This document shows, in pieces, positions 1 through 64,000 of a DNA stretch of 64,000 nt. The notes beneath the pieces were generated by a model that was not told where the DNA came from, ran no database searches, and saw only the letters and a list, made by a program, of their open reading frames with translations. How positions within the stretch are numbered: position 1 is the stretch's first letter; every line of letters starts with the position of its first letter. The position numbers and the translations under genes are program-made. This DNA is from Schmidtea polychroa. Its lineage: Eukaryota. Location: the NCBI GenBank assembly GCA_044892525.1, contig CM097887.1, forward strand, positions 109,718,397 to 109,782,396. The letters run 5' to 3'.

Positions 1-521
1 CAGTGCATGTGGTTATAGCTAAGTAAGAGTTATCTCGGACGTTTAAAAAATGTTTAAAAATGTTTTTTCAAAATTGTTGTAAATTTAAAGGATTTTTAAT
101 ATGAAGCCTACAATAGCAACTCACTAATATTATTAATTGTTGGAACAAGTCTATAATGCAAGTTTTGCTGTAAATAGTAAACTGTAATTAAATTATCTAG
201 TAAGATTATTGTTAAATGAACCTTTTAAACTTTTTAATTAAATAAAATATCAAAATATTAAGATGATAATCTAAAAATAAATTTATTGTAAAATTAACTG
301 CATTATTATTTTAAATCATTTTTGAAAAATTAACAATTTCATTACAATTTAATTATATATTTTCTGACAAAGGATAATGAGTAACTGTTGAAATATGCTG
401 ATAATTTTTCCTATTTTGACATTGAAAGTATAGAACTTGACTATATTAGGCTGTATTCATTTCATAGATGTAATTAAAGGCCTAATCAACCTTTATACCG
501 GATATATACATGATATATAAT

Positions 522-749
522 TAAGGTGACCAGACAGTCCCTATTTTTCACGATTTATCCCGCTTTAAAATGAATAAAAATTATTTCAAGGAATAAAATA
601 TTATACAATTTTTTATATTTATGAATTGTACTTATGTTAAAAATCAAAAAATATTACCATATTATTTTTATTCTATATGAAAATTTTTGTTGATACCCCC
701 CTCCTTCAAAGTTGTCACGCTTTGCCCATCTAAAAATCTGGTCACCTTA
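522..749. mobile_element. hAT-type MITE (228 bp)
   Basis: 13-bp perfect TIRs TAAGGTGACCAGA (522-534) / TCTGGTCACCTTA (737-749); identical 8-bp TSD TATATAAT at 514-521 and 750-757, the TSD length typical of hAT elements. Confidence 0.9.
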
Positions 750-1713
750 TATATAATACATATTTGTTCTGTAAATTAAATCAATTATCCTTACGATATT
801 TTAACTCATTAGTTTTAACTTTTATAATTAAATTTAAATATTATCTATGCGACAGATGAAGTTTTTCATATATCTTCATTTATCTCTTAAAATTAGTGTA
901 AAAAATGTTCGACTTCTAGAATGGCAATCTATGGACATCATATTTACGAATATTCTGCTTCCTTTTATTTACTAAATCGTTGTTTAAATTGGTGTTTTTA
1001 TGAAGTGATATTTTATAATTTATAAACCAAACTATAATTTGATTTTTTCTTGATTTTACCGATACATTTTTCACACAAAGAATAAGGCAATATATCGAGA
1101 TTGAATTTGGCGTAATAGAGATTGCAAATCTATTAAAATTCATGGATTTTGTCACCTTAATATGCACTATTAGTCAATCGATTACGTAATTTACACAATT
1201 TGGAATTTCTATTTGTTCGCATTCCGTTATTATTATTTTTCAAATCAATAAATATAAATTTGTTTCGGTAGATTAACTTTTTATTGTCTTACTATTTTTA
1301 AACACATGGTAAATAATGCATCAGTTGCTTACTCTGACTATTTATGCTAACCGATATGAGTTATTAAAGAATAAGATTTTTTGATAATTATAAATATATT
1401 TTATAATACAGTAACGATTCACAAAAGGCAACTTCGCATAAAGAAACTTTTCACAAAAAGAAACTAACGTAAAAAGAAATTTTTTTTGATTCAAATTAAC
1501 AAAGTGATTCAATAAAATGAACTTTTGAAAATTTTGCTTTGTTTATTTTGTTTAACGTAAATGTTTAACATTGCTAAATTTTCAAATAACTTTTGATTTA
1601 CGTTAAATTTATTATACCTGAGGTATTGCACTGTTAATGAAGCTATATAGTATGTACTATAAAATTCAATTTTAAACATTAAATATTCAAAAATAGCATT
1701 TGTTACGCCCGCT

Positions 1714-1830
1714 ATGAATAAAAGAAAACAGAAACTAACAATTGAGGATAAATGTAATATCCTGACTGCATTGGAAGATGGTACCAAAGCCAACAATATT
1801 TGCGCACAATACGGTGTGAATAAAAGTACA
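1714..1830 (+). mobile_element. pogo/Tigger (CENP-B-like) transposase N-terminal HTH fragment
   Basis: Translates MNKRKQKLTIEDKCNILTALEDGTKANNICAQYGVNKST, the CENP-B N-terminal helix-turn-helix pattern; truncated afterwards. Confidence 0.7.
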
Positions 1831-3453
1831 AAAAAGTATAAGTTAATATAACTAACTTTCTATTTAAGTCGTTTATTTTCAAAGTACACTAGAAAACCTA
1901 TACTTTTTATTGACAATAGAATAATTCATTTTTATAGGACTTTAAATAACATACTGCAATCGTATTTGTTAAATTTTTCTTTCCTTGTTTTCAAAATAAA
2001 TGCTTATAAGTTTGTCTCATCACCGTATCTGATCTCTACAACTATCAATAATCTTGGATAAATCAAAAAATGGTTCAGAAAATATGGCAGTTATGCCATA
2101 AAGTAATGCTACAACAGATTCTTAAAAAGGATAAAATTACTTTATAACCAGAAGGAACCCCCAATCCCAGTGTGTGTTAGGATATTTGACCTGAGAGATT
2201 AGGAGAGGTACAAAAAACTTTCGTACCGATGGTTTCCCGGTACATATTTTAATTACGATATCCATGGTAATAAAATAGTAGTAAAAAAATAGTTACTTAT
2301 GAAATATTGTTTATATATAATATAATTTAAAGTAATAGTGTTACCGAGAGATTTTGTTAGATTGTAAATCGTAAAAAATAAGAAAAAAAATCTCAATATA
2401 AAAATATAATTTATTAGTTCACTTTTATAACTAATAGCCATTTTCATCATTTGGAAAACCAACCCCAAAAATTTACTCTTCCTGGAAATACAGGGTTAAA
2501 GAACATATCAACAGGTGGTGAGCTCTTTTCTTCTGGAAATCAAAGAATTACCAGTCGACTAAGCTTGTTAACCTTGCTGAGTTTATAAATTTAGTTTTTT
2601 AATGTTATACAGGAATGTCTGAAAATTCTGTATATTTCTCTGATAAAAATAGATTCAAATTGATATCACATTTAGTGAAATAATCAATAATGTTTACATT
2701 TATGTGTAAATTTATTATGCAAAGCGTGAATTATATTATAATTTCTTCAATTCATATTCATCTAAATAACAGTAAATATTTAGGAGAATGAAAACAATGA
2801 AAATGGAACGACAGTCACAAATAATGAGTCTGCTGATAAATTTTCGAGCATTCCGAAAGATCACGATGACAGTAATGCTACATATTAATGTTTGATACTC
2901 ACAATAGAGAATATTTTATCAGGATTTGATGGAATTTTTTTGGATTTTATATATGAATAATTTGTTTATATTGGTTTATTTTTGGACAGATGTTTTATGA
3001 ATTTTGGAAATACTTAAATTTATGGGGTGCAACAAGAAATTGTGAAGAGTCATTTGAGAAAGTAGCAATTATAAAATGAATGTTACTTTATCAATTAAAA
3101 CAAAATATTGCTCTTATTTATTGTTTGTTTTCTGTATACAAATATGTAAATAAGATTTTGACTCTGTAGAAAATATTTTTTGATAGTAATAAACCTTTAA
3201 TTTGTTGACAGAAACTGAATTTGTCGTTAGAATTTCATGTATGTTTAAACATACTGAATTTGATAACTGATAATATTAGAAATTCAATCTGTCGAATAAG
3301 ATTGTTCTAATTCTAATTGTTCTAAGAATCGATGCTATTTTACAAAGCGATATAAATTGATTAAACAGTAGTTCCAAATCTTTTCGAAATTTCCATAATT
3401 TGCTGAATATATGTAGTGGATATAGTTAAATCTAGCTAAATGTGAATTTAGCT

Positions 3454-4080
3454 CTACAAGGAGTTAGCAACTGATCTTGCCTGTATTAAACCAAAAGAAA
3501 TTTTATAACACAAGTTTTTATTTTGATCAATAATGGTTTGCTTGACTCCAAGTTTAGAGACCAACAAAGCCTTTTCTCGAATTTGATCATCTTTTAAAAT
3601 CCCAGCTCCAAATCCTCCTACAACTCGCCTTGCGTTCATATAATTCCGACTTCTCTTTTCGATCAATCTCATACCAATGACCCTGTTAGTAGAAGTTTCG
3701 AACGCATTATAATCTCTCCAAATTGTCTCAATACCAACCAATGGAGTAACAATAGCCTGATGATAGATTCGACGTGTAGCAGTTGTCTTTTGACTTTCAG
3801 CATATTGACTTTTGACTTGAGTCGATTTTAAGAAATTCATTTAATCTGACCAAATAAAAAAAATCTTTAAATCCAAAACCATTTCATCTTCTGCATAATC
3901 ATAAGCTTGAGCCATTCTTTCTTTGAAACTAGGAGTTTTGTTATCTTTATCTTTTATGTGAGACAAATAAAATTTCCATAAATCGATGTGATAAATTCGC
4001 GATAAATATTCTTCAGCATTTTCCAACGCTTCCTCGGCCATCAATATTTTATCAGGATTGATAACATTATTTTCTGCCAT
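3454..4080 (-). pseudogene. CSTF3: CstF-77 (CSTF3) N-terminal pseudogene fused in frame to an EF-1alpha-family fragment
   Basis: NPDKILMAEEALEN, HIDLWKFYLSHIK, KERMAQAYDYA, IWSD*MNFLK and WRDYNAFE...RSRNYMNARRV match CstF-77 HAT repeats, with an internal deletion and TAA (3841-3843) at the conserved Tyr of WxDY. From ~3621 the frame reads VGGFGAGILKDDQIREKALLVSKLGVKQTIIDQNK, matching EF-1alpha GEFEAGISKxGQTREHALLAxTLGVKQxIVxxNK. Confidence 0.8.
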
Positions 4081-4595
4081 ATTCAAATCTCGTGCCAAAA
4101 TCATCTTATTAAAACAAAAATCTAACGCTCTAAGAAACGACGAATTCGGTCCTTGTTGAATTGAAGCCTTATTCTAATGTTCTATTTTTATTATATCCGG
4201 AAGTTTAATATAATTTTATATGTAAACCGTTCTATAAAAATAAGCGAATTTTAGAAGACAACTATATTTGCACCATATATTCAGATAACCGCGTTATACA
4301 AAGGTTTAATACAAAATTAGTATGTGTAAAAATTGGTTCATGATAAGCTCAACTAATTTTAGTAAAAGAAATAATGTCAGTGAAAATAAATAATTATTTT
4401 GTTTTTTATAAGTTTTCTATTAGAAATAAATTCATATTCCGTATATTTTAGTTATTTAATTTCTACCTAATTAATAAATTAAGGAAAATTAATAAAAATT
4501 TTAAGAATAAAATATATAAATTTAAACAATAAAAATACTTTTAGAAAAAATTTATTTAAATAAATACACGATTTTGTTTATTTTATTATTAAACC

Positions 4596-5399
4596 ATGAA
4601 AAATGAAAATTTCTGCATAATAAGAAATAATGAAAATATTTGCACTGAGCTGAAATTAAATAAAACAATATATTTTGTTAAATTCATTAAGAAGAATTTA
4701 TTTATTTACAAGGACAAAGAAAAAGGTCAAGAATATATCGGTAAAATATCAAACGATTTTGAGAAAATTGAAATTAAAATTTTACGGAAACTCAAAGGCT
4801 CTCCTTATATAAATAATATTATTATTGAAGATTATGCAGATAAGCAAAATATATTCCTAATGCCATTTTATCCTTACGGAGATTTATATACGGCATGCAA
4901 AAAAGGTCTTGAAATGAGTCAAATTCGTAGAATCTCGATTCAAGTTCTCCGGGGTTTGGAATTTATGCATGAAAAATCGATTATTCACCGTGATATTAAA
5001 TCTACAAATATCATTTTGATCAATAATTTGCACTATTTTGATGTAAAAATTATCGATTTTGGCTTGTCAGTTGTTTATGATAAAAATAATCCTCCGCGTA
5101 CTCAAATTGGTACACCTGTTTATTTTCCACCGGAAGTAACTTATAGAAAACCACAAAGCTTCAGTAGCGATATTTGGTCTTTTGGAGTCATGATCTATAC
5201 TATCACCACATTTACTATTCCATTCAAATATCAAAAGAATCATTACATTTTACACTATGACATCATTTCAATTAATTATAACAATCAAAAATTCATTAAA
5301 TGTCCATTAATGGTGGAATTTCTAAAAACAATTTTCATATTGGATTCTGTCGAACGCCCCACTGCAAAGAACTGCTTGAATCATAAATGGCTATCATAA
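4596..5399 (+). CDS. Intronless, kinase-domain-only Ser/Thr protein kinase (267 aa)
   Basis: HRDIKSTN, DFG, GTPVYFPPE, SDIWSFG and RPTAKNCLNHKWL motifs; single open exon; no GxGxxG loop. Confidence 0.85.
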   Translation: MKNENFCIIRNNENICTELKLNKTIYFVKFIKKNLFIYKDKEKGQEYIGKISNDFEKIEIKILRKLKGSPYINNIIIEDYADKQNIFLMPFYPYGDLYTACKKGLEMSQIRRISIQVLRGLEFMHEKSIIHRDIKSTNIILINNLHYFDVKIIDFGLSVVYDKNNPPRTQIGTPVYFPPEVTYRKPQSFSSDIWSFGVMIYTITTFTIPFKYQKNHYILHYDIISINYNNQKFIKCPLMVEFLKTIFILDSVERPTAKNCLNHKWLS

Positions 5400-6477
5400 T
5401 TTATAATAAAATATCTTTATAAGATAATATTTTATATAAATAAAATATGCAACGATTTCAAATAATTTTAGTGTTTAATTATTTCCTGTCGTTGCTCAAT
5501 AAATAAAAAATATAGAATATATCATTTTTAAATTGAATCTGCTATAACACGCAAAACTCATGTGATTTTTATTGGTTGTATAGAAAATACCACAGTGAAC
5601 AATTTAATTTAAATTGTTTGGTTATTTGTCACTATGGTGAATGCGAGCTGAACCGAGCGTATTTTGCATTTGTCTCATGATTCTGAATGCGTGCTACTAA
5701 TAGTATTGTTGGTGTTTAGAGCTTGGATTGTTTAAATGTTCTATGATCACTAATAGATTTATAATCAACTCTTCGCTTAACAATTTCATGACTATTATCT
5801 TTTTACTATTCATGCACACATGGCGGGACTTCTCATTGCATTTTAAATTTCGGATGATTTTCAAAAGTTTGGGTAGCTTTCCATCTTAGAATTTAACATT
5901 TATTTCTAAATTCGACTGAGTTTTTATTCCTTTTGAAATATTTGAGCGGCGCTCTGCCTATATTTTCGGGAAATTTTCTATCATTGTCCACTTTTCGAAA
6001 CATTCAAATTTACTATTAAAACTTATTTATTAGCAACCTTCGAACTTCCCTCGATAATTTTAGATTACTTCGGCCGCTCCCGTGAACTCCAGACTCATGA
6101 AGTCCATCGGGTTCCTCAAATTTTCCTTCCTCAGAGGTCTGTGACTATAGGACAGAATTTATCTCGTCATTAAGAGCAACTCTGAACCAATGATGCCGGT
6201 TGACCAGTGGCTTCCCACTCAAAACTTGTTAAACCTTAAGCCGATCATGATTAATCTGTCGACCTGATCATGTCACACAAAATATAATTTATCACTTCAG
6301 TCTTAAAAGGTTAGGCAAAAATTTTATCATTAGTCACCCAGTCAAACAAAAAGTTGAAACCTAGGTATCCGTTGTGACAGTGAGAAAATGTTTTTGAGCG
6401 GCTATTTATACTTAATTTTAAGTAAGTGTGTTCATGTTGTTCGGGTTCTCTAAGCAATCTTGATCACTAGATGAAAG

Positions 6478-6584
6478 TATAAAGTGATGATTTCTTGGTA
6501 GCAGCATCAATTATTTAAAACAATAAAGTGATAATTTAAGCCTTTTACTGCGAATAATGTATTTAATGAAAAGATTTTCGACTA
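6478..6584. repeat. ~107-bp dispersed repeat, copy 1 (copy 2 at 44598-44704)
   Basis: CTTGGTAGCAGCAT...TTATTTAAAACAATAAA.TGATAATTTAAGCCTTTT.CTGC.AATAATGT.TTTAATGAAA...TTTTCGACTA is present in both places with scattered substitutions. Confidence 0.75.
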
Positions 6585-7774
6585 AAAGGAAGTCATTGTC
6601 AATCTCCTGAGATTTAACATTCCATTTTTCGATTTTTCTTTTATTTCCTTTTTCTTACTTCTCATTGGTTAAAAATATAATATAATGATATACACCTAAT
6701 TCTGTTTTTACACGATAGATACGTTCCTAAAAAATTCGTGTAAAAAAAGATATTGGTTGAATGGAAAAATAGTAGATTGATTCGATACCTAAAAAATCAA
6801 CAAAAATACAATAAACAAACAAAAGTATAATAATAAATATAAAAAAATCCTTGTTAGAGTTCACAAAAGAATTTATTTTTCGTGCTTATACATTTTAATT
6901 CAATATTACAGATGAATTATGTGACATTATGTTAAGGCTACCAAAATAAATTTTATCTATAATTATAATTAATAATACAAAGATTTAAAAGTTATTTAAA
7001 ACTTACCTGTTATTGGGTTAATACATCTATACGAGCAGAATTAATAAATTTATACGAGCACCTTATTTTACTTATAACTTGTTAAACATTCACAAAAACT
7101 AAACGTCTTTTCTTTTTAATTCTCAAAACCAAACAAAATTGCAAACAAAGTACATTACGTTTTTACTTTATGTATATTAATTATTTTTATATAAATTATT
7201 TTATATCTAACATGACGGATTTAATGATGTCTCTTTCATATTCAAGCCAAAATTTATTATATGGTGTCTAATCATTGTTGGGGTGCCGACTAGGTCAACA
7301 CACCTTTACTGTAAACCAGGGGATGATGGTCATATATTCTAAGTCAAATAATGATTTTTTGACCGCTATTCAGACTCCCTCATGATTACTCTCACGTCAT
7401 GACACCCATGATCTGCATCAAGTTGGTAATGTGTCATTGCCGCGAAATATGATGAAGCAGGTGAGCTCCTGCCTTAACTACTCCTTCACCATATTCCGAC
7501 TCCTCTCTTTTCTGACGGCCAATAGAAGGTCTTACGTCGTATTCATCGAATCTTAAGAAAAACATTTCCCTTTCACTGGGTATCTCTATCTATAACCGTT
7601 GTTACCGAAACATACCATACATGAAAATTGAATAACACAGATAACTAAGTAAGATTATAATTTCGTTTATAATACATAGCAATAACGGAATGAAATTCTA
7701 CAATACTATTCATAAAGAACACATAAACAGAAGATGAGAAAAAACGACATAAAGTGATTTCTGCAGTCCAGTCT

Positions 7775-8490
7775 TTAACTCAATGATGTGCGCATTGGCT
7801 GTTCAAAGGGGGATGTCGTTTCAGCAAATAGGTCTTCCAGATCTGTGGCATTTTCCTCGCACGACGTACTTGAAGGAGGTATGAAACGAAATTGATAGGC
7901 TGTTAAGTTTGACGCCGTGGATTGAGCTTGCAAAGCTGCTTGGACATTTTTCACAATCAATTTTTCCTCTCGCTCGGCTTGTAGTATTTATACGTTTGTT
8001 GTTTTGTTCGGCACGAGTAGGTTGCCGGCGTTTGACTTTGGCTGGTTGCGCTGGAAGAGTGGCCGTTTTTAGCAAAACGTTAGATTTTGGAGCCACCTGG
8101 CTGACACAGACGATTCTGACATTAGGAGTTGTGGGCGATAGGAGAGTGTTCACACAACTCTTACATGACTTCCATATTGGTTGAGCGAGTTCTATCGGAT
8201 GATGATGATTCAGGAAAGCGTTATCTTCCTCAGAGATCGTAATGTTGACGATCTTCTTGATGATGGTGACTTTATGCAGAGCTTCCGATTGCTCTTTGAT
8301 AAGTAGTCGTTGCGATCGGCTTTCCTTGATCAGGCTATCGCGGCAGAGTTCGACCCTAGCCAGTCTTTCCTCATCTCCTTCATTTGCGTGGCCGCAAACC
8401 ACGTTCCTTCAAACATCTATTCTTTTCTTTAACAGACCAATTTGTCCTTGTAACGTTTTAATGATAGCATTTTTGTCTGCACACGAGTAA
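7775..8490 (-). pseudogene. Degenerate, relatively GC-rich coiled-coil ORF of unknown origin (probably TE-derived)
   Basis: Overlapping ORFs 7821-8402 and 7775-7960 with an upstream in-frame TGA (KTLQGQIGLLKKRIDV*RNVVCGH); composition differs from the flanks; no family recognised. Confidence 0.3.
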
Positions 8491-8858
8491 CAAGTTTTGA
8501 GTGTTTTGTTTTAGAGGGGATTCTTCACATTTTCTGTAAAATTAATAATACGATATCAACTGTATCAGATGACTAGAAAAGAAAAAGAAAACAAAAAAAT
8601 ATATTAGTCCCATTAGAACTCCAATACCCGGTGAAATCCGTGAAGGACGCGTAAACGGGAAGATTTTGCAACTGTTGACGACATAGTTACGTAAAGAACA
8701 TTATTTTTAAATGAATTAAATCGAGATTAATTGGCTACTGTAAATTCAACGGACCTTGAGATTAATTAATAATATTCGGTTTAGCCAGTGATATAAAGTA
8801 TAGTTAGTAAACTGCTGCGAATGAAACTAGAGATTGAACTATTTATTAATATCTTTAA

Positions 8859-9127
8859 CCACTTAACGAGAATCGACGTAATTTTACGCACTTTATACCA
8901 TTGAGTCTATGGTGAATACCGTAACTTTGCGTCTATAATATTTACGTCTATTCTCTGATGATTTTTTAAAAAAAAATTAAATATGTTATAATTTTTCAAA
9001 TAAACATATGTTTTTTCATTTTGGGAAATATTCCATCTATATGCATCATAATCTATCAGAAAATGCAATATAAAAATTATAGTTTTTTTTTTACGACAAA
9101 TTTTCATTTTTAAAAAGAGTTAAGTGG
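8859..9127. mobile_element. piggyBac-type MITE (269 bp)
   Basis: TTAA at 8855-8858 and 9128-9131; 9-bp TIR CCACTTAAC/GTTAAGTGG; internal inverted repeat GAGAATCGACGTAA / TTTACGTCTATTCTC. Confidence 0.75.
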
Positions 9128-10339
9128 TTAAACTAAAATGACGTGAGTGATATATAGTACACTATCCATAATATTGCTAAACTCTAAATTATTTTAAAAT
9201 CTCAAATTGAGTAAAATGATTTATGACGTAATCGCTTGGTTATTACCGTTAAACTAATGCTGAAAAATGTTTTAACACCATCAATTTGCTGAACATGATT
9301 TAAATTTTAGTTAATTGATTATTGATAAGCGAACCAAAGGTGTTCTCAAAAATTCTCAAGTTGATAAGACTCTGTTGGCTCATTCCCACCTGAACTTGTA
9401 AGCCGGGTTCGGAAAGTTGTTACTAGCGAGATATGTATTTGCCTAAGGATATTAATCTCTTATCTACTGTACAGGTGTTATTATTCATTCCCATTGATTT
9501 TTGCATAGTAGCAGCATGAAGATTACGTGATCACGTCGCTTGTATCTTGATGGCAGTCCTATCTATACTTCTGCTATTTCATGCCCTCTGTAACTTAACC
9601 ATGTACCTGGAGAGTGGATGTTCTCATGTCAGTCTCGTGAAAATTGGGTTTTATCTACTCCTCTAGTGATTACCGAACCGAAATATCCATAACCGAATGA
9701 AAATTATCGTTACTAGCAAGTTGACGATTTGACAGAGTGCAAATGGAAATTATAAATTGTCAGAGAATTCATGGAAATTCCGTCGTTCTTGTCAGGTGAT
9801 GATCTTATGATAAGTGGTATTATCAAGATTTCCCTTCGATGATCTATTTCTCTCAGAAGATTTGGTGGCATTTTATCGCGATACTGCTACAAAATAAACT
9901 TAACGGCGATTTTTGGAAATTTTCTAGTCATAGGTGAAATTGTTTCTCTCAACGCTCTGGAAACCGATATGGTGATGAATATTATGTGACGACTACTCAG
10001 AAATAATTGAGTGAACTCTCATGACGTTAAAGCTGAGTCTGTCTACAACGTACTGGATTTGCCAATTTCTCGAACTATACGAAGTGGTGAATCCGGCTGT
10101 GTGGATAATTGTGAAGAGTGGCGGAAAACTTTGGACGCATCAGTCATTTTTTTTTCGAGTATTTTGTATAGGTTTTCCTAGAATTACATGCTCCTAGTCT
10201 AAATTATCATTGCCAAGAGTAATAAAAAATATATTCAAGCTTCTTCTGTAATTATTGACCAGCGGGATTTAGAAGTCTGCTGTTTAAATATTTTAAAGTT
10301 ACTGATAGATTTGTCTTCAACTCTTCCCTAAACGCCTTC

Positions 10340-10510
10340 ATGACTTTTTTACTTTTAATTACTCATTTATCCATGGCAACCATCATGTTGTTAATGTGCA
10401 CAGTGGCTGAAAATTAATAAGCAGGTGAGCTCCATTGCTAAAACTAGTTTATTGATTTTCACATTCAGGTTCATGACTGCCGATAGAAAATCTTACATAA
10501 TTTTATCATT
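10340..10510 (-). repeat. Old diverged repeat family (related copies ~7400-7540 and ~47850-48030)
   Basis: Shared CAGGTGAGCTC core and flanks; minus-strand conceptual translation DxLSAV...GAHL...FQPLC.L...PW in two copies, with stops. Confidence 0.5.
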
Positions 10511-11504
10511 ATACATCCATTTTTTTATTATTGTTTCTTCTTCTTCGTTTAGTTATGGTCCTCATTATTTGATCTTACTAAATGCTATTTTCAACTAGTT
10601 GAGCTGTGTTGGCGTCCTAGGGGTATTACCTAACTTGACTCAGATGATGATCATTCTCAAATTAGTTATAGCTTGGGGTGAACAGCTTATCTCAGAGGTA
10701 AAGTTTAAAACGCCAAATGGGACTATTCAAAGGAACTAAATGAATGCCCGTGTGGATTAGACGCGTAGGTACTGTATACAGTGGTTGTATATATGAGCAA
10801 AGGTAAGCTGGCTTAATCCGACCGCTCGACCCATATACACCTCAACTACCAGGACTTCTGATGGAAGGTCTTTCGTCGAAATTAAATAACAAGTGCCAAA
10901 ACCTGTGATGCAATACACTGGGTCTACAGGTCCTAGGAGAGAGTTGGGTCAATACCAGAAATCAAAACCTATAACGCTTCTAGTCCATAAAATTTCACTT
11001 TGCCTCACTGGATTCGAAAGACTAGTTAACCTGTAACGTCATCTCATATCAACGGTATACTAACTCAAACTGATTTCTGTATGCAAACATCTTTACAAAC
11101 AAGGAAAAAAATTTAATTAACTACTAAACCATCGGAAAAAGAAAATATGAAAACGTTTATTTTCTCATTACAATGACCTGCAGTCTACAAACATTCATAC
11201 TAATGTTCACAACAATACGTCTAATCTGAAATAGAGTGCGTCCAAGTCTACATTGAAATAATAATAAGGTTCTTCAGATTGTGGAACGATGGCAATTTGG
11301 GCTGGAGGAGTAATTGACCGAGCTACGGAACCATGGAGACCAGCTCGGCAAGCCATCTTGCTTTCACCCGCTGCCGTCGGATCCTGCAGGTGTTGGTATA
11401 ATGATTACGACGAGTTGGTCGAAACTGCTGGTTTTGTAGAGGTTATCGATGTCATTGACTGCACTGGTTGTCAGGGTTGTACGACGTCTCTAGGACATAT
11501 ATTT

Positions 11505-12140
11505 CAAAAAATGAAAAAACGGCAACTGGTTTTATGGCTGTTAAAGATCGCATAATTTTACTTGTTTGTAGTAATGTATCCGGAGATTTGATGACTAAGC
11601 CATTATTTATTAATCGTTCGCTAAATCCATGATCGATGAAAGGTTGTAACAAAACCGGACTTCCTGTGCATTGGAGTACATCAAGGAAATGCGCCAGTCT
11701 ACGCTAAATGCTTACTGGAAAGTGTTATTACAGGATATGGCCGATCAAAGAGGAAATGTTGAATTAACATTGGTGGATGAATTCAGGAATATACTTGAGC
11801 TTGCTCACACAATAGGACGTGATGATTTTAATGAAATCGCAATGGATGACAAACAAGAACTAGTCACGGAGGCCGAACTTAAGGAAATAGATTTGATTAC
11901 AATAATCAGTGAAACACTTCTGATTGAAGATATTAAATCTGACTACAAATCCGAAGAAGAATCAGGAAGTTTCACTGTTAAAAGTATGGGAAAAGGTTTA
12001 AATATGTCAATGCAGTTTTATTATTTTTTTAAATGATTCTATATTTTAGAAAATGATACACAGCCGGAGAGAGCAGAAAAATTTAAAAGAAATTTGCAAA
12101 ATTGTTTGTCCACTTATTAATAAGTTTATGAAGATTTGAA
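11505..12140 (+). mobile_element. Tigger/pogo transposase relic (DDE start plus C-terminus, internally deleted)
   Basis: NEKTATGFMAVKDRIILLVCSNVSGDLMTKPLFINRSLNP, then AYWKVL...LAHTIGRDDF...FTVKSM...ENDTQPERAEKFKR, typical of TIGD/Tigger. Confidence 0.8.
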
Positions 12141-12588
12141 GAAAAAGAGCAAGCAATCTTTGATAATAAATTTTTTTAAACCGTTTACGGTCAAAAGAAC
12201 TAACAACCATGGGAGAAGAATCGATTCCAAAACGTTTTCGGCGTAATCCACTTATAGTTAGCACTGATGAAGAATAATTTAAGTGAATATGCATCTGGAT
12301 TTCTTTTAAATCTATATTTTATTTTTTTTATTAACTTGAATTTAATTTAATTTAATTTACAAATTATTATTCTTTTTTACCTGGATTATGTTAAATTTAA
12401 ATGGAAATTTGCTGAATAGTATATAATATTTTGATTATATTTTGAATATCGACCAATTAAGTTTTTGCTTAAAGAGTAAGTACACTGCTTCTTATTTGGA
12501 ACCGGTCTCTAAATATTTCCTATAAAGTTTATATCTCTTACAGCGCGATTTCCTTCTACGCGACCTTTTCTGAGAACATATCTAGCGC

Positions 12589-12748
12589 NNNNNNNNNNNN
12601 NNNNNNNNNNNNNNNNNNNNNNNNNNNNNNNNNNNNNNNNNNNNNNNNNNNNNNNNNNNNNNNNNNNNNNNNNNNNNNNNNNNNNNNNNNNNNNNNNNNN
12701 NNNNNNNNNNNNNNNNNNNNNNNNNNNNNNNNNNNNNNNNNNNNNNNN
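12589..12748. other. Assembly gap (160 N)
   Basis: Run of N. Confidence 1.
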
Positions 12749-13516
12749 AAGCATTCTGTGTAGCAATTTACTGCTAAGAGAAAATAGAAGGTAATAACCA
12801 TATTGGTTATTGATTAATTAATCTTCAGGCGAGCATCAACAATTTTTGTTGTAGTGCTTTAGTCTTCTCAAATCTAAATTCTAGACTGTTAAAAACTTAG
12901 GAAGACGTGCTCAAACTTGAGTTCCGAATCGCGTAAAATTTGGGAAATCCCTCAATTGTCTTTCGTCCGCATATTTTAGATCAGATCTGTGGTATTTGTT
13001 GTTCCCAGATTTTGATACTTACAACTCTGAGGATGGTTGGTACACCAAACACCTGACAGTTTGGATTTCGTTTGAAACGTCCTAACAGCGAAAATTCGTT
13101 AAAAAAATAATTAATTTCATACTAATCATTAAAATTTCAAATTGTAATTCTTTATCAAATTTAACATTTAGCAATCTAAATAAAATGACACGAATTCCAT
13201 TGGTGTTTAAATGTATCTACATGTTTCATCGGCGGTAGTGACAATTTTAATATGTATACTTATATATTAGACTAGAACTATTTTGATGTCTGATGTCTGA
13301 TTATGAATTCGTTAAAAATATTTTTAATCTAACTAACCAATTTTTTTATTTTAATAGTGTTTCGAAATTTAATTTTTAAATTCATAATTCCACTTATTTG
13401 TTTTATAAATCAATAAGTTACTAAATATAGTAATTACGTCACGTTTCTAATTAGGTATCCAATCAAATTTAAAACTTTAATACATATTTTAAATTGTATT
13501 CTGTGAATTTTATTTA

Positions 13517-15237
13517 ATGGCTCCTAGAAAATTGAAAATTCGATCAAGCAAATATCGTCGTAAGACTGTTCGGAAATTAAGTTCTACTATAGATAATGAA
13601 GAAATCTCAAAGGAATATGATTTCTTGTCAGATCCAACGTCTTATTTTTTGAACAGTACATCATTTGATGCCCATTTTGAAGCTCAAAACACTTATAGGA
13701 ATAAATATTTAGCTACTGTTCTGCAGTTGGTTAATATGAAAATAGAACTTCTTCCGAGTAAGATTTTAGTTGAATTGTTGATTATAATAATTGCAATAAA
13801 GGTGCAAAAGTCAAAGCAATTACCTGTGCATGGGCAAGAAAAGATCAAGAAATGGCAAATGCATTTCTGTCGATGAAAAAAATATTTAATTTCGTTGAAG
13901 TAGCAAAAGCAGTAAATATACTTGACATTCCACGTCAAATTAAGGCAACTGAAAATAAAATCAATAAATTAAAAATGTTAGAAGAAGAAAAGAAAATTAC
14001 TGTTAAGTTGTCAACGTATAAAACCCTAACGAAAAAAATATCAACTCTTAGTAAACAGAAACTGAACTTTGGATCCGTAAGTGGAGCTCTTTGTCGTCAT
14101 GTGAGAAATTGGGCGTCGAAATTCAACCAAACCGAGTTGGAATTTTTTATGATGAATTTCGACACGACCGTTTGGAAAGAAATGGCAGACATCGTTCATT
14201 TTAATCCAGAAAAGAATTTCTCAAGTCTCTCTTGGTTTCTTCCGTATTGTTTTGGAAAATCAGCGCCGGATATTTCGAGAGTTGAAAAAACAAAAAATCT
14301 CAATTCAGAAAATGTCAATGAAATTTTAAAATCAACTCCGTTGCCGTTTCATAAAATTAGTAAATTCAAACAAAATCTGACAAATGAATCGAAAATGATT
14401 ATCGTACAAAACGAAGACAATGTCGGCCGTGCAATTTGGTGGTATGAAGATTTGGAATGTCGCCAGGTCGATGAGATAATTATGGAAAGGCTTTGCAGCA
14501 ATGAAAAACTGGAGTTCGGATACGGAAAGTTGATGGAAAGATTGATGATGCTGAAACCGAAAAATGTTTGCTTCTATCCGAAACTAATGGAAATTGCCGA
14601 ATCAAAACTGAGCGAATATTCTCATTGTCTTGAAGGTCCAATTGGAGTATTGGCTGATGCGTCCTCGTCAATGGATGTTGCCATTAGAACGGCAACAATT
14701 ATTTCATCGTTCTTGACTGTGTTCACGAATGCACAATTGATTTTTTTCAATGATAACTATTGGATACCCAACAAGAATCCTACTTCGATATCTGATGTCA
14801 TCGATTTGGCACTTAATACACATGCGTCGAATTCGACGTCTCCCGCCGCCGCATTGTGGCATTTCTATCAGAACAAAACCCAATTGAAAACAATAATCAT
14901 GGTAACCGATGAAGAAGAAAATACAAATTATCAAGACAATAATTTTATTACTTTATTCAAAAAATATGTTGAGGAAGTTGGACCTTGTAAATTGATTTTT
15001 ATTTCTTTTCTTTCGAGTCAGCATTCTCAAGGACAAATGGTGACTGCACTTCGGGCAGCTAACATAGACACTACACAATACGTTTTTAATTCAATTAAAC
15101 CCGATATTAGTAAATTGGATTCGATTATTGGAAAAATGTCGTTGAGTAATTCCAGGTTTCTTGACGCGTTGGTTGAAATTGAAACTTCATTAGGAAATGA
15201 GACTGTTGAAACGGTTTTTGGAAATATTGGACAATAA
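13517..15237 (+). CDS. Intronless TROVE-like/vWA-domain protein (~573 aa after correcting one frameshift at 13773-13774)
   Basis: ORFs 13517-13876 and 13852-15237 join by adding one A (ILVE-IVDYNNCNKG). The C-terminal vWA region has MIDAS-like DASSS (14656) and VTDEEE, preceded by a helical region. Confidence 0.6.
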
Positions 15238-15364
15238 TATTTTTTTTAATTTAGTGTTTTTCAGTTTGTTTTTAAGATAAGTATAAGGATTTTGATTTTT
15301 TCATTTATTTGGTTTACGAAGAGTTTATAAAGGAATTATCTTTAGCCCTTGCCGAATAAACATT

Positions 15365-15810
15365 CAAATTTCTTGACAGCAATTTATTCTGATTCTCTTG
15401 TTATTATCAGTTAAAATGTGAGGAACCCATCTGCTGCAAAGCGACTTCTTTCCAAGTTCTTGTTTCAATATGCGGTGAACACTCGTTTCTTCAATGTCGT
15501 GACTCTTGAAATTGCTGGACAGCTTAAGTGGCAATCTTCAATCATTTATGCACAATTAGGATATTCTTTTCTGCAGTGCTCGTTCTTGGTTATCCTGAAC
15601 CTTCTTTTCGCTGTTTTCCGACAAACTCTTTGGTAATCTGCTATACTCTCCGAAGACTAACAACATTCTTTGCACCCCAACTTTTGAAAAGAAAGCGGTG
15701 GATTTCAGTAGCCGAAAAGTTATTTCGTGTTAAAGTTGGAACAAAGAAATTTATTTCGCATTTCTTCGCTATCATATTTCAGGATAAATCATATAACCAA
15801 GTCTCATCGA
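15365..15810 (-). mobile_element. mariner transposase N-terminal relic
   Basis: SVHRILKQELGKKSLCSRWVPHILT contains the mariner WVPHEL-type motif (15418-15429) after the HTH; stops and frameshifts present. Confidence 0.8.
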
Positions 15811-16999
15811 TTCATTAAAACTTAAATCTTTTATGCTAAATCATTTAACCAACTCTAAGCAATTTGTTTTAATTTAAATTTTAAACTTTCCAGTTTTGTT
15901 AAAGTTCCAGTCTTAGAAAATTTACCTAAGAAATTTTAACCTTGATCTTCAGATATTTTCTGTTTGATAAAAACGAAGTTTTTTTTGCCGTCCCCTATAT
16001 ATAAATTGATTATTCTAAATTTAAATTAATTTCAATTTGGACAATTTGTTTTTATTTTCGATAACATTAATTTTCAATTTTTTTATTATTTTGAGAATCC
16101 CTGACTTAAAGAATTTAATCACTTAGTTTAAAATTACATTTGACATTAGTGAAATTTCAATTTGTTGTATTTATAATAAAATTCGGTAGGAATATTACAA
16201 ATTTTGACTTATCGTTTCGGAGCACCGACGATTGAGCGCATAATCGTAGCACGCAGTACAACTGAGCAAGATATGTTTTGTCCCCCTATGGGTACTGGTT
16301 GCAAGGGTACTGGTCACACTTAACAATAATAAAATATTATTAAATAATTACTCGCCTGCAATAGTCTCTGCAGCATCGTTTCTTATATAAATTAACTGAG
16401 ACTCAACAAATAAAAATTTGTACAACTCTGTTTAATCACGACTTAAGTAAACTATTGGTTTCGCTAACTATAATCAAAATTTTCAAATTTCTTCTAAGTT
16501 ATCCTAAAAGAAACATTTGAAATATTAAGTCCAACAATTTCCTTTATTTTTGATCAATTACACACTTAATTCACCCCATTTTAAACCGCACTGGTAATCC
16601 AAAAATAACTAACAAAAGGTCTCTCATCAATTGCTTAGAGATTTACTTTCTTATGTTTCGTTGTGGAAATGAGACCAACACTTCTTAATTCCATGTATGT
16701 CTACTTTTAATTTCTAAAATGTCAAAACTAATTTTTGTTTTCTATTTTGGTGATAACTGATGATAAAGAAATTTTTAATTAATTTATATTTTTATGTTTC
16801 AATCTTTTAAAGACCTTCATTCAATTTGAAATTATTTGACATTTATTTATTTTTCACTTCAACCCTCCCCAAAATTGTTGATTTTTTTAACCTTTAATTA
16901 CTATTTAATTAATTTCCATGAACCTCAGTAATCTCCTTTTCTCATTCTCATCGAAAACTTTTCATTCAAACCATTTCTACTTTTTATCCTGTCTGTTAA

Positions 17000-17080
17000 C
17001 CCTTTCGCGACGCACTTTTTTAGTTGCTGTTATTATACGCAGTAGTATGACGTGTATACACGTCATTGTACATTAAAGGG
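17000..17080. mobile_element. 81-bp minimal piggyBac-like element
   Basis: TTAA (16996-16999) CCCTTT ... AAAGGG TTAA (17081-17084); internal palindrome GACGTGTATACACGTC. Confidence 0.65.
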
Positions 17081-17988
17081 TTAATTCCTCAAAAATCTCC
17101 ACCTTTCTGGTTTAGATACCCTTATTTCATCTATAAAATAGTATTATTTAAAATTGTTGCTATTTCAGCTGCAATTAAACAGAAATCTTATAACTATTTT
17201 TCGAAAAAATTAATTTTAGTAAAGAAAAGTATTTCTGAAAAAATTAAATTACAAAATTATATTTTTTTCTTTTAAAATTTACCAAAAAATAATAAATTGA
17301 AAAAAATTAAATCAATTTTGAAATTAAATAAATTAACATTTTTCCAATTGATTTTTCTAATTCTCTGAATTGACTGAATAATGAGTAACAGTAGTAAAAA
17401 TATTTTTTAAAGCTTAATTTACAAATAAATTCACTCACATTTTCAATCTAACAATTGAATTTTGGATTTTACTCATTTTTTAATAGATGCTGAATAATCA
17501 AATATTTTGTAAAATTTATTATTAATCAATTACAAAATTTCATTATGATTAAATGCATTTCTAAAAATCTATGACTATTGGAAAAAATGTACTTTATGGT
17601 GTCTGGATTTATCTGACAGTAGAATGGTAGAAATTTCGTTCACGGAACTACACAAATAAAATATAAATGTAAAATTAATTAAAATTTAAAAAATCAATAT
17701 TTTTTGTGCCTGCTTGTAGAGTGAGACCAAAAATATCTTGTTTAAGAAGTTGAGTGCCACGCTAATTTTATATGGCTTGCCCATCTGGACAACATGAATT
17801 ATCTGCGCCGTTATTTTATTTATTTCTTTTTCCCAGTGAGTTATTTATTCCAGTCGTTTGTTATTTTACTTGATAATTCTTGTTGAGTGCGTTGAAATAT
17901 CAGGTAATAACATCTATTGACTTTTAATATATTAATTTTTGCATTTCAGATCCTGTATTTAATTTTTTGGTGAGTCCTTAAAAATAAT

Positions 17989-19300
17989 ATGACGACAAGT
18001 GAAGATTATGTAACAAATAATTCGTCTGACGATTTAGTTTTGCCAACTTCCGCTAAATGACGTCGAGTACTATCAAATGGTGAAGTAAGTCCCTCAAGTA
18101 GTGACACAATAACAGGATTCTCAATAGGTATATGTTGCCTTCGGATTGAATCCGATAATGAAGATGAGATTGGAAAGCGACGATAAAAATGACATACAAT
18201 GACATACAAGTACCAGGACATAAATTGGCATATTCCCCAAGGCAATCAAGTAAATATCACTTTCTCAAATTCTTCTGTGATTCTGAGCTTTTCAATTATA
18301 CCGAACCATATCGTTTTTATTTTCTCTTTGCTACCTCTTTGCTATTTGAAATATTTCAAATTATTGCGGATCAAACGAACATATATGCTGTGCAAATAAA
18401 GTCAGGACAGCAATCGCATCTTCTGGATAAATGGTCTGAAACGAATCCTAATAAAATAAAGCGCTTTATTGGATTGATCATATGGATGGGACTAGTGCGA
18501 TTACCTCAAATTCATTTATATTGCAGTACTAATGAAGGATATAACCTGACATTCCCACGTACAGTGATTTCAAGAAATCGATTTGAATTACTTTTGTGGT
18601 TCGTTCATTTTAGTAATAACGAAGGAAACGACCCTAATAATCGACTGTGTAAAATTAATCAAATTATTGATATACTAAACAGCAATTTAAAAAAATATTA
18701 CAACCCAGATGAATCATTAGTGCCTTTTCGAGGACGTATAAAATTTAGTCAATATTTCAAAAAAAACGTCATAGATATGTAATAAAAGTATATAAATTAT
18801 ATGGTGGAGCAGGATGCACTTATTCCTTACAAATATACTCTGCAAAAGAAGAAAATACATATCGAATATCAGAATACAAATCGTCTGAAAGGATATATTG
18901 AGGAATGGTAGGATAAAAGGGTTGTGTTGTTGCTTTCCACAAAACATTCAGCGGAAATGACGACAGTAAATAAAAAGTCTTCAGTTGGTTTATCTGATCA
19001 AATGACAGCATATAGTTCACCATCGTGTAGAACTGTAAAATGGTATAAAAAGTTAGCAATAGAACTATTATTAAATACTTGTTTTGTAAATGCATTAACT
19101 CATAGGTAACTCACAGAAATATTGAAATTCCTGATAAATACCTAGGCACTTAACGAAATGCCGAGATAGTGAAACTGATGATTGCCTTTCTTCACATATG
19201 AGCCTACTGAGAAAACCCCTTCATGAAAAAAAATGGCACGAAAAGCCAGAATCATGCGATAATTTTGTAAAGTGTTCTACGAAAAAAATTCAAAAAATCT
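17989..19300 (+). mobile_element. piggyBac (PGBD4-like) transposase pseudogene
   Basis: FIGLIIWMGLVRLPQI, ISRNRFELLLWFVHFSNN, DESLVPFRGRIKFSQY and RTVKWYKKLAIELL motifs; multiple frameshifts and deletions. Confidence 0.85.
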
Positions 19301-20199
19301 AGGTAGAGTTGGACTAGAGCCAAAAATCGAGAGCTTGTTTTAATGAGTCGGAAATACATAGCATAAAAACCGCACCAAGTTGAATTAAAATCTATGATTA
19401 TAATCACCAATTAATTCAAAGTAAAGTACACAACACATTGAGAATAAATAAAGCACGTATAATAAAATGGAGGAACGCAAGAAGTTCCAATTACCAACAC
19501 GGTTACGAGAGAAATAACGCATTTGAAAAATCTGCCAATTCGAAAGTAAAAGAATAATAAACAAAATAAATAATTAGTAATATAAAAGATTAAGAATGAT
19601 TATTGGTGGTATTTACATACGAAGGATCATATTCAAATAATTAGGGATGTTATGGCTCGTATTTACATACGAAGGAGCTATGACAGATTGCAGAATTTAA
19701 GAAAAAGAACAGGAAAAATGTATTTAAAAAAAAATAAAAATTTCCATTAAAATCGATAAAGAGATAATAAAATGAAATAAAAAATAAAATTATAAAATAA
19801 TTCGATTGTTTAAATCAATCAGTTAAATATGAAATGCTTGCACTCGTGTATGTGTATAGTAAATCAAAATTACACGCATTCCGATTGGATAGAGTGGCAG
19901 CAAATGCGTAGGCGGACAACTAAAATCAGTGTAAATACCGATTGAAAATTCATTAGAAGAGACACGAAAACTTTTTTTCGGTTCTTATAAATTTTATGTA
20001 TTTGTGGTAAATTGTTTTGTATGAAATACTTTTTAATAATGAAGTATTTTTTAAGTTAATAAATTTTAACGTTCGATTTAATTTTTTATTTTCGTTCTTT
20101 TTTATTTTCGTTTCTTTAAAATTAATTTCCAATTAAAATTTAAACTTTTATTCAGTAAATTGATAAATATGGAGGCGTTGAGGTATATTTTGATCATGG

Positions 20200-22450
20200 G
20201 CAAGGGAGTACTATATGTCTTTCTATCCTATGGACTAAAGTGGGGATTCAATCACCCAGTTATTGATTCTATCGAAGAGCTCGACAGAGACTACTTTGAG
20301 TCAGCCACTGACCTTTTTATCAAAGTGGAGTAGGTTGAACAATATGAATGATCATAGTGCTCTGCTCACAACAATCGCAGATGAACCCATTAGTCGTCTT
20401 TTGAACTGCAGCAGTAGATATCATAGTTTAGAATCCCTCAACATGAAATATGCTCAATTTTTGTCACGACATTGTTGACTAATTGATAGAAAATCCTCTA
20501 GTAGTTAAAATCAACCTAGGTCAGAATTGGAAATATAGGTAGTTCCATGCTCAAATTTTCGAAGAGCACACCAAATAACGTCAATTATTATAGAAAATAT
20601 ACGACAACATTTATATATTTTCTATTTCTTAAGAATGTTGTTGCCACAGTTTTCCATCTTCTTGACACATTACTTGAATTTTGTTTTTAGTTTTCCGGTT
20701 TTTGGTTCCTCATGAATCATTTGACATTGTATGTACATATCGTATTCAGTTCTCAATAGTCCATCAGCTTTAGAATGCATTTCACCTTTACATTTCAATG
20801 TTCAGACCACTTAATTGGTTGATCCATGTTTGAAATTGAAGCGTGATTGGCTTCTTCGTCTTCAACATAAACGTTATTGCCTTATGATCTGTCCTTAGTT
20901 TGAACTTTTTACCATATAAATAATGTTTGAAATGTTCGATAAAATAAATTATGGCTAATAATTATTTCCGAGTGATACAATGACATACTTCGTGTTTGTT
21001 CTTTGCATGCTAACCATATGCAATTACTCTTTCTTTGCCATTTTCATTTAATTGTGATATAAGTTATATCATATAACTATCCAATTCTGTCGAAACTGGC
21101 ATCTGTGTCCAAAATAAATTCTTTTGTAAAGTCAGCGAATACAAGAATTGAAGCTTTTAATAATGCTTTTTTAGTCCATGAAAGGTCTCTTCGCATTCAT
21201 TTGTCCACAATTTTTTTGTCTGATTTACACTGCACAATTTTTCGCGTGGTTTTGAATACATACAATAATATTTTATAAATCGATGATAATAATTTGTTAA
21301 TCCAAGAAAACCTCGTAATTTTTTAACACATTCTGGGGTTTCGAAATTATCAATCGCGATAATTTTATTATAATCAATATGTATTCCTTCATCGTTTATC
21401 ACATGTCCTAAAAATGTTATCTCTATTTTTATAAAAATCATTTTTCTGGACTTATCTTTAACCCAAAATCATTTATTCTCTGAAATACATTTCTTATTCC
21501 CTCATAGTGTTCTTGTAAGGAAAACGAAAATAATAATAAGTCATCAAGATAAACAACAGCTTCTTAACCATTAAGTGATCCTAATACTTTATTTATGAGC
21601 TTTCGAAATGTTGCAGGCGCATTTGAATATTCGCTGCTGACCATGAGATTCTCGTCATCTCCTTGGTCATCAATCGCTCCCATTTTCTGCTGATATCTGT
21701 AGCTTTAAGTTTCTCTTAAATCAAAGGATTGGAATTTCGAATGTCCTGCCTTCTTGCAATGAGAACATTTTATGTTCGAACATTGAGCCCTTATATATTT
21801 TACTACTTTGCATACCTAGCATTGTTTTGATCGTGGTTATTCATATCTTCGATTTGATGGATCAAATGAATTTGAAAAATCCGATCTGTTTTGTGATGTC
21901 TGCATTGATGGTTGACGAGGTAAACTCCTTTGATCTACAATTATATTATTGTTTCTAAATGATTTTCTCCTTGTAGGCTGTTTTCTTGAAATCTTTTATT
22001 TTATTGTTGTTGTGGTGGTTATGATTGTTGATATTGTTAAACTAGATATTGGTTCCGATTTTGAACCACATTTGCATAAATTTTTTTGAATGGTTTTGAT
22101 AGCCGCAATCTCTTCATTTTTCATTTCTTTATTAATTTATTCAATCTTCATAATGATCGTTTTAATCTCCTTTACATTAGAAATATTTCTCATCTTGATT
22201 TCTTTTTATCTTCTCTTGCATTGTGCAATATAAAGGCAGTTAATTTCTCTTTCGATAAATCGTGCCTTAATACATTTTCTGCCAATCTATCAATGGTTTT
22301 ATAAAATTCTTGATTCTATTAATTAACTTTTTTGTAGCGAATATCTTAATTTAAATCTCTTCTTAAATTTGAATATTCTTCGAAGGCTTTCTGCATTTTT
22401 CTTCATAACTGTCATTTTTTTCATTGACTCCTTCATATAATTTAGCTGCT
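20200..22450 (-). mobile_element. Heavily degraded Ty3/Gypsy internal relic (gag knuckle, RT, integrase fragments)
   Basis: KCSHCKKAGHS (~21740-21775), SNAPATFRKLINKV (~21590-21630), ITFLGHVIN...LRGFLGLTNYYHRFI (21157-21441). Confidence 0.75.
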
Positions 22451-25232
22451 TTGGTTGACAAGAATACTCTTATGAACGTCTTATTTACAGTTATTCTACA
22501 ATTATATTAAATAGTCGAATAATACCAATAATATCTCACATAAATGTTTTATAAATAAAATATAATACTGAATAAATAAGTCAATACTAATTTAATATTT
22601 ATATTAATTACAGCTAAATTTGGTTGAAATTTATATAGTGTCTAACAACTACTATTTCTACCATTACATCTATTATCATTATTATTAAGATTCTTTTATA
22701 ATTAAAAATTCTCTCATTTAATTAAACGTATATTTTGCAGTTAAAGCTCATTTTATCACTTATTAATTTATTTAACATCTAATTTACGCAACTACCGAGA
22801 AACCATAGTATACGCGGGACAGCCGAAAGTGGTCCATGGGGCTCATTTTCGTGTAGGATGTCTGGACACAATATGGTTTATATATTAAGAATAATCAAAA
22901 CCATGTTTGTCTATAGTCCGAAATTGCACTTTGCACATTTTTTGTATTTAAAAATCAATAATGCGCGATAAAACGTTCGACAAGCATGTGAAAACTCATT
23001 TCGCGAGATCGCAACACTAGTGTAATTTTCTAGGGGGTTGGAAGGAGTATATGCGCGATAATTGGTAGTGGTCAATGGGCTCACATCTACCTACTAAAAT
23101 TATTATTATTAATATTATTTATTAAAAAGAGCTTGAAGATTATAAATTTTTGGAAAAGAGAATAGCACTTCTACATTGACGGGACGATTGTCGGAAGATG
23201 ACGATACTAGGAAAGCCAAGGACCTAGGTGGCTGATGAAAATCTCGAGGTTGACGAAAGGCACAATTGATGTAATGATATTATTAGTTGGGACAAAAAAG
23301 AAATGGAACGCTGTACCTTTCATGGTAAGCCCGTGAAGCCAGAAGCGCGTCAGGACATTAGCAGTCCTTGTAATTTGGCTCATCTTTTACTGGCGCACAC
23401 CCGTTAACATGTAATATTAATGTTCCATGCGATGGGTACTTAGTAGTAATTCGATGATTGCGAAGGGGAGAAGAGAAAAGACAGGAATTGAGTCAAACCT
23501 GGAATTTCCACTTTCTCTGAACCACCAATTATCAACGAAGGAAGTTACCACTACTCATTGTCTAAACAATATTGAAGACCGAAATTAGTTCTTTTTGCAA
23601 AATTGTGAGATTAGATCTCTGAACTGGAATGCTTAATTTTAATTTAACTTATTAATGAATGATTGGATAACGTTAATTGGGTTTGTAACTCTTCGGGGCG
23701 ATACAGTAACTTTTAATATTTTGGATTCTATACAAATAAGTTGGTGAACAAAAGTTCAATAAGGTCACTATCAACTCATTGCATAATACCAACATTGTTA
23801 TCAACAGTCGTCAACCATATGTAGTGATCAGATCCAACTTTTTCAATAAGTAGCAATAACATAGATTAGAAGACAGGAAAGCGAGTTACCACATACTTAC
23901 AAAAATAGATAATAGCGAACTCCACTACTTATACTGTTAATAAATCTACTGGTAATAAAAATTGCAGCGCATAAATTCCAAAATAAATTTATGAAAAATC
24001 ATGACATGTAATTACAAAAATCATACAAATCTTCCTTGGAAAATTGCGATGATAAAAGATGTATTTTGTCTGATTTAATAACTACACTTCCTCATGGATA
24101 TGATTTGATTGAAATCATCAAAGAAAATAATTTGGAAATGTATAATGATTATTTATCTCGGTTGTAAATCCCCACCACTTTTTATTTTATGAACATTGGT
24201 TCTTTCATGTTTCGCTTTGTGTGATTTTGAAATCTATTTACTACAAGATTCTCAATAATATTCTTTACTTGACATTTTTATAATAAAAATAATAAACAGT
24301 AAAACTGAGAGGACAGGGTATTTTATTTGATTTGTTTTTTATACCACTGTCCCCTCAACAGTCTTTATGATCCGAATCATCTTTTTAATGTTAACCTCTT
24401 TCGTGTTTTGAATTAATTGTAATATAAAAGGTTGTCAGTCTTATACATCAGAATCAATTCAAATCTTGTAATATGCATTATTAACACTTCTAGCCCTCAA
24501 AGGCGGTTTCATCTGTTTTTATGTACACTACCGAAAGATTCAAAACACCGAAAGTTCGAAAGAAATTCAAACAATTGACTGATTGATCCCGGGTGTGTTG
24601 GAAAGATTTGTAGTGATGCTTCTGGTCATATAAATTATTTTTACGCATACAATTTATTTTATAATATATATTATATTTTAACAGAAACATTGAAAATAAT
24701 TTATAAAAATAAATTTTTATTTGTAATTTGAACCATGTCTATTACTAATGTTTTGTGAATAGATTTCCACTGAGGTATCTAGGCTGCAGAATTTTACACT
24801 TTAAATTTTTATTAGTTTAACAAATAATTATTTTTTGTAGTTTTTCAAGAATTTCTGTTTCTTAAAACTATCCTTTTCAAACAGTGTTATTATAATCAAT
24901 TTGGTCTCAGGGTGAAAGACCCGAATCAAACCGAAACGAAAGCCTCATACTCAGCTTGTTTCAATTGGGGCCTTGAGTCTGAGGGCTTTTGGACCCAAAT
25001 GGATTATAAAATCACTACTTATCTCATTTGACTTTATACTTTAAATATAATTCATTAATAAACAATACAAAATTAAAACATTTAAATAAGAAGTTACTAT
25101 CAATCTTTTAAAATAAAAAACACTAAATGGTTTCATAAAAAAGATTCATTCAAATATTTATCATATAAAAACTCCAAATAAATAAATCACAGGTCATTAA
25201 CTCAATTTGGAAAATAGATAAACTTTCCCCAT

Positions 25233-25533
25233 TTAAACCGCCAACCGACGAACCCCACATTCGGAACAAAATCTAGCACTGGCAACAGTAAATGAGGCAC
25301 CACATTCGTGACAAAATCCCATGGATTTTGAATTTGCATTTGTTCCTCCAACTGTTTTTCTTACAGCAGTAGGTTTTGTTATCATTGGTGAAGGTGTCGT
25401 CTTCACAGGCGGTCTTTGGGCAGAAGCGCCATATGATCCAGAACGAATATTCGCACTTGTTGGAACTGCTTGAGTATTTGTATTAATAGATGGAGATACT
25501 TGTGGCCGTCCCACAACACTTCTTGTTGGTAAA
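25233..25533 (-). CDS. ZC2HC1A: ZC2HC1A last coding exon (C-terminal zinc ribbon)
   Basis: Acceptor TTTATAG at 25534-25540; ends FCHECGASFTVASARFCSECGVRRLAV*, matching ZC2HC1A KFCHECG...KFCxECGxRR. Confidence 0.85.
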
Positions 25534-27649
25534 CTATAAACAATTAATATTTGACAAATTTATTTATTTTATAAAAAATTAACAATACTAAATATTAATA
25601 GTTGAATATACTTATTTCTGCTTATTATTTATTCAAGAATAATGTTAGCACATATAGAGATTTGAATGCACATTTGTTTCTGGAGCAACGTCTAAGCACT
25701 TCGTTTCAAAGTTTGAAGAAATTATGAAAAATCTATTATATTGAATAATTTGGTACTTTGTAAGTATATGTGACATAAAGTAAAAAGAATAAGAAAGCTT
25801 GGTTTATAGCAGAGGTTTTCAATCCTTTTAAGTAGCAGGGCACTATTTTATATTCTTCGCAAATGCCTCAATTTTAAAAATGAGTTTAAAATAACATATT
25901 CACACTACATTCATTTTTTATACCAAGATACACTGAATCTCAAAATAAAAGTTTAAAGTTTAATCTTCAATGATTTTTCTTTGAGTTGTTACATCAAAAA
26001 TTTCAGAAAAATCACATATGATGACATTTTAATTACACGCTGGCTGTATATTGAATTATTTTTTATATAATATGCATTGTAAACGCGTCAACAAATTTTT
26101 TGATAAATCTACGAATTTTGTCTAACTTTTTTGAAAATAGATCTAAACAAGGACATACACTGGTTATACCATAATTACAGAATTTCTGGCAATGATCTTA
26201 TCCATAAATTTAATTTATGTAAAATAATTCACAAAATTATTAATTTGAGTTTCCAAAATAGTAGACTAGAATTTCAATACAAACATACATTAAAATAATG
26301 TACAATAACAATAATTTTATATAAGTTATAAAAACACCATATTCATGCAAATCAGTACAAATACAGCTTAATAAAAAATACAAATATTAAAAAGCTTTAT
26401 TTATTTTTCTCTTTAAGAAATAATTCATCGAGAAAGAAGAAGCTGATTTGATGGTCTTGTAATCAACTTATTTACGAACAACTTTATTGATGACACTATT
26501 TCAGGGCTAATCATTTAGCGACATAATGACTGGCCTGTAGACCTATGCCAAAATTTTAAGGATTTTTTAAATCTATGTTTTTGAATTATTAGAATTATAA
26601 TTATTTGAATTTTATAATAAAAATATTTTTTTTCATTTTTCACATTGATTAAATTCTATCATTTACATTGTAAATTTTTAATTTACTTTTAAAAGCTTTT
26701 AAAATCCACCGTTGCACATTAAAAAAAAGTTATTGGATGTCTTTATCAATCCGCATTCCCTAACCCCTCGTCAGAGCCTCTGGGCCGCCACCATCACCAG
26801 ATTTATCTAGTTTGGCTCTTGACTAAATCTAATTGAATAGTCCTGCACTATTATATGGTATTGAAATTGGCGATGATTTGTTTGTTAAAATTCAACTAAT
26901 CATAACCTACAATTTACAACACGAATAAGTTATGATGCGGTTATAAATTGTCATTTTGCTGCTAAAAGTACCATGCATGTGTTAATAATATGTATGCAGC
27001 AAGAGTTTAAGGAATAAATTTTATCAGTAAAATTGTTTTTGTTTATTTCTGTCAAACAAGTTATCTAAATAAAACTTTTAGATCGCAATGCATTTCATTT
27101 ATTTAACCTCATTTCAATGCAATGAAATTCATAAATGTTAAACTATGCAAATATTTATCAAAAAATATCAAATGTTGTAAATATCTGAATTTAGAAAATA
27201 ATGTATTTCAACGAAAATTATACGACGAATAAAAATTCATAAAATAATTGTTTCACAAAAAATAATATATGTCAAAACAAATTTTAAATAATTTTTAAAT
27301 ATGCATAACTACTTACTATTTGCATTTTTTAACTTAGAATATTAAATTTTTTTATAAAATATGCTTTATAAAGCGTCATAATTATGAAAAAAATAAAAGA
27401 TATAGCAGTAGTCAATAAAAATGAAAACGTTACCCAGATAATATAATATATGAAAAATAATATTATTATAAGATTGCCATTTCCAAATAAAAAGCAGTAT
27501 TTTTATTTGTAAAATTTCGCAAAATTGACGTTAAAAACCGTTCGAAGAAAAATAAATTTGAAATCACTGTAATGTACAAATTTGTTCTTTTTTATGTTTA
27601 AACAAGGGGACGGGACGTTGGTCCATTTCGTTGGGCGAAAGCCTCGTTA

Positions 27650-28475
27650 TGAAATTAATTAAAGAAACTATATAGCGATAATTTACCATAGTAAATTATC
27701 GCTATATAAATATTGACAAAAAAATAAATTCGATAGAAAGAAAATTCCTGAACAGACAATAAATTTGATCAAATTCCTGAACAGATACTTTACATGATAA
27801 AATTTCTAAACAGATCATTTTGGTGATCAAATTCATAAACAGATAATTTATTTGATCTACTCCATTCGCTTATAATTGGTTGCCAATTGTACACTATATC
27901 CAACTACAACCGGACATAAACAAACGTTCTCGCTCTATCTCTATTCAAAACATTTCCCGATAAACCGAGCTCGAGCCGAATACGAGTTCCAATTCACAGT
28001 GTACAATCATTATCAAGGATACAGAAGAATATTAAACGATATTGGTCAATTTATTTCAAAAGTTCCATATTATAGCTGGAAGCTAATTCATACTATTGCT
28101 AGTGAATAGTAAACGTTACTATAATAGAGAAATTGCACGCTCCATTTACTTTGGAAAACCCGAATTGTAGTAACCAGAACTGTGTTACGAGATATCCTCT
28201 AGTAAACAATGAACCTATACAAATCCAAAGAAAGCAAGACAAATATTTTGTTCACCAATCCCTGGTTGAAACAGTATTAATTACTCGCGTCCCGGAAACT
28301 TACAAGGTCTTTATAATTTGATTTCTTTAATAAAGTTTGTAACAGTTATCTAGTTTGTTGTTACTACGTTATCTTTGCATCATTTTTTATTTATCGTTTT
28401 TTTATAGGTTTCACACACACGCACCCCGATTGTCCCGATACAATTTTTTTAACGGTGACTCTTTCGGGCTCTACA
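27650..28475 (-). repeat. Solo-LTR-like dispersed repeat, copy 1 (copy 2 ~49960-50887)
   Basis: Shared blocks CTACTCCATT, CCAACTACAACCGG, CACGCACCCCGATTGTCCCG; minus-strand start TGTAGAGCCC / TGTAAGACCC; ~27-bp subrepeats ATCAAATT(T)CC.AACAGAT. Left end not defined. Confidence 0.55.
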
Positions 28476-29433
28476 AGCTTCTAGTAACATTATAACTCAT
28501 TATATCATCATATATCAGTTACTTACCCTCGAGACTCACAATAATCACGACTGTATGTAATTGTATTTAAATTAATTTAATAATTAAACTATTATTATCA
28601 TGAAAAATGTTAAATATTCGAAAAATTCTCACTTTGTTTTAGCAGATTTTATAGGTAAATTGGAAGACATTCCACTGCGGCTCTAAAATTAAAAAAGAGC
28701 CTTAATAACAATTTTAGAATTATATTATATATTTAAAATCACATTAGACGCAGATCCGAATGGTTTATAATTATTAAAACAACTCCAAAGTTGCAAACAT
28801 TTTTCATTAAAAGTTGCAAAGGTTGCAAGCATAAAAGTTTAAATTTAACTTATATTTAGAACGCAAATTAGCCAACCATATAATCATGGAATTCATAATT
28901 ATTTTCTAGGATGTTCTTTCTATATAGCGACACATTCAAATAAACAGTAAAATATTTGATAATATTTTGCCCGCTAAAATTTCTGTCATTTTCTAAAGTT
29001 TTTTTAACATGGAAAACTTCTTTCAACTGTATAAATCATTATGTAAAAATATGATATCTTTGATGTCATTTTTATCCAAACAAGTTTGAAGTGAAATCAG
29101 CTCCATGGTATCTTTAAAAATCACTGCTTCAGATTATTGTCAATTATATTTGACATAAGAGTTTCCTTGTGATTTTGACCATCACTATGTTTGTCAACGG
29201 TTGATTTAAGCAACTGTAATAATCACTTCGATAAAGTAAAAATGAAAAAATGTTCATCACATTAACATTCTAGTTAAACAACATTTCAAATTTGTTTAGC
29301 TTTGAATATTCGATGGTGCACAGTAACAAAACTTCTGTACTAAATAAAATATCAGAAGTCTAATTTTAATTTAAATAGATGTTTAGACAAATAGACAAAT
29401 TATCGAGAATAAATTTTATTAAACTCCTTATTA

Positions 29434-30261
29434 GACTCCTTTGTGTTCTTTTCCAAATAAATAAATAAATAAATAACCCAACACAAAATCTTTATTGACA
29501 CTGATGCAGTTACACTTTTACACTTGTATTAGTTTACTCACACTTGATACAATCAGGTTTTGTCTACACTTTTCAATTTGCCAACAAATCTCACGCAGGG
29601 GTAGATCTTCCAACGGGAGATGTCCCTTTCTGGTACGTTCGATTTTTAAATGGTTTAATTTCTACTAACTTTAATATTTCCTTTTTCGCTCTCGTCAAAC
29701 TTCTATTTTCTTTTCTTCGACCAACTGGCATTTTGTTTTCTTGCCAGTTGCTTTTATACTCGTTTGGTAATTGACTTTATTTTTGCCAATTATTTTTGGT
29801 CTTATTTCCCCCCGGGTTTCCTCTTGGAGGTCTAATTCAATTGAAGGGAATTGGCTCATTTTCTTTGACGGCGCTTATTACTTTTTATCCGGCTAAATTA
29901 ATTGCCTTACCAAAATTGGGTTTCTCCGGCTAAATTAATTGCCTTCCCAAAATTGGATTTATCAATTCGCTCGGGTTTTCCATTGTATCGGGTTTCCCAT
30001 TAGCTCGGGTTTTCCATTAGTTAATTAATTTTTGTTTTTTGTAATTTATTCCTTTTAGGGACCCCCATTGATTTTATTTTATTATAGCTGAACTCGTCTC
30101 ATTATTTAGCATCCGCCCATACCAGTTTCCCCAGAAAATATTAATTTTTTTAAAATTTTTGATTTTTAATTAATATTTTGTACTTTAAATTTTATTTGTG
30201 AATTTGGTGTTTTTGTCAATTTTTCACCTCATTTTTGTGCCTCTCTTGTTGAACCCCAACA
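29434..30261 (-). repeat. Element 1 3' LTR (lacks terminal 35 bp)
   Basis: Matches 39039-39904 apart from 6 substitutions, 2 single-C indels and repeat-unit differences; begins TGTTGGGG on the minus strand right after the PPT. Confidence 0.92.
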
Positions 30262-30275
30262 TATCTCCCCCTTTA
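30262..30275 (-). promoter_or_regulatory. Polypurine tract of element 1
   Basis: Minus strand TAAAGGGGGAGATA abuts the TG start of the 3' LTR. Confidence 0.9.
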
Positions 30276-30329
30276 ATTTAGATTCGACCTCGAATCTGCA
30301 TGTATATAATAAGTCTAATTTACCATACA

Positions 30330-30661
30330 GTAATAACAATAATAACAATAATCACAACAATAATAATAATAATAATGGATTGCTATCTACCTATTTTAGC
30401 TATTGCCTTTGCCAATGATTTTAAATCTGCGCTATTTTATTTTGAAATTTCCTTATTCGACTCCCCCCATCATCCTCACACTACTTAATATAAATAATAA
30501 TGACGATAATAACACTACCAATAATAATAATAATAATAACAACAATAATAATAATTATTATTATATTATGATTTTTTTTTGAATAATAATGATAATAATA
30601 ATACTGATAATAATTCCTAATGACCACAATAATAAGGATAATAACAATAATAATAAAAATA

Positions 30662-30715
<54 letters not shown>

Positions 30716-30720
30716 TCAAT
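30330..30720. repeat. (AAT)n / (AAC)n low-complexity tract
   Basis: Visible trinucleotide repeats. Confidence 0.9.
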
Positions 30721-32171
30721 TGGGAAAAATCTATTTTCCCTTCTAATTTAATTTTCTAATTTCAGCATTGAAATTTGATTATCGACTATCTATCATAACT
30801 AGATAACTCGATTTAGTTTTTCATTTTCATAATTTAATATTTTCTTTCAGGACGAAAGATAGAGGAAAACAGTCCAATCAAAAACTACTCAAAAGAAAAT
30901 CGGGAGAGCCAACAACACAACCAATCAAAAATCGCTACTCCTATTATTTAAGGTAATTTACCACTTTTTATGGATATATTATAATTGATAAAAATACAGA
31001 ATTTGTAATAAATATAGATTTTAATTCCAAAAACATGAATTCAGGAAATCAAGAAATGAGATTTGCCCATTCCATCAAAGATAACCATTGGTAAATTAAT
31101 TATACATAAAAATAACAAACTATTATTAGATTTCTTAATGTGAAAATGGGCGAAAATTAATATACATCCTGTAATGTCTAGATTTTGTAATTTCCCGTCA
31201 AATAAATGTCGCCCGTTCAATAGGTTCGATCGCTTACATTGTAATCAATAAGGCGGACAAATCGGCACTATTTATGAAGTCAAATTAAACCAAATTTGGC
31301 GAGTATAGAATAAGCAGCATTTATGGAATATTCAACGAATAAATTTCATGGCAAAGAAGTACAATGATCAATTTTGGTTTATATCAGATTTATATTTAAA
31401 TATATACATTCAATAACGTTTATACTTTGATTCATTTATATATGCTTAATTTTCTCGCTGATAGAGCAGCCACTAAAGAACAGAGACAGCTTTCATTAGA
31501 TATTATCGGTCGTTGTCTTAGTAAAATGGAGGATCAAATACAAACGGTAACTTACAATTTATATTTATCACAACTGCATTTAATTCTATGAAACTCATGT
31601 ATTCAATTTCATATGCAACGCTGGTGATATTTTATTCAATTATATTATTGCAATCAATAATATTACTATCGTTTTAGAATTTCATTTATTGCCAGCAAAA
31701 GATAAATAAAATTCTTAATCGCCAAAAAACCAGATTAAATAAAAACAAAATTATTTTAATGATATTATCGTTGCATTTATTGTCATTATTTAATTTTACA
31801 ATTCCAAAACAGACCTATCCTCACTCAACAACTGAAATTCCTGTCCGGATCACACATCTAAACTAAACACTACTAATTTCATATTATATCCTAAAAAGGA
31901 ACAAAATCAGTCTACTCGCCAAACAGACTGACTAAGCATTGCTGAATGGAATTAATTCATTTTAATTTTAATTGACAAATTTAGCATGAAGAATTGTAGC
32001 CGTATTTTTTGATTATCAATTACTTGAAATTAAAATAGCAACCGGCTCATCACAATGTTTCCAGTAATTATCTGATTATATTATATTATTTATGAAAGAT
32101 ATTCTCATTATTGGTACGGAAATATATATAATACTAAATTGTTTTTTTTTGACTCGCTTATTTTCTTCCAG

Positions 32172-32342
32172 GTTGGATGTATGAATTATCTGAGAAAATT
32201 AACAAGCCTTATTCCGCTAATTGGACTGGTGAACCGGAAATATCCAACTATTTTATTACAGTGCTCTATTTTACATGCAGCAGTTTGACAAGTGTTGGAT
32301 TCGGTAATGTATCAGAAAATACAGACTTCATGCTACTGGGAG
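32172..32342 (+). pseudogene. Isolated EAG-family (KCNH, ELK-like) K+ channel pore exon with an ~8-codon deletion at the start of S6
   Basis: TTCCAG acceptor and GTGAG donor; GWMYELSEKINKPY...LYFTCSSLTSVGFGNVSENTD-FMLLG (family consensus LYFTxSSLTSVGFGNVSxNTxxEKIFSICxMLIG). Confidence 0.8.
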
Positions 32343-32744
32343 GTGAGAGCTGGTTATGAAAGAAAATAATTATTCACCGAAAATTCCAGCTCTTTGTCGA
32401 GTTTTAATCAGAAGATAATTATTTTTTTTTGCATAAATATAACTCAGAAATAATTTTGTTTACTTCGGTGGGACTTTTATCTATAATGTAAGTATAATCA
32501 GGGTTGAAAACAAATCCATTTCATTATTGATTAATATTATGAATTAAATTCTAAAGAAAACAATTTTTCAAATTTATCGAATACCTTGCATTGTTAGTGT
32601 GGTTATTAGCTGTGATATATTGAAGTGATTAGAATTTATTTTAGGTCGAAATATTTCAATACGGTTTAATTATTTATTTAAATTAGGTTATATTTATATC
32701 AATTCAGCAATGTTAAAGGAAATATACCTAAATTCGTCATATAC

Positions 32745-34052
32745 CTAATTTGTAATCATTTTTAAATAAAAATATTTTCGATAGTCGACACAAAATCTTA
32801 AATCACCGTCCTTCTTTTTAACTACTACTATTGATGATGAGAATGGTGAGGAACTATCTCTTATTATATTGAATTCTTTCATTGCTTTGATTTGCCGATC
32901 ACTTTCTTCCTGATGTATGTATGGTATTCTATACGGCCGTAATTTTATTGGGGTTTCGTTGAGTAATGGTATTTCATGCTCAATCACCTGAGTGAATCCC
33001 AGATCATACTCATGTTTTGCAAATACATTCCTATATTTCTTTAATAATGAACCAAATTCTTGTTTTTGTAAATCCGTTAAATCTTTGCTTGTGATCTGAG
33101 GTTCTTTATAAATTTTTATATTTCTCGGTAACTTCTGAGCTTCCTCTGATTTGATTTTTGTTAATTTTCCCAATTTGGTTTTGGGCTTTATTTCAACGGA
33201 TCTTGCACTATAATTCGCTATTCTAACTGGTACTGACTTATTTTGGACTTTCACTACTTCGTCACACATAGGCACATCGTATTTTTCAACCAGCTTTTGA
33301 TTTGGCTCAAATATGTACTCCTCATCTGAGACCCTCATAACATCTGCATAGTATATTACTTCGCTTTTTGGTGGTACTTCCAATGTTTGGTTTAGAAATA
33401 CTTCCCCTACTTCAGGCACTATTTCACCCATTTGTCCTTTTATTAGTTTTCCAGTTCTCAGATCAAGAGAAATTCCATGTAGTTGCTCCATGACATCCAT
33501 GCCAATAAGACATTTTACAGGACTTTTTCTCATCACTGATACCCAATGAATTATTTCTTTATCTCCAATTATCAGTTTAACTTCTAATTTTCCAACAATA
33601 TTTAGTGCATTATGTGACATTGATTTAATAATGTGATTCGTTGGTTTTATTTTGGCTTTCTCCTGATACGTCAAGAAGCTTTCCGCTACTATAGTATGAC
33701 TTGAGCCTGAGTCTAATAAAGCTTCCACTTTTCTCTTGTTAAACTGTATGTTTATTCGAGGTTGTTTTCCTCCTATTACTGTTGTCATTAGTGCATAGCT
33801 GCATGGTAGACCAAGCATATTCTTTCTTTCAATTTCCGCACTCGTTGGTTCAATCTTCTCTAATTCTATTGTGATATTATCGACCGATTTCATCTCTTTT
33901 AGTTTTTCACTTGGATATACTGGTGCTGTTGGTCTAAATGTCGGGGTATACCATCTACTAAGAGTATCAATCCCGCTTAATTTTGGCATTGGTTCAAGCA
34001 AGAACCTGGACTCTGGCTCTACTTTACTCTTTGTTACACTTTTCGAAAGCAT
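32745..34052 (-). CDS. Element 1 pol 5' part: aspartic protease, linker, RT N-terminus (truncated after FCVDYRK)
   Basis: EALLDSGSSHTIV; IEHEIPL...PIKLRPYRIP...SSPFSSSIVVVKKKDGDLRFCVDYRK; homology ends ~32776. Confidence 0.93.
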   Translation of the reverse strand: MLSKSVTKSKVEPESRFLLEPMPKLSGIDTLSRWYTPTFRPTAPVYPSEKLKEMKSVDNITIELEKIEPTSAEIERKNMLGLPCSYALMTTVIGGKQPRINIQFNKRKVEALLDSGSSHTIVAESFLTYQEKAKIKPTNHIIKSMSHNALNIVGKLEVKLIIGDKEIIHWVSVMRKSPVKCLIGMDVMEQLHGISLDLRTGKLIKGQMGEIVPEVGEVFLNQTLEVPPKSEVIYYADVMRVSDEEYIFEPNQKLVEKYDVPMCDEVVKVQNKSVPVRIANYSARSVEIKPKTKLGKLTKIKSEEAQKLPRNIKIYKEPQITSKDLTDLQKQEFGSLLKKYRNVFAKHEYDLGFTQVIEHEIPLLNETPIKLRPYRIPYIHQEESDRQIKAMKEFNIIRDSSSPFSSSIVVVKKKDGDLRFCVDYRKYFYLKMITN

Positions 34053-36056
34053 TTCTGCTCCGATTCCCCGTTGTTATTATCATCATTATGATCGTCGTTT
34101 TTATCTTCCGACTGACACGTAGATTCCTCACTTTTCCGGCCATTTCTTAATTGTGCCCTTACTCTTGCCATTTCTTTAAATTGATGATCTGTAATAAAGA
34201 ATCTAGCCAACAATGGAATACAACCAATAATTAATTTCCATGACCATCCCGATATTGCATATATTCGATGTACTGACAACATTTGCGACACTACCACCTT
34301 TGCCGTTATTACAATCACGTAAATTCCAATTAAACCTGCACATGCTTGTCCCAAAAACATGAACTTGCCCCAAATCTTTTCCATCGTTTTATACTTAGCT
34401 CGTTTGAAATGATCAGGTGTTAGCAAATTTTCGTAATTTACTGTTCCTTCTCCATTCGGTAATACTGTGTCAATCATTTCTGAAATTATCCGTTCCTTTT
34501 TGGATGGAAACAACAAATTCCTTTGAGCTTCTTCGATATCTTCGCTTGCATACAAGCCCATTTATGCCATTTTGTTTAGTGATGTGAAATTTATCAGGTA
34601 TTCTAAATTTGTTAATTCTAGTTTGTCTGGAGTCTTGACCCCACGATAATCTGGTAAGGCTATCCATGAGTCGGTAGCTAATCGGTATAAAGGGGCTAAT
34701 AATCGATTGCATTGCAAAAGTTTTGGTTTAGTTTATTCATCAAGCAAGATTCTAGTTATCGGTTCCATAAATCGTACCTTTCCCCCAAAGCTTACTGGTA
34801 ATTCGTTCGTACATTTTTCGTATTTGGCAATTTTCACTGTGACTTCTTTGCATTTGTAACTGTATAATGCTTCTCCAAATATTCTCGCAAACACTCCATT
34901 TTCTGATATTAGCATAGGTGCTACTAAATTTGGATTCGTAATTGCCATCGCCATCCGATTTCGGAGAATCTCTTTATTCAACTTGCAATCGTTCAGAATC
35001 ATTTCTCTATATACATTTTCCATGATGTTTTGACTAAAATGAAACAAATAATCAATTTTATTATTAAAATAATGAGTAAGTTTAATGTCATCTCTATGAA
35101 TTTTAATTTTTGCTTCTTCCACAACATTTCTAGACACGTAAACACCTTTATAATTTGTTACATATACCATTCGACCACATTTATTTGTGATTGCCTTTTT
35201 TATAAATCGCATTCCATCTGCTGGTAACGTAGACATTAAAATTGTTCCCATTTGTTTTGTCCATACTGGGGTTGATTTAATGGTATTATTTGGTCTATAA
35301 TTCATATTGAAATTATCTGGTTTATCTCTAAACTGTTCTCCTACTAGCTCTTTAAAGTTCATAGTTTTTAAGTGCACTAAATTACACTTATTTGTTTCTA
35401 CATTATAAACAAGAATCGATTCCCCTGTTCGACAATGTGTTTGTTTCATATTGCAGAATGGATGAGTTTGTAATTTTCCTGTATCATCATCGAAAGCTCC
35501 TTCGAACTCTCTCAACTCCGTGAGATATTCTTCTAGCACTACTGTTTGCTGAATAATTTTACCGTTCATTTTATATGGTTCACCTTCACAGTCGCCATTT
35601 GCTTTCATAACTCCCTTTACAATTATTGTTTCTCGTATTCTATGGTTCAATTTTGCCTTTAAACGAATTTCTGGACTTATTTTTAATTCTCCTGTTTGAA
35701 ATGCTGCTAGACAGTTTTCTGGAAGCACCTCGACTGGCCTAGGTATCGCATGCATTTTTATGAGTGACGTATGGCTCCATTTACCACAGTAGAATACGCA
35801 TGTTGTATGTTTGACAATACACTCTCTCACTTGAGTTCTTCGCAAATCAGACTCTTGATACACATAATATTTGACGTCATTTTCTATTTTTAAACTGCTC
35901 GGACACGCACCTGGGCATTCCGACATATCTACTACCGAATAAACTTTTCCCATTTCAGTTTGGGAACAATCGTACGCAACTAAAGATGATGTCTGTGTAA
36001 TTATTGCACAAAACGTAATCACCATAAACATCGCCCATGGAAATATCAGTTTTTCT
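34034..36056 (-). CDS. Element 1 env: chuvirus-G/herpes-gB-like class III glycoprotein, two in-frame TAA (34733-34735, 34562-34564)
   Basis: Hydrophobic signal then LVAYDC; Cys pattern YCGKWSH, DCEG, GEALYSYKCKEV, CTNELPV...FMEPITRIL, GLYASEDI; C-terminal hydrophobic segments. The same frame continues through both stops. Confidence 0.75.
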
Positions 36057-36128
36057 TAGTTCTGGCTTAACTCTTTCATTTACTCGTCTTTTGGGTGGAC
36101 TCATTTCTTGCTTCTCATTTTTCTTTTC

Positions 36129-36566
36129 TGTTAGAGATGAACACAGTGTTTTCCAACCACCTTTTTCGTTTACCCAGCTCATTAAATATTCGTTTACTAG
36201 CCGGGCAGCGATGTCTATCAAATTTTCTAACTTGTCTGACCTTGCGAACGTATGCGTTCCAATTTCTAAAACAACATAAGTTAAAGCTATTATTATAACT
36301 TCCTTATTAATTTCATTTTTTGTTAACTTTTCAATTACTGATCTCTCGCAAAATGTATTCTCTTCGCCAAATTTCTGCATCACTTCAGGAAGCCTGTTCT
36401 TCATCTCTTTAACTATTTCTTTCAGTTCATCATCTCCCTCTATTTCTATGTCGAACATTGGATATACTGCTTTAACGAGATGTTTCAACATTTTCTTAGT
36501 TTCGTCGACGTCTTGTTCTAGCTTCACTAAATATTTCTTTATTTCATATAAAGTTCTAACTTTCCT
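36129..36566 (-). CDS. Bcl-2-like domain within ORF 35955-37088
   Basis: BH2-like LMSWVNEKGGWKTL (36141-36185), degenerate BH1 EINKEVIIIALTY, BH3-like IEIEGDDEL; helical spacing fits the Bcl-2 fold. Confidence 0.7.
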
Positions 36567-36758
36567 ATTTTTGATTTCACTATTTATCTCGCCTTCAGGT
36601 ACAAGTGGCTCTCCTTGTACGTCTGGTTCTGTGGACTGATCTTTGTTACCAGGATCTTTTTGCTCATTATCACTAACGATTTCATTAATTTCTTTATTTC
36701 CCTTAACTTTTTCATCTTGTTCCTCTGTGTCAGGCTTGTTAGACTCAATATTTACTTC

Positions 36759-37043
36759 TAAACTGACTATTTTTACTACGACTATATGGTTCACTAAATA
36801 TCCCACTCGTCCATCTCGGATCAAATATCCATTTTCATCCAGCTCTTGTGGTACACACCCACAATCATATAAGTATTCATCATCGTCAAGTTCTTCACTT
36901 TTGTACATTATTATAATAATTCCATCTTTTCCCAGCGTTTCAGCCGCTCTCTTCCGCAATTTTCGGACCTTTGCACACCAATGCTCATCTACATATTCCG
37001 TTTTTCCATACCCCTCATAATCTAATGCTATCAAAAATGGCTT
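36759..37043 (-). CDS. Ubiquitin-like domain 2
   Basis: KVRKLRKRAAETLGKDGIIIIMYKSEELDDDEYLYDCGCVP aligns to ubiquitin TIENVKAKIQDKEG...[20 protein letters not shown]. Confidence 0.5.
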
Positions 37044-37329
37044 TAACTCTACTCTTGCCTTTCTGAGCTCCTTGCCCAATCTTTGCAAAAAAACTTCTTA
37101 ATAATTTGGCATATCTGGTTTTCACATGTGAATATGGTCGTATTGCATTCACTATTTTTAGTTTATCGTTTTCCTCCATTTCTAATTTCTCAATAATCTG
37201 TAACTTCTCATTAATTTCATCTTCATCTCCAATATATAACGCATCATTTAATTCCTCTAATACCTCTCTTGAATTCCTTTTGTCTATTATTTCACTACTC
37301 ATTATTTCATCACTAGTAACTACATTTTC

Positions 37330-37542
37330 CATTTTTAATTCATTTGTACTTCCTGGTATAAATCCACAATCTACCAAAAATTCGTCATTTCCTAACAATC
37401 TCTCATTAAATCTCAACTCTATCATGCATCCTTCCTTTTTTTCTTTTAATTTATTCTTTAAATCCTTTACACAATCATGTGCCTCACAACGACAACATAA
37501 TACACTTTTATCAATCTCGTTTACTACTTCCACAAAAATGAA
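37330..37542 (-). CDS. Ubiquitin-like domain 1 within ORF 37015-38079
   Basis: FIFVE...EAHDCVKDLKNKLKEKKEGCMIELRFNERLLGNDEFLVDCGFIPGSTNELKM aligns along the whole ubiquitin pattern. Confidence 0.65.
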
Positions 37543-38041
37543 ATCTAACCCTGTTTTCTCTCTCAAAGTTTTTCCAAATATTTTCATTAATTCTTTAATT
37601 TCGTCTTTATACTTTGGATTCATATTATAATAGTTAACGCACAAGCTAATTACACTTTTTATCTTTCTCATACTAAAAGATATTTGACTTAATTCTCTTA
37701 ACGATTTGATTACTTTAGCCGACTCTATTTCATTATTTCCAATTAGTTTTTCAATTCTGGTCATTATCATTGTTGCTTTTTCACTTTCCAAATCATCTTT
37801 TATAACTCTCCTTTTCGACTCCTTTTCATTTAATTCCTCTTGCGACTCATACATCATGTCATTATTGTAGTCCTCTTCTGATTCAAACTTTGACATCAAT
37901 CGATCCAAACGTCGACCCATTTCTCTCACTTCGCTTTCAATTCTTTCATTAAAATTATCTGGCTGAATAAAAGCTACATTATCCATCTGCGGTTTGTCAC
38001 TCTGAAACCTAATCGATTTCTTTAATATTGGCCTTTGGAAT

Positions 38042-38536
38042 TTATCCATTTCTTGGACATGATCTGGCCATGTGTCCATAACTTCTGCATGAATGACATT
38101 GAATTTGTCCTTGTAGATTTACTTTATCTCTCTGCGGTGATGTTGATGTTGATCTTGACCTGGCAAAACAATTTCGTGACACATGCCCTTTTCTTCCGCA
38201 ATTAAAGCATTGCAAGTTATCATTAGTTCTCTGATCACTAATATTCGCTTTAGTGAATCTTTTATCAATTTGTTGCCACGCTTCTCTGGCTGCTCCTTTC
38301 AGGTATAGCGGTAATCTTTGCACCATTATCGATTGGCTCCATCCATAGGCTGTCGCATACATATAGTAATCTGCCATGAAGTCTACAAATTCCAACGGAT
38401 CTCCCCCATACTGATCTACAGGTAGTTTTTGACAACTCGCATAGTCACTGCCTTCCTTGCCATTCCCCACAGAAACTGTGGACACGGGTGTTTCATCATT
38501 ATTATTTGTATTATTAACTTGTCTTTGGGTACTCAT
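38042..38536 (-). CDS. Element 1 gag (short; capsid fragment plus two CCHC knuckles)
   Basis: ATG at 38536; YGGDPLEF...GWS...RLPLYLKGAAREAW; CFNCGRKGHVSRNC and CHSCRSYGHMARSC. Confidence 0.9.
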   Translation of the reverse strand: MSTQRQVNNTNNNDETPVSTVSVGNGKEGSDYASCQKLPVDQYGGDPLEFVDFMADYYMYATAYGWSQSIMVQRLPLYLKGAAREAWQQIDKRFTKANISDQRTNDNLQCFNCGRKGHVSRNCFARSRSTSTSPQRDKVNLQGQIQCHSCRSYGHMARSCPRNG

Positions 38537-38981
38537 TATATTCTCTACTAGTTTTTGGCTTCTCAATTTATAAAATGATCTGGTTAACACAGGTTTTACT
38601 CGTCTAAAATTTAAAGTATTACAATTACAAAATTTACCTTTCGTTTTAATTTTGACTTTTCAAAAATCAATATCCACAATTATTATTTTCACTAATCTTC
38701 AATAATAAAATCACCACTTTAATAATTTTCCAAAAATATTCACCACTCTTAAATCAAATTTTTCACTTTAATATATGTATTTTTTATCTTTTATCAATTT
38801 ACAATACTTTCCCAATCTCAACAAATTTTTATCAACTTTTTATCACGTCAGTATTAATCGATATTTCAATCAAATATTTTCACACTTTAAACGAATTTTC
38901 ACCAACTTTGGAACACGTCTGTATTATTCGATATTACAGTCAAATACTTTCACAATTTCAACAAATTTTCACCGACTTCAG

Positions 38982-38999
38982 ATCACGTCGGGCTCACCA
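38982..38999 (-). promoter_or_regulatory. Primer-binding site, tRNA-Trp
   Basis: TGGTGAGCCCGACGTGAT, 4 nt after the LTR end; complementary at 17 of 18 positions to the metazoan tRNA-Trp 3' end as I recall it (AUCACGUCGGGGUCACCA). Confidence 0.85.
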
Positions 39000-39003
39000 A
39001 ATA

Positions 39004-39899
39004 TGTTGGGTTTTTAATTTAAGTCAGTACTACGGTCTGACTCCTTTGTGTTCTTTTCCAAATAAATAAATAAATAAATAAATAACCCAACACAAAATCT
39101 TTATTGACACTGATGCAGTTACACTTTTACACTTGTATTAGTTTACTCACACTTGATACAATCAGGTTTTGTCTACAATTTTCAATTTGCCAACAAATCT
39201 CACGCAGGGGTAGATCTTCCAACGGGAGATGTCCCTTTCTGGTACGTTCGTTTTTTAAATGGTTTAATTTCTACTAACTTTAATATTTCCTTTTTCGCTC
39301 TCGTCAAACTTCTATTTTCTTTTCTTCGACCAACTGGCATTTTGTTTTCTTGCCAGTTGCTTTTATACTCGTTTGGTAATTGACTTTATTTTTGCCAATT
39401 ATTTTTGGTCTTATTTCCCCCGGGTTTCCTCTTGGAGGTCTAATTCAATTGAAGGGAATTGGCTCATTTTCTTTGACGGCGCTTATTACTTTTTATCCGG
39501 CTAAATTAATTGCCTTCCCAAAATTGGGTTTCTCCGGCTAAATTAATTGCCTTCCCAAAATTGGATTTATCAATTCGCTCGGGTTTTCCATTGTATCGGG
39601 TTTCCCATTAGCTCGGGTTCTCCATTAGCTAGGGTTTTCCATTAGCTTGGGTTTTCCATTAGTTAATTAATTTTTGTTTTTTGTAATTTATTCCTTTTAG
39701 GGACCCCCATTGATTTTATTTTATTATAGGTGAACTCGTCTCATTATTTAGCATCCGCCCATACCAGTTTCCCCCAGAAAATAGTAATTTTTTTAAAATT
39801 TTTGATTTTTAATTAATATTTTGTACTTTAAATTTTAGTTGTGAATTTGGTGTTTTTGTCAATTTTTCACCTCATTTTTGTGCCTCTCTTGTTGAACCC

Positions 39900-39904
<5 letters not shown>
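39004..39904 (-). repeat. Element 1 5' LTR (901 bp)
   Basis: TGTTGGG...CCCAACA terminal inverted repeat; TATAAAA near 39361-39367 and AATAAA near 39100-39105 on the minus strand; five 17-bp U3 repeats. Confidence 0.95.

Positions 39905-39935
<31 letters not shown>
39905..39935. repeat. (TA)n microsatellite abutting the 5' LTR
   Basis: TATATA... directly after CCCCAACA. Confidence 0.95.
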
Positions 39936-39940
<5 letters not shown>

Positions 39941-41945
39941 AAATGAAAATGAAAATTATCTTAATTACTGTTGATCTGAAATCATAATTTTTCTTTATTA
40001 GGTAATCCTAGATCAATAATCACAAATTTTGATATTAATGAAATATTCTAATTTCGAAAAAATTTATATTAAAAATCTTATGAACTATAAATGAATTAAA
40101 ATTTTAAAAAATTAAAAATTGTACTGCAGTGTTTCCAAATTATCAACGTCCTATTTAATAAAATATTGCCTGGAAGAATTTTTTGAAAAATTCCTGAAAT
40201 TAAATATTATAAGGAATATAACAGAAAACTATTATTTATTTCAATTATAAAGATTTAAGTTAAAATATTAGAATTCTAATTAAAAAAAATAAGCAGTAGT
40301 TTAAACTTATTTTTTATAAAATTAAAAGAGAATAAAAGTTGATATGAGAAATGTAATATTAAATAAATATAACCAATAACCATGAATCGGTTATTTGGAA
40401 GTTTGACAAATCCAGTGCTTTAGTGCTTTAACCAATCATTGATATTAAATTTTAAAATAAATTACATTTTCTGACGCTAGAAAATACACCGATTTTTTAT
40501 TTTTTAAAACAAAGATTTCCTTATATCAAAATGAAGTTGCACCAATTTCCAAATAAATGACTAATCAATTTCAAGATGGAGGAAAAATCATAGTGGCAAA
40601 TATACTTTTCCAGTAGTGAAACCCATCCACAGCAATTGACGAATTTGGGACAATATTATCAAGGTTACTCTTTGACTGATATGTTGCTAATAGCGTAGAC
40701 TAGTGGTTCTTAAACTTGGAATAACAAAGACGAAAATATTTAACTGATGTGTTTTACATATAAGGAATGAAGTTAAATAAACGAGAGTTTTTTAAAAATA
40801 AGACTTTAGGTCAGACTGAAAGGATGGGACGCTAGCTGATAACAAAACTCTTCGCTGAGGAGCGCATTTCGTTTGACAAAATAAAGCACTTAATAGGTTA
40901 AATGGTTTTTTCATCACTAATTTCGAAACTAGTTTTAATATCTTATTTAATATAATTTTTTTTCAATTTAATTTTGAATTTTTGCTTCGCGAATCACACT
41001 TTTTGAACCTACTAACCACCGCAGATAACTTGAAAAAACGTTCATATGTTTACTTAGTACAAATTTGACTTTTACCGAAGTCAAATTTCTGACAGTTGAG
41101 GTTGAGACCCTCATGCTGATGAGTAAAGATGAATCATTGAAGCATAATGGTACAGGGTACATATTCAATTAAAACCGTTTTCAATCAACATTTTTATTTT
41201 TAAGAAAATTGAAGAGAAATTGTTTTATTCTACTATTTATTCTAACAATTGCAAAAATTTTATGTCCTTTATTTCTAAAACATGTTGAAAAATTCTAATG
41301 TGGAAATTAATTATGTCGCGTGAAACAAAAAAACCGCGTCAGTTATGAATAATATATTTCCAAATTTAATTGCAAAATAAAATGGTTGTACACAAACCAT
41401 GAAATGAATCATACATAATCAATCATACTGATTGATAATAAAATTCGCTTTGAAGTATTTCAATATTGCTAATTAACAACTAAAAATTTTTTTTAAATAT
41501 TATATTTAATCTAATTATGATTTTTGCTTTGTATCTAAAAATATACAGAAAGTCAAAAATATAGAATAATTTTAGTTTCTATTTTATTTTAGTAAGATTC
41601 GAAATTAAATTAATTAAATTAAATTATTTAGTAAAAGCTTATTGAGAATCCACATTTTAATACACTCATACCTGGCTATACGGCTTTTCGCTTTAACGGC
41701 TTTCTTTAAATATGTGACTTTTTCGATATACGACCCAAAATGTTTCGATGTTACGGTGCTGGTGTTTTATTACCGGCCAGTGCCGTTAAGACATCGCTGG
41801 GATACCAAGCTAACGCATATGTATTTTACTGCTTTAATTTGCAGTGTAGTCACGTGTACTCTTAACAGTAGACATGTTTATTCTTTTTTCTTTTCTATTT
41901 GTTTTTTCAATTTATAATTTCATTAAAACCCGTTTTCAAGATAAA

Positions 41946-42760
41946 ATGTGCCCGAAACATTCATGTAATTGAGAGACTGATAAAAATAAAAAGAGAAATC
42001 GAAACGTTGTCACGCTGAAGACTAAATTAGCAGTTTTACATCGCATTCAATTTGGTGAGAAAATTGTCAAAATTTCTAAGTCTACCGGCGAAGTCTGGCG
42101 TTCAAACTATTCGTGATAACAAAGAAAAAATTAAAGCACATTTGCAATCTGGCGCCTTTAAGTGTCTCAAATTTAACTCGACAAAGAAGCAGCATTATGG
42201 AAAAATTATCGATTATATGGATTGAAGACAATAACCAATAGAGGATGCCAACGAGTAAAATGACTATCCAAGAAAAGGCTAAAACATATTTTTACGAATT
42301 TGAAGAATGGCAGTATCAATGAATCGACGGAAGATGTAACATTCCACACAAGCCGAAGTTGGTTTGAAAAATTTTAAAATCGACACGATTTGCAAAACTT
42401 TAAAATGAAAGTTGAAGCAGCTAGTGTCGTTGATAACGCAGCTAAAGAATATTACAATATTTTGAAAAGGATTATTGAAAAAAGTGGATATCGGCGTGAA
42501 CAAGTTTTCAATGTGGACGAGACAGGACTTTATTGGAAGAGAATGCCTGAAATCACGTACATTTCAAAAAACGAAAAGTCTGCATACGGTGATAAGGTGT
42601 CTAAAGAATGATTAACTTTACTCATCGGTGCAAATTCTGTGGGCGATTTTAAACTTAAACCGCTTTCAATATATCTTTCTAAAAATCCAAGGTGTTTAAA
42701 AGGTTAGAAAAAAAATTGCCTGTTATTTGGAGATCTAACAACAATACTAAATTTAAGTCT
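41946..42760 (+). mobile_element. Tigger/pogo transposase relic
   Basis: HTH start KRNRNVVTLKTKLAVL; QVFNVDETGLYWKRMP; LTLLIGANSVGDFKLKPL; stops and frameshifts. Confidence 0.85.
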
Positions 42761-44090
42761 CAGGTGTCGATAACGCAAAGCTATTCTTAGAAATTCTTGT
42801 GACACTGACAATTTGTCATTTTTACAAATCAGCATATTAGATTATTAGCCCGACACAAGAATATCCATTTACTCATTTATATTGGAAATTATCATTATTA
42901 CAATAAATGTGATGATATCTGAACAATTTTATTCATAAATATTTATATTACCCTGGAACAGTTATAGTGATGAATTTATAATTGAAAGTTGTAAAATTTA
43001 GCAAGAACAACTTACAGCAGTATTTTGAGATGACATTGAAGTTGAATGAGTAGATTGTGAACCTTAATAAATTAATTAAATTGACATAAATATAATATTA
43101 AATATTTTAAGCAATAACTAAATTTTCATAAATTGTTTTTAATATTGAAATAGAATCTGTTTATTTACAACAGCATTTACATTTATTAACGTGGACATAA
43201 TAATCATGACAGTAACGCACAAACTAATTGAACTTCGATATTATTAATTGTAAATCTTATGAACTTAACTTAGATACAAATCAATAAAAAATAGAGAAAA
43301 TTAAATGATAAAATAACTAGATGAAATATCATGGAAATTAAAAAAAAACAATTGTTTATCTTGTTATATCAGTTAATGAACTAATTTTGATAATCATTTA
43401 TAATTTTCTCTACTTTAGAACTCTTTACAAGAATTTAAAATTACACGGTGCAAAAAGAACGTTTCTTTTTTGTACACATTTAGTTACGCATTTTAGTCAA
43501 GCACGATGTCAAAATTATTGTCTTGTAAAATATGTACAGATGGGCGGATGCGGGTGTCGAGGTTCGAAGTTTGCTGAATTCAAACTCGAAGTCAAATACT
43601 CGGACCTCGAAAATGATTTCAACTTTTTTATTGGATTTTGTAACCCTAAAATGATATCTATTATACACCCGACTTCCGGAGAGATATTACAGCTACAATA
43701 TACAAATACCAATAAAGGAAACTAACTTACAAAAACGGTATTATTATCGAAATAACTAAAAATTATATTATATTATTAACCGTGATAAATTATTAGTTTG
43801 TCGCGTCTGTGTGCGTTCTGTCTACATTTTTATTTGGGTTGTGTGCGCACACAGACGCCAGCAAGAGGTATCTCGCAAGTTTTATTAATTAGTTTTTTGT
43901 AATTTTTTGATTTAGAGTTCGAGGAAGCTTTTGTTTGAACTGGTGATTTGTGTGGGTATTTTGAATTGGTGGATTTGGATTTAAAGAACTGATTTATTAT
44001 GATATCGATTTTTTAGAGTGTTGATGTTATGTTTTCTGGAATGGTGGTTTTAATTATAATTTTGATTTGAATTTTTGGCCTTAGCGAAAT

Positions 44091-44621
44091 ATGGAAGATA
44101 ATGAATGTTTGATATGTATTTCAATGAGCAATATGGCGAAGAGATGTCTTTTCAGCAGTGGAACTTGTCCATGTGATCGTGGCTCAGCAAGATCGTTGCA
44201 AATTATTAATGGAAGTTTTTCAAAACGATCGGAAATCAACGATTTAATTTCTGTAAATCATGAAATGACAGAAGAGGAACTCTAAGAGATGTTTATGAAA
44301 TTTCCCCAAAGCGATAAAAAGATAAACTTGCTAACTTATGGATATGATATTCTATTCAATCGAGCTCTTAAAAAGATCAACACAACCCCAATGTTTATTA
44401 TCCGAAGTGTTGAACAATTATCCAATGTTTTAAATTCAATCATGGCTCAATCTCAAGTTATTGGACACGATAAATGGTTTTGTACAAATAAAGCTTGTGA
44501 TATTAATTACAAAGAAATTCTTCTGATGTGTCTTAGATTTAAACAAACCGTTCATATTTATTATTATAATGTTTATATTTATTATTATTATTATTATTAT
44601 AAAATGATGATTGCTTGGTAG
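44091..44621 (+). pseudogene. Orphan Cys-containing ORF split by one in-frame TAA
   Basis: ORFs 44091-44285 and 44289-44621 are in the same frame; no family recognised. Confidence 0.3.
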
Positions 44622-44748
44622 CAGCATTTATTATTTAAAACAATAAAATGATAATTTAAGCCTTTTGCTGCAAATAATGTGTTTAATGAAAGAATTTTCG
44701 ACTATACGATAGTCCTTGCTTAAATTATCATTTTATTGTTTTATTATA

Positions 44749-44802
<54 letters not shown>

Positions 44803-45629
44803 TATATAAAATGAATACAAATTGTAACAATTGTTGGACTAAAGTCTCCATTGGACAGCCTGACGGATGTGGACCTCTCTAGTAATGATAACGATTTTGG
44901 TCCAATTTGTCGTCAACAATTGATCTTATTATTAAATATTTCTATTTATAAATTGAAGTTTTCTATTTTTATTTATGGATTATCCTAGTATTTTTATTTG
45001 AAATTTAATAGGTCAATAAAAATACCTATCAGAACTTTTAGAGTTTTCACTATTTTTTTTACACTTGTCTAACTAAAAAGAAATTTCATTTTACACAGTT
45101 TTCGAATAACATGGAACGTATCCTCCATTTTTAATTAGGAAATGTATCTTTCTTGAGGAACTTATCGATTGTGTAAAAAGGAATCGCGTGTATTACTCTT
45201 ATTGAAAATTTGATTTCTTTTTAATCTAATTAATGCATCATTTGTCTGTTCAGAACTTTTTTTTTCAATTGTGATAAGTGTAATGATTTTTTTGAATGTT
45301 TTTGTATTTAATAACAATTATTTATTGAGAATTATCAATCGTGAAAACATATAATTAAAAGTTGCATCACATATTAGAATTTAAAAATAAAAAAATTAAT
45401 TCAGAAATGAAACAATACATAGAAAGAAAATAAACAATAAATAAAGAATAAGTGTTCAATCGAGATTTTATTAATATTATCAATTGTGTCAAAAACAATG
45501 AAATTTCAGATTTAAACAATAACGCGTTAAATGATAATAATATAATCTGAGGGGCATGAATAGGCTATTATACGCGATTGTTTAATTTTTGAATATTCAA
45601 TTGCACGTGTATATATAAACAAATCTTAC

Positions 45630-45708
45630 CGCTATATCCATTAGGTGTAACTGTAGCAGGTTTTTGAGTTGATGTCGGCTGTTTAGCTTTCAATGGGGGT
45701 GCTTTATA
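45630..45708 (-). CDS. ZC2HC1A: ZC2HC1A internal exon
   Basis: TTCAG acceptor, GTAAGA donor; YKAPPLK (cf. YKPPALK). Confidence 0.7.
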
Positions 45709-45762
45709 CTGAATAATTCAGTTTAATAAAGAACAAAATATTTAATAAAATATGCAACCACA

Positions 45763-45883
45763 AGTTTTTTAGATGCATTACTCCTGGGCCCCAATTTTGC
45801 TTGTTGTTCTTTGCAAAATGGAACATGTCTATTGCAAGCATCTTCATTGAACCTTCGATGGCAATAAGGACATTCAACGAGGC
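45763..45883 (-). CDS. ZC2HC1A: ZC2HC1A exon with second C2HC finger
   Basis: LVECPYCHRRFNEDACNRHVPFCKEQ; TTTAG acceptor; donor position approximate. Confidence 0.85.
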
Positions 45884-46575
45884 CTAAATAGAACATGATA
45901 GAGTAATTTGATTTTTTCGTTAATCTTTTAAAGTATAAAATGATTACATGATACAGTCAAATTATACAATCAAAGTATATCAGTTTCTTCAATTTTCACG
46001 GAAGAGTTTATTCCCCTATATTAAGTAAACCAGTTGAATTTGAAAAATTGGTAAACAAAACTTACATAAGGAATTAAAACACTACTGCTCCATTCTCAAA
46101 TATTGACACAAGTACATATGAAGATCATTGAATAAAACTTCGATGATTCATAATATTTAATCATAGAAATGCTAATATGGTTCCTGACTCGAATGTGGAT
46201 TTACTATTAAGCAAAAAACTTATTTGTAAAACTACAAAAATTCTATTTCACCATCTGGATTCCAAATGTACATTTGAATATAATACTAAAAAATAGTTGG
46301 CATGAGTGTCTGGATAATCAGTTTTTTACTTATACAGAAAACCTCAGATTATCAAAAATTAATTGTTTGAAAATATTATATTGATACTTTACTCTTATAA
46401 TAGAAAGTTTTTAAAAATATTTATTATAATTATGTTATTGAGTCATTCATTAATGTAATTAACCGACAAATTATCACTCATTAAATTAAATATAAATACA
46501 ATTAAATAATTTCTGTGAATTTCATAAAATGTAAAAATAATATCCATCAACAAATAAATACATAATTAAGCATAC

Positions 46576-46861
46576 TAGTATCTACAACTGGTGGAGGAGG
46601 TGGCGGCAAAGGAGCCCCGGTTCGTTTTGCTGTACTATAATTACGAGCCGCCTTAAAAGATTCGATTAACTGTTCATGTTTTATTCTCCATTGTTTTGTT
46701 CTTGCTTCGGCTGCTGCTAATTTAGAATCTGGTTTGGGTATTTCACCGGGTTTTAAAGTTTTATTTTTTGGAATATCACTTCCTTCTGCTCTTTGCTTAC
46801 CACTGTCGAAAACTTTTCTTTGTTTCCTGTTACTTTTTATACATATCGGTTCATGCTTAAC
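46576..46861 (-). CDS. ZC2HC1A: ZC2HC1A exon
   Basis: VKHEPIC...RKVFDSGKQRAEGSDIP...WRIKHEQLIESFKAAR...LPPPPP; AG/GTATG boundaries in phase with neighbouring exons. Confidence 0.9.
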
Positions 46862-46926
46862 CTAATTTGGTAAATTAATAATATGTATTATAATTAAATC
46901 ATAAAAATAAATAAAAATAGAATTAC

Positions 46927-46988
46927 TAAAACATCGGGTCTGAAATTTCGACCACAGCATTTACAAGACTGTAACTGTATATCACCTT
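46927..46988 (-). CDS. ZC2HC1A: ZC2HC1A exon with first C2HC finger
   Basis: EGDIQLQSCKCCGRNFRPDVL; CTAG acceptor, GTAATT donor. Confidence 0.85.
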
Positions 46989-47041
46989 CTAGATTATTAA
47001 TTAAAATATTGTTTATTGCAAGTTATAATATAAATACAAAC

Positions 47042-47048
47042 CATCCAT
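47042..47048 (-). CDS. ZC2HC1A: Probable ZC2HC1A first coding mini-exon (ATG GAT G)
   Basis: Phase-1 donor GTTTGT, 53-nt intron, gives MDEGDIQL... Confidence 0.5.
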
Positions 47049-49959
47049 TTAAAATATTTATGCGTTGCTTTGTTACAAAAGAAATTTACATACAAATGAA
47101 TAAAACAAATAAATAATTATATATTTTTCAACTTAATAAATATTTTGGAATTCAACAAAATCTTAAATAATTATTTTTAAATTTAATTTAAAATTTACTT
47201 CATAATTTTGAAATTTATATTCTTTACTCTAAGATTATTTTATATGAGTACTTGTTTATTGAATTTTTAAAATTAAAAAACTTCAGGAATAGTGTTTTAT
47301 ATAAACCAAAATTCAATTAAAAGCTTTTAGTCATCGAGAGACCGATTTTCACAGCATTATATAAGGTTGCCTACCTGATCGCAAAGTAGGATCAGACGCA
47401 CATTATTGGTAAAATACTTGTAAAACTTGCTGTTACGAAAACTAGCGAATATTATGCTACGAAAAACTACGGAAAATAATTAATCCGAAATTCCTTTTTT
47501 AAATGTTACCATCAGCAGCAGAAAACGACATGAGCGATGACATTTTAGCTCAAGTATTTGCGGGTCTGATTTCAAGCCCTGGAAAATCCAGCTTTCAGCT
47601 TTACGAGACCACTGGCGTTTTCAATCCAAACCAGCGTATCGTATTCTTGTACTATGTACTAGTATGCCCTCTAGCCATTTGCATGCATCATTGATGTTGT
47701 TGATAATGCTGTTAATTCTTGTTTTGGCCACGCCTGTCAACTCCTCTTTTAATGTTAACTATTGGGGAGTGACTGCTGTTGATCAGTTTTGTTGGCCTTA
47801 TGGGGTATGTCATTTTAAATGTGTTAGGGGTATTTATCGATTTTGAATCGACTCATTCCTAAACGTCTTCAAGATTATTGTACTTTAGGCCATCTGTGTA
47901 CCCATGGTGATGACCTTGTTGGTAATGCACACAATGGCTGAAAATCCATGAACAGGTGAGCTCTACTGCTAAAACTACTCTTCATGATATTTTCATTATC
48001 GGGTTATGGACTGCCGATAAAAGGTCTTTCGTCATTGTTTTTTATCTATGGTCTTATTAGATTATTGTCCTTTATTCATTTAATTGTGGTCTCATTTCTG
48101 AATGTTTCCTACTGTTCTTTTCCAAAATTTTCCGCAGGGATCCGCCCTTATCTCCCAGTTAATAAATATTATTCTATACCTTATGTCGTACTCGAAGATA
48201 TTCAAGTTATTCTTCGAAAATATTGAGCAGGAATCTGCCTATATTCCTCGTTCTGTGCCAAACTTAAATCATAATTACTTGTGGACCCTCTAATATCACC
48301 CAAAACCAAACCTCTTTTATTTACAATCAATCTCATTTTCTTTATTACCCCTACTAACTCAATAAAATTTATTAAATGATTCTGGCAATAAACTCGTCGG
48401 AGGCCCTTCGAACATAGTTCTATCAACCGAGTGTTTGCGACGATCTACCATCCTCTTCTGTAGAAAGACAGAACCTTAGGACGTCTCTTGTCCTATAATA
48501 CTTCCAAAACAAATAAATTAAAATACCATTTATGCAAACTATAATTATTGCTCAAAAAATTAAAACGAGAAATAAACTAAAAAAAACAACCAAAATAAAA
48601 AAAAACTAGATTACATATAAATTTTGTTAGCTTAAAACATTAATCCGCACATAGAATTACTTAATCCAAAACAAGCTCACCTCGATGACATAGACCGAAA
48701 ACTGAGACCAGGTTAAAATGACACCGAAGAATTGTGTCTAAAATGTTATCAAAGTTAACAGTGATAATTCCATTTCAACTGAATTTGCAATCAGTATTTA
48801 TACTGATTTTGATTGCATTATCTGCCACTAGATCCAATAAAAATGCAATAAAGTTGAATTACGTTGCAAACACATATATGAGTGAGTGCAATTTTTTACA
48901 TTTAATTTAATTAATTTAATTAATCAATTTATTAAATTTTTATTAATTTTGACGATTTAATTTATAAATTTTATAGTTTAAATAATTTTTAACTAATGTT
49001 ACTTAAAATTTTATTATTTTATCCGTGTTAATAGAAATTTATAGTTTCAATTTTTAAATTTATTTATTTCTTTATTTTACTTCTCTTAATTTTTTAAATA
49101 AATTTTTCTTGTTGCTTTTCTTGAAGTATGCACTCATTGCCATAGCTCCTTCGTGTGTAAATACGAGCCAAAACATCCCTAGTTTTTTATATTACCAATT
49201 ATTTTATTGATTCTAATTAAATTGATTATGGTCTTTCGTATGTAAATACGACCAATAATCCTTTTTAAAATTTCGTTTCATATTTTTAACTAATTTATTA
49301 CTAATTATTATTTTTTTTATTATTCCTTTATTTTTCTTGTTGGTAGATTTTCCGAATGCCTTATTTTTCTCTTAACTGTGTTAGTTATTGCAACTTCTTG
49401 CGTTTCTTGAATTTATTATACGTGTTTTATTTATTCTCAATGTGGTATGTACTTTTTTTTGTATTATTTGGTGTATGATCATAGATTTAAATTCAACTTG
49501 GTGCAGTTTTCATGTTATGTATTTTCGATCCATTAAAACAAACTCTAAGTTCTCGGTTCTCGCCCAACAGTTTGATTATTTAATAATTGCATTAAACATT
49601 TATCATTTACTTGGTTATTCTCAGACCTACTTTCCTTTATGAGAGTGTATTATTGCATCCGTGAAAGGACTTTTATTTGGGAGGTCTAAGACATTTTTCT
49701 CTTTACTCATCTTTATGATCCTGGTATCGAATTTTTCAGCGAGAGATTTTGCAATTTCTTCTGCTTGAAGTGGGAATATAAACTTCGAATGGCAGAATAT
49801 GTTGTATGCCTCAATTTTTTGATAGGTTCGTAGTTGGGAGTCAAAGATGTTTGCTGTTTGTAGTGTAGCGTTATGTTATTTTTTTTTGATTTGTAGTTAG
49901 AAATCATAACGAACCTTCATTAATTATCGTCACTCGTCGCGTGCGTGGGTAAGAAAATA

Positions 49960-50887
49960 AAAACTATATTGAATTATTCTATAGTGAACTATCGTGAATT
50001 ACACTATAATGAATTATCACTATAAAAAATTGAAAAAAAAGAAATCGAAAAGAAATCAAAAAAAGAAATTTCTAAACGGATAATTTACTGTATCAAATTT
50101 CCAAACAGATAGTACAATAATTATTAGTAATAGAAAAAAAAAGTACACAATTGAAATATGTAAGAGTACAGGATAGAATTCAGGTCTACAGGACCCTTGT
50201 TCTACACTGGCATAAAATAAACAACTATATAATTAATATATAAGGACCAGGTAAGATTCAAGTCTTTTATAGACCCTTACTCTTAACTAAATTTGTAGTA
50301 ATTTTGAAGTTTTTCTTTTGCTTCTTTGTCTTTATATTTTCTCATTTTTTGCCGTTTTTCTTTTTGGTTTTTTTCCTTTTTCGGTCATTTTCTTTTTGAG
50401 ATATAACGGTAATTTGGGTTTCGTTTCTTCCTCTATTCGTTTTTTAGATACTTTTTACCGGATCAAATTTCCAAACAGATAATTTACTGGATCAAATTTC
50501 CTAAGCAGCTAATCTAAGTGGTCTACTCCATTTAGTCATATTTGATTGATAATTATGTACTCTACCCAACTACAACCGGGCGAAAACAAAAGGATCTCGT
50601 GTCATCACTATCCAAGACAGTTCCCAATAAACCAAGCTCGAATCAAACACGAGTTCCAACATCAATGTTTGCAATTATAGTAATCAGGACTGTGATACGA
50701 GATATCCCTTCGAAAATAAGGTTTTTATTCTTAATTGCTAATAAAGTTTGTAAAACATCGTTAGTTAGTTATATTTTATTAGTTCATTTTTATATATATT
50801 TTTTGTGCACATAATATTTTAAATAATATACACGCACCCCGATTGTCCCGGCACATATTTTTATCGGTCACTCTATCGGGTCTTACA
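49960..50887 (-). repeat. Solo-LTR-like dispersed repeat, copy 2 (with ~330-bp insertion)
   Basis: Colinear similarity with 27650-28475. Confidence 0.55.
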
Positions 50888-51850
50888 AAATTTCTCTACA
50901 CACATTCAGACATCAAAGGTATAATACTAACTTGCATACCCAAGCGTTATTTATAACACTGTTCTTTTCCTCTAACATTTTTCCTAGCTTACATTTTTAT
51001 TTTTGCTGATTCTTACTCTTAGATAAGTAAACATTTCAACTGGGCGAGTTACCTAAGTTTTATGCTTGCAATAGTTGAGTCTGCCCGAAAAAGCTTAATC
51101 TTCCCTCGCTAGTCTAATTTCAGTACAGTGGAATTAGTGGTAATTTTCTTTATTTAGTCTTATATATTTTATTTTAGAAGGTAATGAATTTTCTATTTAC
51201 TTATCCACTTTACCATTCCATTTCCGTTTGATTACGGGGCTGACAAGAGAATTAGTCACATGAACTATTACATATTTGTGACGCTAAGGAGATGGTAGAT
51301 TCCTGACATCAAAAGGAACAATTTGTTTATCTCTTGCACAAATCCTGGAGTTGTGTACTCCACAGTAAATGATTTTGGTAAAATAAAATGTGTTGTTCAC
51401 TTTGGTTGGTTCTAACTTGTATTATCTTTCTCTTAATTCAAATTGATCTTTTTATTTAATTCGTTCAAATTAATTGTAAATGAACTTAACTGATTAAGTT
51501 ATGATATAAATTTATCTCCTTTTTAAACTGTTTGGTGTTAACGTTCACCGACGTTCATCAGCATTTTCTGATTTCTAGAATTATTTATTCTGACTACCGT
51601 CGAATCCAACAATTGGTTAGATTATTATATCTGTTGAAGTCGCAGTATATTAGAAGACGTAAAAGGTATTTCGGCTCTGAAGTTGAGGGTTTCGACATTT
51701 TTAAGGAAAAACTAATGTGAAGAATCTTAATTTCAATAAATAAGGATTTCCCTACAAAACGACGGTGATTGGCACATCTAGGAGAGAGTATGTCGGGGAC
51801 CTATTGTAGTTTTAGTTCCACATGATAATAGGATATTGATGGAAGAAAAT

Positions 51851-52311
51851 AAGGGAGGGGGTTTGATACTAAATATAGAATTGGTATATTATAGGGACAT
51901 CATTGGAGGGACGTGTGTCGCTGTGACTAAATTTAGAGTTAGAGAGATCCCTCGATCAATATAATTAACAATAGGTATTAAATTGATTAATTAAAAATTT
52001 TACTAATAATAATGTTAAATTAGTAGTAATAATAATAATAGTAATGCTAGTAATACCTAACGTAATAGGGATGGTAATTGTAATTGCATAATTAAATTTG
52101 TTTTAATATGCTCAATTTGTGATAAAAATAGAATTTAAAAAACGTGTGTTTCATCTTGTCAATAAAACTACAAAGTATCGGGGCAAGATCATGGACAAGA
52201 TGATGTCTATTTTCAAGGGAGAAGGCGACATTCAACAGTGGATTCAGAAAGTGAAGCTAGTGGCAAAAATTCAAAAAATCGTGGAGTTGGAATCAATAAT
52301 TCCTTTATATC
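51851..52311 (+). mobile_element. Small Gypsy relic: PPT, short LTR-like segment (51864-52172), gag N-terminus
   Basis: AAGGGAGGGGG then TG...AATAAAACTACA, then MDKMMSIFKGEGDIQQWIQKVKLVAKIQKIVELESIIPLYL, cut off by the hAT relic. Confidence 0.5.
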
Positions 52312-53400
52312 TTTTTGAACCACAAAAACTGTTAAAATTTTAACATTTATTTCAAAAAGTTTAACTTTTACATAATTCATACATTTATTTTGATTCTACG
52401 GGCAGATTTTGACATTTCAATTAAAACTTCTTCGATCTCAATTGACTCATCTCTATAAATATTTAATAAAACTAATCCATTTAAGCGATCCTCAGTCATA
52501 GTAGCACGGTCAAAAGTTTTGATTAAATTAAATTTACTAAAGCTTCTTTCAAGCGTACAATTTGTAACCGGAAGAGTTACTAGTATTGAAAGCAACTTTA
52601 AAACATTCGGAAAAAATGTACTATTACAAGACTTGATACGATCGATTATTGAATTCGGTTTTTCAACAAACTTTGATAATCTCAAATTCCACATTTTAAT
52701 TTCTGCCCTTAATTGAGTTGCTGAAGCTTGCAAGTAGTCACCATAAAAGTCCAAAATATTATCAACAGCTTTCGCAATTTCTTCTTCAGCAATAATGTTG
52801 TGGTTAGTAATGATTCTAAATCCTGTAAAAATTTCTTTATGCTTTTGAAATCTTTCCTCAAGTTCGCTGCAGAAATTACTAATAAGCGGTTTGAATAAAA
52901 TATTTTGATAATATTCTTTTGTGCTTAAAATAACCATACGTGGTCTACCACAAAATCTCGATTTTCGAATATCAATTTCATATTTTTCAGCAATTTTTGT
53001 TGCATTTGACTATATCGCATCAAACTTGTTTCATAAATCTCCCTCTATTTCCTTGAATGTGTCAATAATATCCGATGATGCTTCTATAGCTTGTGTTATG
53101 TCGATCGAAACTGATTGTAAATATCTGCTAAGTCCTACAGTAATGCTCAGCGTATAGTCAAGTGACAATAAAGACACTATAAATTCAAATTTAAGAATCA
53201 TATTTAAGAATCCAATTGCTAAATGTGAAGCATCATCATTCCATTCAACAATGCTCTGTAAGTCAAACACAACTCCATCGAAAAGTTCAGTGAAAATTGC
53301 AGTTGTTTGATGGCGTTCTATAAATCGTGTAGGACATATATTTTTTAATTTCTTTTTTGTGCTTTCTGGGCATTTTTCTAGAGTTTAATTTCATAATTTT
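52312..53400 (-). mobile_element. hAT transposase relic (C-terminal dimerisation domain)
   Basis: CPTRFIERH; FEFIVSL; FPNVLKLLSILVTLPVTNCTLERSFSKFNLIKTFDRATMTEDRLNGLVLLNIYRD. Confidence 0.88.
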
Positions 53401-55879
53401 AAACATTTCTTCTCCATTATCGCCATTTAAATTTTAAGATTAATATTCATTTTCATTGTAATTTGTCCATAAAATCCGTGGTTATGTTTATACAAATTTT
53501 TGATTTCTCTGTCACTATAGATACACACATTTTATTAGTGCCGATTAATATGTTGATGTTTAACATCTCGTTTCATCGATCTGAGAATATTTTCGATGCG
53601 TGGTAGATTTGTATATGCTGCATCACTACTTCATCCGGTTCGTGTCAAATCATCAGAGATCTTTATGCTTCATTGGTCGAACTTAGTGTTGATCTCCTCG
53701 ACGAAATTACTATCGTTTGGTCAAAGTGCATATAATGCTACAGGATGCTCGAAGTTCGTCATTCAGCGTGATGTTTACCTTTAACTCTACAACGGTGATC
53801 AATGTTAATGGAACTTGTGATTGTGCCTTGAGCTTCCTACTTTCCCATCAATGATTAAAATGCATTTTGATGATTCGAAATGGTTCGTTTACGAGTATCA
53901 GTGATCTCTAATGAAGTCATGGAATGCCTATCTGAAGGAACTTTTTGTGATGGATCGTCCATTGTCTATTACTACTAACGATCTTTATCTATGGTGTATT
54001 CTACATTCTTTCGGCACACTCGATTACGTCGAACGAAACTCGCCACAGTGGTCACGAAGTTATCGAAGGATGTTAACTATATATGCGCTATGAAGGTCTC
54101 TATACTTTATTGCTAAATTGAAAAATGTATATGGACATGTTGGAAGCTGTCTTCACTGTCTTCATTCACAATCTCATTTTTCTGATTTCATGCACCTTGG
54201 TGATAAAAATGATGGCACTATACCACATCATAAAAATTACTACAGCGACGGACTCGCATAGACCCTCCAGCCCGTGGTCTGATCAGCTGAAAATAATTGA
54301 ATACTCCAGCTGACCTATTGGCAGAAAGACCCGAAGATCACTTCCACCGTGACCACACTGGGTTCCATCACCATTGTTCTTCAAAATTAAAATCGAAAAA
54401 TCAAATGAATAAGCATTAAATATGAATTGCCAAAATACCTATATGAATCTAAATTATTAACTATTATCAATATCGAGAAAAGGATGAACTGTTTATACAT
54501 TTATTTGATGGAATTTTAAATTACATAAGTTGCTGTTAATCATTACAATAGAAATGAATAAATAAAAAGAATAACAAATTACTGAATGTCCCGTGAAATA
54601 GTATACTGCTATCGGTAAATAATAGGTTTATTACAATAGCTGAACTGTAGAATTGATTGAATATAGTGAATGATTCGTCTGTCTAGAAGTTCTGTAAAGT
54701 TAAGGTTTTAAACAGTGAAAAAATTCTTTGGAAGGGAAACCCTTATATAGTTTTTTGGCTATGTCTTTCGACCAATCAGGATTGAGTATCTGTGTAAGTA
54801 TTAATATATTTTGATTTGGTTTTCGTTTTTTATTTATCATCATTTGATTGGTCACTTTTTATTTTTTATTTTAAATAACAGATTTTATGATAATTATTGC
54901 TTTTTATCGATCCTGATTGTTCACTGGTTGGTTTTTATACACCGTACTCGTTTAGGTGTTTTCTGCGGTTTATGTCTTTATTCTCTTTTCTTAGTAATCT
55001 GTTTATTACGTGCGTTTGCTATTTTATTTCTTGTGATTTCGATTTTAATTTTAATTTTGTATAATTTAGTTTTTTTTGTTATTTTCTTTAGTTTGTTTTG
55101 GTTGGTGTTTTATTCTTTATTTATTTTCACTTCTTGCTTTTTATGAGCTATTGTGGGTGTCCCAACTGACCCTTTCACTGCTTTTATCTTTTACTTTTAT
55201 TTTTTATTTTATTACTTTTATTTACTTTTATTTTATTTATTTAATTTTAACTTCTAGTCCAACAGTAAAATTGACATCATTTAATGGGCACAGATTGCAA
55301 TAAAGGGAGAGGGAAGAAATGGATTAGAGTAATTACAGATGGCTGAGTAGAAATTTAAAACCACGATAAAATTTTTTCGATTTAGGACGTGCGGAGCCCC
55401 AAACAGAGAGACGCAATATCTCTGCCAGATCACAAAGGAGAAAGAACTCCAGAAAAATAAGAGTTGACAAAACTAGAATATTTAATAAATTTCACATTGT
55501 TGAATAAACTGGCACAAAAAAAGACTATTTCACTATAAAATAGTCCAATGCAGCGGTCGGGGAACTTTTTTAGCCATTACTCCAAAATATTTTTGGGTAG
55601 GTCACTATTTCCCCTACATTCTGAAAAGCAAAAAAACCAAGGTATATTATTTATTGAATTAATTGGAATTTTTATAAAAACTAGCTGTAAGTAAATAATT
55701 AAAACTATTTATTAACATAATTCAAACGCTTTTAGGTTGTAGAAAAATTATGTTGTTTTATTTTTGCTAAAATGACTTTAAAATTAGGACTTTTTGATCA
55801 ATATGTGATAAAAGATGAAATGGATAAAAAGACAGTGTTGACAATTATGAGTTATATTTTGTTAGAAATTGTGTCATAC

Positions 55880-56936
55880 TGTTGGGTTTTGGATTATTTC
55901 AAGTCGGTTCTCTCTGACTCCTGGTGTTCTTTAAATTAAAACAATGAACGACCCAACGTATATTGAAACAACAGGTTCACAATTTATTATCACTCTACAA
56001 TTACCAATCAAAGTTTTACACGATTCTCTGCTCGGCGTTGATGCTTTGCAAACAAACAATATTCACCTTTTGATCCTTTAGTTCTGTTGACTCTCGTTTT
56101 CCTCGGTTTCGGTTTGGTTTGATCTCTTTTCTCCTTTCCGTATTCTTAATTCTATTTCTTCTTTTCCCTACTTCCCTAATTCGTTTACCACTTTTCCTAC
56201 AGTCTAATTCTTCGAACCCTAGCTGAGGCAAAATGCCGATTTTCTCTGATTTTCCCTTTGCTTATATACTCCTCGAAATCAGGATGACAAATGGTTATTG
56301 CCGAGCCAATCTTTCGTTTGACATTTTCTCCTACGTGTTTGCTTCGGCTGTCATCCATAATGGTCCAACGAATCCAGATAATTAATGGCCCTACCGGTCT
56401 TCCTACGCGCGTTATCTTCTCCTTACTCTTTTCCCATTAATCATTGTGTCAAACTAATGGGCCCAAATCTTCCTTTTGTTTGCCTTTCTTCTTGTTTACC
56501 CAGCTCGGGTTTCCTTTATCTCTCGGGTTCTCCATTGGCTCGGGTTTCCCATTAGCTCGGGTTTTCCATTAGCCAATTAATTAATTAATTAACGTTTTCT
56601 GTTTTCATACGTTTGAATGTTTTTCGACCCTTCCGAACCCTTTTCTGATAAATCCCTAACCATCATCTTGTTGACCATTAGCTAATCTATACCTGTCCCG
56701 TTTTTCCCATTCGATTTCGATGATTTTTCCATTTATTGATTTTTCTCGGATTTCCGGATTCTCGCCTTTCGTAATTGCTTTTTGCATTTTCTAATACTGT
56801 TTCCATCGCACTTTCCTTTACTATTAATTCTGTGCACGATCCCGCTTTTATTTGCCATTTTTCCTCGCTTACTTTCCATTTGAATTATTATCCTAAATTT
56901 TATTTAAATTTTAATTTTAATTTACAGACCTCAACA
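55880..56936 (-). repeat. Element 2 3' LTR (1057 bp)
   Basis: TGTTG...CAACA termini; left end TGTTGGGTTTT...AAGTC.GT...TCTGACTCCT..GTGTTC homologous to 39004-39053; four 17-18-bp GCTCGGGTTTTCCATT-type repeats at 56502-56570. Confidence 0.85.
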
Positions 56937-56950
56937 TATCTCCCCCCTTA
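56937..56950 (-). promoter_or_regulatory. Polypurine tract of element 2
   Basis: Minus strand TAAGGGGGGAGATA abuts the TG start of the LTR; nearly identical to the element 1 PPT. Confidence 0.9.
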
Positions 56951-57758
56951 AAAAATTTTTTCGTCCTCGAAATTTGTGTTTTAATGGAAAGTTTTGTTAA
57001 CATTAAATGTCATTATTATTCCTATCAACACAAATACCATTATTATTGTTATTTTTAATTTAAATATTATATATTAAAAGATATTCTTTAATAAGCTGGC
57101 AATTTTCCTGAATATATTTTTCTATCTTTTGGGGAAGGCTATTGGGGTAGGTAGGGATAGCAGAAATTAAACCTTTATAAATAATAGAATGTTATTTCTA
57201 AATTATTTATACTAGAAAGCAGCTATAATAAGTGGTTTAGGTCTCCTGTAGATCATTGTGGTTTGTCGACATGAGAATATGTGTGCACATCATGCAGGAA
57301 ATTACTTTTACCCCAAAGACTGAAAATACGGTTATAATTACAATAATACTAATAATTTATTGGCAAACTGCTTAAAATATTAGCCAACCAAAAATGATTG
57401 AGTTAATTTTGAAAATATGTAGAAACACGGCGGACCCGAACCCCAAAAGCAACTCTGCTTCAACAGAAACCAAAGAACCGACAAAATCTGGCCAAACCAC
57501 GGAGCCATGGGACCTCCGCTCACCAATCTGGGTATGTATGCAGAAAATAGCACGAGTACTGCTAATTTAACACCCTATGTAAGTAAGCCGTTAATTTTTT
57601 TTTTTTTTTTAATTTACACTATATTATTAATTAGTCATTTTTAAATTGTATAATAAAATATATATTCATATGGTAATTTTTTTTCAAATCCCACAGTTCA
57701 AATGTCAATACTTGTAAAATAAACACGGATTTTCCACTAAAAAAATTGGGAACAATTA

Positions 57759-58118
57759 TGCAGGTAGTCCGTTGTCAAATAATTAGACGGTTTTCCCACA
57801 GTGTCAGATTTATTTTTATCCCCTGTAAATTTGACAAATCAAAATCCTTTGCCGACCAAAAAAGTTATTTTAAAAATACGTCAGATTGAAACACACAAAC
57901 TTTCATATTGAATAGAAAATTCACTATATTTCACAACCTGCAGGTAATCCGTTGTCAAATAATTAGACGGTTTTCCCACAGTGTCAGATTTATTTTTATC
58001 CCCTGTAAATTTGACAAATCAAAATCCTTTGCCGACCAAAAAAGTTATTTTAAAAATACGTCAGATTGAAACACACAAACTTTCATATTGAATAGAAAAT
58101 TCACTATATTTCACAACC
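57759..58118. repeat. Tandem duplication, 2 x 180 bp
   Basis: Copies start at 57759 and 57939; one substitution (GTAGTCC/GTAATCC). Confidence 0.95.
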
Positions 58119-58989
58119 ATATTTCATTTTGTCTCCTATTAAAATAAATAATATATTCACTGAAATTGCTCTCTATTTATTATCTATTGAGAAGAAAGAA
58201 TGGAGAGAAAAATTCCTTCGTGTGGTGTTGCAGAGTAAGGGAATTATCATTGGTCGAGATTTTGTCGTGTCATAACTTTCTGCTCTTTCTGAGTCTTTAA
58301 ATGATGAAGTATCGATATTTTGTTTCATTACTTTTTTTCCCGTACACTAAGTAATCAATCTATTGCTTCATTCGAATTTCCGGAACAATCGACATTTTTG
58401 TGGCCAATAAATAACTCATAGAGAACACTTAAACGAGTTTAACGAAAAAAACACTTATCTATGGTTGACGATTGGGTTATAAAAACCATGTATTCTACCA
58501 AACGTCGAAGAAGAAACACAATGGTTAGATTAATTTTTTTTTTGTATTAATTGTATAAAAATTAGCACAGGTTTGAGATATATATTTACAATCTGTCGAT
58601 CAACTCTCAGAATTCCAGCTCAAATCGAAGGTTCAACAATGAAAACAAATGTTTTTTTTCATTATTTTAACAAATTTCTTTGGGTTTATTAATTTATATT
58701 TTTAAGATTGAAGTAGGTTTATTATTTATTCATTTTATGTAACAATTATATGTGATGTTATGAAATATCGGCAATTATAAAGCAATTCAATGATTTGCAA
58801 AAAAAATTGTTATTAATCTTGCTATTTACTAGCATGAGGATTTGAGTGGATATAATTGAGCATTTAAAATAATATTTAGGCATTTGTGTAATGCTTGCAA
58901 ATTATAATTGGAAATTATTTGAAAATTACCAAGGAATAATAATATTTGCAGTTCCCTGAAATGTTAGAGATATCAATTTAAATGAGAAA

Positions 58990-59270
58990 TAAACTTGAAA
59001 AATTACTACTACTACTACTATTATTATTACTACTATCAATATTATTATTATTATTATTATCATTATATATTGTTATAATTATTGCTGCTATTACCACTAT
59101 CATCACCATTATTATTATCAATATTATTATTTTTTCAATATTATATTATTATTATTATTATTATTATCATTATATATTGTTATAATTATTGCTGTTATTA
59201 CCACTATCATCACCATTATTATTATCAATATTATTATTTTATCAATATTATTATTATTATTTATCACAAT
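58990..59270. repeat. (ATT)n low-complexity tract with an internal higher-order duplication
   Basis: Trinucleotide repeats; block ATCATTATATATTGTTATAATTATTGCTG.TATTACCACTATCATCACC occurs twice. Confidence 0.9.
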
Positions 59271-61580
59271 CCTACTCCAATTATCGCTATTATCGGGACG
59301 TCTATTAATTGATGTAAATCATTTTTTGTCGGGACGTCTATTAAAAATCAAGTAGACTAACGACAGTCTGGTAAGGTTATCGGGACGTCTATTAAAAATT
59401 AATAAATCAAGTAGACTAACGACAGTCTGGTAAGGTTATTGTAGTTTCAGAGTATTGAAATTAATTACTTTAGGATATAACAGAGTACATTTAGTTTATT
59501 ATTTCAGGATATTAAAAAGATATTCCTGCATTTTGAAAGTGTATATTGCTCCTATTTTGGTTATGTGGTGAGAATAACAAGAAAAATTTTTTTTTTTTTA
59601 GTATCTGATTAAATTATATTTTGTTACAATTTGCATTTTTACAATTTTTGTGTGCGAGTTTATGAATTCATTAATTGATTAGACTAGCGACTTTGGTGGA
59701 AATCAACAGTAAAATTTATTGAAAATTTCTTATAGCTGTGGTTGTTGTTATTGTTCAAGATGAATACGGTTTACCAAGAATATGGATAAAATTGTGGTTA
59801 ATAACAGGGTTGAGCAGTTAATGGGATATGCTTGTGTGTTTGTCTGTGTGTGTGTGTCTTTACAGTTTGATCGATTTTTATGTGCAAAATATTTGTCTAA
59901 TTTATTCCCAGTCGCAAGGTAATTCATTTATTCTTTTTGTTTATGTTTTTTCTTTCATCATTATTACCATTATTATTAATATTATAATTTAAAAATAATT
60001 TTTTGTTATTAATAACTTATTGGTTTATTTCGCTCGCAGCATGGTAAAAAGTTAATCTCCCCCGCACCGACCGACTGTTTACTCAGCCTGATAAGGTATC
60101 TGCGATGAACATTAATATTCCGAATGAATTTTTTCTTATCCTGCGGTTTTTGACGTAGCCGATACCGATAGGCTCTATAATTAATTACCCTGTGGTTTCT
60201 TACGTAGCCCTGCTGATAAGCTTTCTAACTAATTACTCTGTAGTTTGTCAACGTAGTCTGTACTGATAAGCGTTCTATATAAGTTTCTGCTTTACCACTT
60301 TTCGTTAGTTTTGTCTTGCCAATCTTGAAGTAAGCATTTTATATTTTATTTTTCTTTTCATATTTTTTTTTGAATTTTAGTAACGCCATCCCTCAATTAC
60401 TATGGACGTAAGTGATTAACTATCTTTTGTTATTTTTTGTATTTGTGATTCTTTTTACCATGCTGTCCTCAACTACCCTCATAGTAACCGAACACTTGCA
60501 ATCGTTGTCCAGGGTAGCCAAACCCCGGTGATTGCAAGTGCTCGTGTTGCATATTAAATTAACTTATTGATGCTTATTAAATTAACTTATTTACTTTTTA
60601 ATTTTAATTCGTTAATTTGTTTATGCAACTACCTACACTCATGTTTTGGGTCATATATTTTTGATTTTTGATTTTGTATTTATACTAAAAGCAAACCTCT
60701 AATTACAGCTACTCGTATTTTTCTGACAATTTTAGCCGTATTTATACTTATTAATTTATTACGTAATTCTTAAAATCAATTACTTCCCTGCACTAATTAT
60801 TTGTCGAGGGCGCCATGGTACGGAGTTTTACATAGTATTTATTTCGTTTTTTTCTTTTCAACCCTTACTATTTTAGGCTGTGCCAGAACCTAAGTTTGAA
60901 CATCTCGATGTTATGCAATGGTTATTTAACTGCCATACTAACAGGTTTTTTAATTTCTTTTTCAGGGTCCCTTTACCACCGCGTCGAAAGGGATTGAAAC
61001 GTACCTTTGCCTGTGTGGATACAGGCAGTAGGTTTGAACGACGCCCGCCTTGCAATGTACGCAGGGAATGGGACTGTGGCATCCAAAGTCCCGTTCTGTT
61101 GGACTCTGATGACGAATAAACTTTGAATAAATGTTCAGCATACCTTTGTTTTTAATTTATGCTAGAAAGGGTGGGGTAATTGTGTCCCTCTTCGCGAATA
61201 GTTTTTTGTTACTACTAATGTGAAATTATTCCTTACTTATTTATAATTTTGTTCTCTCGCCCCAGTGGTTTACCCATTGCTATATAGTTATGCTAATTCA
61301 TTAATTACTAATCAGCCATATTATTTATTTCTAATGCTCATTTAAGGTAGTCATTTCATTATTTGCAACATTTATTTGAGTTATCCTATTTGCTCGTTTA
61401 ACTTTGTTCATTTTTATCTATTATTCATTCATTTAATTTATCACTTTTTTACTTATTTATTTATATCAATTCGTTTATTCATTTGATTATTTGTTAATTT
61501 ACTTATAATTATTTAACTATTATTTTTTTTTCTCGAGGACGAAAAAACACCAACAGGGTCCGTTTAAATAATTTATTTTT

Positions 61581-61826
61581 TTAGTCTAATTGATTTATCT
61601 CACCATCATCTTCCGATTCCTCCATTTCTTCTACTCTCATTCGATACATCGCGAAATCGGCTTCGTGTTGAAACAATAAGATTTCCAAACGGTCCAACCG
61701 CCTTTTCAGACGGAAGTTTTCTTCTTCCAAATCTGTTATTCTGCCCTGCATGCTACGAAACTTTTGTTTTAGTTCTTGCGTACTTGTTTTACACTTTTTG
61801 CATGTCATCTCCGAGGCTTCTTGCAT
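61581..61826 (-). CDS. Element 2 accessory ORF, 81 aa, leucine-zipper-like coiled coil
   Basis: CxxC then ITDLEEENFRLKRRLDRLE; acceptor TTTAATTTCAG 3 nt before the ATG; AATAAA just after the stop. Confidence 0.5.
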   Translation of the reverse strand: MQEASEMTCKKCKTSTQELKQKFRSMQGRITDLEEENFRLKRRLDRLEILLFQHEADFAMYRMRVEEMEESEDDGEINQLD

Positions 61827-62002
61827 TCTCTGAAATTAAATGATAGTTATTTTTTTTTGTATCACTCTTTATTCGCAAAGCATCAACACCTCGCTTCGAA
61901 TCTCAAACAAATTACACAGTTCATCCTATGGTACTTATAAAACATGCACATTGTTAATATAAATGTAATATATTTTTATACACTATTCATGCAGATCACA
62001 AT

Positions 62003-64000
62003 TTACAGTCTTGTCTCATAATATGATGGTGGTTGAAGGATAGTTAGTTGTCTCTCTTTTACACATATCAAGATGGTGATGATTATGAATGTTATTGATA
62101 AGATGAGAAAACCTGTTATTAAAATGTAAATGAGATATTCACAATAGTTGACTGTCAAATCCGAATTTATCATCATTAGTTTGTTTGAGTTAGGTTTTGT
62201 CGTCTCTTGGGTCGGTAATTGGAAAGGTGATGTGGTTGTATATGATTTTCGTTTCGATTCATTGATTGTCTTGACTTCCACGAAAACTGTTTGCCATCTG
62301 CCTGGATCGGTTATCCATCGCTGATATTTAACTGTTAATTCCCATGCCGTCTCTAAATCAGAAGTGTAAAGTGTAAAAAAATGATTACCGGCATCTAATA
62401 TAGTCAGGGATTTTTGTTTGTAGATAATAACAACTCTTTCATCATTTCCTGATTTTCTATATATCGTTACCGGTCCATTTCCAACACTCAGGGTTATACG
62501 ATTTGACTCGTCTCTGAGATAGATAGACTGGGTCTCACTCTTAAATCGTGACCATTGGTTTCTCACTACCGTTCCATTTTCGAGGCATATGTTCTCGTAG
62601 TAGTTTGCATTAACTGAATAATTTTGATTCATTTTCAATTTCTCGTAGAGGATAAATGATTTTCGCGAGTTAAGGGTGTCGACATTTAACCCTTGAAATG
62701 TGATTCGCACTTTCACCAAGTCCACTGGCTTCCAATATATATTGATTCCGTTTATCTCTGGTTCTATCTCGATCAAGTTTCGCATCTCTTTTGTGTGCAC
62801 TTCTATCGGAATTTGCGTGTACCACTTTGACATATTCTGTCTCAACAGCCATTGGTATTTGTAATTTGGCTTTAACTTTCGTACCGCAACTATATCTTTA
62901 TCATAATTCAGTTCTACCACTGGTGCCGTATTGTCTAGTAAATTAATAATTTCTATTTGGTCTGCGATCTCGCATTTACAGCTCCATACTATATTTGTTA
63001 GAGTGGAATATATATGTATTTTCTCCATTCCTCGGATTTTGTTTACCGCATATGGTAAATCAATCTTTTTGCCGCTCGCAACTGTTACTAACATCAGCAT
63101 TATTGCTACATATAATATCTTATTGATGTAGCTGACTGGTGTTGGATTTTTCGTGAATTTCTGTTTCAATTTTGTTTGACCCGTTACTTTATTCTGCTTG
63201 GATCTTAAGGGGTATCTAGATTCATCTTCCTCTGGCACTAGTTTACATCGATTTGCATGCACAATCATCGGGTTAGCCTTTTTACTCCTGAATGGTAATA
63301 ACTTCAAATTGGTTTCGGTGGTGTCGCACACTTTGTAGGGTCCTTTAAATGGTCTTTGCAATTTAGGCGATAAACCTTTGAGAGGTTCCGGTCTGTTCAG
63401 ATATACTAGATCTCCAATCTTTATGCCATGCGCATGTGCTTTTTTATCGTATGATTCTTTATATTTCTCTTGGTTGTGCTTTATTGTCAAACCGGCTTTA
63501 GTCCATACTGACTGCATTCTTTCTTGCATCAATGCTTTATAATCGGGTATCTCCATATATTGTGAAATTGGTGGTTGGAATTTGAGATCAATCGGCATAT
63601 TATTTTTCCTTAAATACATCAAGTAAAAAGGGGTCTCTCCTGTACTTTGATTTACTGCATTTCTGTAGGCAAACAGACACGGCTTTATGAAGTCGTCCCA
63701 ATCTTTCTGTTTTCGATTCACATATGATGAGATCATATTTATCAGTGTCCCATTAAATCGTTCCACCAATCCATCAGTTTGTGGATGATATGGTGACGTA
63801 TTCAATTTCCAAATTCCAAATAAGTCTGTGATTGATTTAAACATCTCGCTTTGAAAGTTCTTTCCTTGATCAGTTAACAATTTCTTTGGAGTACCATAGC
63901 GAAATATTATGTTTTCCACAAATATTCTAGCAATCGTATCTGCTTTTTGGTTTGGAATAGCGTATGCTTCTGGCCATTTGGTAAAGTAGTCACAAAAAAC
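62003..64000 (-). CDS. Element 2 pol C-terminus: integrase (DDE, GPY/F) fused in frame to an FN3-like type I membrane protein
   Basis: VFCDYFTKWPEA...LLTDQGKNF...YHPQTDGLVERFN...FKGPYKV; then ILYVAIMLMLVTVASG (63071-63118), FN3-like repeats, S/T stalk, TM and PPSY; no stop between the domains. Confidence 0.9.
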   Translation of the reverse strand, partial: VFCDYFTKWPEAYAIPNQKADTIARIFVENIIFRYGTPKKLLTDQGKNFQSEMFKSITDLFGIWKLNTSPYHPQTDGLVERFNGTLINMISSYVNRKQKDWDDFIKPCLFAYRNAVNQSTGETPFYLMYLRKNNMPIDLKFQPPISQYMEIPDYKALMQERMQSVWTKAGLTIKHNQEKYKESYDKKAHAHGIKIGDLVYLNRPEPLKGLSPKLQRPFKGPYKVCDTTETNLKLLPFRSKKANPMIVHANRCKLVPEEDESRYPLRSKQNKVTGQTKLKQKFTKNPTPVSYINKILYVAIMLMLVTVASGKKIDLPYAVNKIRGMEKIHIYSTLTNIVWSCKCEIADQIEIINLLDNTAPVVELNYDKDIVAVRKLKPNYKYQWLLRQNMSKWYTQIPIEVHTKEMRNLIEIEPEINGINIYWKPVDLVKVRITFQGLNVDTLNSRKSFILYEKLKMNQNYSVNANYYENICLENGTVVRNQWSRFKSETQSIYLRDESNRITLSVGNGPVTIYRKSGNDERVVIIYKQKSLTILDAGNHFFTLYTSDLETAWELTVKYQRWITDPGRWQTVFVEVKTINESKRKSYTTTSPFQLPTQETTKPNSNKLMMINSDLTVNYCEYLIYILITGFLILSITFIIITILICVKERQLTILQPPSYYETRL

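Follow-up and report, generated by a model that had tools for sequence, protein, structure and literature searches.

An env domain lying in frame between gag and pol has been described for the planarian element Burro (PMC6431247), and errantiviruses with the order GAG-ENV-POL have been catalogued (PMC13524379). According to the sections of the Burro report consulted, Burro1-4 and GYPSM1 carry Gag, a ubiquitin/SUMO-like domain, BCL2, an in-frame env and PR-RT-RH-IN in one ORF (PMC6431247). The element described here shares this combination, its ubiquitin-like (UBL) and Bcl-2 matches lying below cut-off. The consulted part of the errantivirus catalogue contains Smed_errantivirus_1 and Smed_errantivirus_2 of Schmidtea mediterranea, which have the same GAG-ENV-POL order and the same (HSV/gB-type) env class as our element and, with 45 and 215 copies listed, are likewise multi-copy; their rows have no LTR or PBS assigned, whereas our element has LTRs, a target-site duplication (TSD) and a Trp PBS (PMC13524379). 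Single frame, fusion, polyprotein and fibronectin find no mention in the text of the catalogue that was searched (PMC13524379). The initial annotation of our locus suggested that its novelty might lie in the order and fusion of Gag, Env and Pol; both had already been published and are not new.

Here, we analyse a 64,000-nucleotide stretch of Schmidtea polychroa DNA (the window). Very probably, it contains the decayed remains of one copy of a planarian Ty3/gypsy LTR element that is young and present in many copies; in sister copies, Gag, the cargo domains, a class III fusion protein, Pol and a second membrane protein, the last predicted, share a single frame of about 3,437 codons. The element measures about 16.5 kb and has 900-bp LTRs, a 4-bp TSD, a tRNA-Trp PBS, a variable 3′ zone and, apart from the long frame, an exonuclease-like ORF. 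The marks of Ty3/gypsy elements (TG...CA LTRs, PBS, polypurine tract and short TSD) are all present, as is the PR-RT-RH-IN order, which was read by Pfam from natural stretches of a sister copy, RH and IN having been lost from the window copy. LTR pairs diverge by 0-0.67% in nine of ten cases and an exact 4-bp TSD was found in 9 of the 11 readable pairs; in one stretch comparison, a readable ORF end or LTR was wanting in 8 of 40 stretches. Judged by env sequence, the window element and Smed_errantivirus_1 are not the same family (194 of 251 residues of the window env fragment identical, 77%, counted by eye).

In the window copy, six ORF pieces on the minus strand, together with Pfam, bear out the annotated order Gag-[helical+UBL]x2-Bcl-2-Env-PR-RT. 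The two LTRs (39004-39904 and 29434-30261, both minus strand) differ at 6 of 827 aligned bases; the 5′ LTR (901 bp, TG...CA) adjoins a (TA)n run on its outer side, and no TSD is readable for this copy because the 3′ LTR lacks its outer 35 bases. Along the minus strand, the 5′ LTR is followed by the primer-binding site (38982-38999), which matches the 3′ end of tRNA-Trp as found in genomic tRNA-Trp(CCA) genes, by a gag remnant with CCHC zinc knuckles (38042-38659; Pfam zf-CCHC), from which about 710 bases are absent at ~38,260, and by two tandem helical + UBL units with a linker (36430-38040; repeat profile test). Then come a weak but consistent Bcl-2-like domain (36153-36425), a predicted internal signal sequence (35984-36049; hydropathy), a class III (gB/chuvirus-type) fusion ectodomain with two premature stops (34364-35983; PF24664), a predicted env transmembrane segment (34277-34363; hydropathy of a sister copy), PTAP and YP-type late-domain-like motifs (33900-33932), an aspartyl protease (33477-33767; LLDSGS, Pfam RVP) and the PR-RT spacer with the first part of RT (32774-33476). 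What had been annotated as a truncation is in fact an internal deletion, which fuses the RT end at 32,774 to the 3′ variable zone at 32,770. With it went the remaining RT, RNase H and integrase, together with the exonuclease ORF and the second membrane protein. The hypervariable 3′ zone (30277-32770, minus strand), a mosaic piecewise common to other copies, includes on the plus strand, antisense to the element, a KCNH-type potassium-channel host fragment consisting of intron, pore exon and intron (32110-32515; Ion_trans_2), and leads on the minus strand to the polypurine tract (30262-30276) and the 3′ LTR. The end of a polyprotein of sister family B, with integrase followed by a predicted signal, ectodomain and transmembrane segment, lies at 62003-64000 (minus strand).

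The duplicated helical+UBL unit seen in the initial annotation was recovered by a profile of unit 1, which detects unit 2 in three families (E 4e-14 to 1e-6), the best of 150 shuffles reaching 0.016; BLASTP self-comparison missed the repeat. For ubiquitin, Pfam gives E 0.045 in a sister copy and, in sister family B, 0.00065, below its cut-offs. The Bcl-2 match of the window copy (Pfam E 0.0017) is also below cut-off, and all 60 PDB matches listed belong to the Bcl-2 family, the best at E 0.085. The cargo fold model is poor (pLDDT 42), and Foldseek found nothing for it at E 0.001. Between families A and B, protein identity is 69% in env, 82-84% in RH/IN, 36-39% in the cargo and 19% in the linker. 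The corresponding pN/pS of 0.13-0.71 (cargo 0.43-0.53, linker 0.58) gives no proof of selection on the cargo, since change at synonymous sites has reached saturation (pS 0.62-0.90) and the linker is near the cargo values.

The env of the window copy matches Pfam Monjiviricetes_fusion at E 1e-52 and 9e-22 and sits between zf-CCHC and RVP. A small residue precedes the conserved xxAYDCS start in six of seven families and relatives. The env relatives P0003-P0007 have 38-43% env identity and carry env before PR. PTAP and YP-type motifs are familiar as late domains, and PTAP and VYPSEKL indeed stand directly before PR, as annotated; late-like motifs recur in distant relatives, while family C yielded none and family B lacks PTAP. 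Families A and B, and also the giant family discussed below, have a predicted second signal and transmembrane segment beyond integrase. The ectodomain between them has no Pfam match and a fold model of pLDDT 36; its resemblance to FN3 (Atlas 0.84; PDB profile E 0.2 and 0.77) is a lead only. The exonuclease ORF matches ISG20L2 at E 1e-10. In the literature searched on planarian LTR elements, neither a post-integrase membrane protein nor host capture was found, with the proviso that the supplements of Grohme 2018 may cover the post-integrase part and accessory ORFs; likewise, an ISG20L2-like exonuclease ORF and a hypervariable 3′ zone with host-gene fragments were not found in these searches. 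The conserved membrane protein predicted downstream of integrase is a candidate for the role of attachment factor in a gypsy element.

Is the single frame real? The window copy itself is dead, with four frameshifts, two stops and deletions in gag and from RT to the 3′ region. The initial annotation explained the frameshifts by single-base fixes in homopolymers; comparison with up to 18 sister stretches (one or two counted double at the first three junctions) upheld this near 37,090, in the UBL region, and near 34,040, upstream of the late motifs, but not near 38,050, in gag, or near 36,050, directly before the internal signal, where the changes are multi-base and outside runs. The two annotated TAA codons are both in the env frame (34733-35 and 34562-64). 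An uninterrupted frame of at least 3,413 codons is present in 23 of 109 scored copies, being exactly 3,437 in 18, and one of at least 3,333 codons in 11 of 111 copies of sister family B; the ranking of copies by their resemblance to the query weights the open fraction towards young ones. The first three junctions are open in 27/29, 28/29 and 26/29 sisters, the first stop in 22/23, and the second stop and fourth junction in all 14 covered sisters. Thus, most sisters are open where the window copy is broken, which supports the proposed Gag-cargo-Env-Pol polyprotein. A nested insertion of the env/Bcl-2 block is ruled out: the block keeps the frame in the window's family and in two sister families, env has the same position in the giant family, and no internal termini were found. 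That the animal carries an intact window copy, broken in the assembly by homopolymer errors, is very improbable. Of the four frameshifts, two have that form, and no public assembled contig (assembly drops rare variants) spanned the 32,770/32,774 joint or the breaks of the window copy, leaving its alleles and deletion joint without confirmation there; however, the other two frameshifts, the two substitutions that make the stops and the two large deletions do not fit such errors, and 23 fully open copies occur in the same assembly. Recoding is common among gypsy elements, and a shift or stop lies near the same first three junctions in 2/29, 1/29 and 3/29 sisters. Separate ORFs linked by programmed frameshifts or read-through have even less to commend them, however, and are already refuted for the family, as most sisters are open at every junction and 18 share the 3,437-codon frame.

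How would such a polyprotein be used? Processing by signal peptidase and viral protease is plausible: host signal peptidase would likely act together with the protease of the element to cut a chain that, as predicted from hydropathy, enters the ER twice, although a second hydrophobic stretch after the env transmembrane segment could change this topology. The first signal would remain attached to Gag-UBL-Bcl-2 as its tail anchor and hold the capsid at the membrane; Env would face the lumen, and Pol would extend from the tail of Env, preceded by PTAP/YP motifs through which ESCRT could be recruited. Downstream of integrase, a type I surface protein with a T-x-V/L end would be released at the second signal, and PR would free the enzymes. 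Bcl-2, UBL and the exonuclease would likely blunt cell death or RNA sensing. A possible but less probable alternative keeps the single frame and gives env and the second membrane protein an intracellular role, in membrane tethering, in signalling or as an immune decoy, without infectious particles being formed. Retroviruses do not make Gag, Env and Pol in equal amounts, as one frame would; the second ectodomain weakly resembles host FN3 receptors; and the family is known here from its sequence. Against it, Env is the best-conserved part outside Pol, at 69% between families whose cargo shares 36-39%, and the late-like motifs recur in distant relatives.

The tail with its host fragments could matter more than the headline order. 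The recognisable captured fragments (KCNH channel, SURF4, BTB-BACK, Dpy19 and small GTPase) are antisense to the element in five of five cases, one of them weak; a Penelope-like RT/GIY-YIG insertion and a hAT piece were left out of this count as secondary transposon insertions. Two fragments, those of KCNH (donor L122) and SURF4 (donor L182), were traced to donor genes at ~95-96%; the donor of the BTB fragment was not located. The KCNH fragment, which carries intron sequence and is present in five element copies, is identical to the multi-exon host gene L122 in 387 of 436 aligned columns, with 32 gap columns. Such fragments likely enter through a switch of template to unspliced, co-packaged host RNA, and recombination would shuffle them among subfamilies; the antisense pieces might dampen those genes. 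The fullest reading, an exchangeable antisense host-gene cassette between the last ORF and the 3′ LTR that acts on host genes within a two-glycoprotein retrovirus-like vector, is doubtful. If true, pieces of unspliced host transcripts would be taken up, kept antisense and spread to tens of copies, element RNA or piRNAs would act on host genes and make silencing costly, and the fusion protein with a PDZ-docked second surface protein would carry antisense RNA between planarian cells. Planarian stem cells rely on PIWI silencing of these elements, according to the part of the source consulted (PMC8532177); with this dependence, the traceable antisense fragments make the 'hostage' idea of gene capture testable.

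Compared with known systems, the locus mainly confirms what was known: dozens of open copies in a compact family of recent activity show a Gag-Env-Pol single frame to be the working design. Flavivirus and hepacivirus polyproteins use internal signals, signal peptidase and a viral protease, and their processing resembles, by analogy only, the scheme proposed here. The same genome contains a Burro1-type giant of ~4,780 codons with breaks and with MATH, ankyrin, BIR and TRAF ORFs, which shares with our element 52% identity in RT-RH, 60% in IN and 33% in env; MATH, BIR and ankyrin have no Pfam match in the sister copy of our element. In the consulted parts of its description, Burro exceeds 30 kb and encodes ~4,900 aa, compared with ~16.5 kb and 3,437 codons here, where, unlike in Burro, there are two helical+UBL units and the exonuclease is an accessory ORF (PMC6431247). 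TART-nxf2 of Drosophila telomeric retrotransposons, as far as the sections consulted describe it, offers the closest likeness for the tail, with host fragments that are short, ~90% identical and in many copies, as here, and captured fragments in flies can direct piRNAs at the host gene (PMC13534243). The TART-type elements, however, are non-LTR and took mostly piRNA-pathway genes, whereas our LTR element took unrelated housekeeping or neural genes, as fragments that, unlike those of the TART-nxf2 case, carry introns, are antisense and lie in an exchangeable zone (PMC13534243).

The minus-strand Ty3/gypsy copy in the window is represented by six ORF pieces (32,745-38,659) flanked by two LTRs (39004-39904 and 29434-30261), which differ at 6 of 827 bases. 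Pfam searches of these pieces revealed zinc knuckles, an aspartyl protease and a class III fusion protein (PF24664, a strong match split in two), with a weak Bcl-2 match below the cut-off (E 0.0017). The copy is dead: its gag is without about 710 bases, and a deletion joins its RT to the 3′ zone. The initial annotation had placed two stops within env, which are indeed present in the window, and had rejoined the frame by single-base fixes in homopolymers, which holds for the two of the four frameshifts that are one-base changes in runs and fails for the other two, which are multi-base. The primer site matches tRNA-Trp. A 284-bp tandem array of tRNA-Trp genes (L176; G000:C4, ~55.02 Mb onward) encodes this primer tRNA; the tRNA-Trp pattern has 821 matches, nearly all of the first 100 listed being within the array.

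Sister copies of the same family (family A) bear on whether these breaks reflect programmed recoding, under which sisters would share them. The first three junctions are open in 27/29, 28/29 and 26/29 sisters, the codon of the first env stop is open in 22 of the 23 covering it, and the second stop and fourth junction are open in all 14 covering stretches, drawn from 20 longer stretches that overlap the set scored at the first three junctions. In a protein search, the frame reaches at least 3,413 codons in 23 of 109 copies and exactly 3,437 in 18, these 109 being reported from 1,883 candidates by a ranking that favours young copies. The sister family B has a frame of at least 3,333 codons in 11 of 111 copies, with the same domain order. 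Since most sisters are open at every tested break and both families contain long single frames, the continuous Gag-cargo-Env-Pol polyprotein proposed earlier is real and is encoded without recoding.

The family is young. LTR pairs diverge by 0-0.67% in nine of ten cases (5.8% in the other), and scoring 40 of the 532 candidates for a 1.2-kb query gave at least 39 further copies at 97-98%. Stretches around 20 copies give an element length of ~16.5 kb and a target duplication of exactly 4 bp in 9 of 11 readable pairs.

Natural sister stretches encode, in order, Gag, zinc knuckles, two helical+ubiquitin-like (UBL) units, whose duplication is supported by a repeat test, a Bcl-2-like domain, a hydrophobic signal, the fusion ectodomain, a TM segment, PTAP/YP motifs, PR, RT, RH and IN. 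Family C (L165-L166) has the same layout, with 82% identity to family A in env and 90% in RT-RH; late motifs were looked for there and not found. Small residues precede the conserved env start in 6 of the 7 families and relatives compared. Between families A and B, env keeps 69% identity, far more than the cargo (36-39%), on which pN/pS says nothing because synonymous sites are saturated.

The frame runs past integrase into a second hydrophobic signal, a ~330-residue ectodomain with abundant N-glycan sites, and a TM segment. Its counterparts are 35% identical in family B and ~50% in family C, the giant Burro1-type family has an analogous end, and five relatives are present in the protein library. 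Fold searches of the ectodomain gave FN3 leads only, with a poor predicted model. All five C-termini seen end in T-x-V/L, which is the pattern of a class I PDZ motif. From frame, order and hydrophobic segments, the polyprotein would pass into the ER twice; signal peptidase would leave Gag-UBL-Bcl-2 tail-anchored, Pol would stay attached to the Env tail until freed by PR, and the late-like motifs may recruit ESCRT. The window itself carries a family B polyprotein end (62003-64000: integrase, predicted signal, ectodomain, TM, PPSY, ETRL; 3,334-codon frames in family B). Window 56502-60600 has AAT-rich repeats, a tandem pair of 180 bp and a 17-bp LTR-like repeat that also occurs in the family A LTR, and is probably the 3′ part of this family B copy; a 210-aa ORF at 52377-53009 resembles the C-terminal part of a hAT transposase.

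A separate 496-codon ORF resembles the ISG20L2 exonuclease and has no match in 20 family B stretches. It occurs as two alleles, ~80% identical, on near-identical polyprotein backbones (L037, L050, L113-L116), a sign of module exchange. Between this ORF and the 3′ LTR lies a zone of ~2-3.5 kb that differs wholesale among copies 97-99% alike in the polyprotein (26 stretches, 11 of them chosen because they share the window's zone); five clusters of it were found among 32 readable of 40 further copies, and family B also has a variable zone. The window's zone contains part of a KCNH-type channel gene, an exon with intron sequence on either side; five element copies have this piece, which outside gaps is ~95% identical to a host gene with several exons. 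SURF4 pieces, matching another multi-exon host gene at 96% over 442 bases, occur in other copies, as do BTB-BACK pieces (15/32 copies; a donor gene was looked for and not found), and family B carries a Dpy19 piece and, weakly, a small-GTPase piece (E 0.0008). Zones with host fragments are window 30277-32770, L035, L061, L068, L235 and L237, with two donors traced.

All five host-gene types lie antisense to the element (234 representative peptides scanned; in the two sets with strand counts, 73 were sense and 82 antisense). Two secondary transposon insertions, Penelope-like and hAT, each within the 3′ zone of a single copy (L063 3944-6513, L071 2219-2644), were set aside from this count. The one-sided chance is 1 in 32 for five of five and 1 in 16 for the four of four above cut-off, which makes the bias no more than suggestive. 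The same bias would arise, with no function involved, if sense splice or poly(A) signals were purged.

Overall, the architecture is real, the copy is dead and the design is already known: its interest comes from the capture zone and from the second membrane protein, not from the domain order as reported. A literature search did not find host-gene capture of this kind in planarians, and the nearest precedent found for the 3′-zone fragments comes from Drosophila, whose telomeric elements capture genes (PMC13534243). The suggested novelty of order and fusion is not borne out: an env lying in frame between gag and pol is on record for planarian Burro (PMC6431247), and PMC13524379 catalogues GAG-ENV-POL gB-type elements from flatworms, nematodes and bryozoans, including Smed_errantivirus_1, whose env matches the window env at 194/251 residues, counted by eye. 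The element belongs to the planarian GAG-ENV-POL group, as a new member. Distant metagenome proteins likewise have env before PR; three of them (P0003, P0005, P0006) appear to have two or three protease-like repeats after env. The Burro1-type giant (L155-L157) is a separate family in the same genome. Its polyprotein contains MATH and ankyrin, and its accessory ORFs are TRAF/MATH and BIR-RING; BIR has at least 150 matches genome-wide. The element works in like manner to Burro, but has neither its size nor its MATH/BIR/ankyrin features.

Follow-up and report, generated by a model that had tools for sequence, protein, structure and literature searches.

A tandem unit of helical bundle and ubiquitin-like domain in a young, high-copy family of Gag-Env-Pol gypsy elements

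The element in the window and its family

The window, the whole stretch of 64,000 nucleotides of Schmidtea polychroa DNA that was analysed, carries a decayed copy of a Gag-Env-Pol gypsy LTR element on its minus strand, and all features of this copy given below lie on that strand unless stated otherwise. It codes, in succession, for gag with CCHC knuckles, a two-unit module and a Bcl-2-like domain, followed by the class III fusion glycoprotein (PF24664), the protease and the beginning of the reverse transcriptase (RT). The copy is bounded by a 5' LTR (39004..39904, TG...CA) and a 3' LTR (29434..30261) whose outer end is about 35 bases short, the two differing at 1.42% of 847 aligned bases. As judged by sequence, a polypurine tract (30262..30272) adjoins the 3' LTR and a primer-binding-site-like 18-mer starting with TGG (38982..38999) lies 4 nt inside the 5' LTR; we take the 18-mer to match tRNA-Trp, and no tRNA gene is present in the 64-kb window for comparison with it. 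The gag remnant (38042..38659) comprises the start of the capsid and two CCHC knuckles, is about 0.7 kb shorter than the gag of long-frame copies, and contrasts with the four knuckles found there. Directly after the module follows the Bcl-2-like domain (36130..36560), which lies about 35 residues ahead of a hydrophobic stretch (35975..36049), a likely internal signal or anchor in front of Env; hydropathy of this stretch is 1.8-2.4 in four of five families, with family B below the threshold used. The gene of the class III (gB/mononegavirus-type) fusion glycoprotein (34034..36055; PF24664, E 1.3e-52 and 9.3e-22) is interrupted by stops, and in the aspartic protease and RT start (32745..34073) the likeness to full copies ends at position 32774. 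The region from 30273 to 32773, given without strand, is devoid of RT, RNase H and integrase, and only its last 450 or so bases match the 3' untranslated region of the family; where the missing genes would be, there are about 2 kb of AT-rich, non-coding sequence that contain a TAA microsatellite. In addition, the frame changes at the junction of gag and module, near the end of the second helical unit and ahead of Env. The copy in the window would thus not make an intact protein, and since it is broken, natural copies were studied instead. Two further observations concern the rest of the window: a short segment at positions 56505-56582 matches the LTR's 17-nt repeat tract at 86-91% and may be left over from a related LTR, and just beyond the 5' LTR, at about 41950-42750 on the plus strand, lies a decayed DNA-transposon-like coding remnant, presumably of Tigger/pogo type by its motifs.

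When the best 150 of 1,718 candidates in the genome (G000) were scored, all of them 92-100% identical, a frame of at least 3,427 residues was present in 27 and one of exactly 3,437 residues in 21. One such long-frame copy encodes Gag, the module, the Bcl-2-like domain, Env, protease, RT, RNase H and integrase in a single frame, with the class III Env ahead of the protease (PF24664, E 5e-70). Long-frame copies show the gypsy order of protease, RT, RNase H and integrase between LTRs, together with primer binding site, polypurine tract and a short target duplication. Among the 20 closest copies retrieved, 14 carry the two complete units in a single frame. Two copies are about 17.2 and 15.1 kb long, and their LTR pairs differ by 0% and 0.24%, compared to 1.42% in the window; all three copies inspected for it had 4-bp target duplications (AATT, TGAC and TATT). 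The family is young and high in copy number. In one copy (L022), a separate open reading frame of 497 residues after pol (7053-8546, plus strand) encodes an ISG20/ISG20L2-like DEDDh exonuclease (E 3.7e-11), and the integrase carries an extension of 600-750 residues (4790-6646, plus strand) which has no Pfam match and is strongly hydrophobic in a segment close to its end. Sequence-level searches for the dUTPase-like region that Burro elements (PMC6431247) have between protease and RT gave no Pfam or PDB match.

Two homologous units with integral ubiquitin-like domains

The module was noticed in a preliminary description of the locus through two motifs of ubiquitin-like (UBL) pattern, taken there as a sign of internal duplication, each preceded by a helical unit of about 65 residues. 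Both motifs are found where they had been placed, LGNDEFLVDCGFIP in the minus-strand open reading frame 38118-37015 and LDDDEYLYDCGCVP in that of 37097-35955; the overlap of the two frames (37097-37018), near the end of the second helical unit, marks one of the frame changes. The module is made up of helical unit 1 (37561..37782), with four predicted helices, UBL1 (37321..37539; PF00240, E 0.008 in copy L009), helical unit 2 (37056..37272), likewise predicted as four helices and resembling a TFIIS-N or HEAT pair, and UBL2 (36765..37037), with a conserved DDDEYL. The helical units are indeed present, at a length of about 70-74 rather than 65 residues, and a single unit of bundle and UBL amounts to 145 residues. 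The duplication is borne out by alignment in copy L009, where unit 1 against unit 2 reached a local score of 71 compared to 31.8+/-5.4 for shuffles (z 7.2) and UBL1 against UBL2 a z of 9.0; cross controls in this shuffle test were negative. The two helical units alone gave only z 3.1 (p about 0.01; 8 of 53 positions identical). The tandem pair consists of two homologous units of helical bundle plus UBL, and purifying selection acts on both units, including each of their four domains. Family pairs further apart than A and D are near saturation; for A against D, dN/dS is 0.10 for the first helical unit, 0.13 for UBL1, 0.14 for the second helical unit and 0.11 for UBL2, with 0.18 for the Bcl-2-like domain and 0.63 for the linker adjoining the module.

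The ubiquitin-like nature of the motif-bearing domains is supported by sequence profile and structure prediction alike. A profile of 15 units searched against the PDB matched NEDD8 (E 1.8e-4), ubiquitin variants and ISG15. AlphaFold2, provided with 11 aligned tandems, predicted bundle, beta-grasp, bundle and beta-grasp in succession (mean pLDDT 78.5), with a pTM of 0.47 that does not fix the arrangement of the domains and with a last strand of UBL2 at a pLDDT of only about 52. The absence of a predicted beta-grasp fold, which had been named as the outcome that would count against a UBL, was therefore seen in neither domain. Foldseek and VIA returned ubiquitin-fold chains for the modelled UBLs; the best figures were Z 10.6 and rmsd 1.3 over 77 aligned residues for UBL1 and Z 9.4 and rmsd 1.5 over 72 for UBL2, and the UBL of Rad23 compared at Z 9.9 and rmsd 1.8. 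The ESM Atlas provided weak leads only (0.76-0.78), one of them a ubiquitin cluster.

Neither UBL had been thought to end in di-glycine, and this holds more widely: within 43 residues after the motif, Gly-Gly occurs in none of the 19 UBLs examined, including both of the window, which argues that they are integral domains. In this they resemble the integral type II UBLs of Rad23, Dsk2, parkin and HOIL-1L, likewise beta-grasp domains inside a larger protein and devoid of di-Gly, from which they differ by an acidic DDDE[YF]L signature, by the helical bundle that precedes them and by being encoded in a retroelement. Pestivirus polyproteins carry ubiquitin inserts, and the UBLs of the element could in a similar manner be cleavage signals for host deubiquitinases. 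A UBL fold within a polyprotein would fit such a role; however, Gly-Gly follows none of the 19 domains, their identity to ubiquitin is about 15-20%, and the element encodes a protease of its own. We regard this reading as largely refuted and very improbable.

The two UBLs differ at the equivalent of Ile44, as numbered from the ubiquitin alignment of the PDB profile search. Across the five families it is Met, Met, Ile, Met and Thr in unit 2 and Arg, Tyr, Lys, Arg and Lys in unit 1, with Met and Arg, respectively, in the window; it is thus hydrophobic in four of five unit-2 domains and basic in four of five unit-1 domains. The split is imperfect, with Thr in unit 2 of family E, Glu in protein P0002 and a hydrophobic residue in unit 1 of family B. 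UBL2 in addition has invariant acidic and aromatic residues.

The helical bundle and its likeness to TFIIS N-terminal domains

The first helical unit had been likened by eye to the N-terminal domain of TFIIS (TND) and to the integrase-binding domain (IBD) of LEDGF, and this likeness holds at the level of shape, whereas membership of the TND family is not established. Modelled alone from 21 sequences, the helical unit gives a confident four-helix bundle (pLDDT 91.2). In a structure comparison with 48,161 chains, seven of the top 50 rows were TNDs aligned end to end, namely MED26 (Z 10.0, rmsd 2.4, 74 aligned residues), yeast LW (Z 9.7), the LEDGF IBD (Z 8.7 and 7.7), human TFIIS (Z 8.7), plant TFIIS (Z 8.2) and Elongin A (Z 8.1). 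HEAT solenoids tie with them (p84 at Z 10.2, p101 at 9.9 and STAG1 at 9.8), and the tool warns that values under about 13 are common for helical bundles. Foldseek found nothing for the model at an E value of 0.001 or below; by TM score the best chains were PI3K-gamma p84/p101 (0.77-0.81), yeast TFIIS LW (0.76, rmsd 2.3) and the LEDGF IBD (0.62). A search of the ESM Atlas with the helical unit gave no usable match. A match to the CARD of NLRC4 (E 0.47) was rejected, as it spans the fourth helix and strands of the UBL, contrary to the model.

According to the available text of PMC9987994, a TND is a five-helix bundle in which two hydrophobic pockets flank a basic patch. DSSP assigned four helices, not five, to both units in two predicted models. 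With TND and LEDGF IBD as described there, the bundle of the element shares a right-handed helical arrangement like a HEAT pair, the size and a basic last helix, on which K60, R64, K65, K68 and R71 are conserved in the element, the model superposing with an rmsd of 1.9-2.8 A over 71-74 residues; in contrast to host TNDs it has four helices, lacks their short third helix and Ile-Gly motif, has Gly instead of Trp after the aromatic residue of the last helix and is fused to a UBL. At the sequence level, PF08711 gave no match to either helical unit up to E 5, and among 48 PDB sequence matches of the helical profile there was no TND, only noise of coiled-coil type. The host genome carries TND genes. 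Aligned by hhalign with 11 of these host TNDs, the helical units reached a probability of 0.8-1.4%; the alignment beat 100 of 100 column shuffles, yet its score of 13.5 equals that of a TND against a Bcl-2 control (13.5), and rows of the unit-2 type alone gave no match. None of 25 PF08711 matches in the genome, 11 of which were translated, is tied to the element. As a separate observation, many near-identical TFIIS-N genes are clustered on one contig (L072, L075-L082; G000:C2:164-172 Mb, and C31); we take the cluster on C2 to be IWS1-like. The preliminary description had named, as the outcome to speak against it, helical units that resemble neither TFIIS-N nor each other; what was found is a match in shape together with the mutual similarity reported above, the match to TFIIS-N in sequence being marginal. 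The helical unit is, as far as models and a marginal sequence signal permit, TND-like in shape but is not assigned as a TND.

It might nevertheless be speculated that the helical units are captured TNDs which act in the nucleus as readers of, or decoys for, the acidic TND-interacting motifs of IWS1, SPT6 and other elongation factors and favour transcription of the element. The end-to-end matches to MED26 and the other TNDs, the fit to yeast LW, the hhalign signal above shuffles, the basic last helix and the presence of TND genes in the host that were open to capture are consistent with this proposal. Against it stand the ties with HEAT solenoids at Z values common for bundles, the four instead of five helices, the equal score of the Bcl-2 control and failure of the unit-2-type rows, the lack of TNDs among the 48 sequence matches, and, unless it is cut free, the position of the module upstream of what is likely a membrane anchor. 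We consider it rather unlikely. Less probable still is a self-encoded, LEDGF-like integrase cofactor, in which the bundle would bind the integrase of the family and steer or stabilise integration. The LEDGF IBD does match in shape, bundle and integrase share one frame, and lentiviral integrases bind the LEDGF TND (PMC9987994, available text). However, Pfam detected no chromatin-reader domain alongside, the best TND match is not LEDGF, the number of units varies from one to three, and the target duplications, though at three too few to judge, show no special targeting. In a broader version of these ideas, enveloped retroelements of planarians would have captured a TFIIS-N/LEDGF-type scaffold, joined it to a UBL and amplified the fusion one to three times, with the outcome of a virus-encoded TND that links the ubiquitin system either with the element's own integrase or with elongation factors of the host; this, too, appears unlikely to us. 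If true, it would turn around the situation in lentiviruses, where the TND is borrowed from the host. In the available text of PMC9987994, the TND is a scaffold which viruses hijack and do not carry, the exception being certain viral genomes that encode complete TFIIS homologues; should the bundle prove to be a genuine TND, a retroelement would here encode its own version of this hijacked scaffold. Our literature search found no paper that joins the TFIIS N-terminal domain, retrotransposons, integrase and LEDGF.

Conservation within the bundle bears on a different alternative. Hydrophobic core residues account for most of its conserved helical positions. The units might be structural, that is, stable and fast-folding spacers or self-association domains that serve folding, assembly or processing of the polyprotein and have no host target. 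This would agree with the conservation of the core, with the possibility that, within a unit, the acidic DDDE motif pairs with the conserved Arg of the last helix, and with a rate of evolution that is higher for the module than for capsid or Env. On the other hand, the acidic and aromatic positions that are invariant in UBL2 and the unit-specific pattern at the Ile44 equivalent suggest binding surfaces, the neighbouring domains are host-signalling cargo, and we know of no ordinary gypsy element that needs such a domain. We therefore hold a purely structural role to be possible but on the whole improbable.

Relatives, a possible docking role and known systems

Five families in the genome keep both units, at an identity of 21-81% between families. 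A full HMMER search of 1.84 billion proteins gave ten matches, nine of which are the module; the tenth (P0009) was dropped as unrelated. P0001 has both units, and P0003 and P0008 are Gag proteins with one unit each, the former with a tail that by eye is Bcl-2-like. Word-indexed homologue searches with longer proteins and with the unit alignment gave no match, which is uninformative as the full search did find homologues. Relatives have one, two or three units. Three are found in giant elements, reached via BIR genes, in the order Gag, two units, MATH, third unit, Env, pol and ankyrin. The unit right after MATH scored 32.7 bits (0 of 300 shuffles) and the two ahead of MATH are weaker; units b and c pass 300 shuffles with both profiles, and unit a is borderline, with 0 of 300 shuffles by one profile and 13 of 300 by the other. 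Integrases of the compact family and the giant element are 59-60% identical. A branch (89/94) in a tree of 21 units separates the unit-2 copies and the single units from the unit-1 copies, which indicates that the duplication predates the families; branches are long, and the placement of the giant-element units is unsure. The giant Burro-type elements (L109-L111, G000:C2:40.11-40.14 Mb, and L105-L107) encode MATH and ankyrin domains in their main frame and, as accessory genes, TRAF (zinc finger plus MATH) and BIR/RING proteins; there are at least 150 BIR matches, mostly near-identical frames of 392-393 residues. Such element-borne TRAF genes may inflate the planarian TRAF/MATH expansion reported in the available text of PMC6109357.

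In natural copies the module lies between the Gag knuckles and the Bcl-2-like domain in one frame. The latter resembles Bcl-2 proteins in its BH1-BH2 core (Bcl-xL, E 1.2e-4 with a profile of five families; PF00452, E 0.0017), at 20.9 bits compared to the Pfam cut-off of 31.4, and has kept the BH2-type W..GGW and lost the NWGR of BH1. A tail anchor is typical of Bcl-2 proteins, and the hydrophobic stretch ahead of Env could double as one. The reading we favour, tentatively and at slightly less than an even chance, is that the tandem of an old, selected bundle plus UBL unit is a non-enzymatic docking module on the ubiquitin and cell-death machinery of the host. Being N-terminal to the hydrophobic stretch, the module would be on the cytosolic side and present one-to-one with Gag. 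UBL2, with its hydrophobic Ile44 equivalent, might bind ubiquitin receptors such as proteasome subunits, UBA or E3 proteins; UBL1 would present a different surface, and the bundle, with its basic last helix, might bind an acidic disordered partner. Together with the Bcl-2-like domain, and in the giant relatives with TRAF, BIR-RING and ankyrin cargo, the module could prevent the death of the producing cell or protect the polyprotein. A shared fold of predicted models shows no function, and the part of the argument that draws on the neighbouring cargo is guilt by association.

Both the type of element and a UBL at this position have precedents, which limits the surprise. The preliminary description knew of no such module in LTR elements; with regard to the UBL this was mistaken, as planarian Burro elements have an in-frame env and, located between MATH and BCL-2, a Ubi2/SUMO-like motif, and it has been proposed that they interfere with apoptosis and ubiquitination (PMC6431247). 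In our analysis, the published Ubi2/SUMO-like domain of Burro is the UBL of the same helix-UBL unit. The 145-residue foldable unit accounts for some of the half of Burro polyproteins that lacks annotation; its copy number varies and it has split into two surface types, and the published idea of tampering with ubiquitination and cell death becomes testable with small, isolated domains. In the literature searched, the helix-UBL repeat in these elements is undescribed, although Grohme et al. 2018, its supplements or Repbase may annotate it.

GAG-ENV-POL errantiviruses with Env of HSV/gB type, among them Smed_errantivirus_1, have been catalogued in flatworms, and the available text of PMC13524379 gives them the same Gag-Env-Pol order, gB-type Env and size of about 15 kb as this family. 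Counted by eye over the first 156 positions, the Env ectodomain of Smed_errantivirus_1 and the Env of the window agree at about 126 (some 80%), a likeness that speaks for a planarian as host, and the family of the window appears, by this sequence comparison, to be close to that element. The terms "ubiquitin", "Bcl" and "Burro" are absent from the main text available for PMC13524379, and "ubiquitin", "Bcl", "TFIIS" and "exonuclease" from seven supplements as text; the accessory module is therefore unannotated in its searchable text. With Burro1/GYPSM1 and Burro-2 to -4 (PMC6431247), the compact family shares a single frame of Gag-CCHC...UBL-BCL2-Env-PR-RT-RH-IN, including the Burro trait of a UBL followed by a BCL-2-like domain and an in-frame Env ahead of the protease. 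Burro1 is derepressed in smedwi-2(RNAi) animals (PMC8532177). Burro elements are giant, at over 30 kb with an open reading frame near 4,900 residues, whereas the compact family has a frame of 3,437 residues and copies of about 15.1 and 17.2 kb, and no MATH, BIR or ankyrin domain was detected by Pfam in the main frame or 497-residue accessory frame of one copy. The Burro paper names one Ubi2/SUMO-like motif and neither a preceding helical bundle nor a repeat (PMC6431247). What is new compared to these known elements is the repeated helix-UBL unit and the divergence between its two UBLs.

Follow-up and report, generated by a model that had tools for sequence, protein, structure and literature searches.

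A viral-type fusogen and a predicted FN3-like membrane protein share one polyprotein in LTR retroelements of Schmidtea polychroa

Introduction

A single envelope gene, whose product both binds and fuses, is what descriptions of retroviruses and errantiviruses generally give. Two LTR elements in a 64,000-nucleotide stretch of the Schmidtea polychroa genome (GCA_044892525.1, contig CM097887.1, positions 109,718,397 to 109,782,396; hereafter the window) raise the question of whether a retroelement can instead carry a fusogen and a second surface protein in the same polyprotein, and what the second protein would do. An earlier note on this DNA had seen the 5' half of such a polyprotein in element 1 and the 3' half in element 2, and had proposed that the intact family encodes both membrane proteins.

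Results

Element 2, which extends past the end of the window, has a total length of 17.5 kb and both of its LTRs, the 5' one outside the window:

55876..55879: target-site duplication ATAC, 4 bp; second copy beyond the window, after the 5' LTR
55880..56936, minus strand: 3' LTR, 1057 bp, TG...CA, 1056/1057 identical to the 5' LTR
56503..56582, minus strand: 17-bp repeat array, common to the element 1 LTRs
56937..56951, minus strand: polypurine tract
56980..61580, minus strand: long 3' region
61581..61826, minus strand: 81-aa coiled-coil-like accessory ORF
62003..62059, minus strand: cytoplasmic tail of protein X, ending -ETRL, and stop codon
62060..62143, minus strand: transmembrane segment of X, hydropathy 2.8
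62144..63070, minus strand: ectodomain of X, with three predicted FN3 domains (about 63043-62786, 62785-62513 and 62512-62255), a low-confidence stalk and 4 N-glycosylation sequons
63071..63136, minus strand: internal signal-sequence-like hydrophobic segment of X, preceded by an RYPLRS motif
63137..64000, minus strand: integrase core and C-terminal part
72291-73347 (window-equivalent; L002:2291-3347): 5' LTR

Past 64000 the frame holds RNase H, RT, protease, fusogen (L001:5243-6847), Bcl-2-like and ubiquitin-like domains and Gag zinc knuckles, so that the fusogen and Bcl-2-like domain anticipated upstream of RT are indeed present. Beyond the integrase core the same frame continues into a hydrophobic segment, an ectodomain of ~310 aa and a transmembrane segment, which together with the tail make up protein X (~375 aa). 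In this copy the polyprotein is broken at three places, by two stops and one frameshift. Part of the 3' region (~57000-59700) differs among copies, with simple repeats and a 180-bp duplication, and RNA reads are almost absent from it. The several accessory ORFs first proposed for element 2 reduce to one: the 81-aa ORF, which has no significant match in a Pfam search, is intact in 10/10 copies, and no other is intact in all.

Element 1 lies wholly within the window:

29434..30261, minus strand: 3' LTR, truncated at the U5 end
30262..32770, minus strand: 3' region, common to a family-1 sub-lineage
about 32171-32343, plus strand: captured KCNH potassium-channel exon within the 3' region
32770..32774: junction of an internal deletion
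32745..38659, minus strand: broken polyprotein, with Gag zinc knuckles, Bcl-2-like domain, fusogen, protease and start of RT
34034-36055, minus strand: fusogen
38982..38999, minus strand: primer-binding site, the complement of the 3' terminus of host tRNA-Trp
39004..39904, minus strand: 5' LTR

Element 1 lacks X because of its internal deletion, estimated from two family copies at ~6.6 kb, which removed most of RT, RNase H, integrase, X and an exonuclease ORF. That ORF, a separate 3' DEDD exonuclease (ISG20L2 match, E 1e-10), occurs in families 1 and 3 and not in element 2. A reading of element 1 as two insertions around a host exon was dropped, the same region being found inside other family-1 copies.

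Copies elsewhere in the genome bear out the proposal that both membrane proteins belong to one polyprotein. X is found after the integrase in 12 of 14 copies of the element 1 family that were chosen by their fusogen, and conversely the fusogen is found at all 21 family-2 loci chosen by X. Several copies retain a single open frame; among family-2 copies other than element 2, 5/20 have all markers in one. The genome holds at least 125 matches to X, and open frames of at least 3,333 aa occur at 11 of the 125 matches listed, in keeping with a polyprotein frame of ~3,300-3,440 codons in the clade. Fusogen and X co-occur in seven lineages. In a distant family (RT 52%, fusogen 45%) the corresponding position is occupied by a shorter homologue of X (hhalign E 2.2e-5), from which the membrane-distal domain, the best conserved elsewhere, is seemingly missing.

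The two elements were also thought to be sister lineages, which is roughly right (RT 89%, gB 69%, X 39%), but at least three further families are equally close or closer. As claimed, their LTRs share their ends, beginning TGTTG and finishing CAACA, and their polypurine tracts are near-identical; the 18-nt tRNA-Trp primer site is identical, and the U5 ends resemble each other over ~45 nt. The shared 17-bp array aligns between the elements (E 1e-19), but its assignment to U3 may be wrong: a read pile-up begins at 56691, a tentative RNA start that would place the array (56503-56582) in transcribed R. The proposed U5 stem and pre-PPT hairpin both exist, but they fold no better than shuffled sequences (z -0.3 to -1.9). 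Since local BLAST finds no LTR-to-LTR match outside the array, the elements represent distinct families. No conflict with support is seen among the integrase, fusogen and X trees, and the RT tree does not resolve the branching order.

Element 2 has the marks of a Ty3/gypsy (Metaviridae) element, namely two TG...CA LTRs, target-site duplication, primer-binding site, polypurine tract and protease-RT-RNase H-integrase order. The gB/Monjiviricetes-type env (PF24664, E 1.6e-92) sits between Gag and Pol, flanked by a signal and a transmembrane segment, and as in Burro-like layouts Ubl and BCL2-like domains stand ahead of the in-frame env; here neither Ubiquitin (E 6.5e-4) nor Bcl-2 (E 0.0017-0.011) reaches its Pfam cut-off. 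By eye, the fusogen of element 2 matches the Smed_errantivirus_2 row of Chary & Hayashi (eLife, PMC13524379) at 245/251 residues (about 98%; 6 differ) in the part of that source compared, and the fusogen of element 1 shares roughly three-quarters of its residues with the Smed_errantivirus_1 row. This near-identity to a catalogued element places both elements, from their sequences, in what is likely a planarian Ty3/gypsy errantivirus clade. An AlphaFold model of the fusogen, from 8 sequences, reaches pLDDT 30, too low to bear on a class III fold, and a complex prediction of its ectodomain with X, run without alignments, scores 0.00, a value that carries no information on binding.

X itself is predicted to be a tandem FN3 protein. 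Its structure model is all-beta with three domains (pLDDT 74.6); the best PDB matches in Foldseek are the FN3 arrays of fibronectin, Tie2 and CD45 (E 7e-10), the best 50 rows all being FN3 arrays, and a structural comparison (VIA) gives Z 9.7 and rmsd 4.5 over 165 aligned residues. A language-model search (Atlas) returns fn3 as best match at 0.92, with a low recognition score. Sequence searches are less telling: Pfam fn3 is called in 0/7 X proteins, and a PDB sequence search gives no match below E 0.17. Homologue searches found just one protein, P0002 (22% identity), for whose genomic context a metagenome scan found nothing; none was found among longer proteins, which is weak evidence.

A class I PDZ ligand has the pattern [ST]-x-[VLI] at a C-terminus on the cytosolic side, and as a pattern the X tail matches it. 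Tails end [ST]-x-[VL] in 6/7 lineages, which are related and so not independent counts, and in P0002, against a background of 2.2%; both copies read from the remaining lineage lack such an end. A PPSY motif, considered as a late domain, was dropped because it is confined to family 2.

X is under purifying selection, yet diverges fast. In the four most diverged copy pairs dN/dS is 0.13-0.17; in close pairs it is 0.25-0.99, on few changes. Identity to family 2 is 39-51% for X, 69-78% for the fusogen and 89-92% for RT, and X and Bcl-2 are the most diverged domains, as expected for X of a host-facing protein. Of the indexed sequencing runs that contain the stretch, none is recorded as RNA; in raw reads mapped directly, RNA of a close relative spans the region of X, and a 10.7-kb contig from another dataset covers the whole coding region. 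No well-supported spliced RNA joins the LTR or leader to X, or to the fusogen start, among the joints listed from ~2% of each run.

Discussion

Paramyxoviruses (F with H/HN/G) and herpesviruses (gB with gD, gH/gL) pair a fusogen with a second surface glycoprotein of type I/II. The attachment proteins of these viruses come from separate genes and are no FN3 arrays, whereas X is FN3-like by prediction and part of a polyprotein, and attachment is its proposed role. The element family, and its layout with env between Gag and Pol, are already published. The GAG-ENV-POL HSV/gB-type errantiviruses have the same env-before-pol order and many near-identical copies (PMC13524379); as far as word searches show, the main text of that source does not describe an X-like protein, and the parts of its supplement consulted list neither LTR nor tRNA type for these elements, both of which are identified here. 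The planarian gypsy element Burro/GYPSM1 likewise encodes Gag, Ubl, BCL2-like and mononegavirus-like env in frame before protease, RT, RNase H and integrase in a single polyprotein (Arkhipova & Yushenova 2019, PMC6431247). Burro is larger than 30 kb and has an ORF of 4,873 aa with MATH, BIR and ankyrin domains, whereas the elements here are ~17.5 kb with 3,300-3,440 aa; Pfam finds no MATH, BIR or ankyrin domain in them, and element 2, at 17.5 kb and 3,334 aa, falls outside Burro in the strict sense (>30 kb, ~4,900-5,100-aa ORF). The parts of that paper seen mention no membrane protein after the integrase. In the Drosophila MDG1 group, sORF2 is, according to the portion of PMC11952523 consulted, also a membrane protein other than Env that serves cell-to-cell transfer, but it is a short fusogen, FAST-like, of elements that have no Env, whereas X stands alongside Env. 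The DEDDy exonuclease ORF3 of rotifer LTR elements (PMC5408684, seen in part) resembles the DEDD ORF of family 1 and concerns accessory cargo, not X. The listings from our literature searches contain no work on FN3 proteins of LTR elements and none on X.

That the single frame of this clade encodes Gag, a viral-type fusogen, Pol and an FN3-like X, with X a contact or attachment protein aiding cell-to-cell passage, is the reading we consider fairly probable. It draws on the domain order, the open frame of several copies, the co-occurrence in seven lineages, purifying selection and RNA across X. Hydropathy maxima coincide with both signals and both transmembrane segments, and from this profile the chain would span the ER membrane four times, at signal 1, the fusogen transmembrane segment, signal 2 and the X transmembrane segment, with both ectodomains lumenal and glycosylated and with the X tail, Gag and Pol on the cytosolic side. 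Cleavage by signal peptidase and the element protease would then release the parts in equal amounts. A PDZ-type tail would sort X to scaffolded membrane, for example at cell junctions, a role with a precedent in the HTLV-1 Env tail, which binds hDlg (PMC3395148, consulted in part). From the producing cell or particle, the FN3 rod would bind a surface or matrix partner on a neighbouring cell and so bring the fusogen to its target. Weighing against this reading are the lineage without a PDZ-type end, the higher dN/dS of close copy pairs, the domain seemingly missing in the distant family, the decoy role frequent among FN3 proteins of large DNA viruses, and related class III fusogens that work without a partner. 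In its fullest form, which we offer tentatively and regard as somewhat doubtful, this would be two-glycoprotein entry by a recruited cell-adhesion module, with Pol flanked in one four-pass polyprotein by a class III fusogen and by an FN3 adhesin bearing a junction-targeting tail, the two jointly forming a virological synapse between cells.

FN3 proteins of large DNA viruses are often receptor decoys, and the main rival to adhesion and sorting at cell contacts, which we favour, is that X is host-manipulation cargo (receptor decoy, dominant-negative mimic or superinfection blocker) displayed on the element-bearing cell with no part in entry. The fold fits cytokine receptor, receptor phosphatase and Tie2 ectodomains as well as fibronectin, the tail has no signalling domain, FN3 proteins occur in Lymphocystis virus and anguillid herpesvirus, and other host-directed cargo (Bcl-2-like, ubiquitin-like, ISG20-like exonuclease) is aboard. 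True accessory cargo comes and goes, as the exonuclease ORF does, whereas X keeps one position in all seven lineages; it would moreover be made in equal amounts with structural proteins, and no host gene of similar sequence surfaced in a genome search swamped by element copies. We consider cargo rather unlikely. Still less probable is that X is a virion receptor-binding protein that both binds and triggers the fusogen, in the manner of paramyxovirus H/HN/G or herpesvirus gD-gH/gL. Such a trigger would fit the obligate co-translation and shared inheritance of X and fusogen, and the glycosylated ectodomain on a variable stalk. The related class III fusogens found in rhabdo-, borna- and chuviruses, by contrast, bind and fuse without a partner, so that the Monjiviricetes-type fusogen of these elements may not need X; gB-type errantiviruses are mostly described with one env in the sections of PMC13524379 seen, and the conserved PDZ-type tail, which would act in the producing cell, points at least as much to a function at that cell's membrane.

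We reject, as hardly credible, the ideas that X is a captured but neutral piece of host DNA or an artefact of assembly. Family 1 does take up pieces of the host, the KCNH exon among them, but X has kept its open frame, signal, transmembrane segment and tail despite saturated synonymous sites, with dN/dS as low as 0.13, and neither its genomic copy number nor the long contig from a second dataset is expected of an artefact.

If the contact reading is true, a second surface protein, conserved, with the fold of an animal adhesion module and placed behind the integrase, would be another route to transmissible retroelements. X would then offer a handle on how these abundant and transcribed elements spread from cell to cell in an animal in which the lineage is carried by stem cells, and the hypothesis is amenable to single-protein study in a laboratory model animal.

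Results

Element 2, of which the window holds the 3' half, proved to be full length, at 17,468 bp. The window lies at G000:C3:109718397-109782396 in its genome, and the 10 kb after its end contains RNase H, reverse transcriptase (RT), protease, fusogen and Gag zinc knuckles. The 5' LTR and the element's LTR in the window agree at 1056 of 1057 bases, and a 4-bp target-site duplication is present. The fusogen is a Monjiviricetes-type fusion protein (PF24664, E 1.6e-92), while matches to Bcl-2 and ubiquitin are weak. The fusogen and Bcl-2 that the earlier note expected upstream of RT beyond 64000 are thus there, the latter as a weak match. This copy is defective, with two stops and one frameshift.

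Features of the window and of one further element copy
29434-39904, minus strand: element 1, seen in the earlier note by its 5' half
55880 to beyond the window end, minus strand: element 2, 3' half within the window
4593-5399, plus strand: protein-kinase open reading frame (ORF)
13774-15237, plus strand: 487-aa open frame without convincing Pfam match
18168-18782, plus strand: piggyBac-like transposase fragment (PF13843)
52377-53009, minus strand: hAT transposase fragment (PF05699)
L039:8382-9869 (another element stretch), minus strand: DEDD exonuclease ORF, with a homologue at L044:5068-6945

The earlier note had proposed that an intact family encodes both a class III fusogen and a fibronectin type III (FN3) membrane protein in one polyprotein, and copies elsewhere in the genome bear this out. 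Twenty further family-2 copies, the best non-self matches among 40 scored of 369 candidates, were selected by X, the membrane protein encoded behind integrase, so that the fusogen is the part under test; all 20 have it together with X. Five of the 20 carry all markers, Gag through to the tail of X, in a single frame, and frames of at least 3,333 aa are open at 11 of 125 X matches. Conversely, the element-1 fusogen served to pick 14 family-1 copies out of 40 candidates scored among 836. The FN3 protein suggested for this family lies behind integrase in 12 of them, with 37-40% identity to element 2's X. One exception has a deletion after RNase H; the other ends after the fusogen in the stretch read, with an X about 20 kb onward (L058), a gap that is probably an insertion. 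In element 1, the stretch from RT to the 3' ORF was lost through an internal deletion at about 32770. One family-1 copy (L075) lacks protease, RT and integrase through an in-frame deletion and keeps fusogen and X in one frame, and another stretch (L043:364-7899) has, as judged by eye, Polinton/Maverick-like ORFs within a family-1 element.

Seven X-bearing lineages in total emerged from genome searches that used as queries P0002, the only outside homologue of X found, and a divergent X encoded in a nested element. The most distant one fully read has 52% identity in RT and 45% in the fusogen; its X is shorter and aligns to domains 2-3 (hhalign E 2.2e-5, probability 76).

Elements 1 and 2 agree in their LTR termini and polypurine tract and share the 17-bp array; both have an 18-nt primer site that matches tRNA-Trp of the same genome at its 3' end. 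Their LTRs gave no local match outside the shared features. The likeness described in the earlier note stands for ends, array and tract; the small stems exist yet are no more stable than shuffles. Genes for this tRNA-Trp form a tandem array of 284-bp period (L094, G000:C4 near 55.02 Mb), a pattern with 821 matches genome-wide.

X lies behind integrase and an RYPLRS motif; it has a hydrophobic segment, then an ectodomain of 309 aa, a strong transmembrane segment and a short tail. Sequence searches of Pfam and PDB did not recognise it. An AlphaFold2 model from a 12-row alignment predicts three all-beta domains (mean pLDDT 74.6; residues 12-274 confident). The top Foldseek matches are FN3 arrays, namely fibronectin, Tie2, CD45, neogenin and receptor phosphatases (best E 7.3e-10), with low whole-chain TM-scores (0.2-0.3) that we attribute to differing inter-domain angles. 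VIA-align against fibronectin 9-10 gave Z 9.7 and rmsd 4.5 over 165 aligned residues, and rmsd 2.5-3.5 for single domains; an Atlas feature search returned fn3 (0.92) with a low recognition score. The donor gene cannot be read from the predicted fold. In each of the five families scanned, RYPLRS precedes the X signal (near 63200 in the window); in family 2, RYNLRS stands at the start of Gag (L002). We take both to resemble viral nucleosome-binding motifs.

Single-cell RNA reads from a close relative (a single study, with about 2% of every run read; mostly 95-99% alike) are spread over the entire coding region, X included, largely in one orientation, and about 200 per run lead from LTR to primer site. 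The reads show transcription of the family in that relative, and not of the window copy itself. No well-supported splice to the X or fusogen start was listed in this sample, consistent with expression from the polyprotein. Fifteen reads from two runs join the LTR to a site just upstream of an 81-aa ORF (window 61888 and 56612), at most 2 nt from GT and AG sites, possibly reflecting spliced mRNA or a deleted copy.

An exon of a KCNH (ERG-type) potassium channel, together with intron flanks, lies antisense within the 3' region in a sub-lineage of family 1 (window 32171-32343, plus strand; also L059-L065; window copy against hERG, E 5e-14), host sequence taken up and copied by the element. Families 1 and 3 have an ISG20/ISG20L2-like DEDD exonuclease as a separate 3' ORF (E 1e-10), which element 2 does not.

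Discussion

The element family is already known. Compared by eye, the element 2 fusogen differs at 6 of 251 residues from the Smed_errantivirus_2 row in the supplement of PMC13524379, a match on which we also base the placing of the host among planarians. That paper describes flatworm elements with gB-type GAG-ENV-POL order and, in the portions consulted, names neither fibronectin nor accessory proteins. Burro encodes a Ubl-BCL2-env-Pol polyprotein (PMC6431247, section 7); that section describes nothing after its integrase, where the elements here have X. No publication on an FN3 protein carried by an LTR element turned up in the literature searched, partly as excerpts, and the second membrane protein appears undescribed there.

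Its role we infer. The polyprotein would cross the membrane four times: its two ectodomains would face the ER lumen, and Gag, Pol and the tail of X would stay in the cytosol, with Pol a loop held at both ends until cleavage. Identity of X between families is 39-69%, with synonymous sites saturated. Among eight pairs compared, dN/dS lies at 0.13-0.17 for the four with the greatest divergence; four close pairs, which show few changes, range over 0.25-0.99. That X is a neutral relic we regard as very improbable. Conservation falls from the distal domain (53%) through the proximal domain (34%) to the stalk (13%). Integrase, fusogen and X trees show no supported conflict, and the RT tree gives no resolution (10 rows). 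A strict paramyxovirus-like trigger of the fusogen would be another role for X, and we think it unlikely.

The C-termini of X differ by lineage (-ETRL, -ETFV, -ETTV, -ETWV, -MSQL, -MTTL; -STLV in P0002, at 22% identity), and by pattern we take them to be a class I PDZ-type motif. It ends X in six of seven lineages, the seventh being without it in both copies read, against a background frequency of 2.2%, although the lineages are related and the counts not independent. X might serve as a receptor decoy or host modulator, the main rival reading, which we hold to be the less probable. On balance we lean towards a reading in which the tail would direct X to scaffolded membrane and X would bind a partner on a neighbouring cell, from the cell surface or from a particle.
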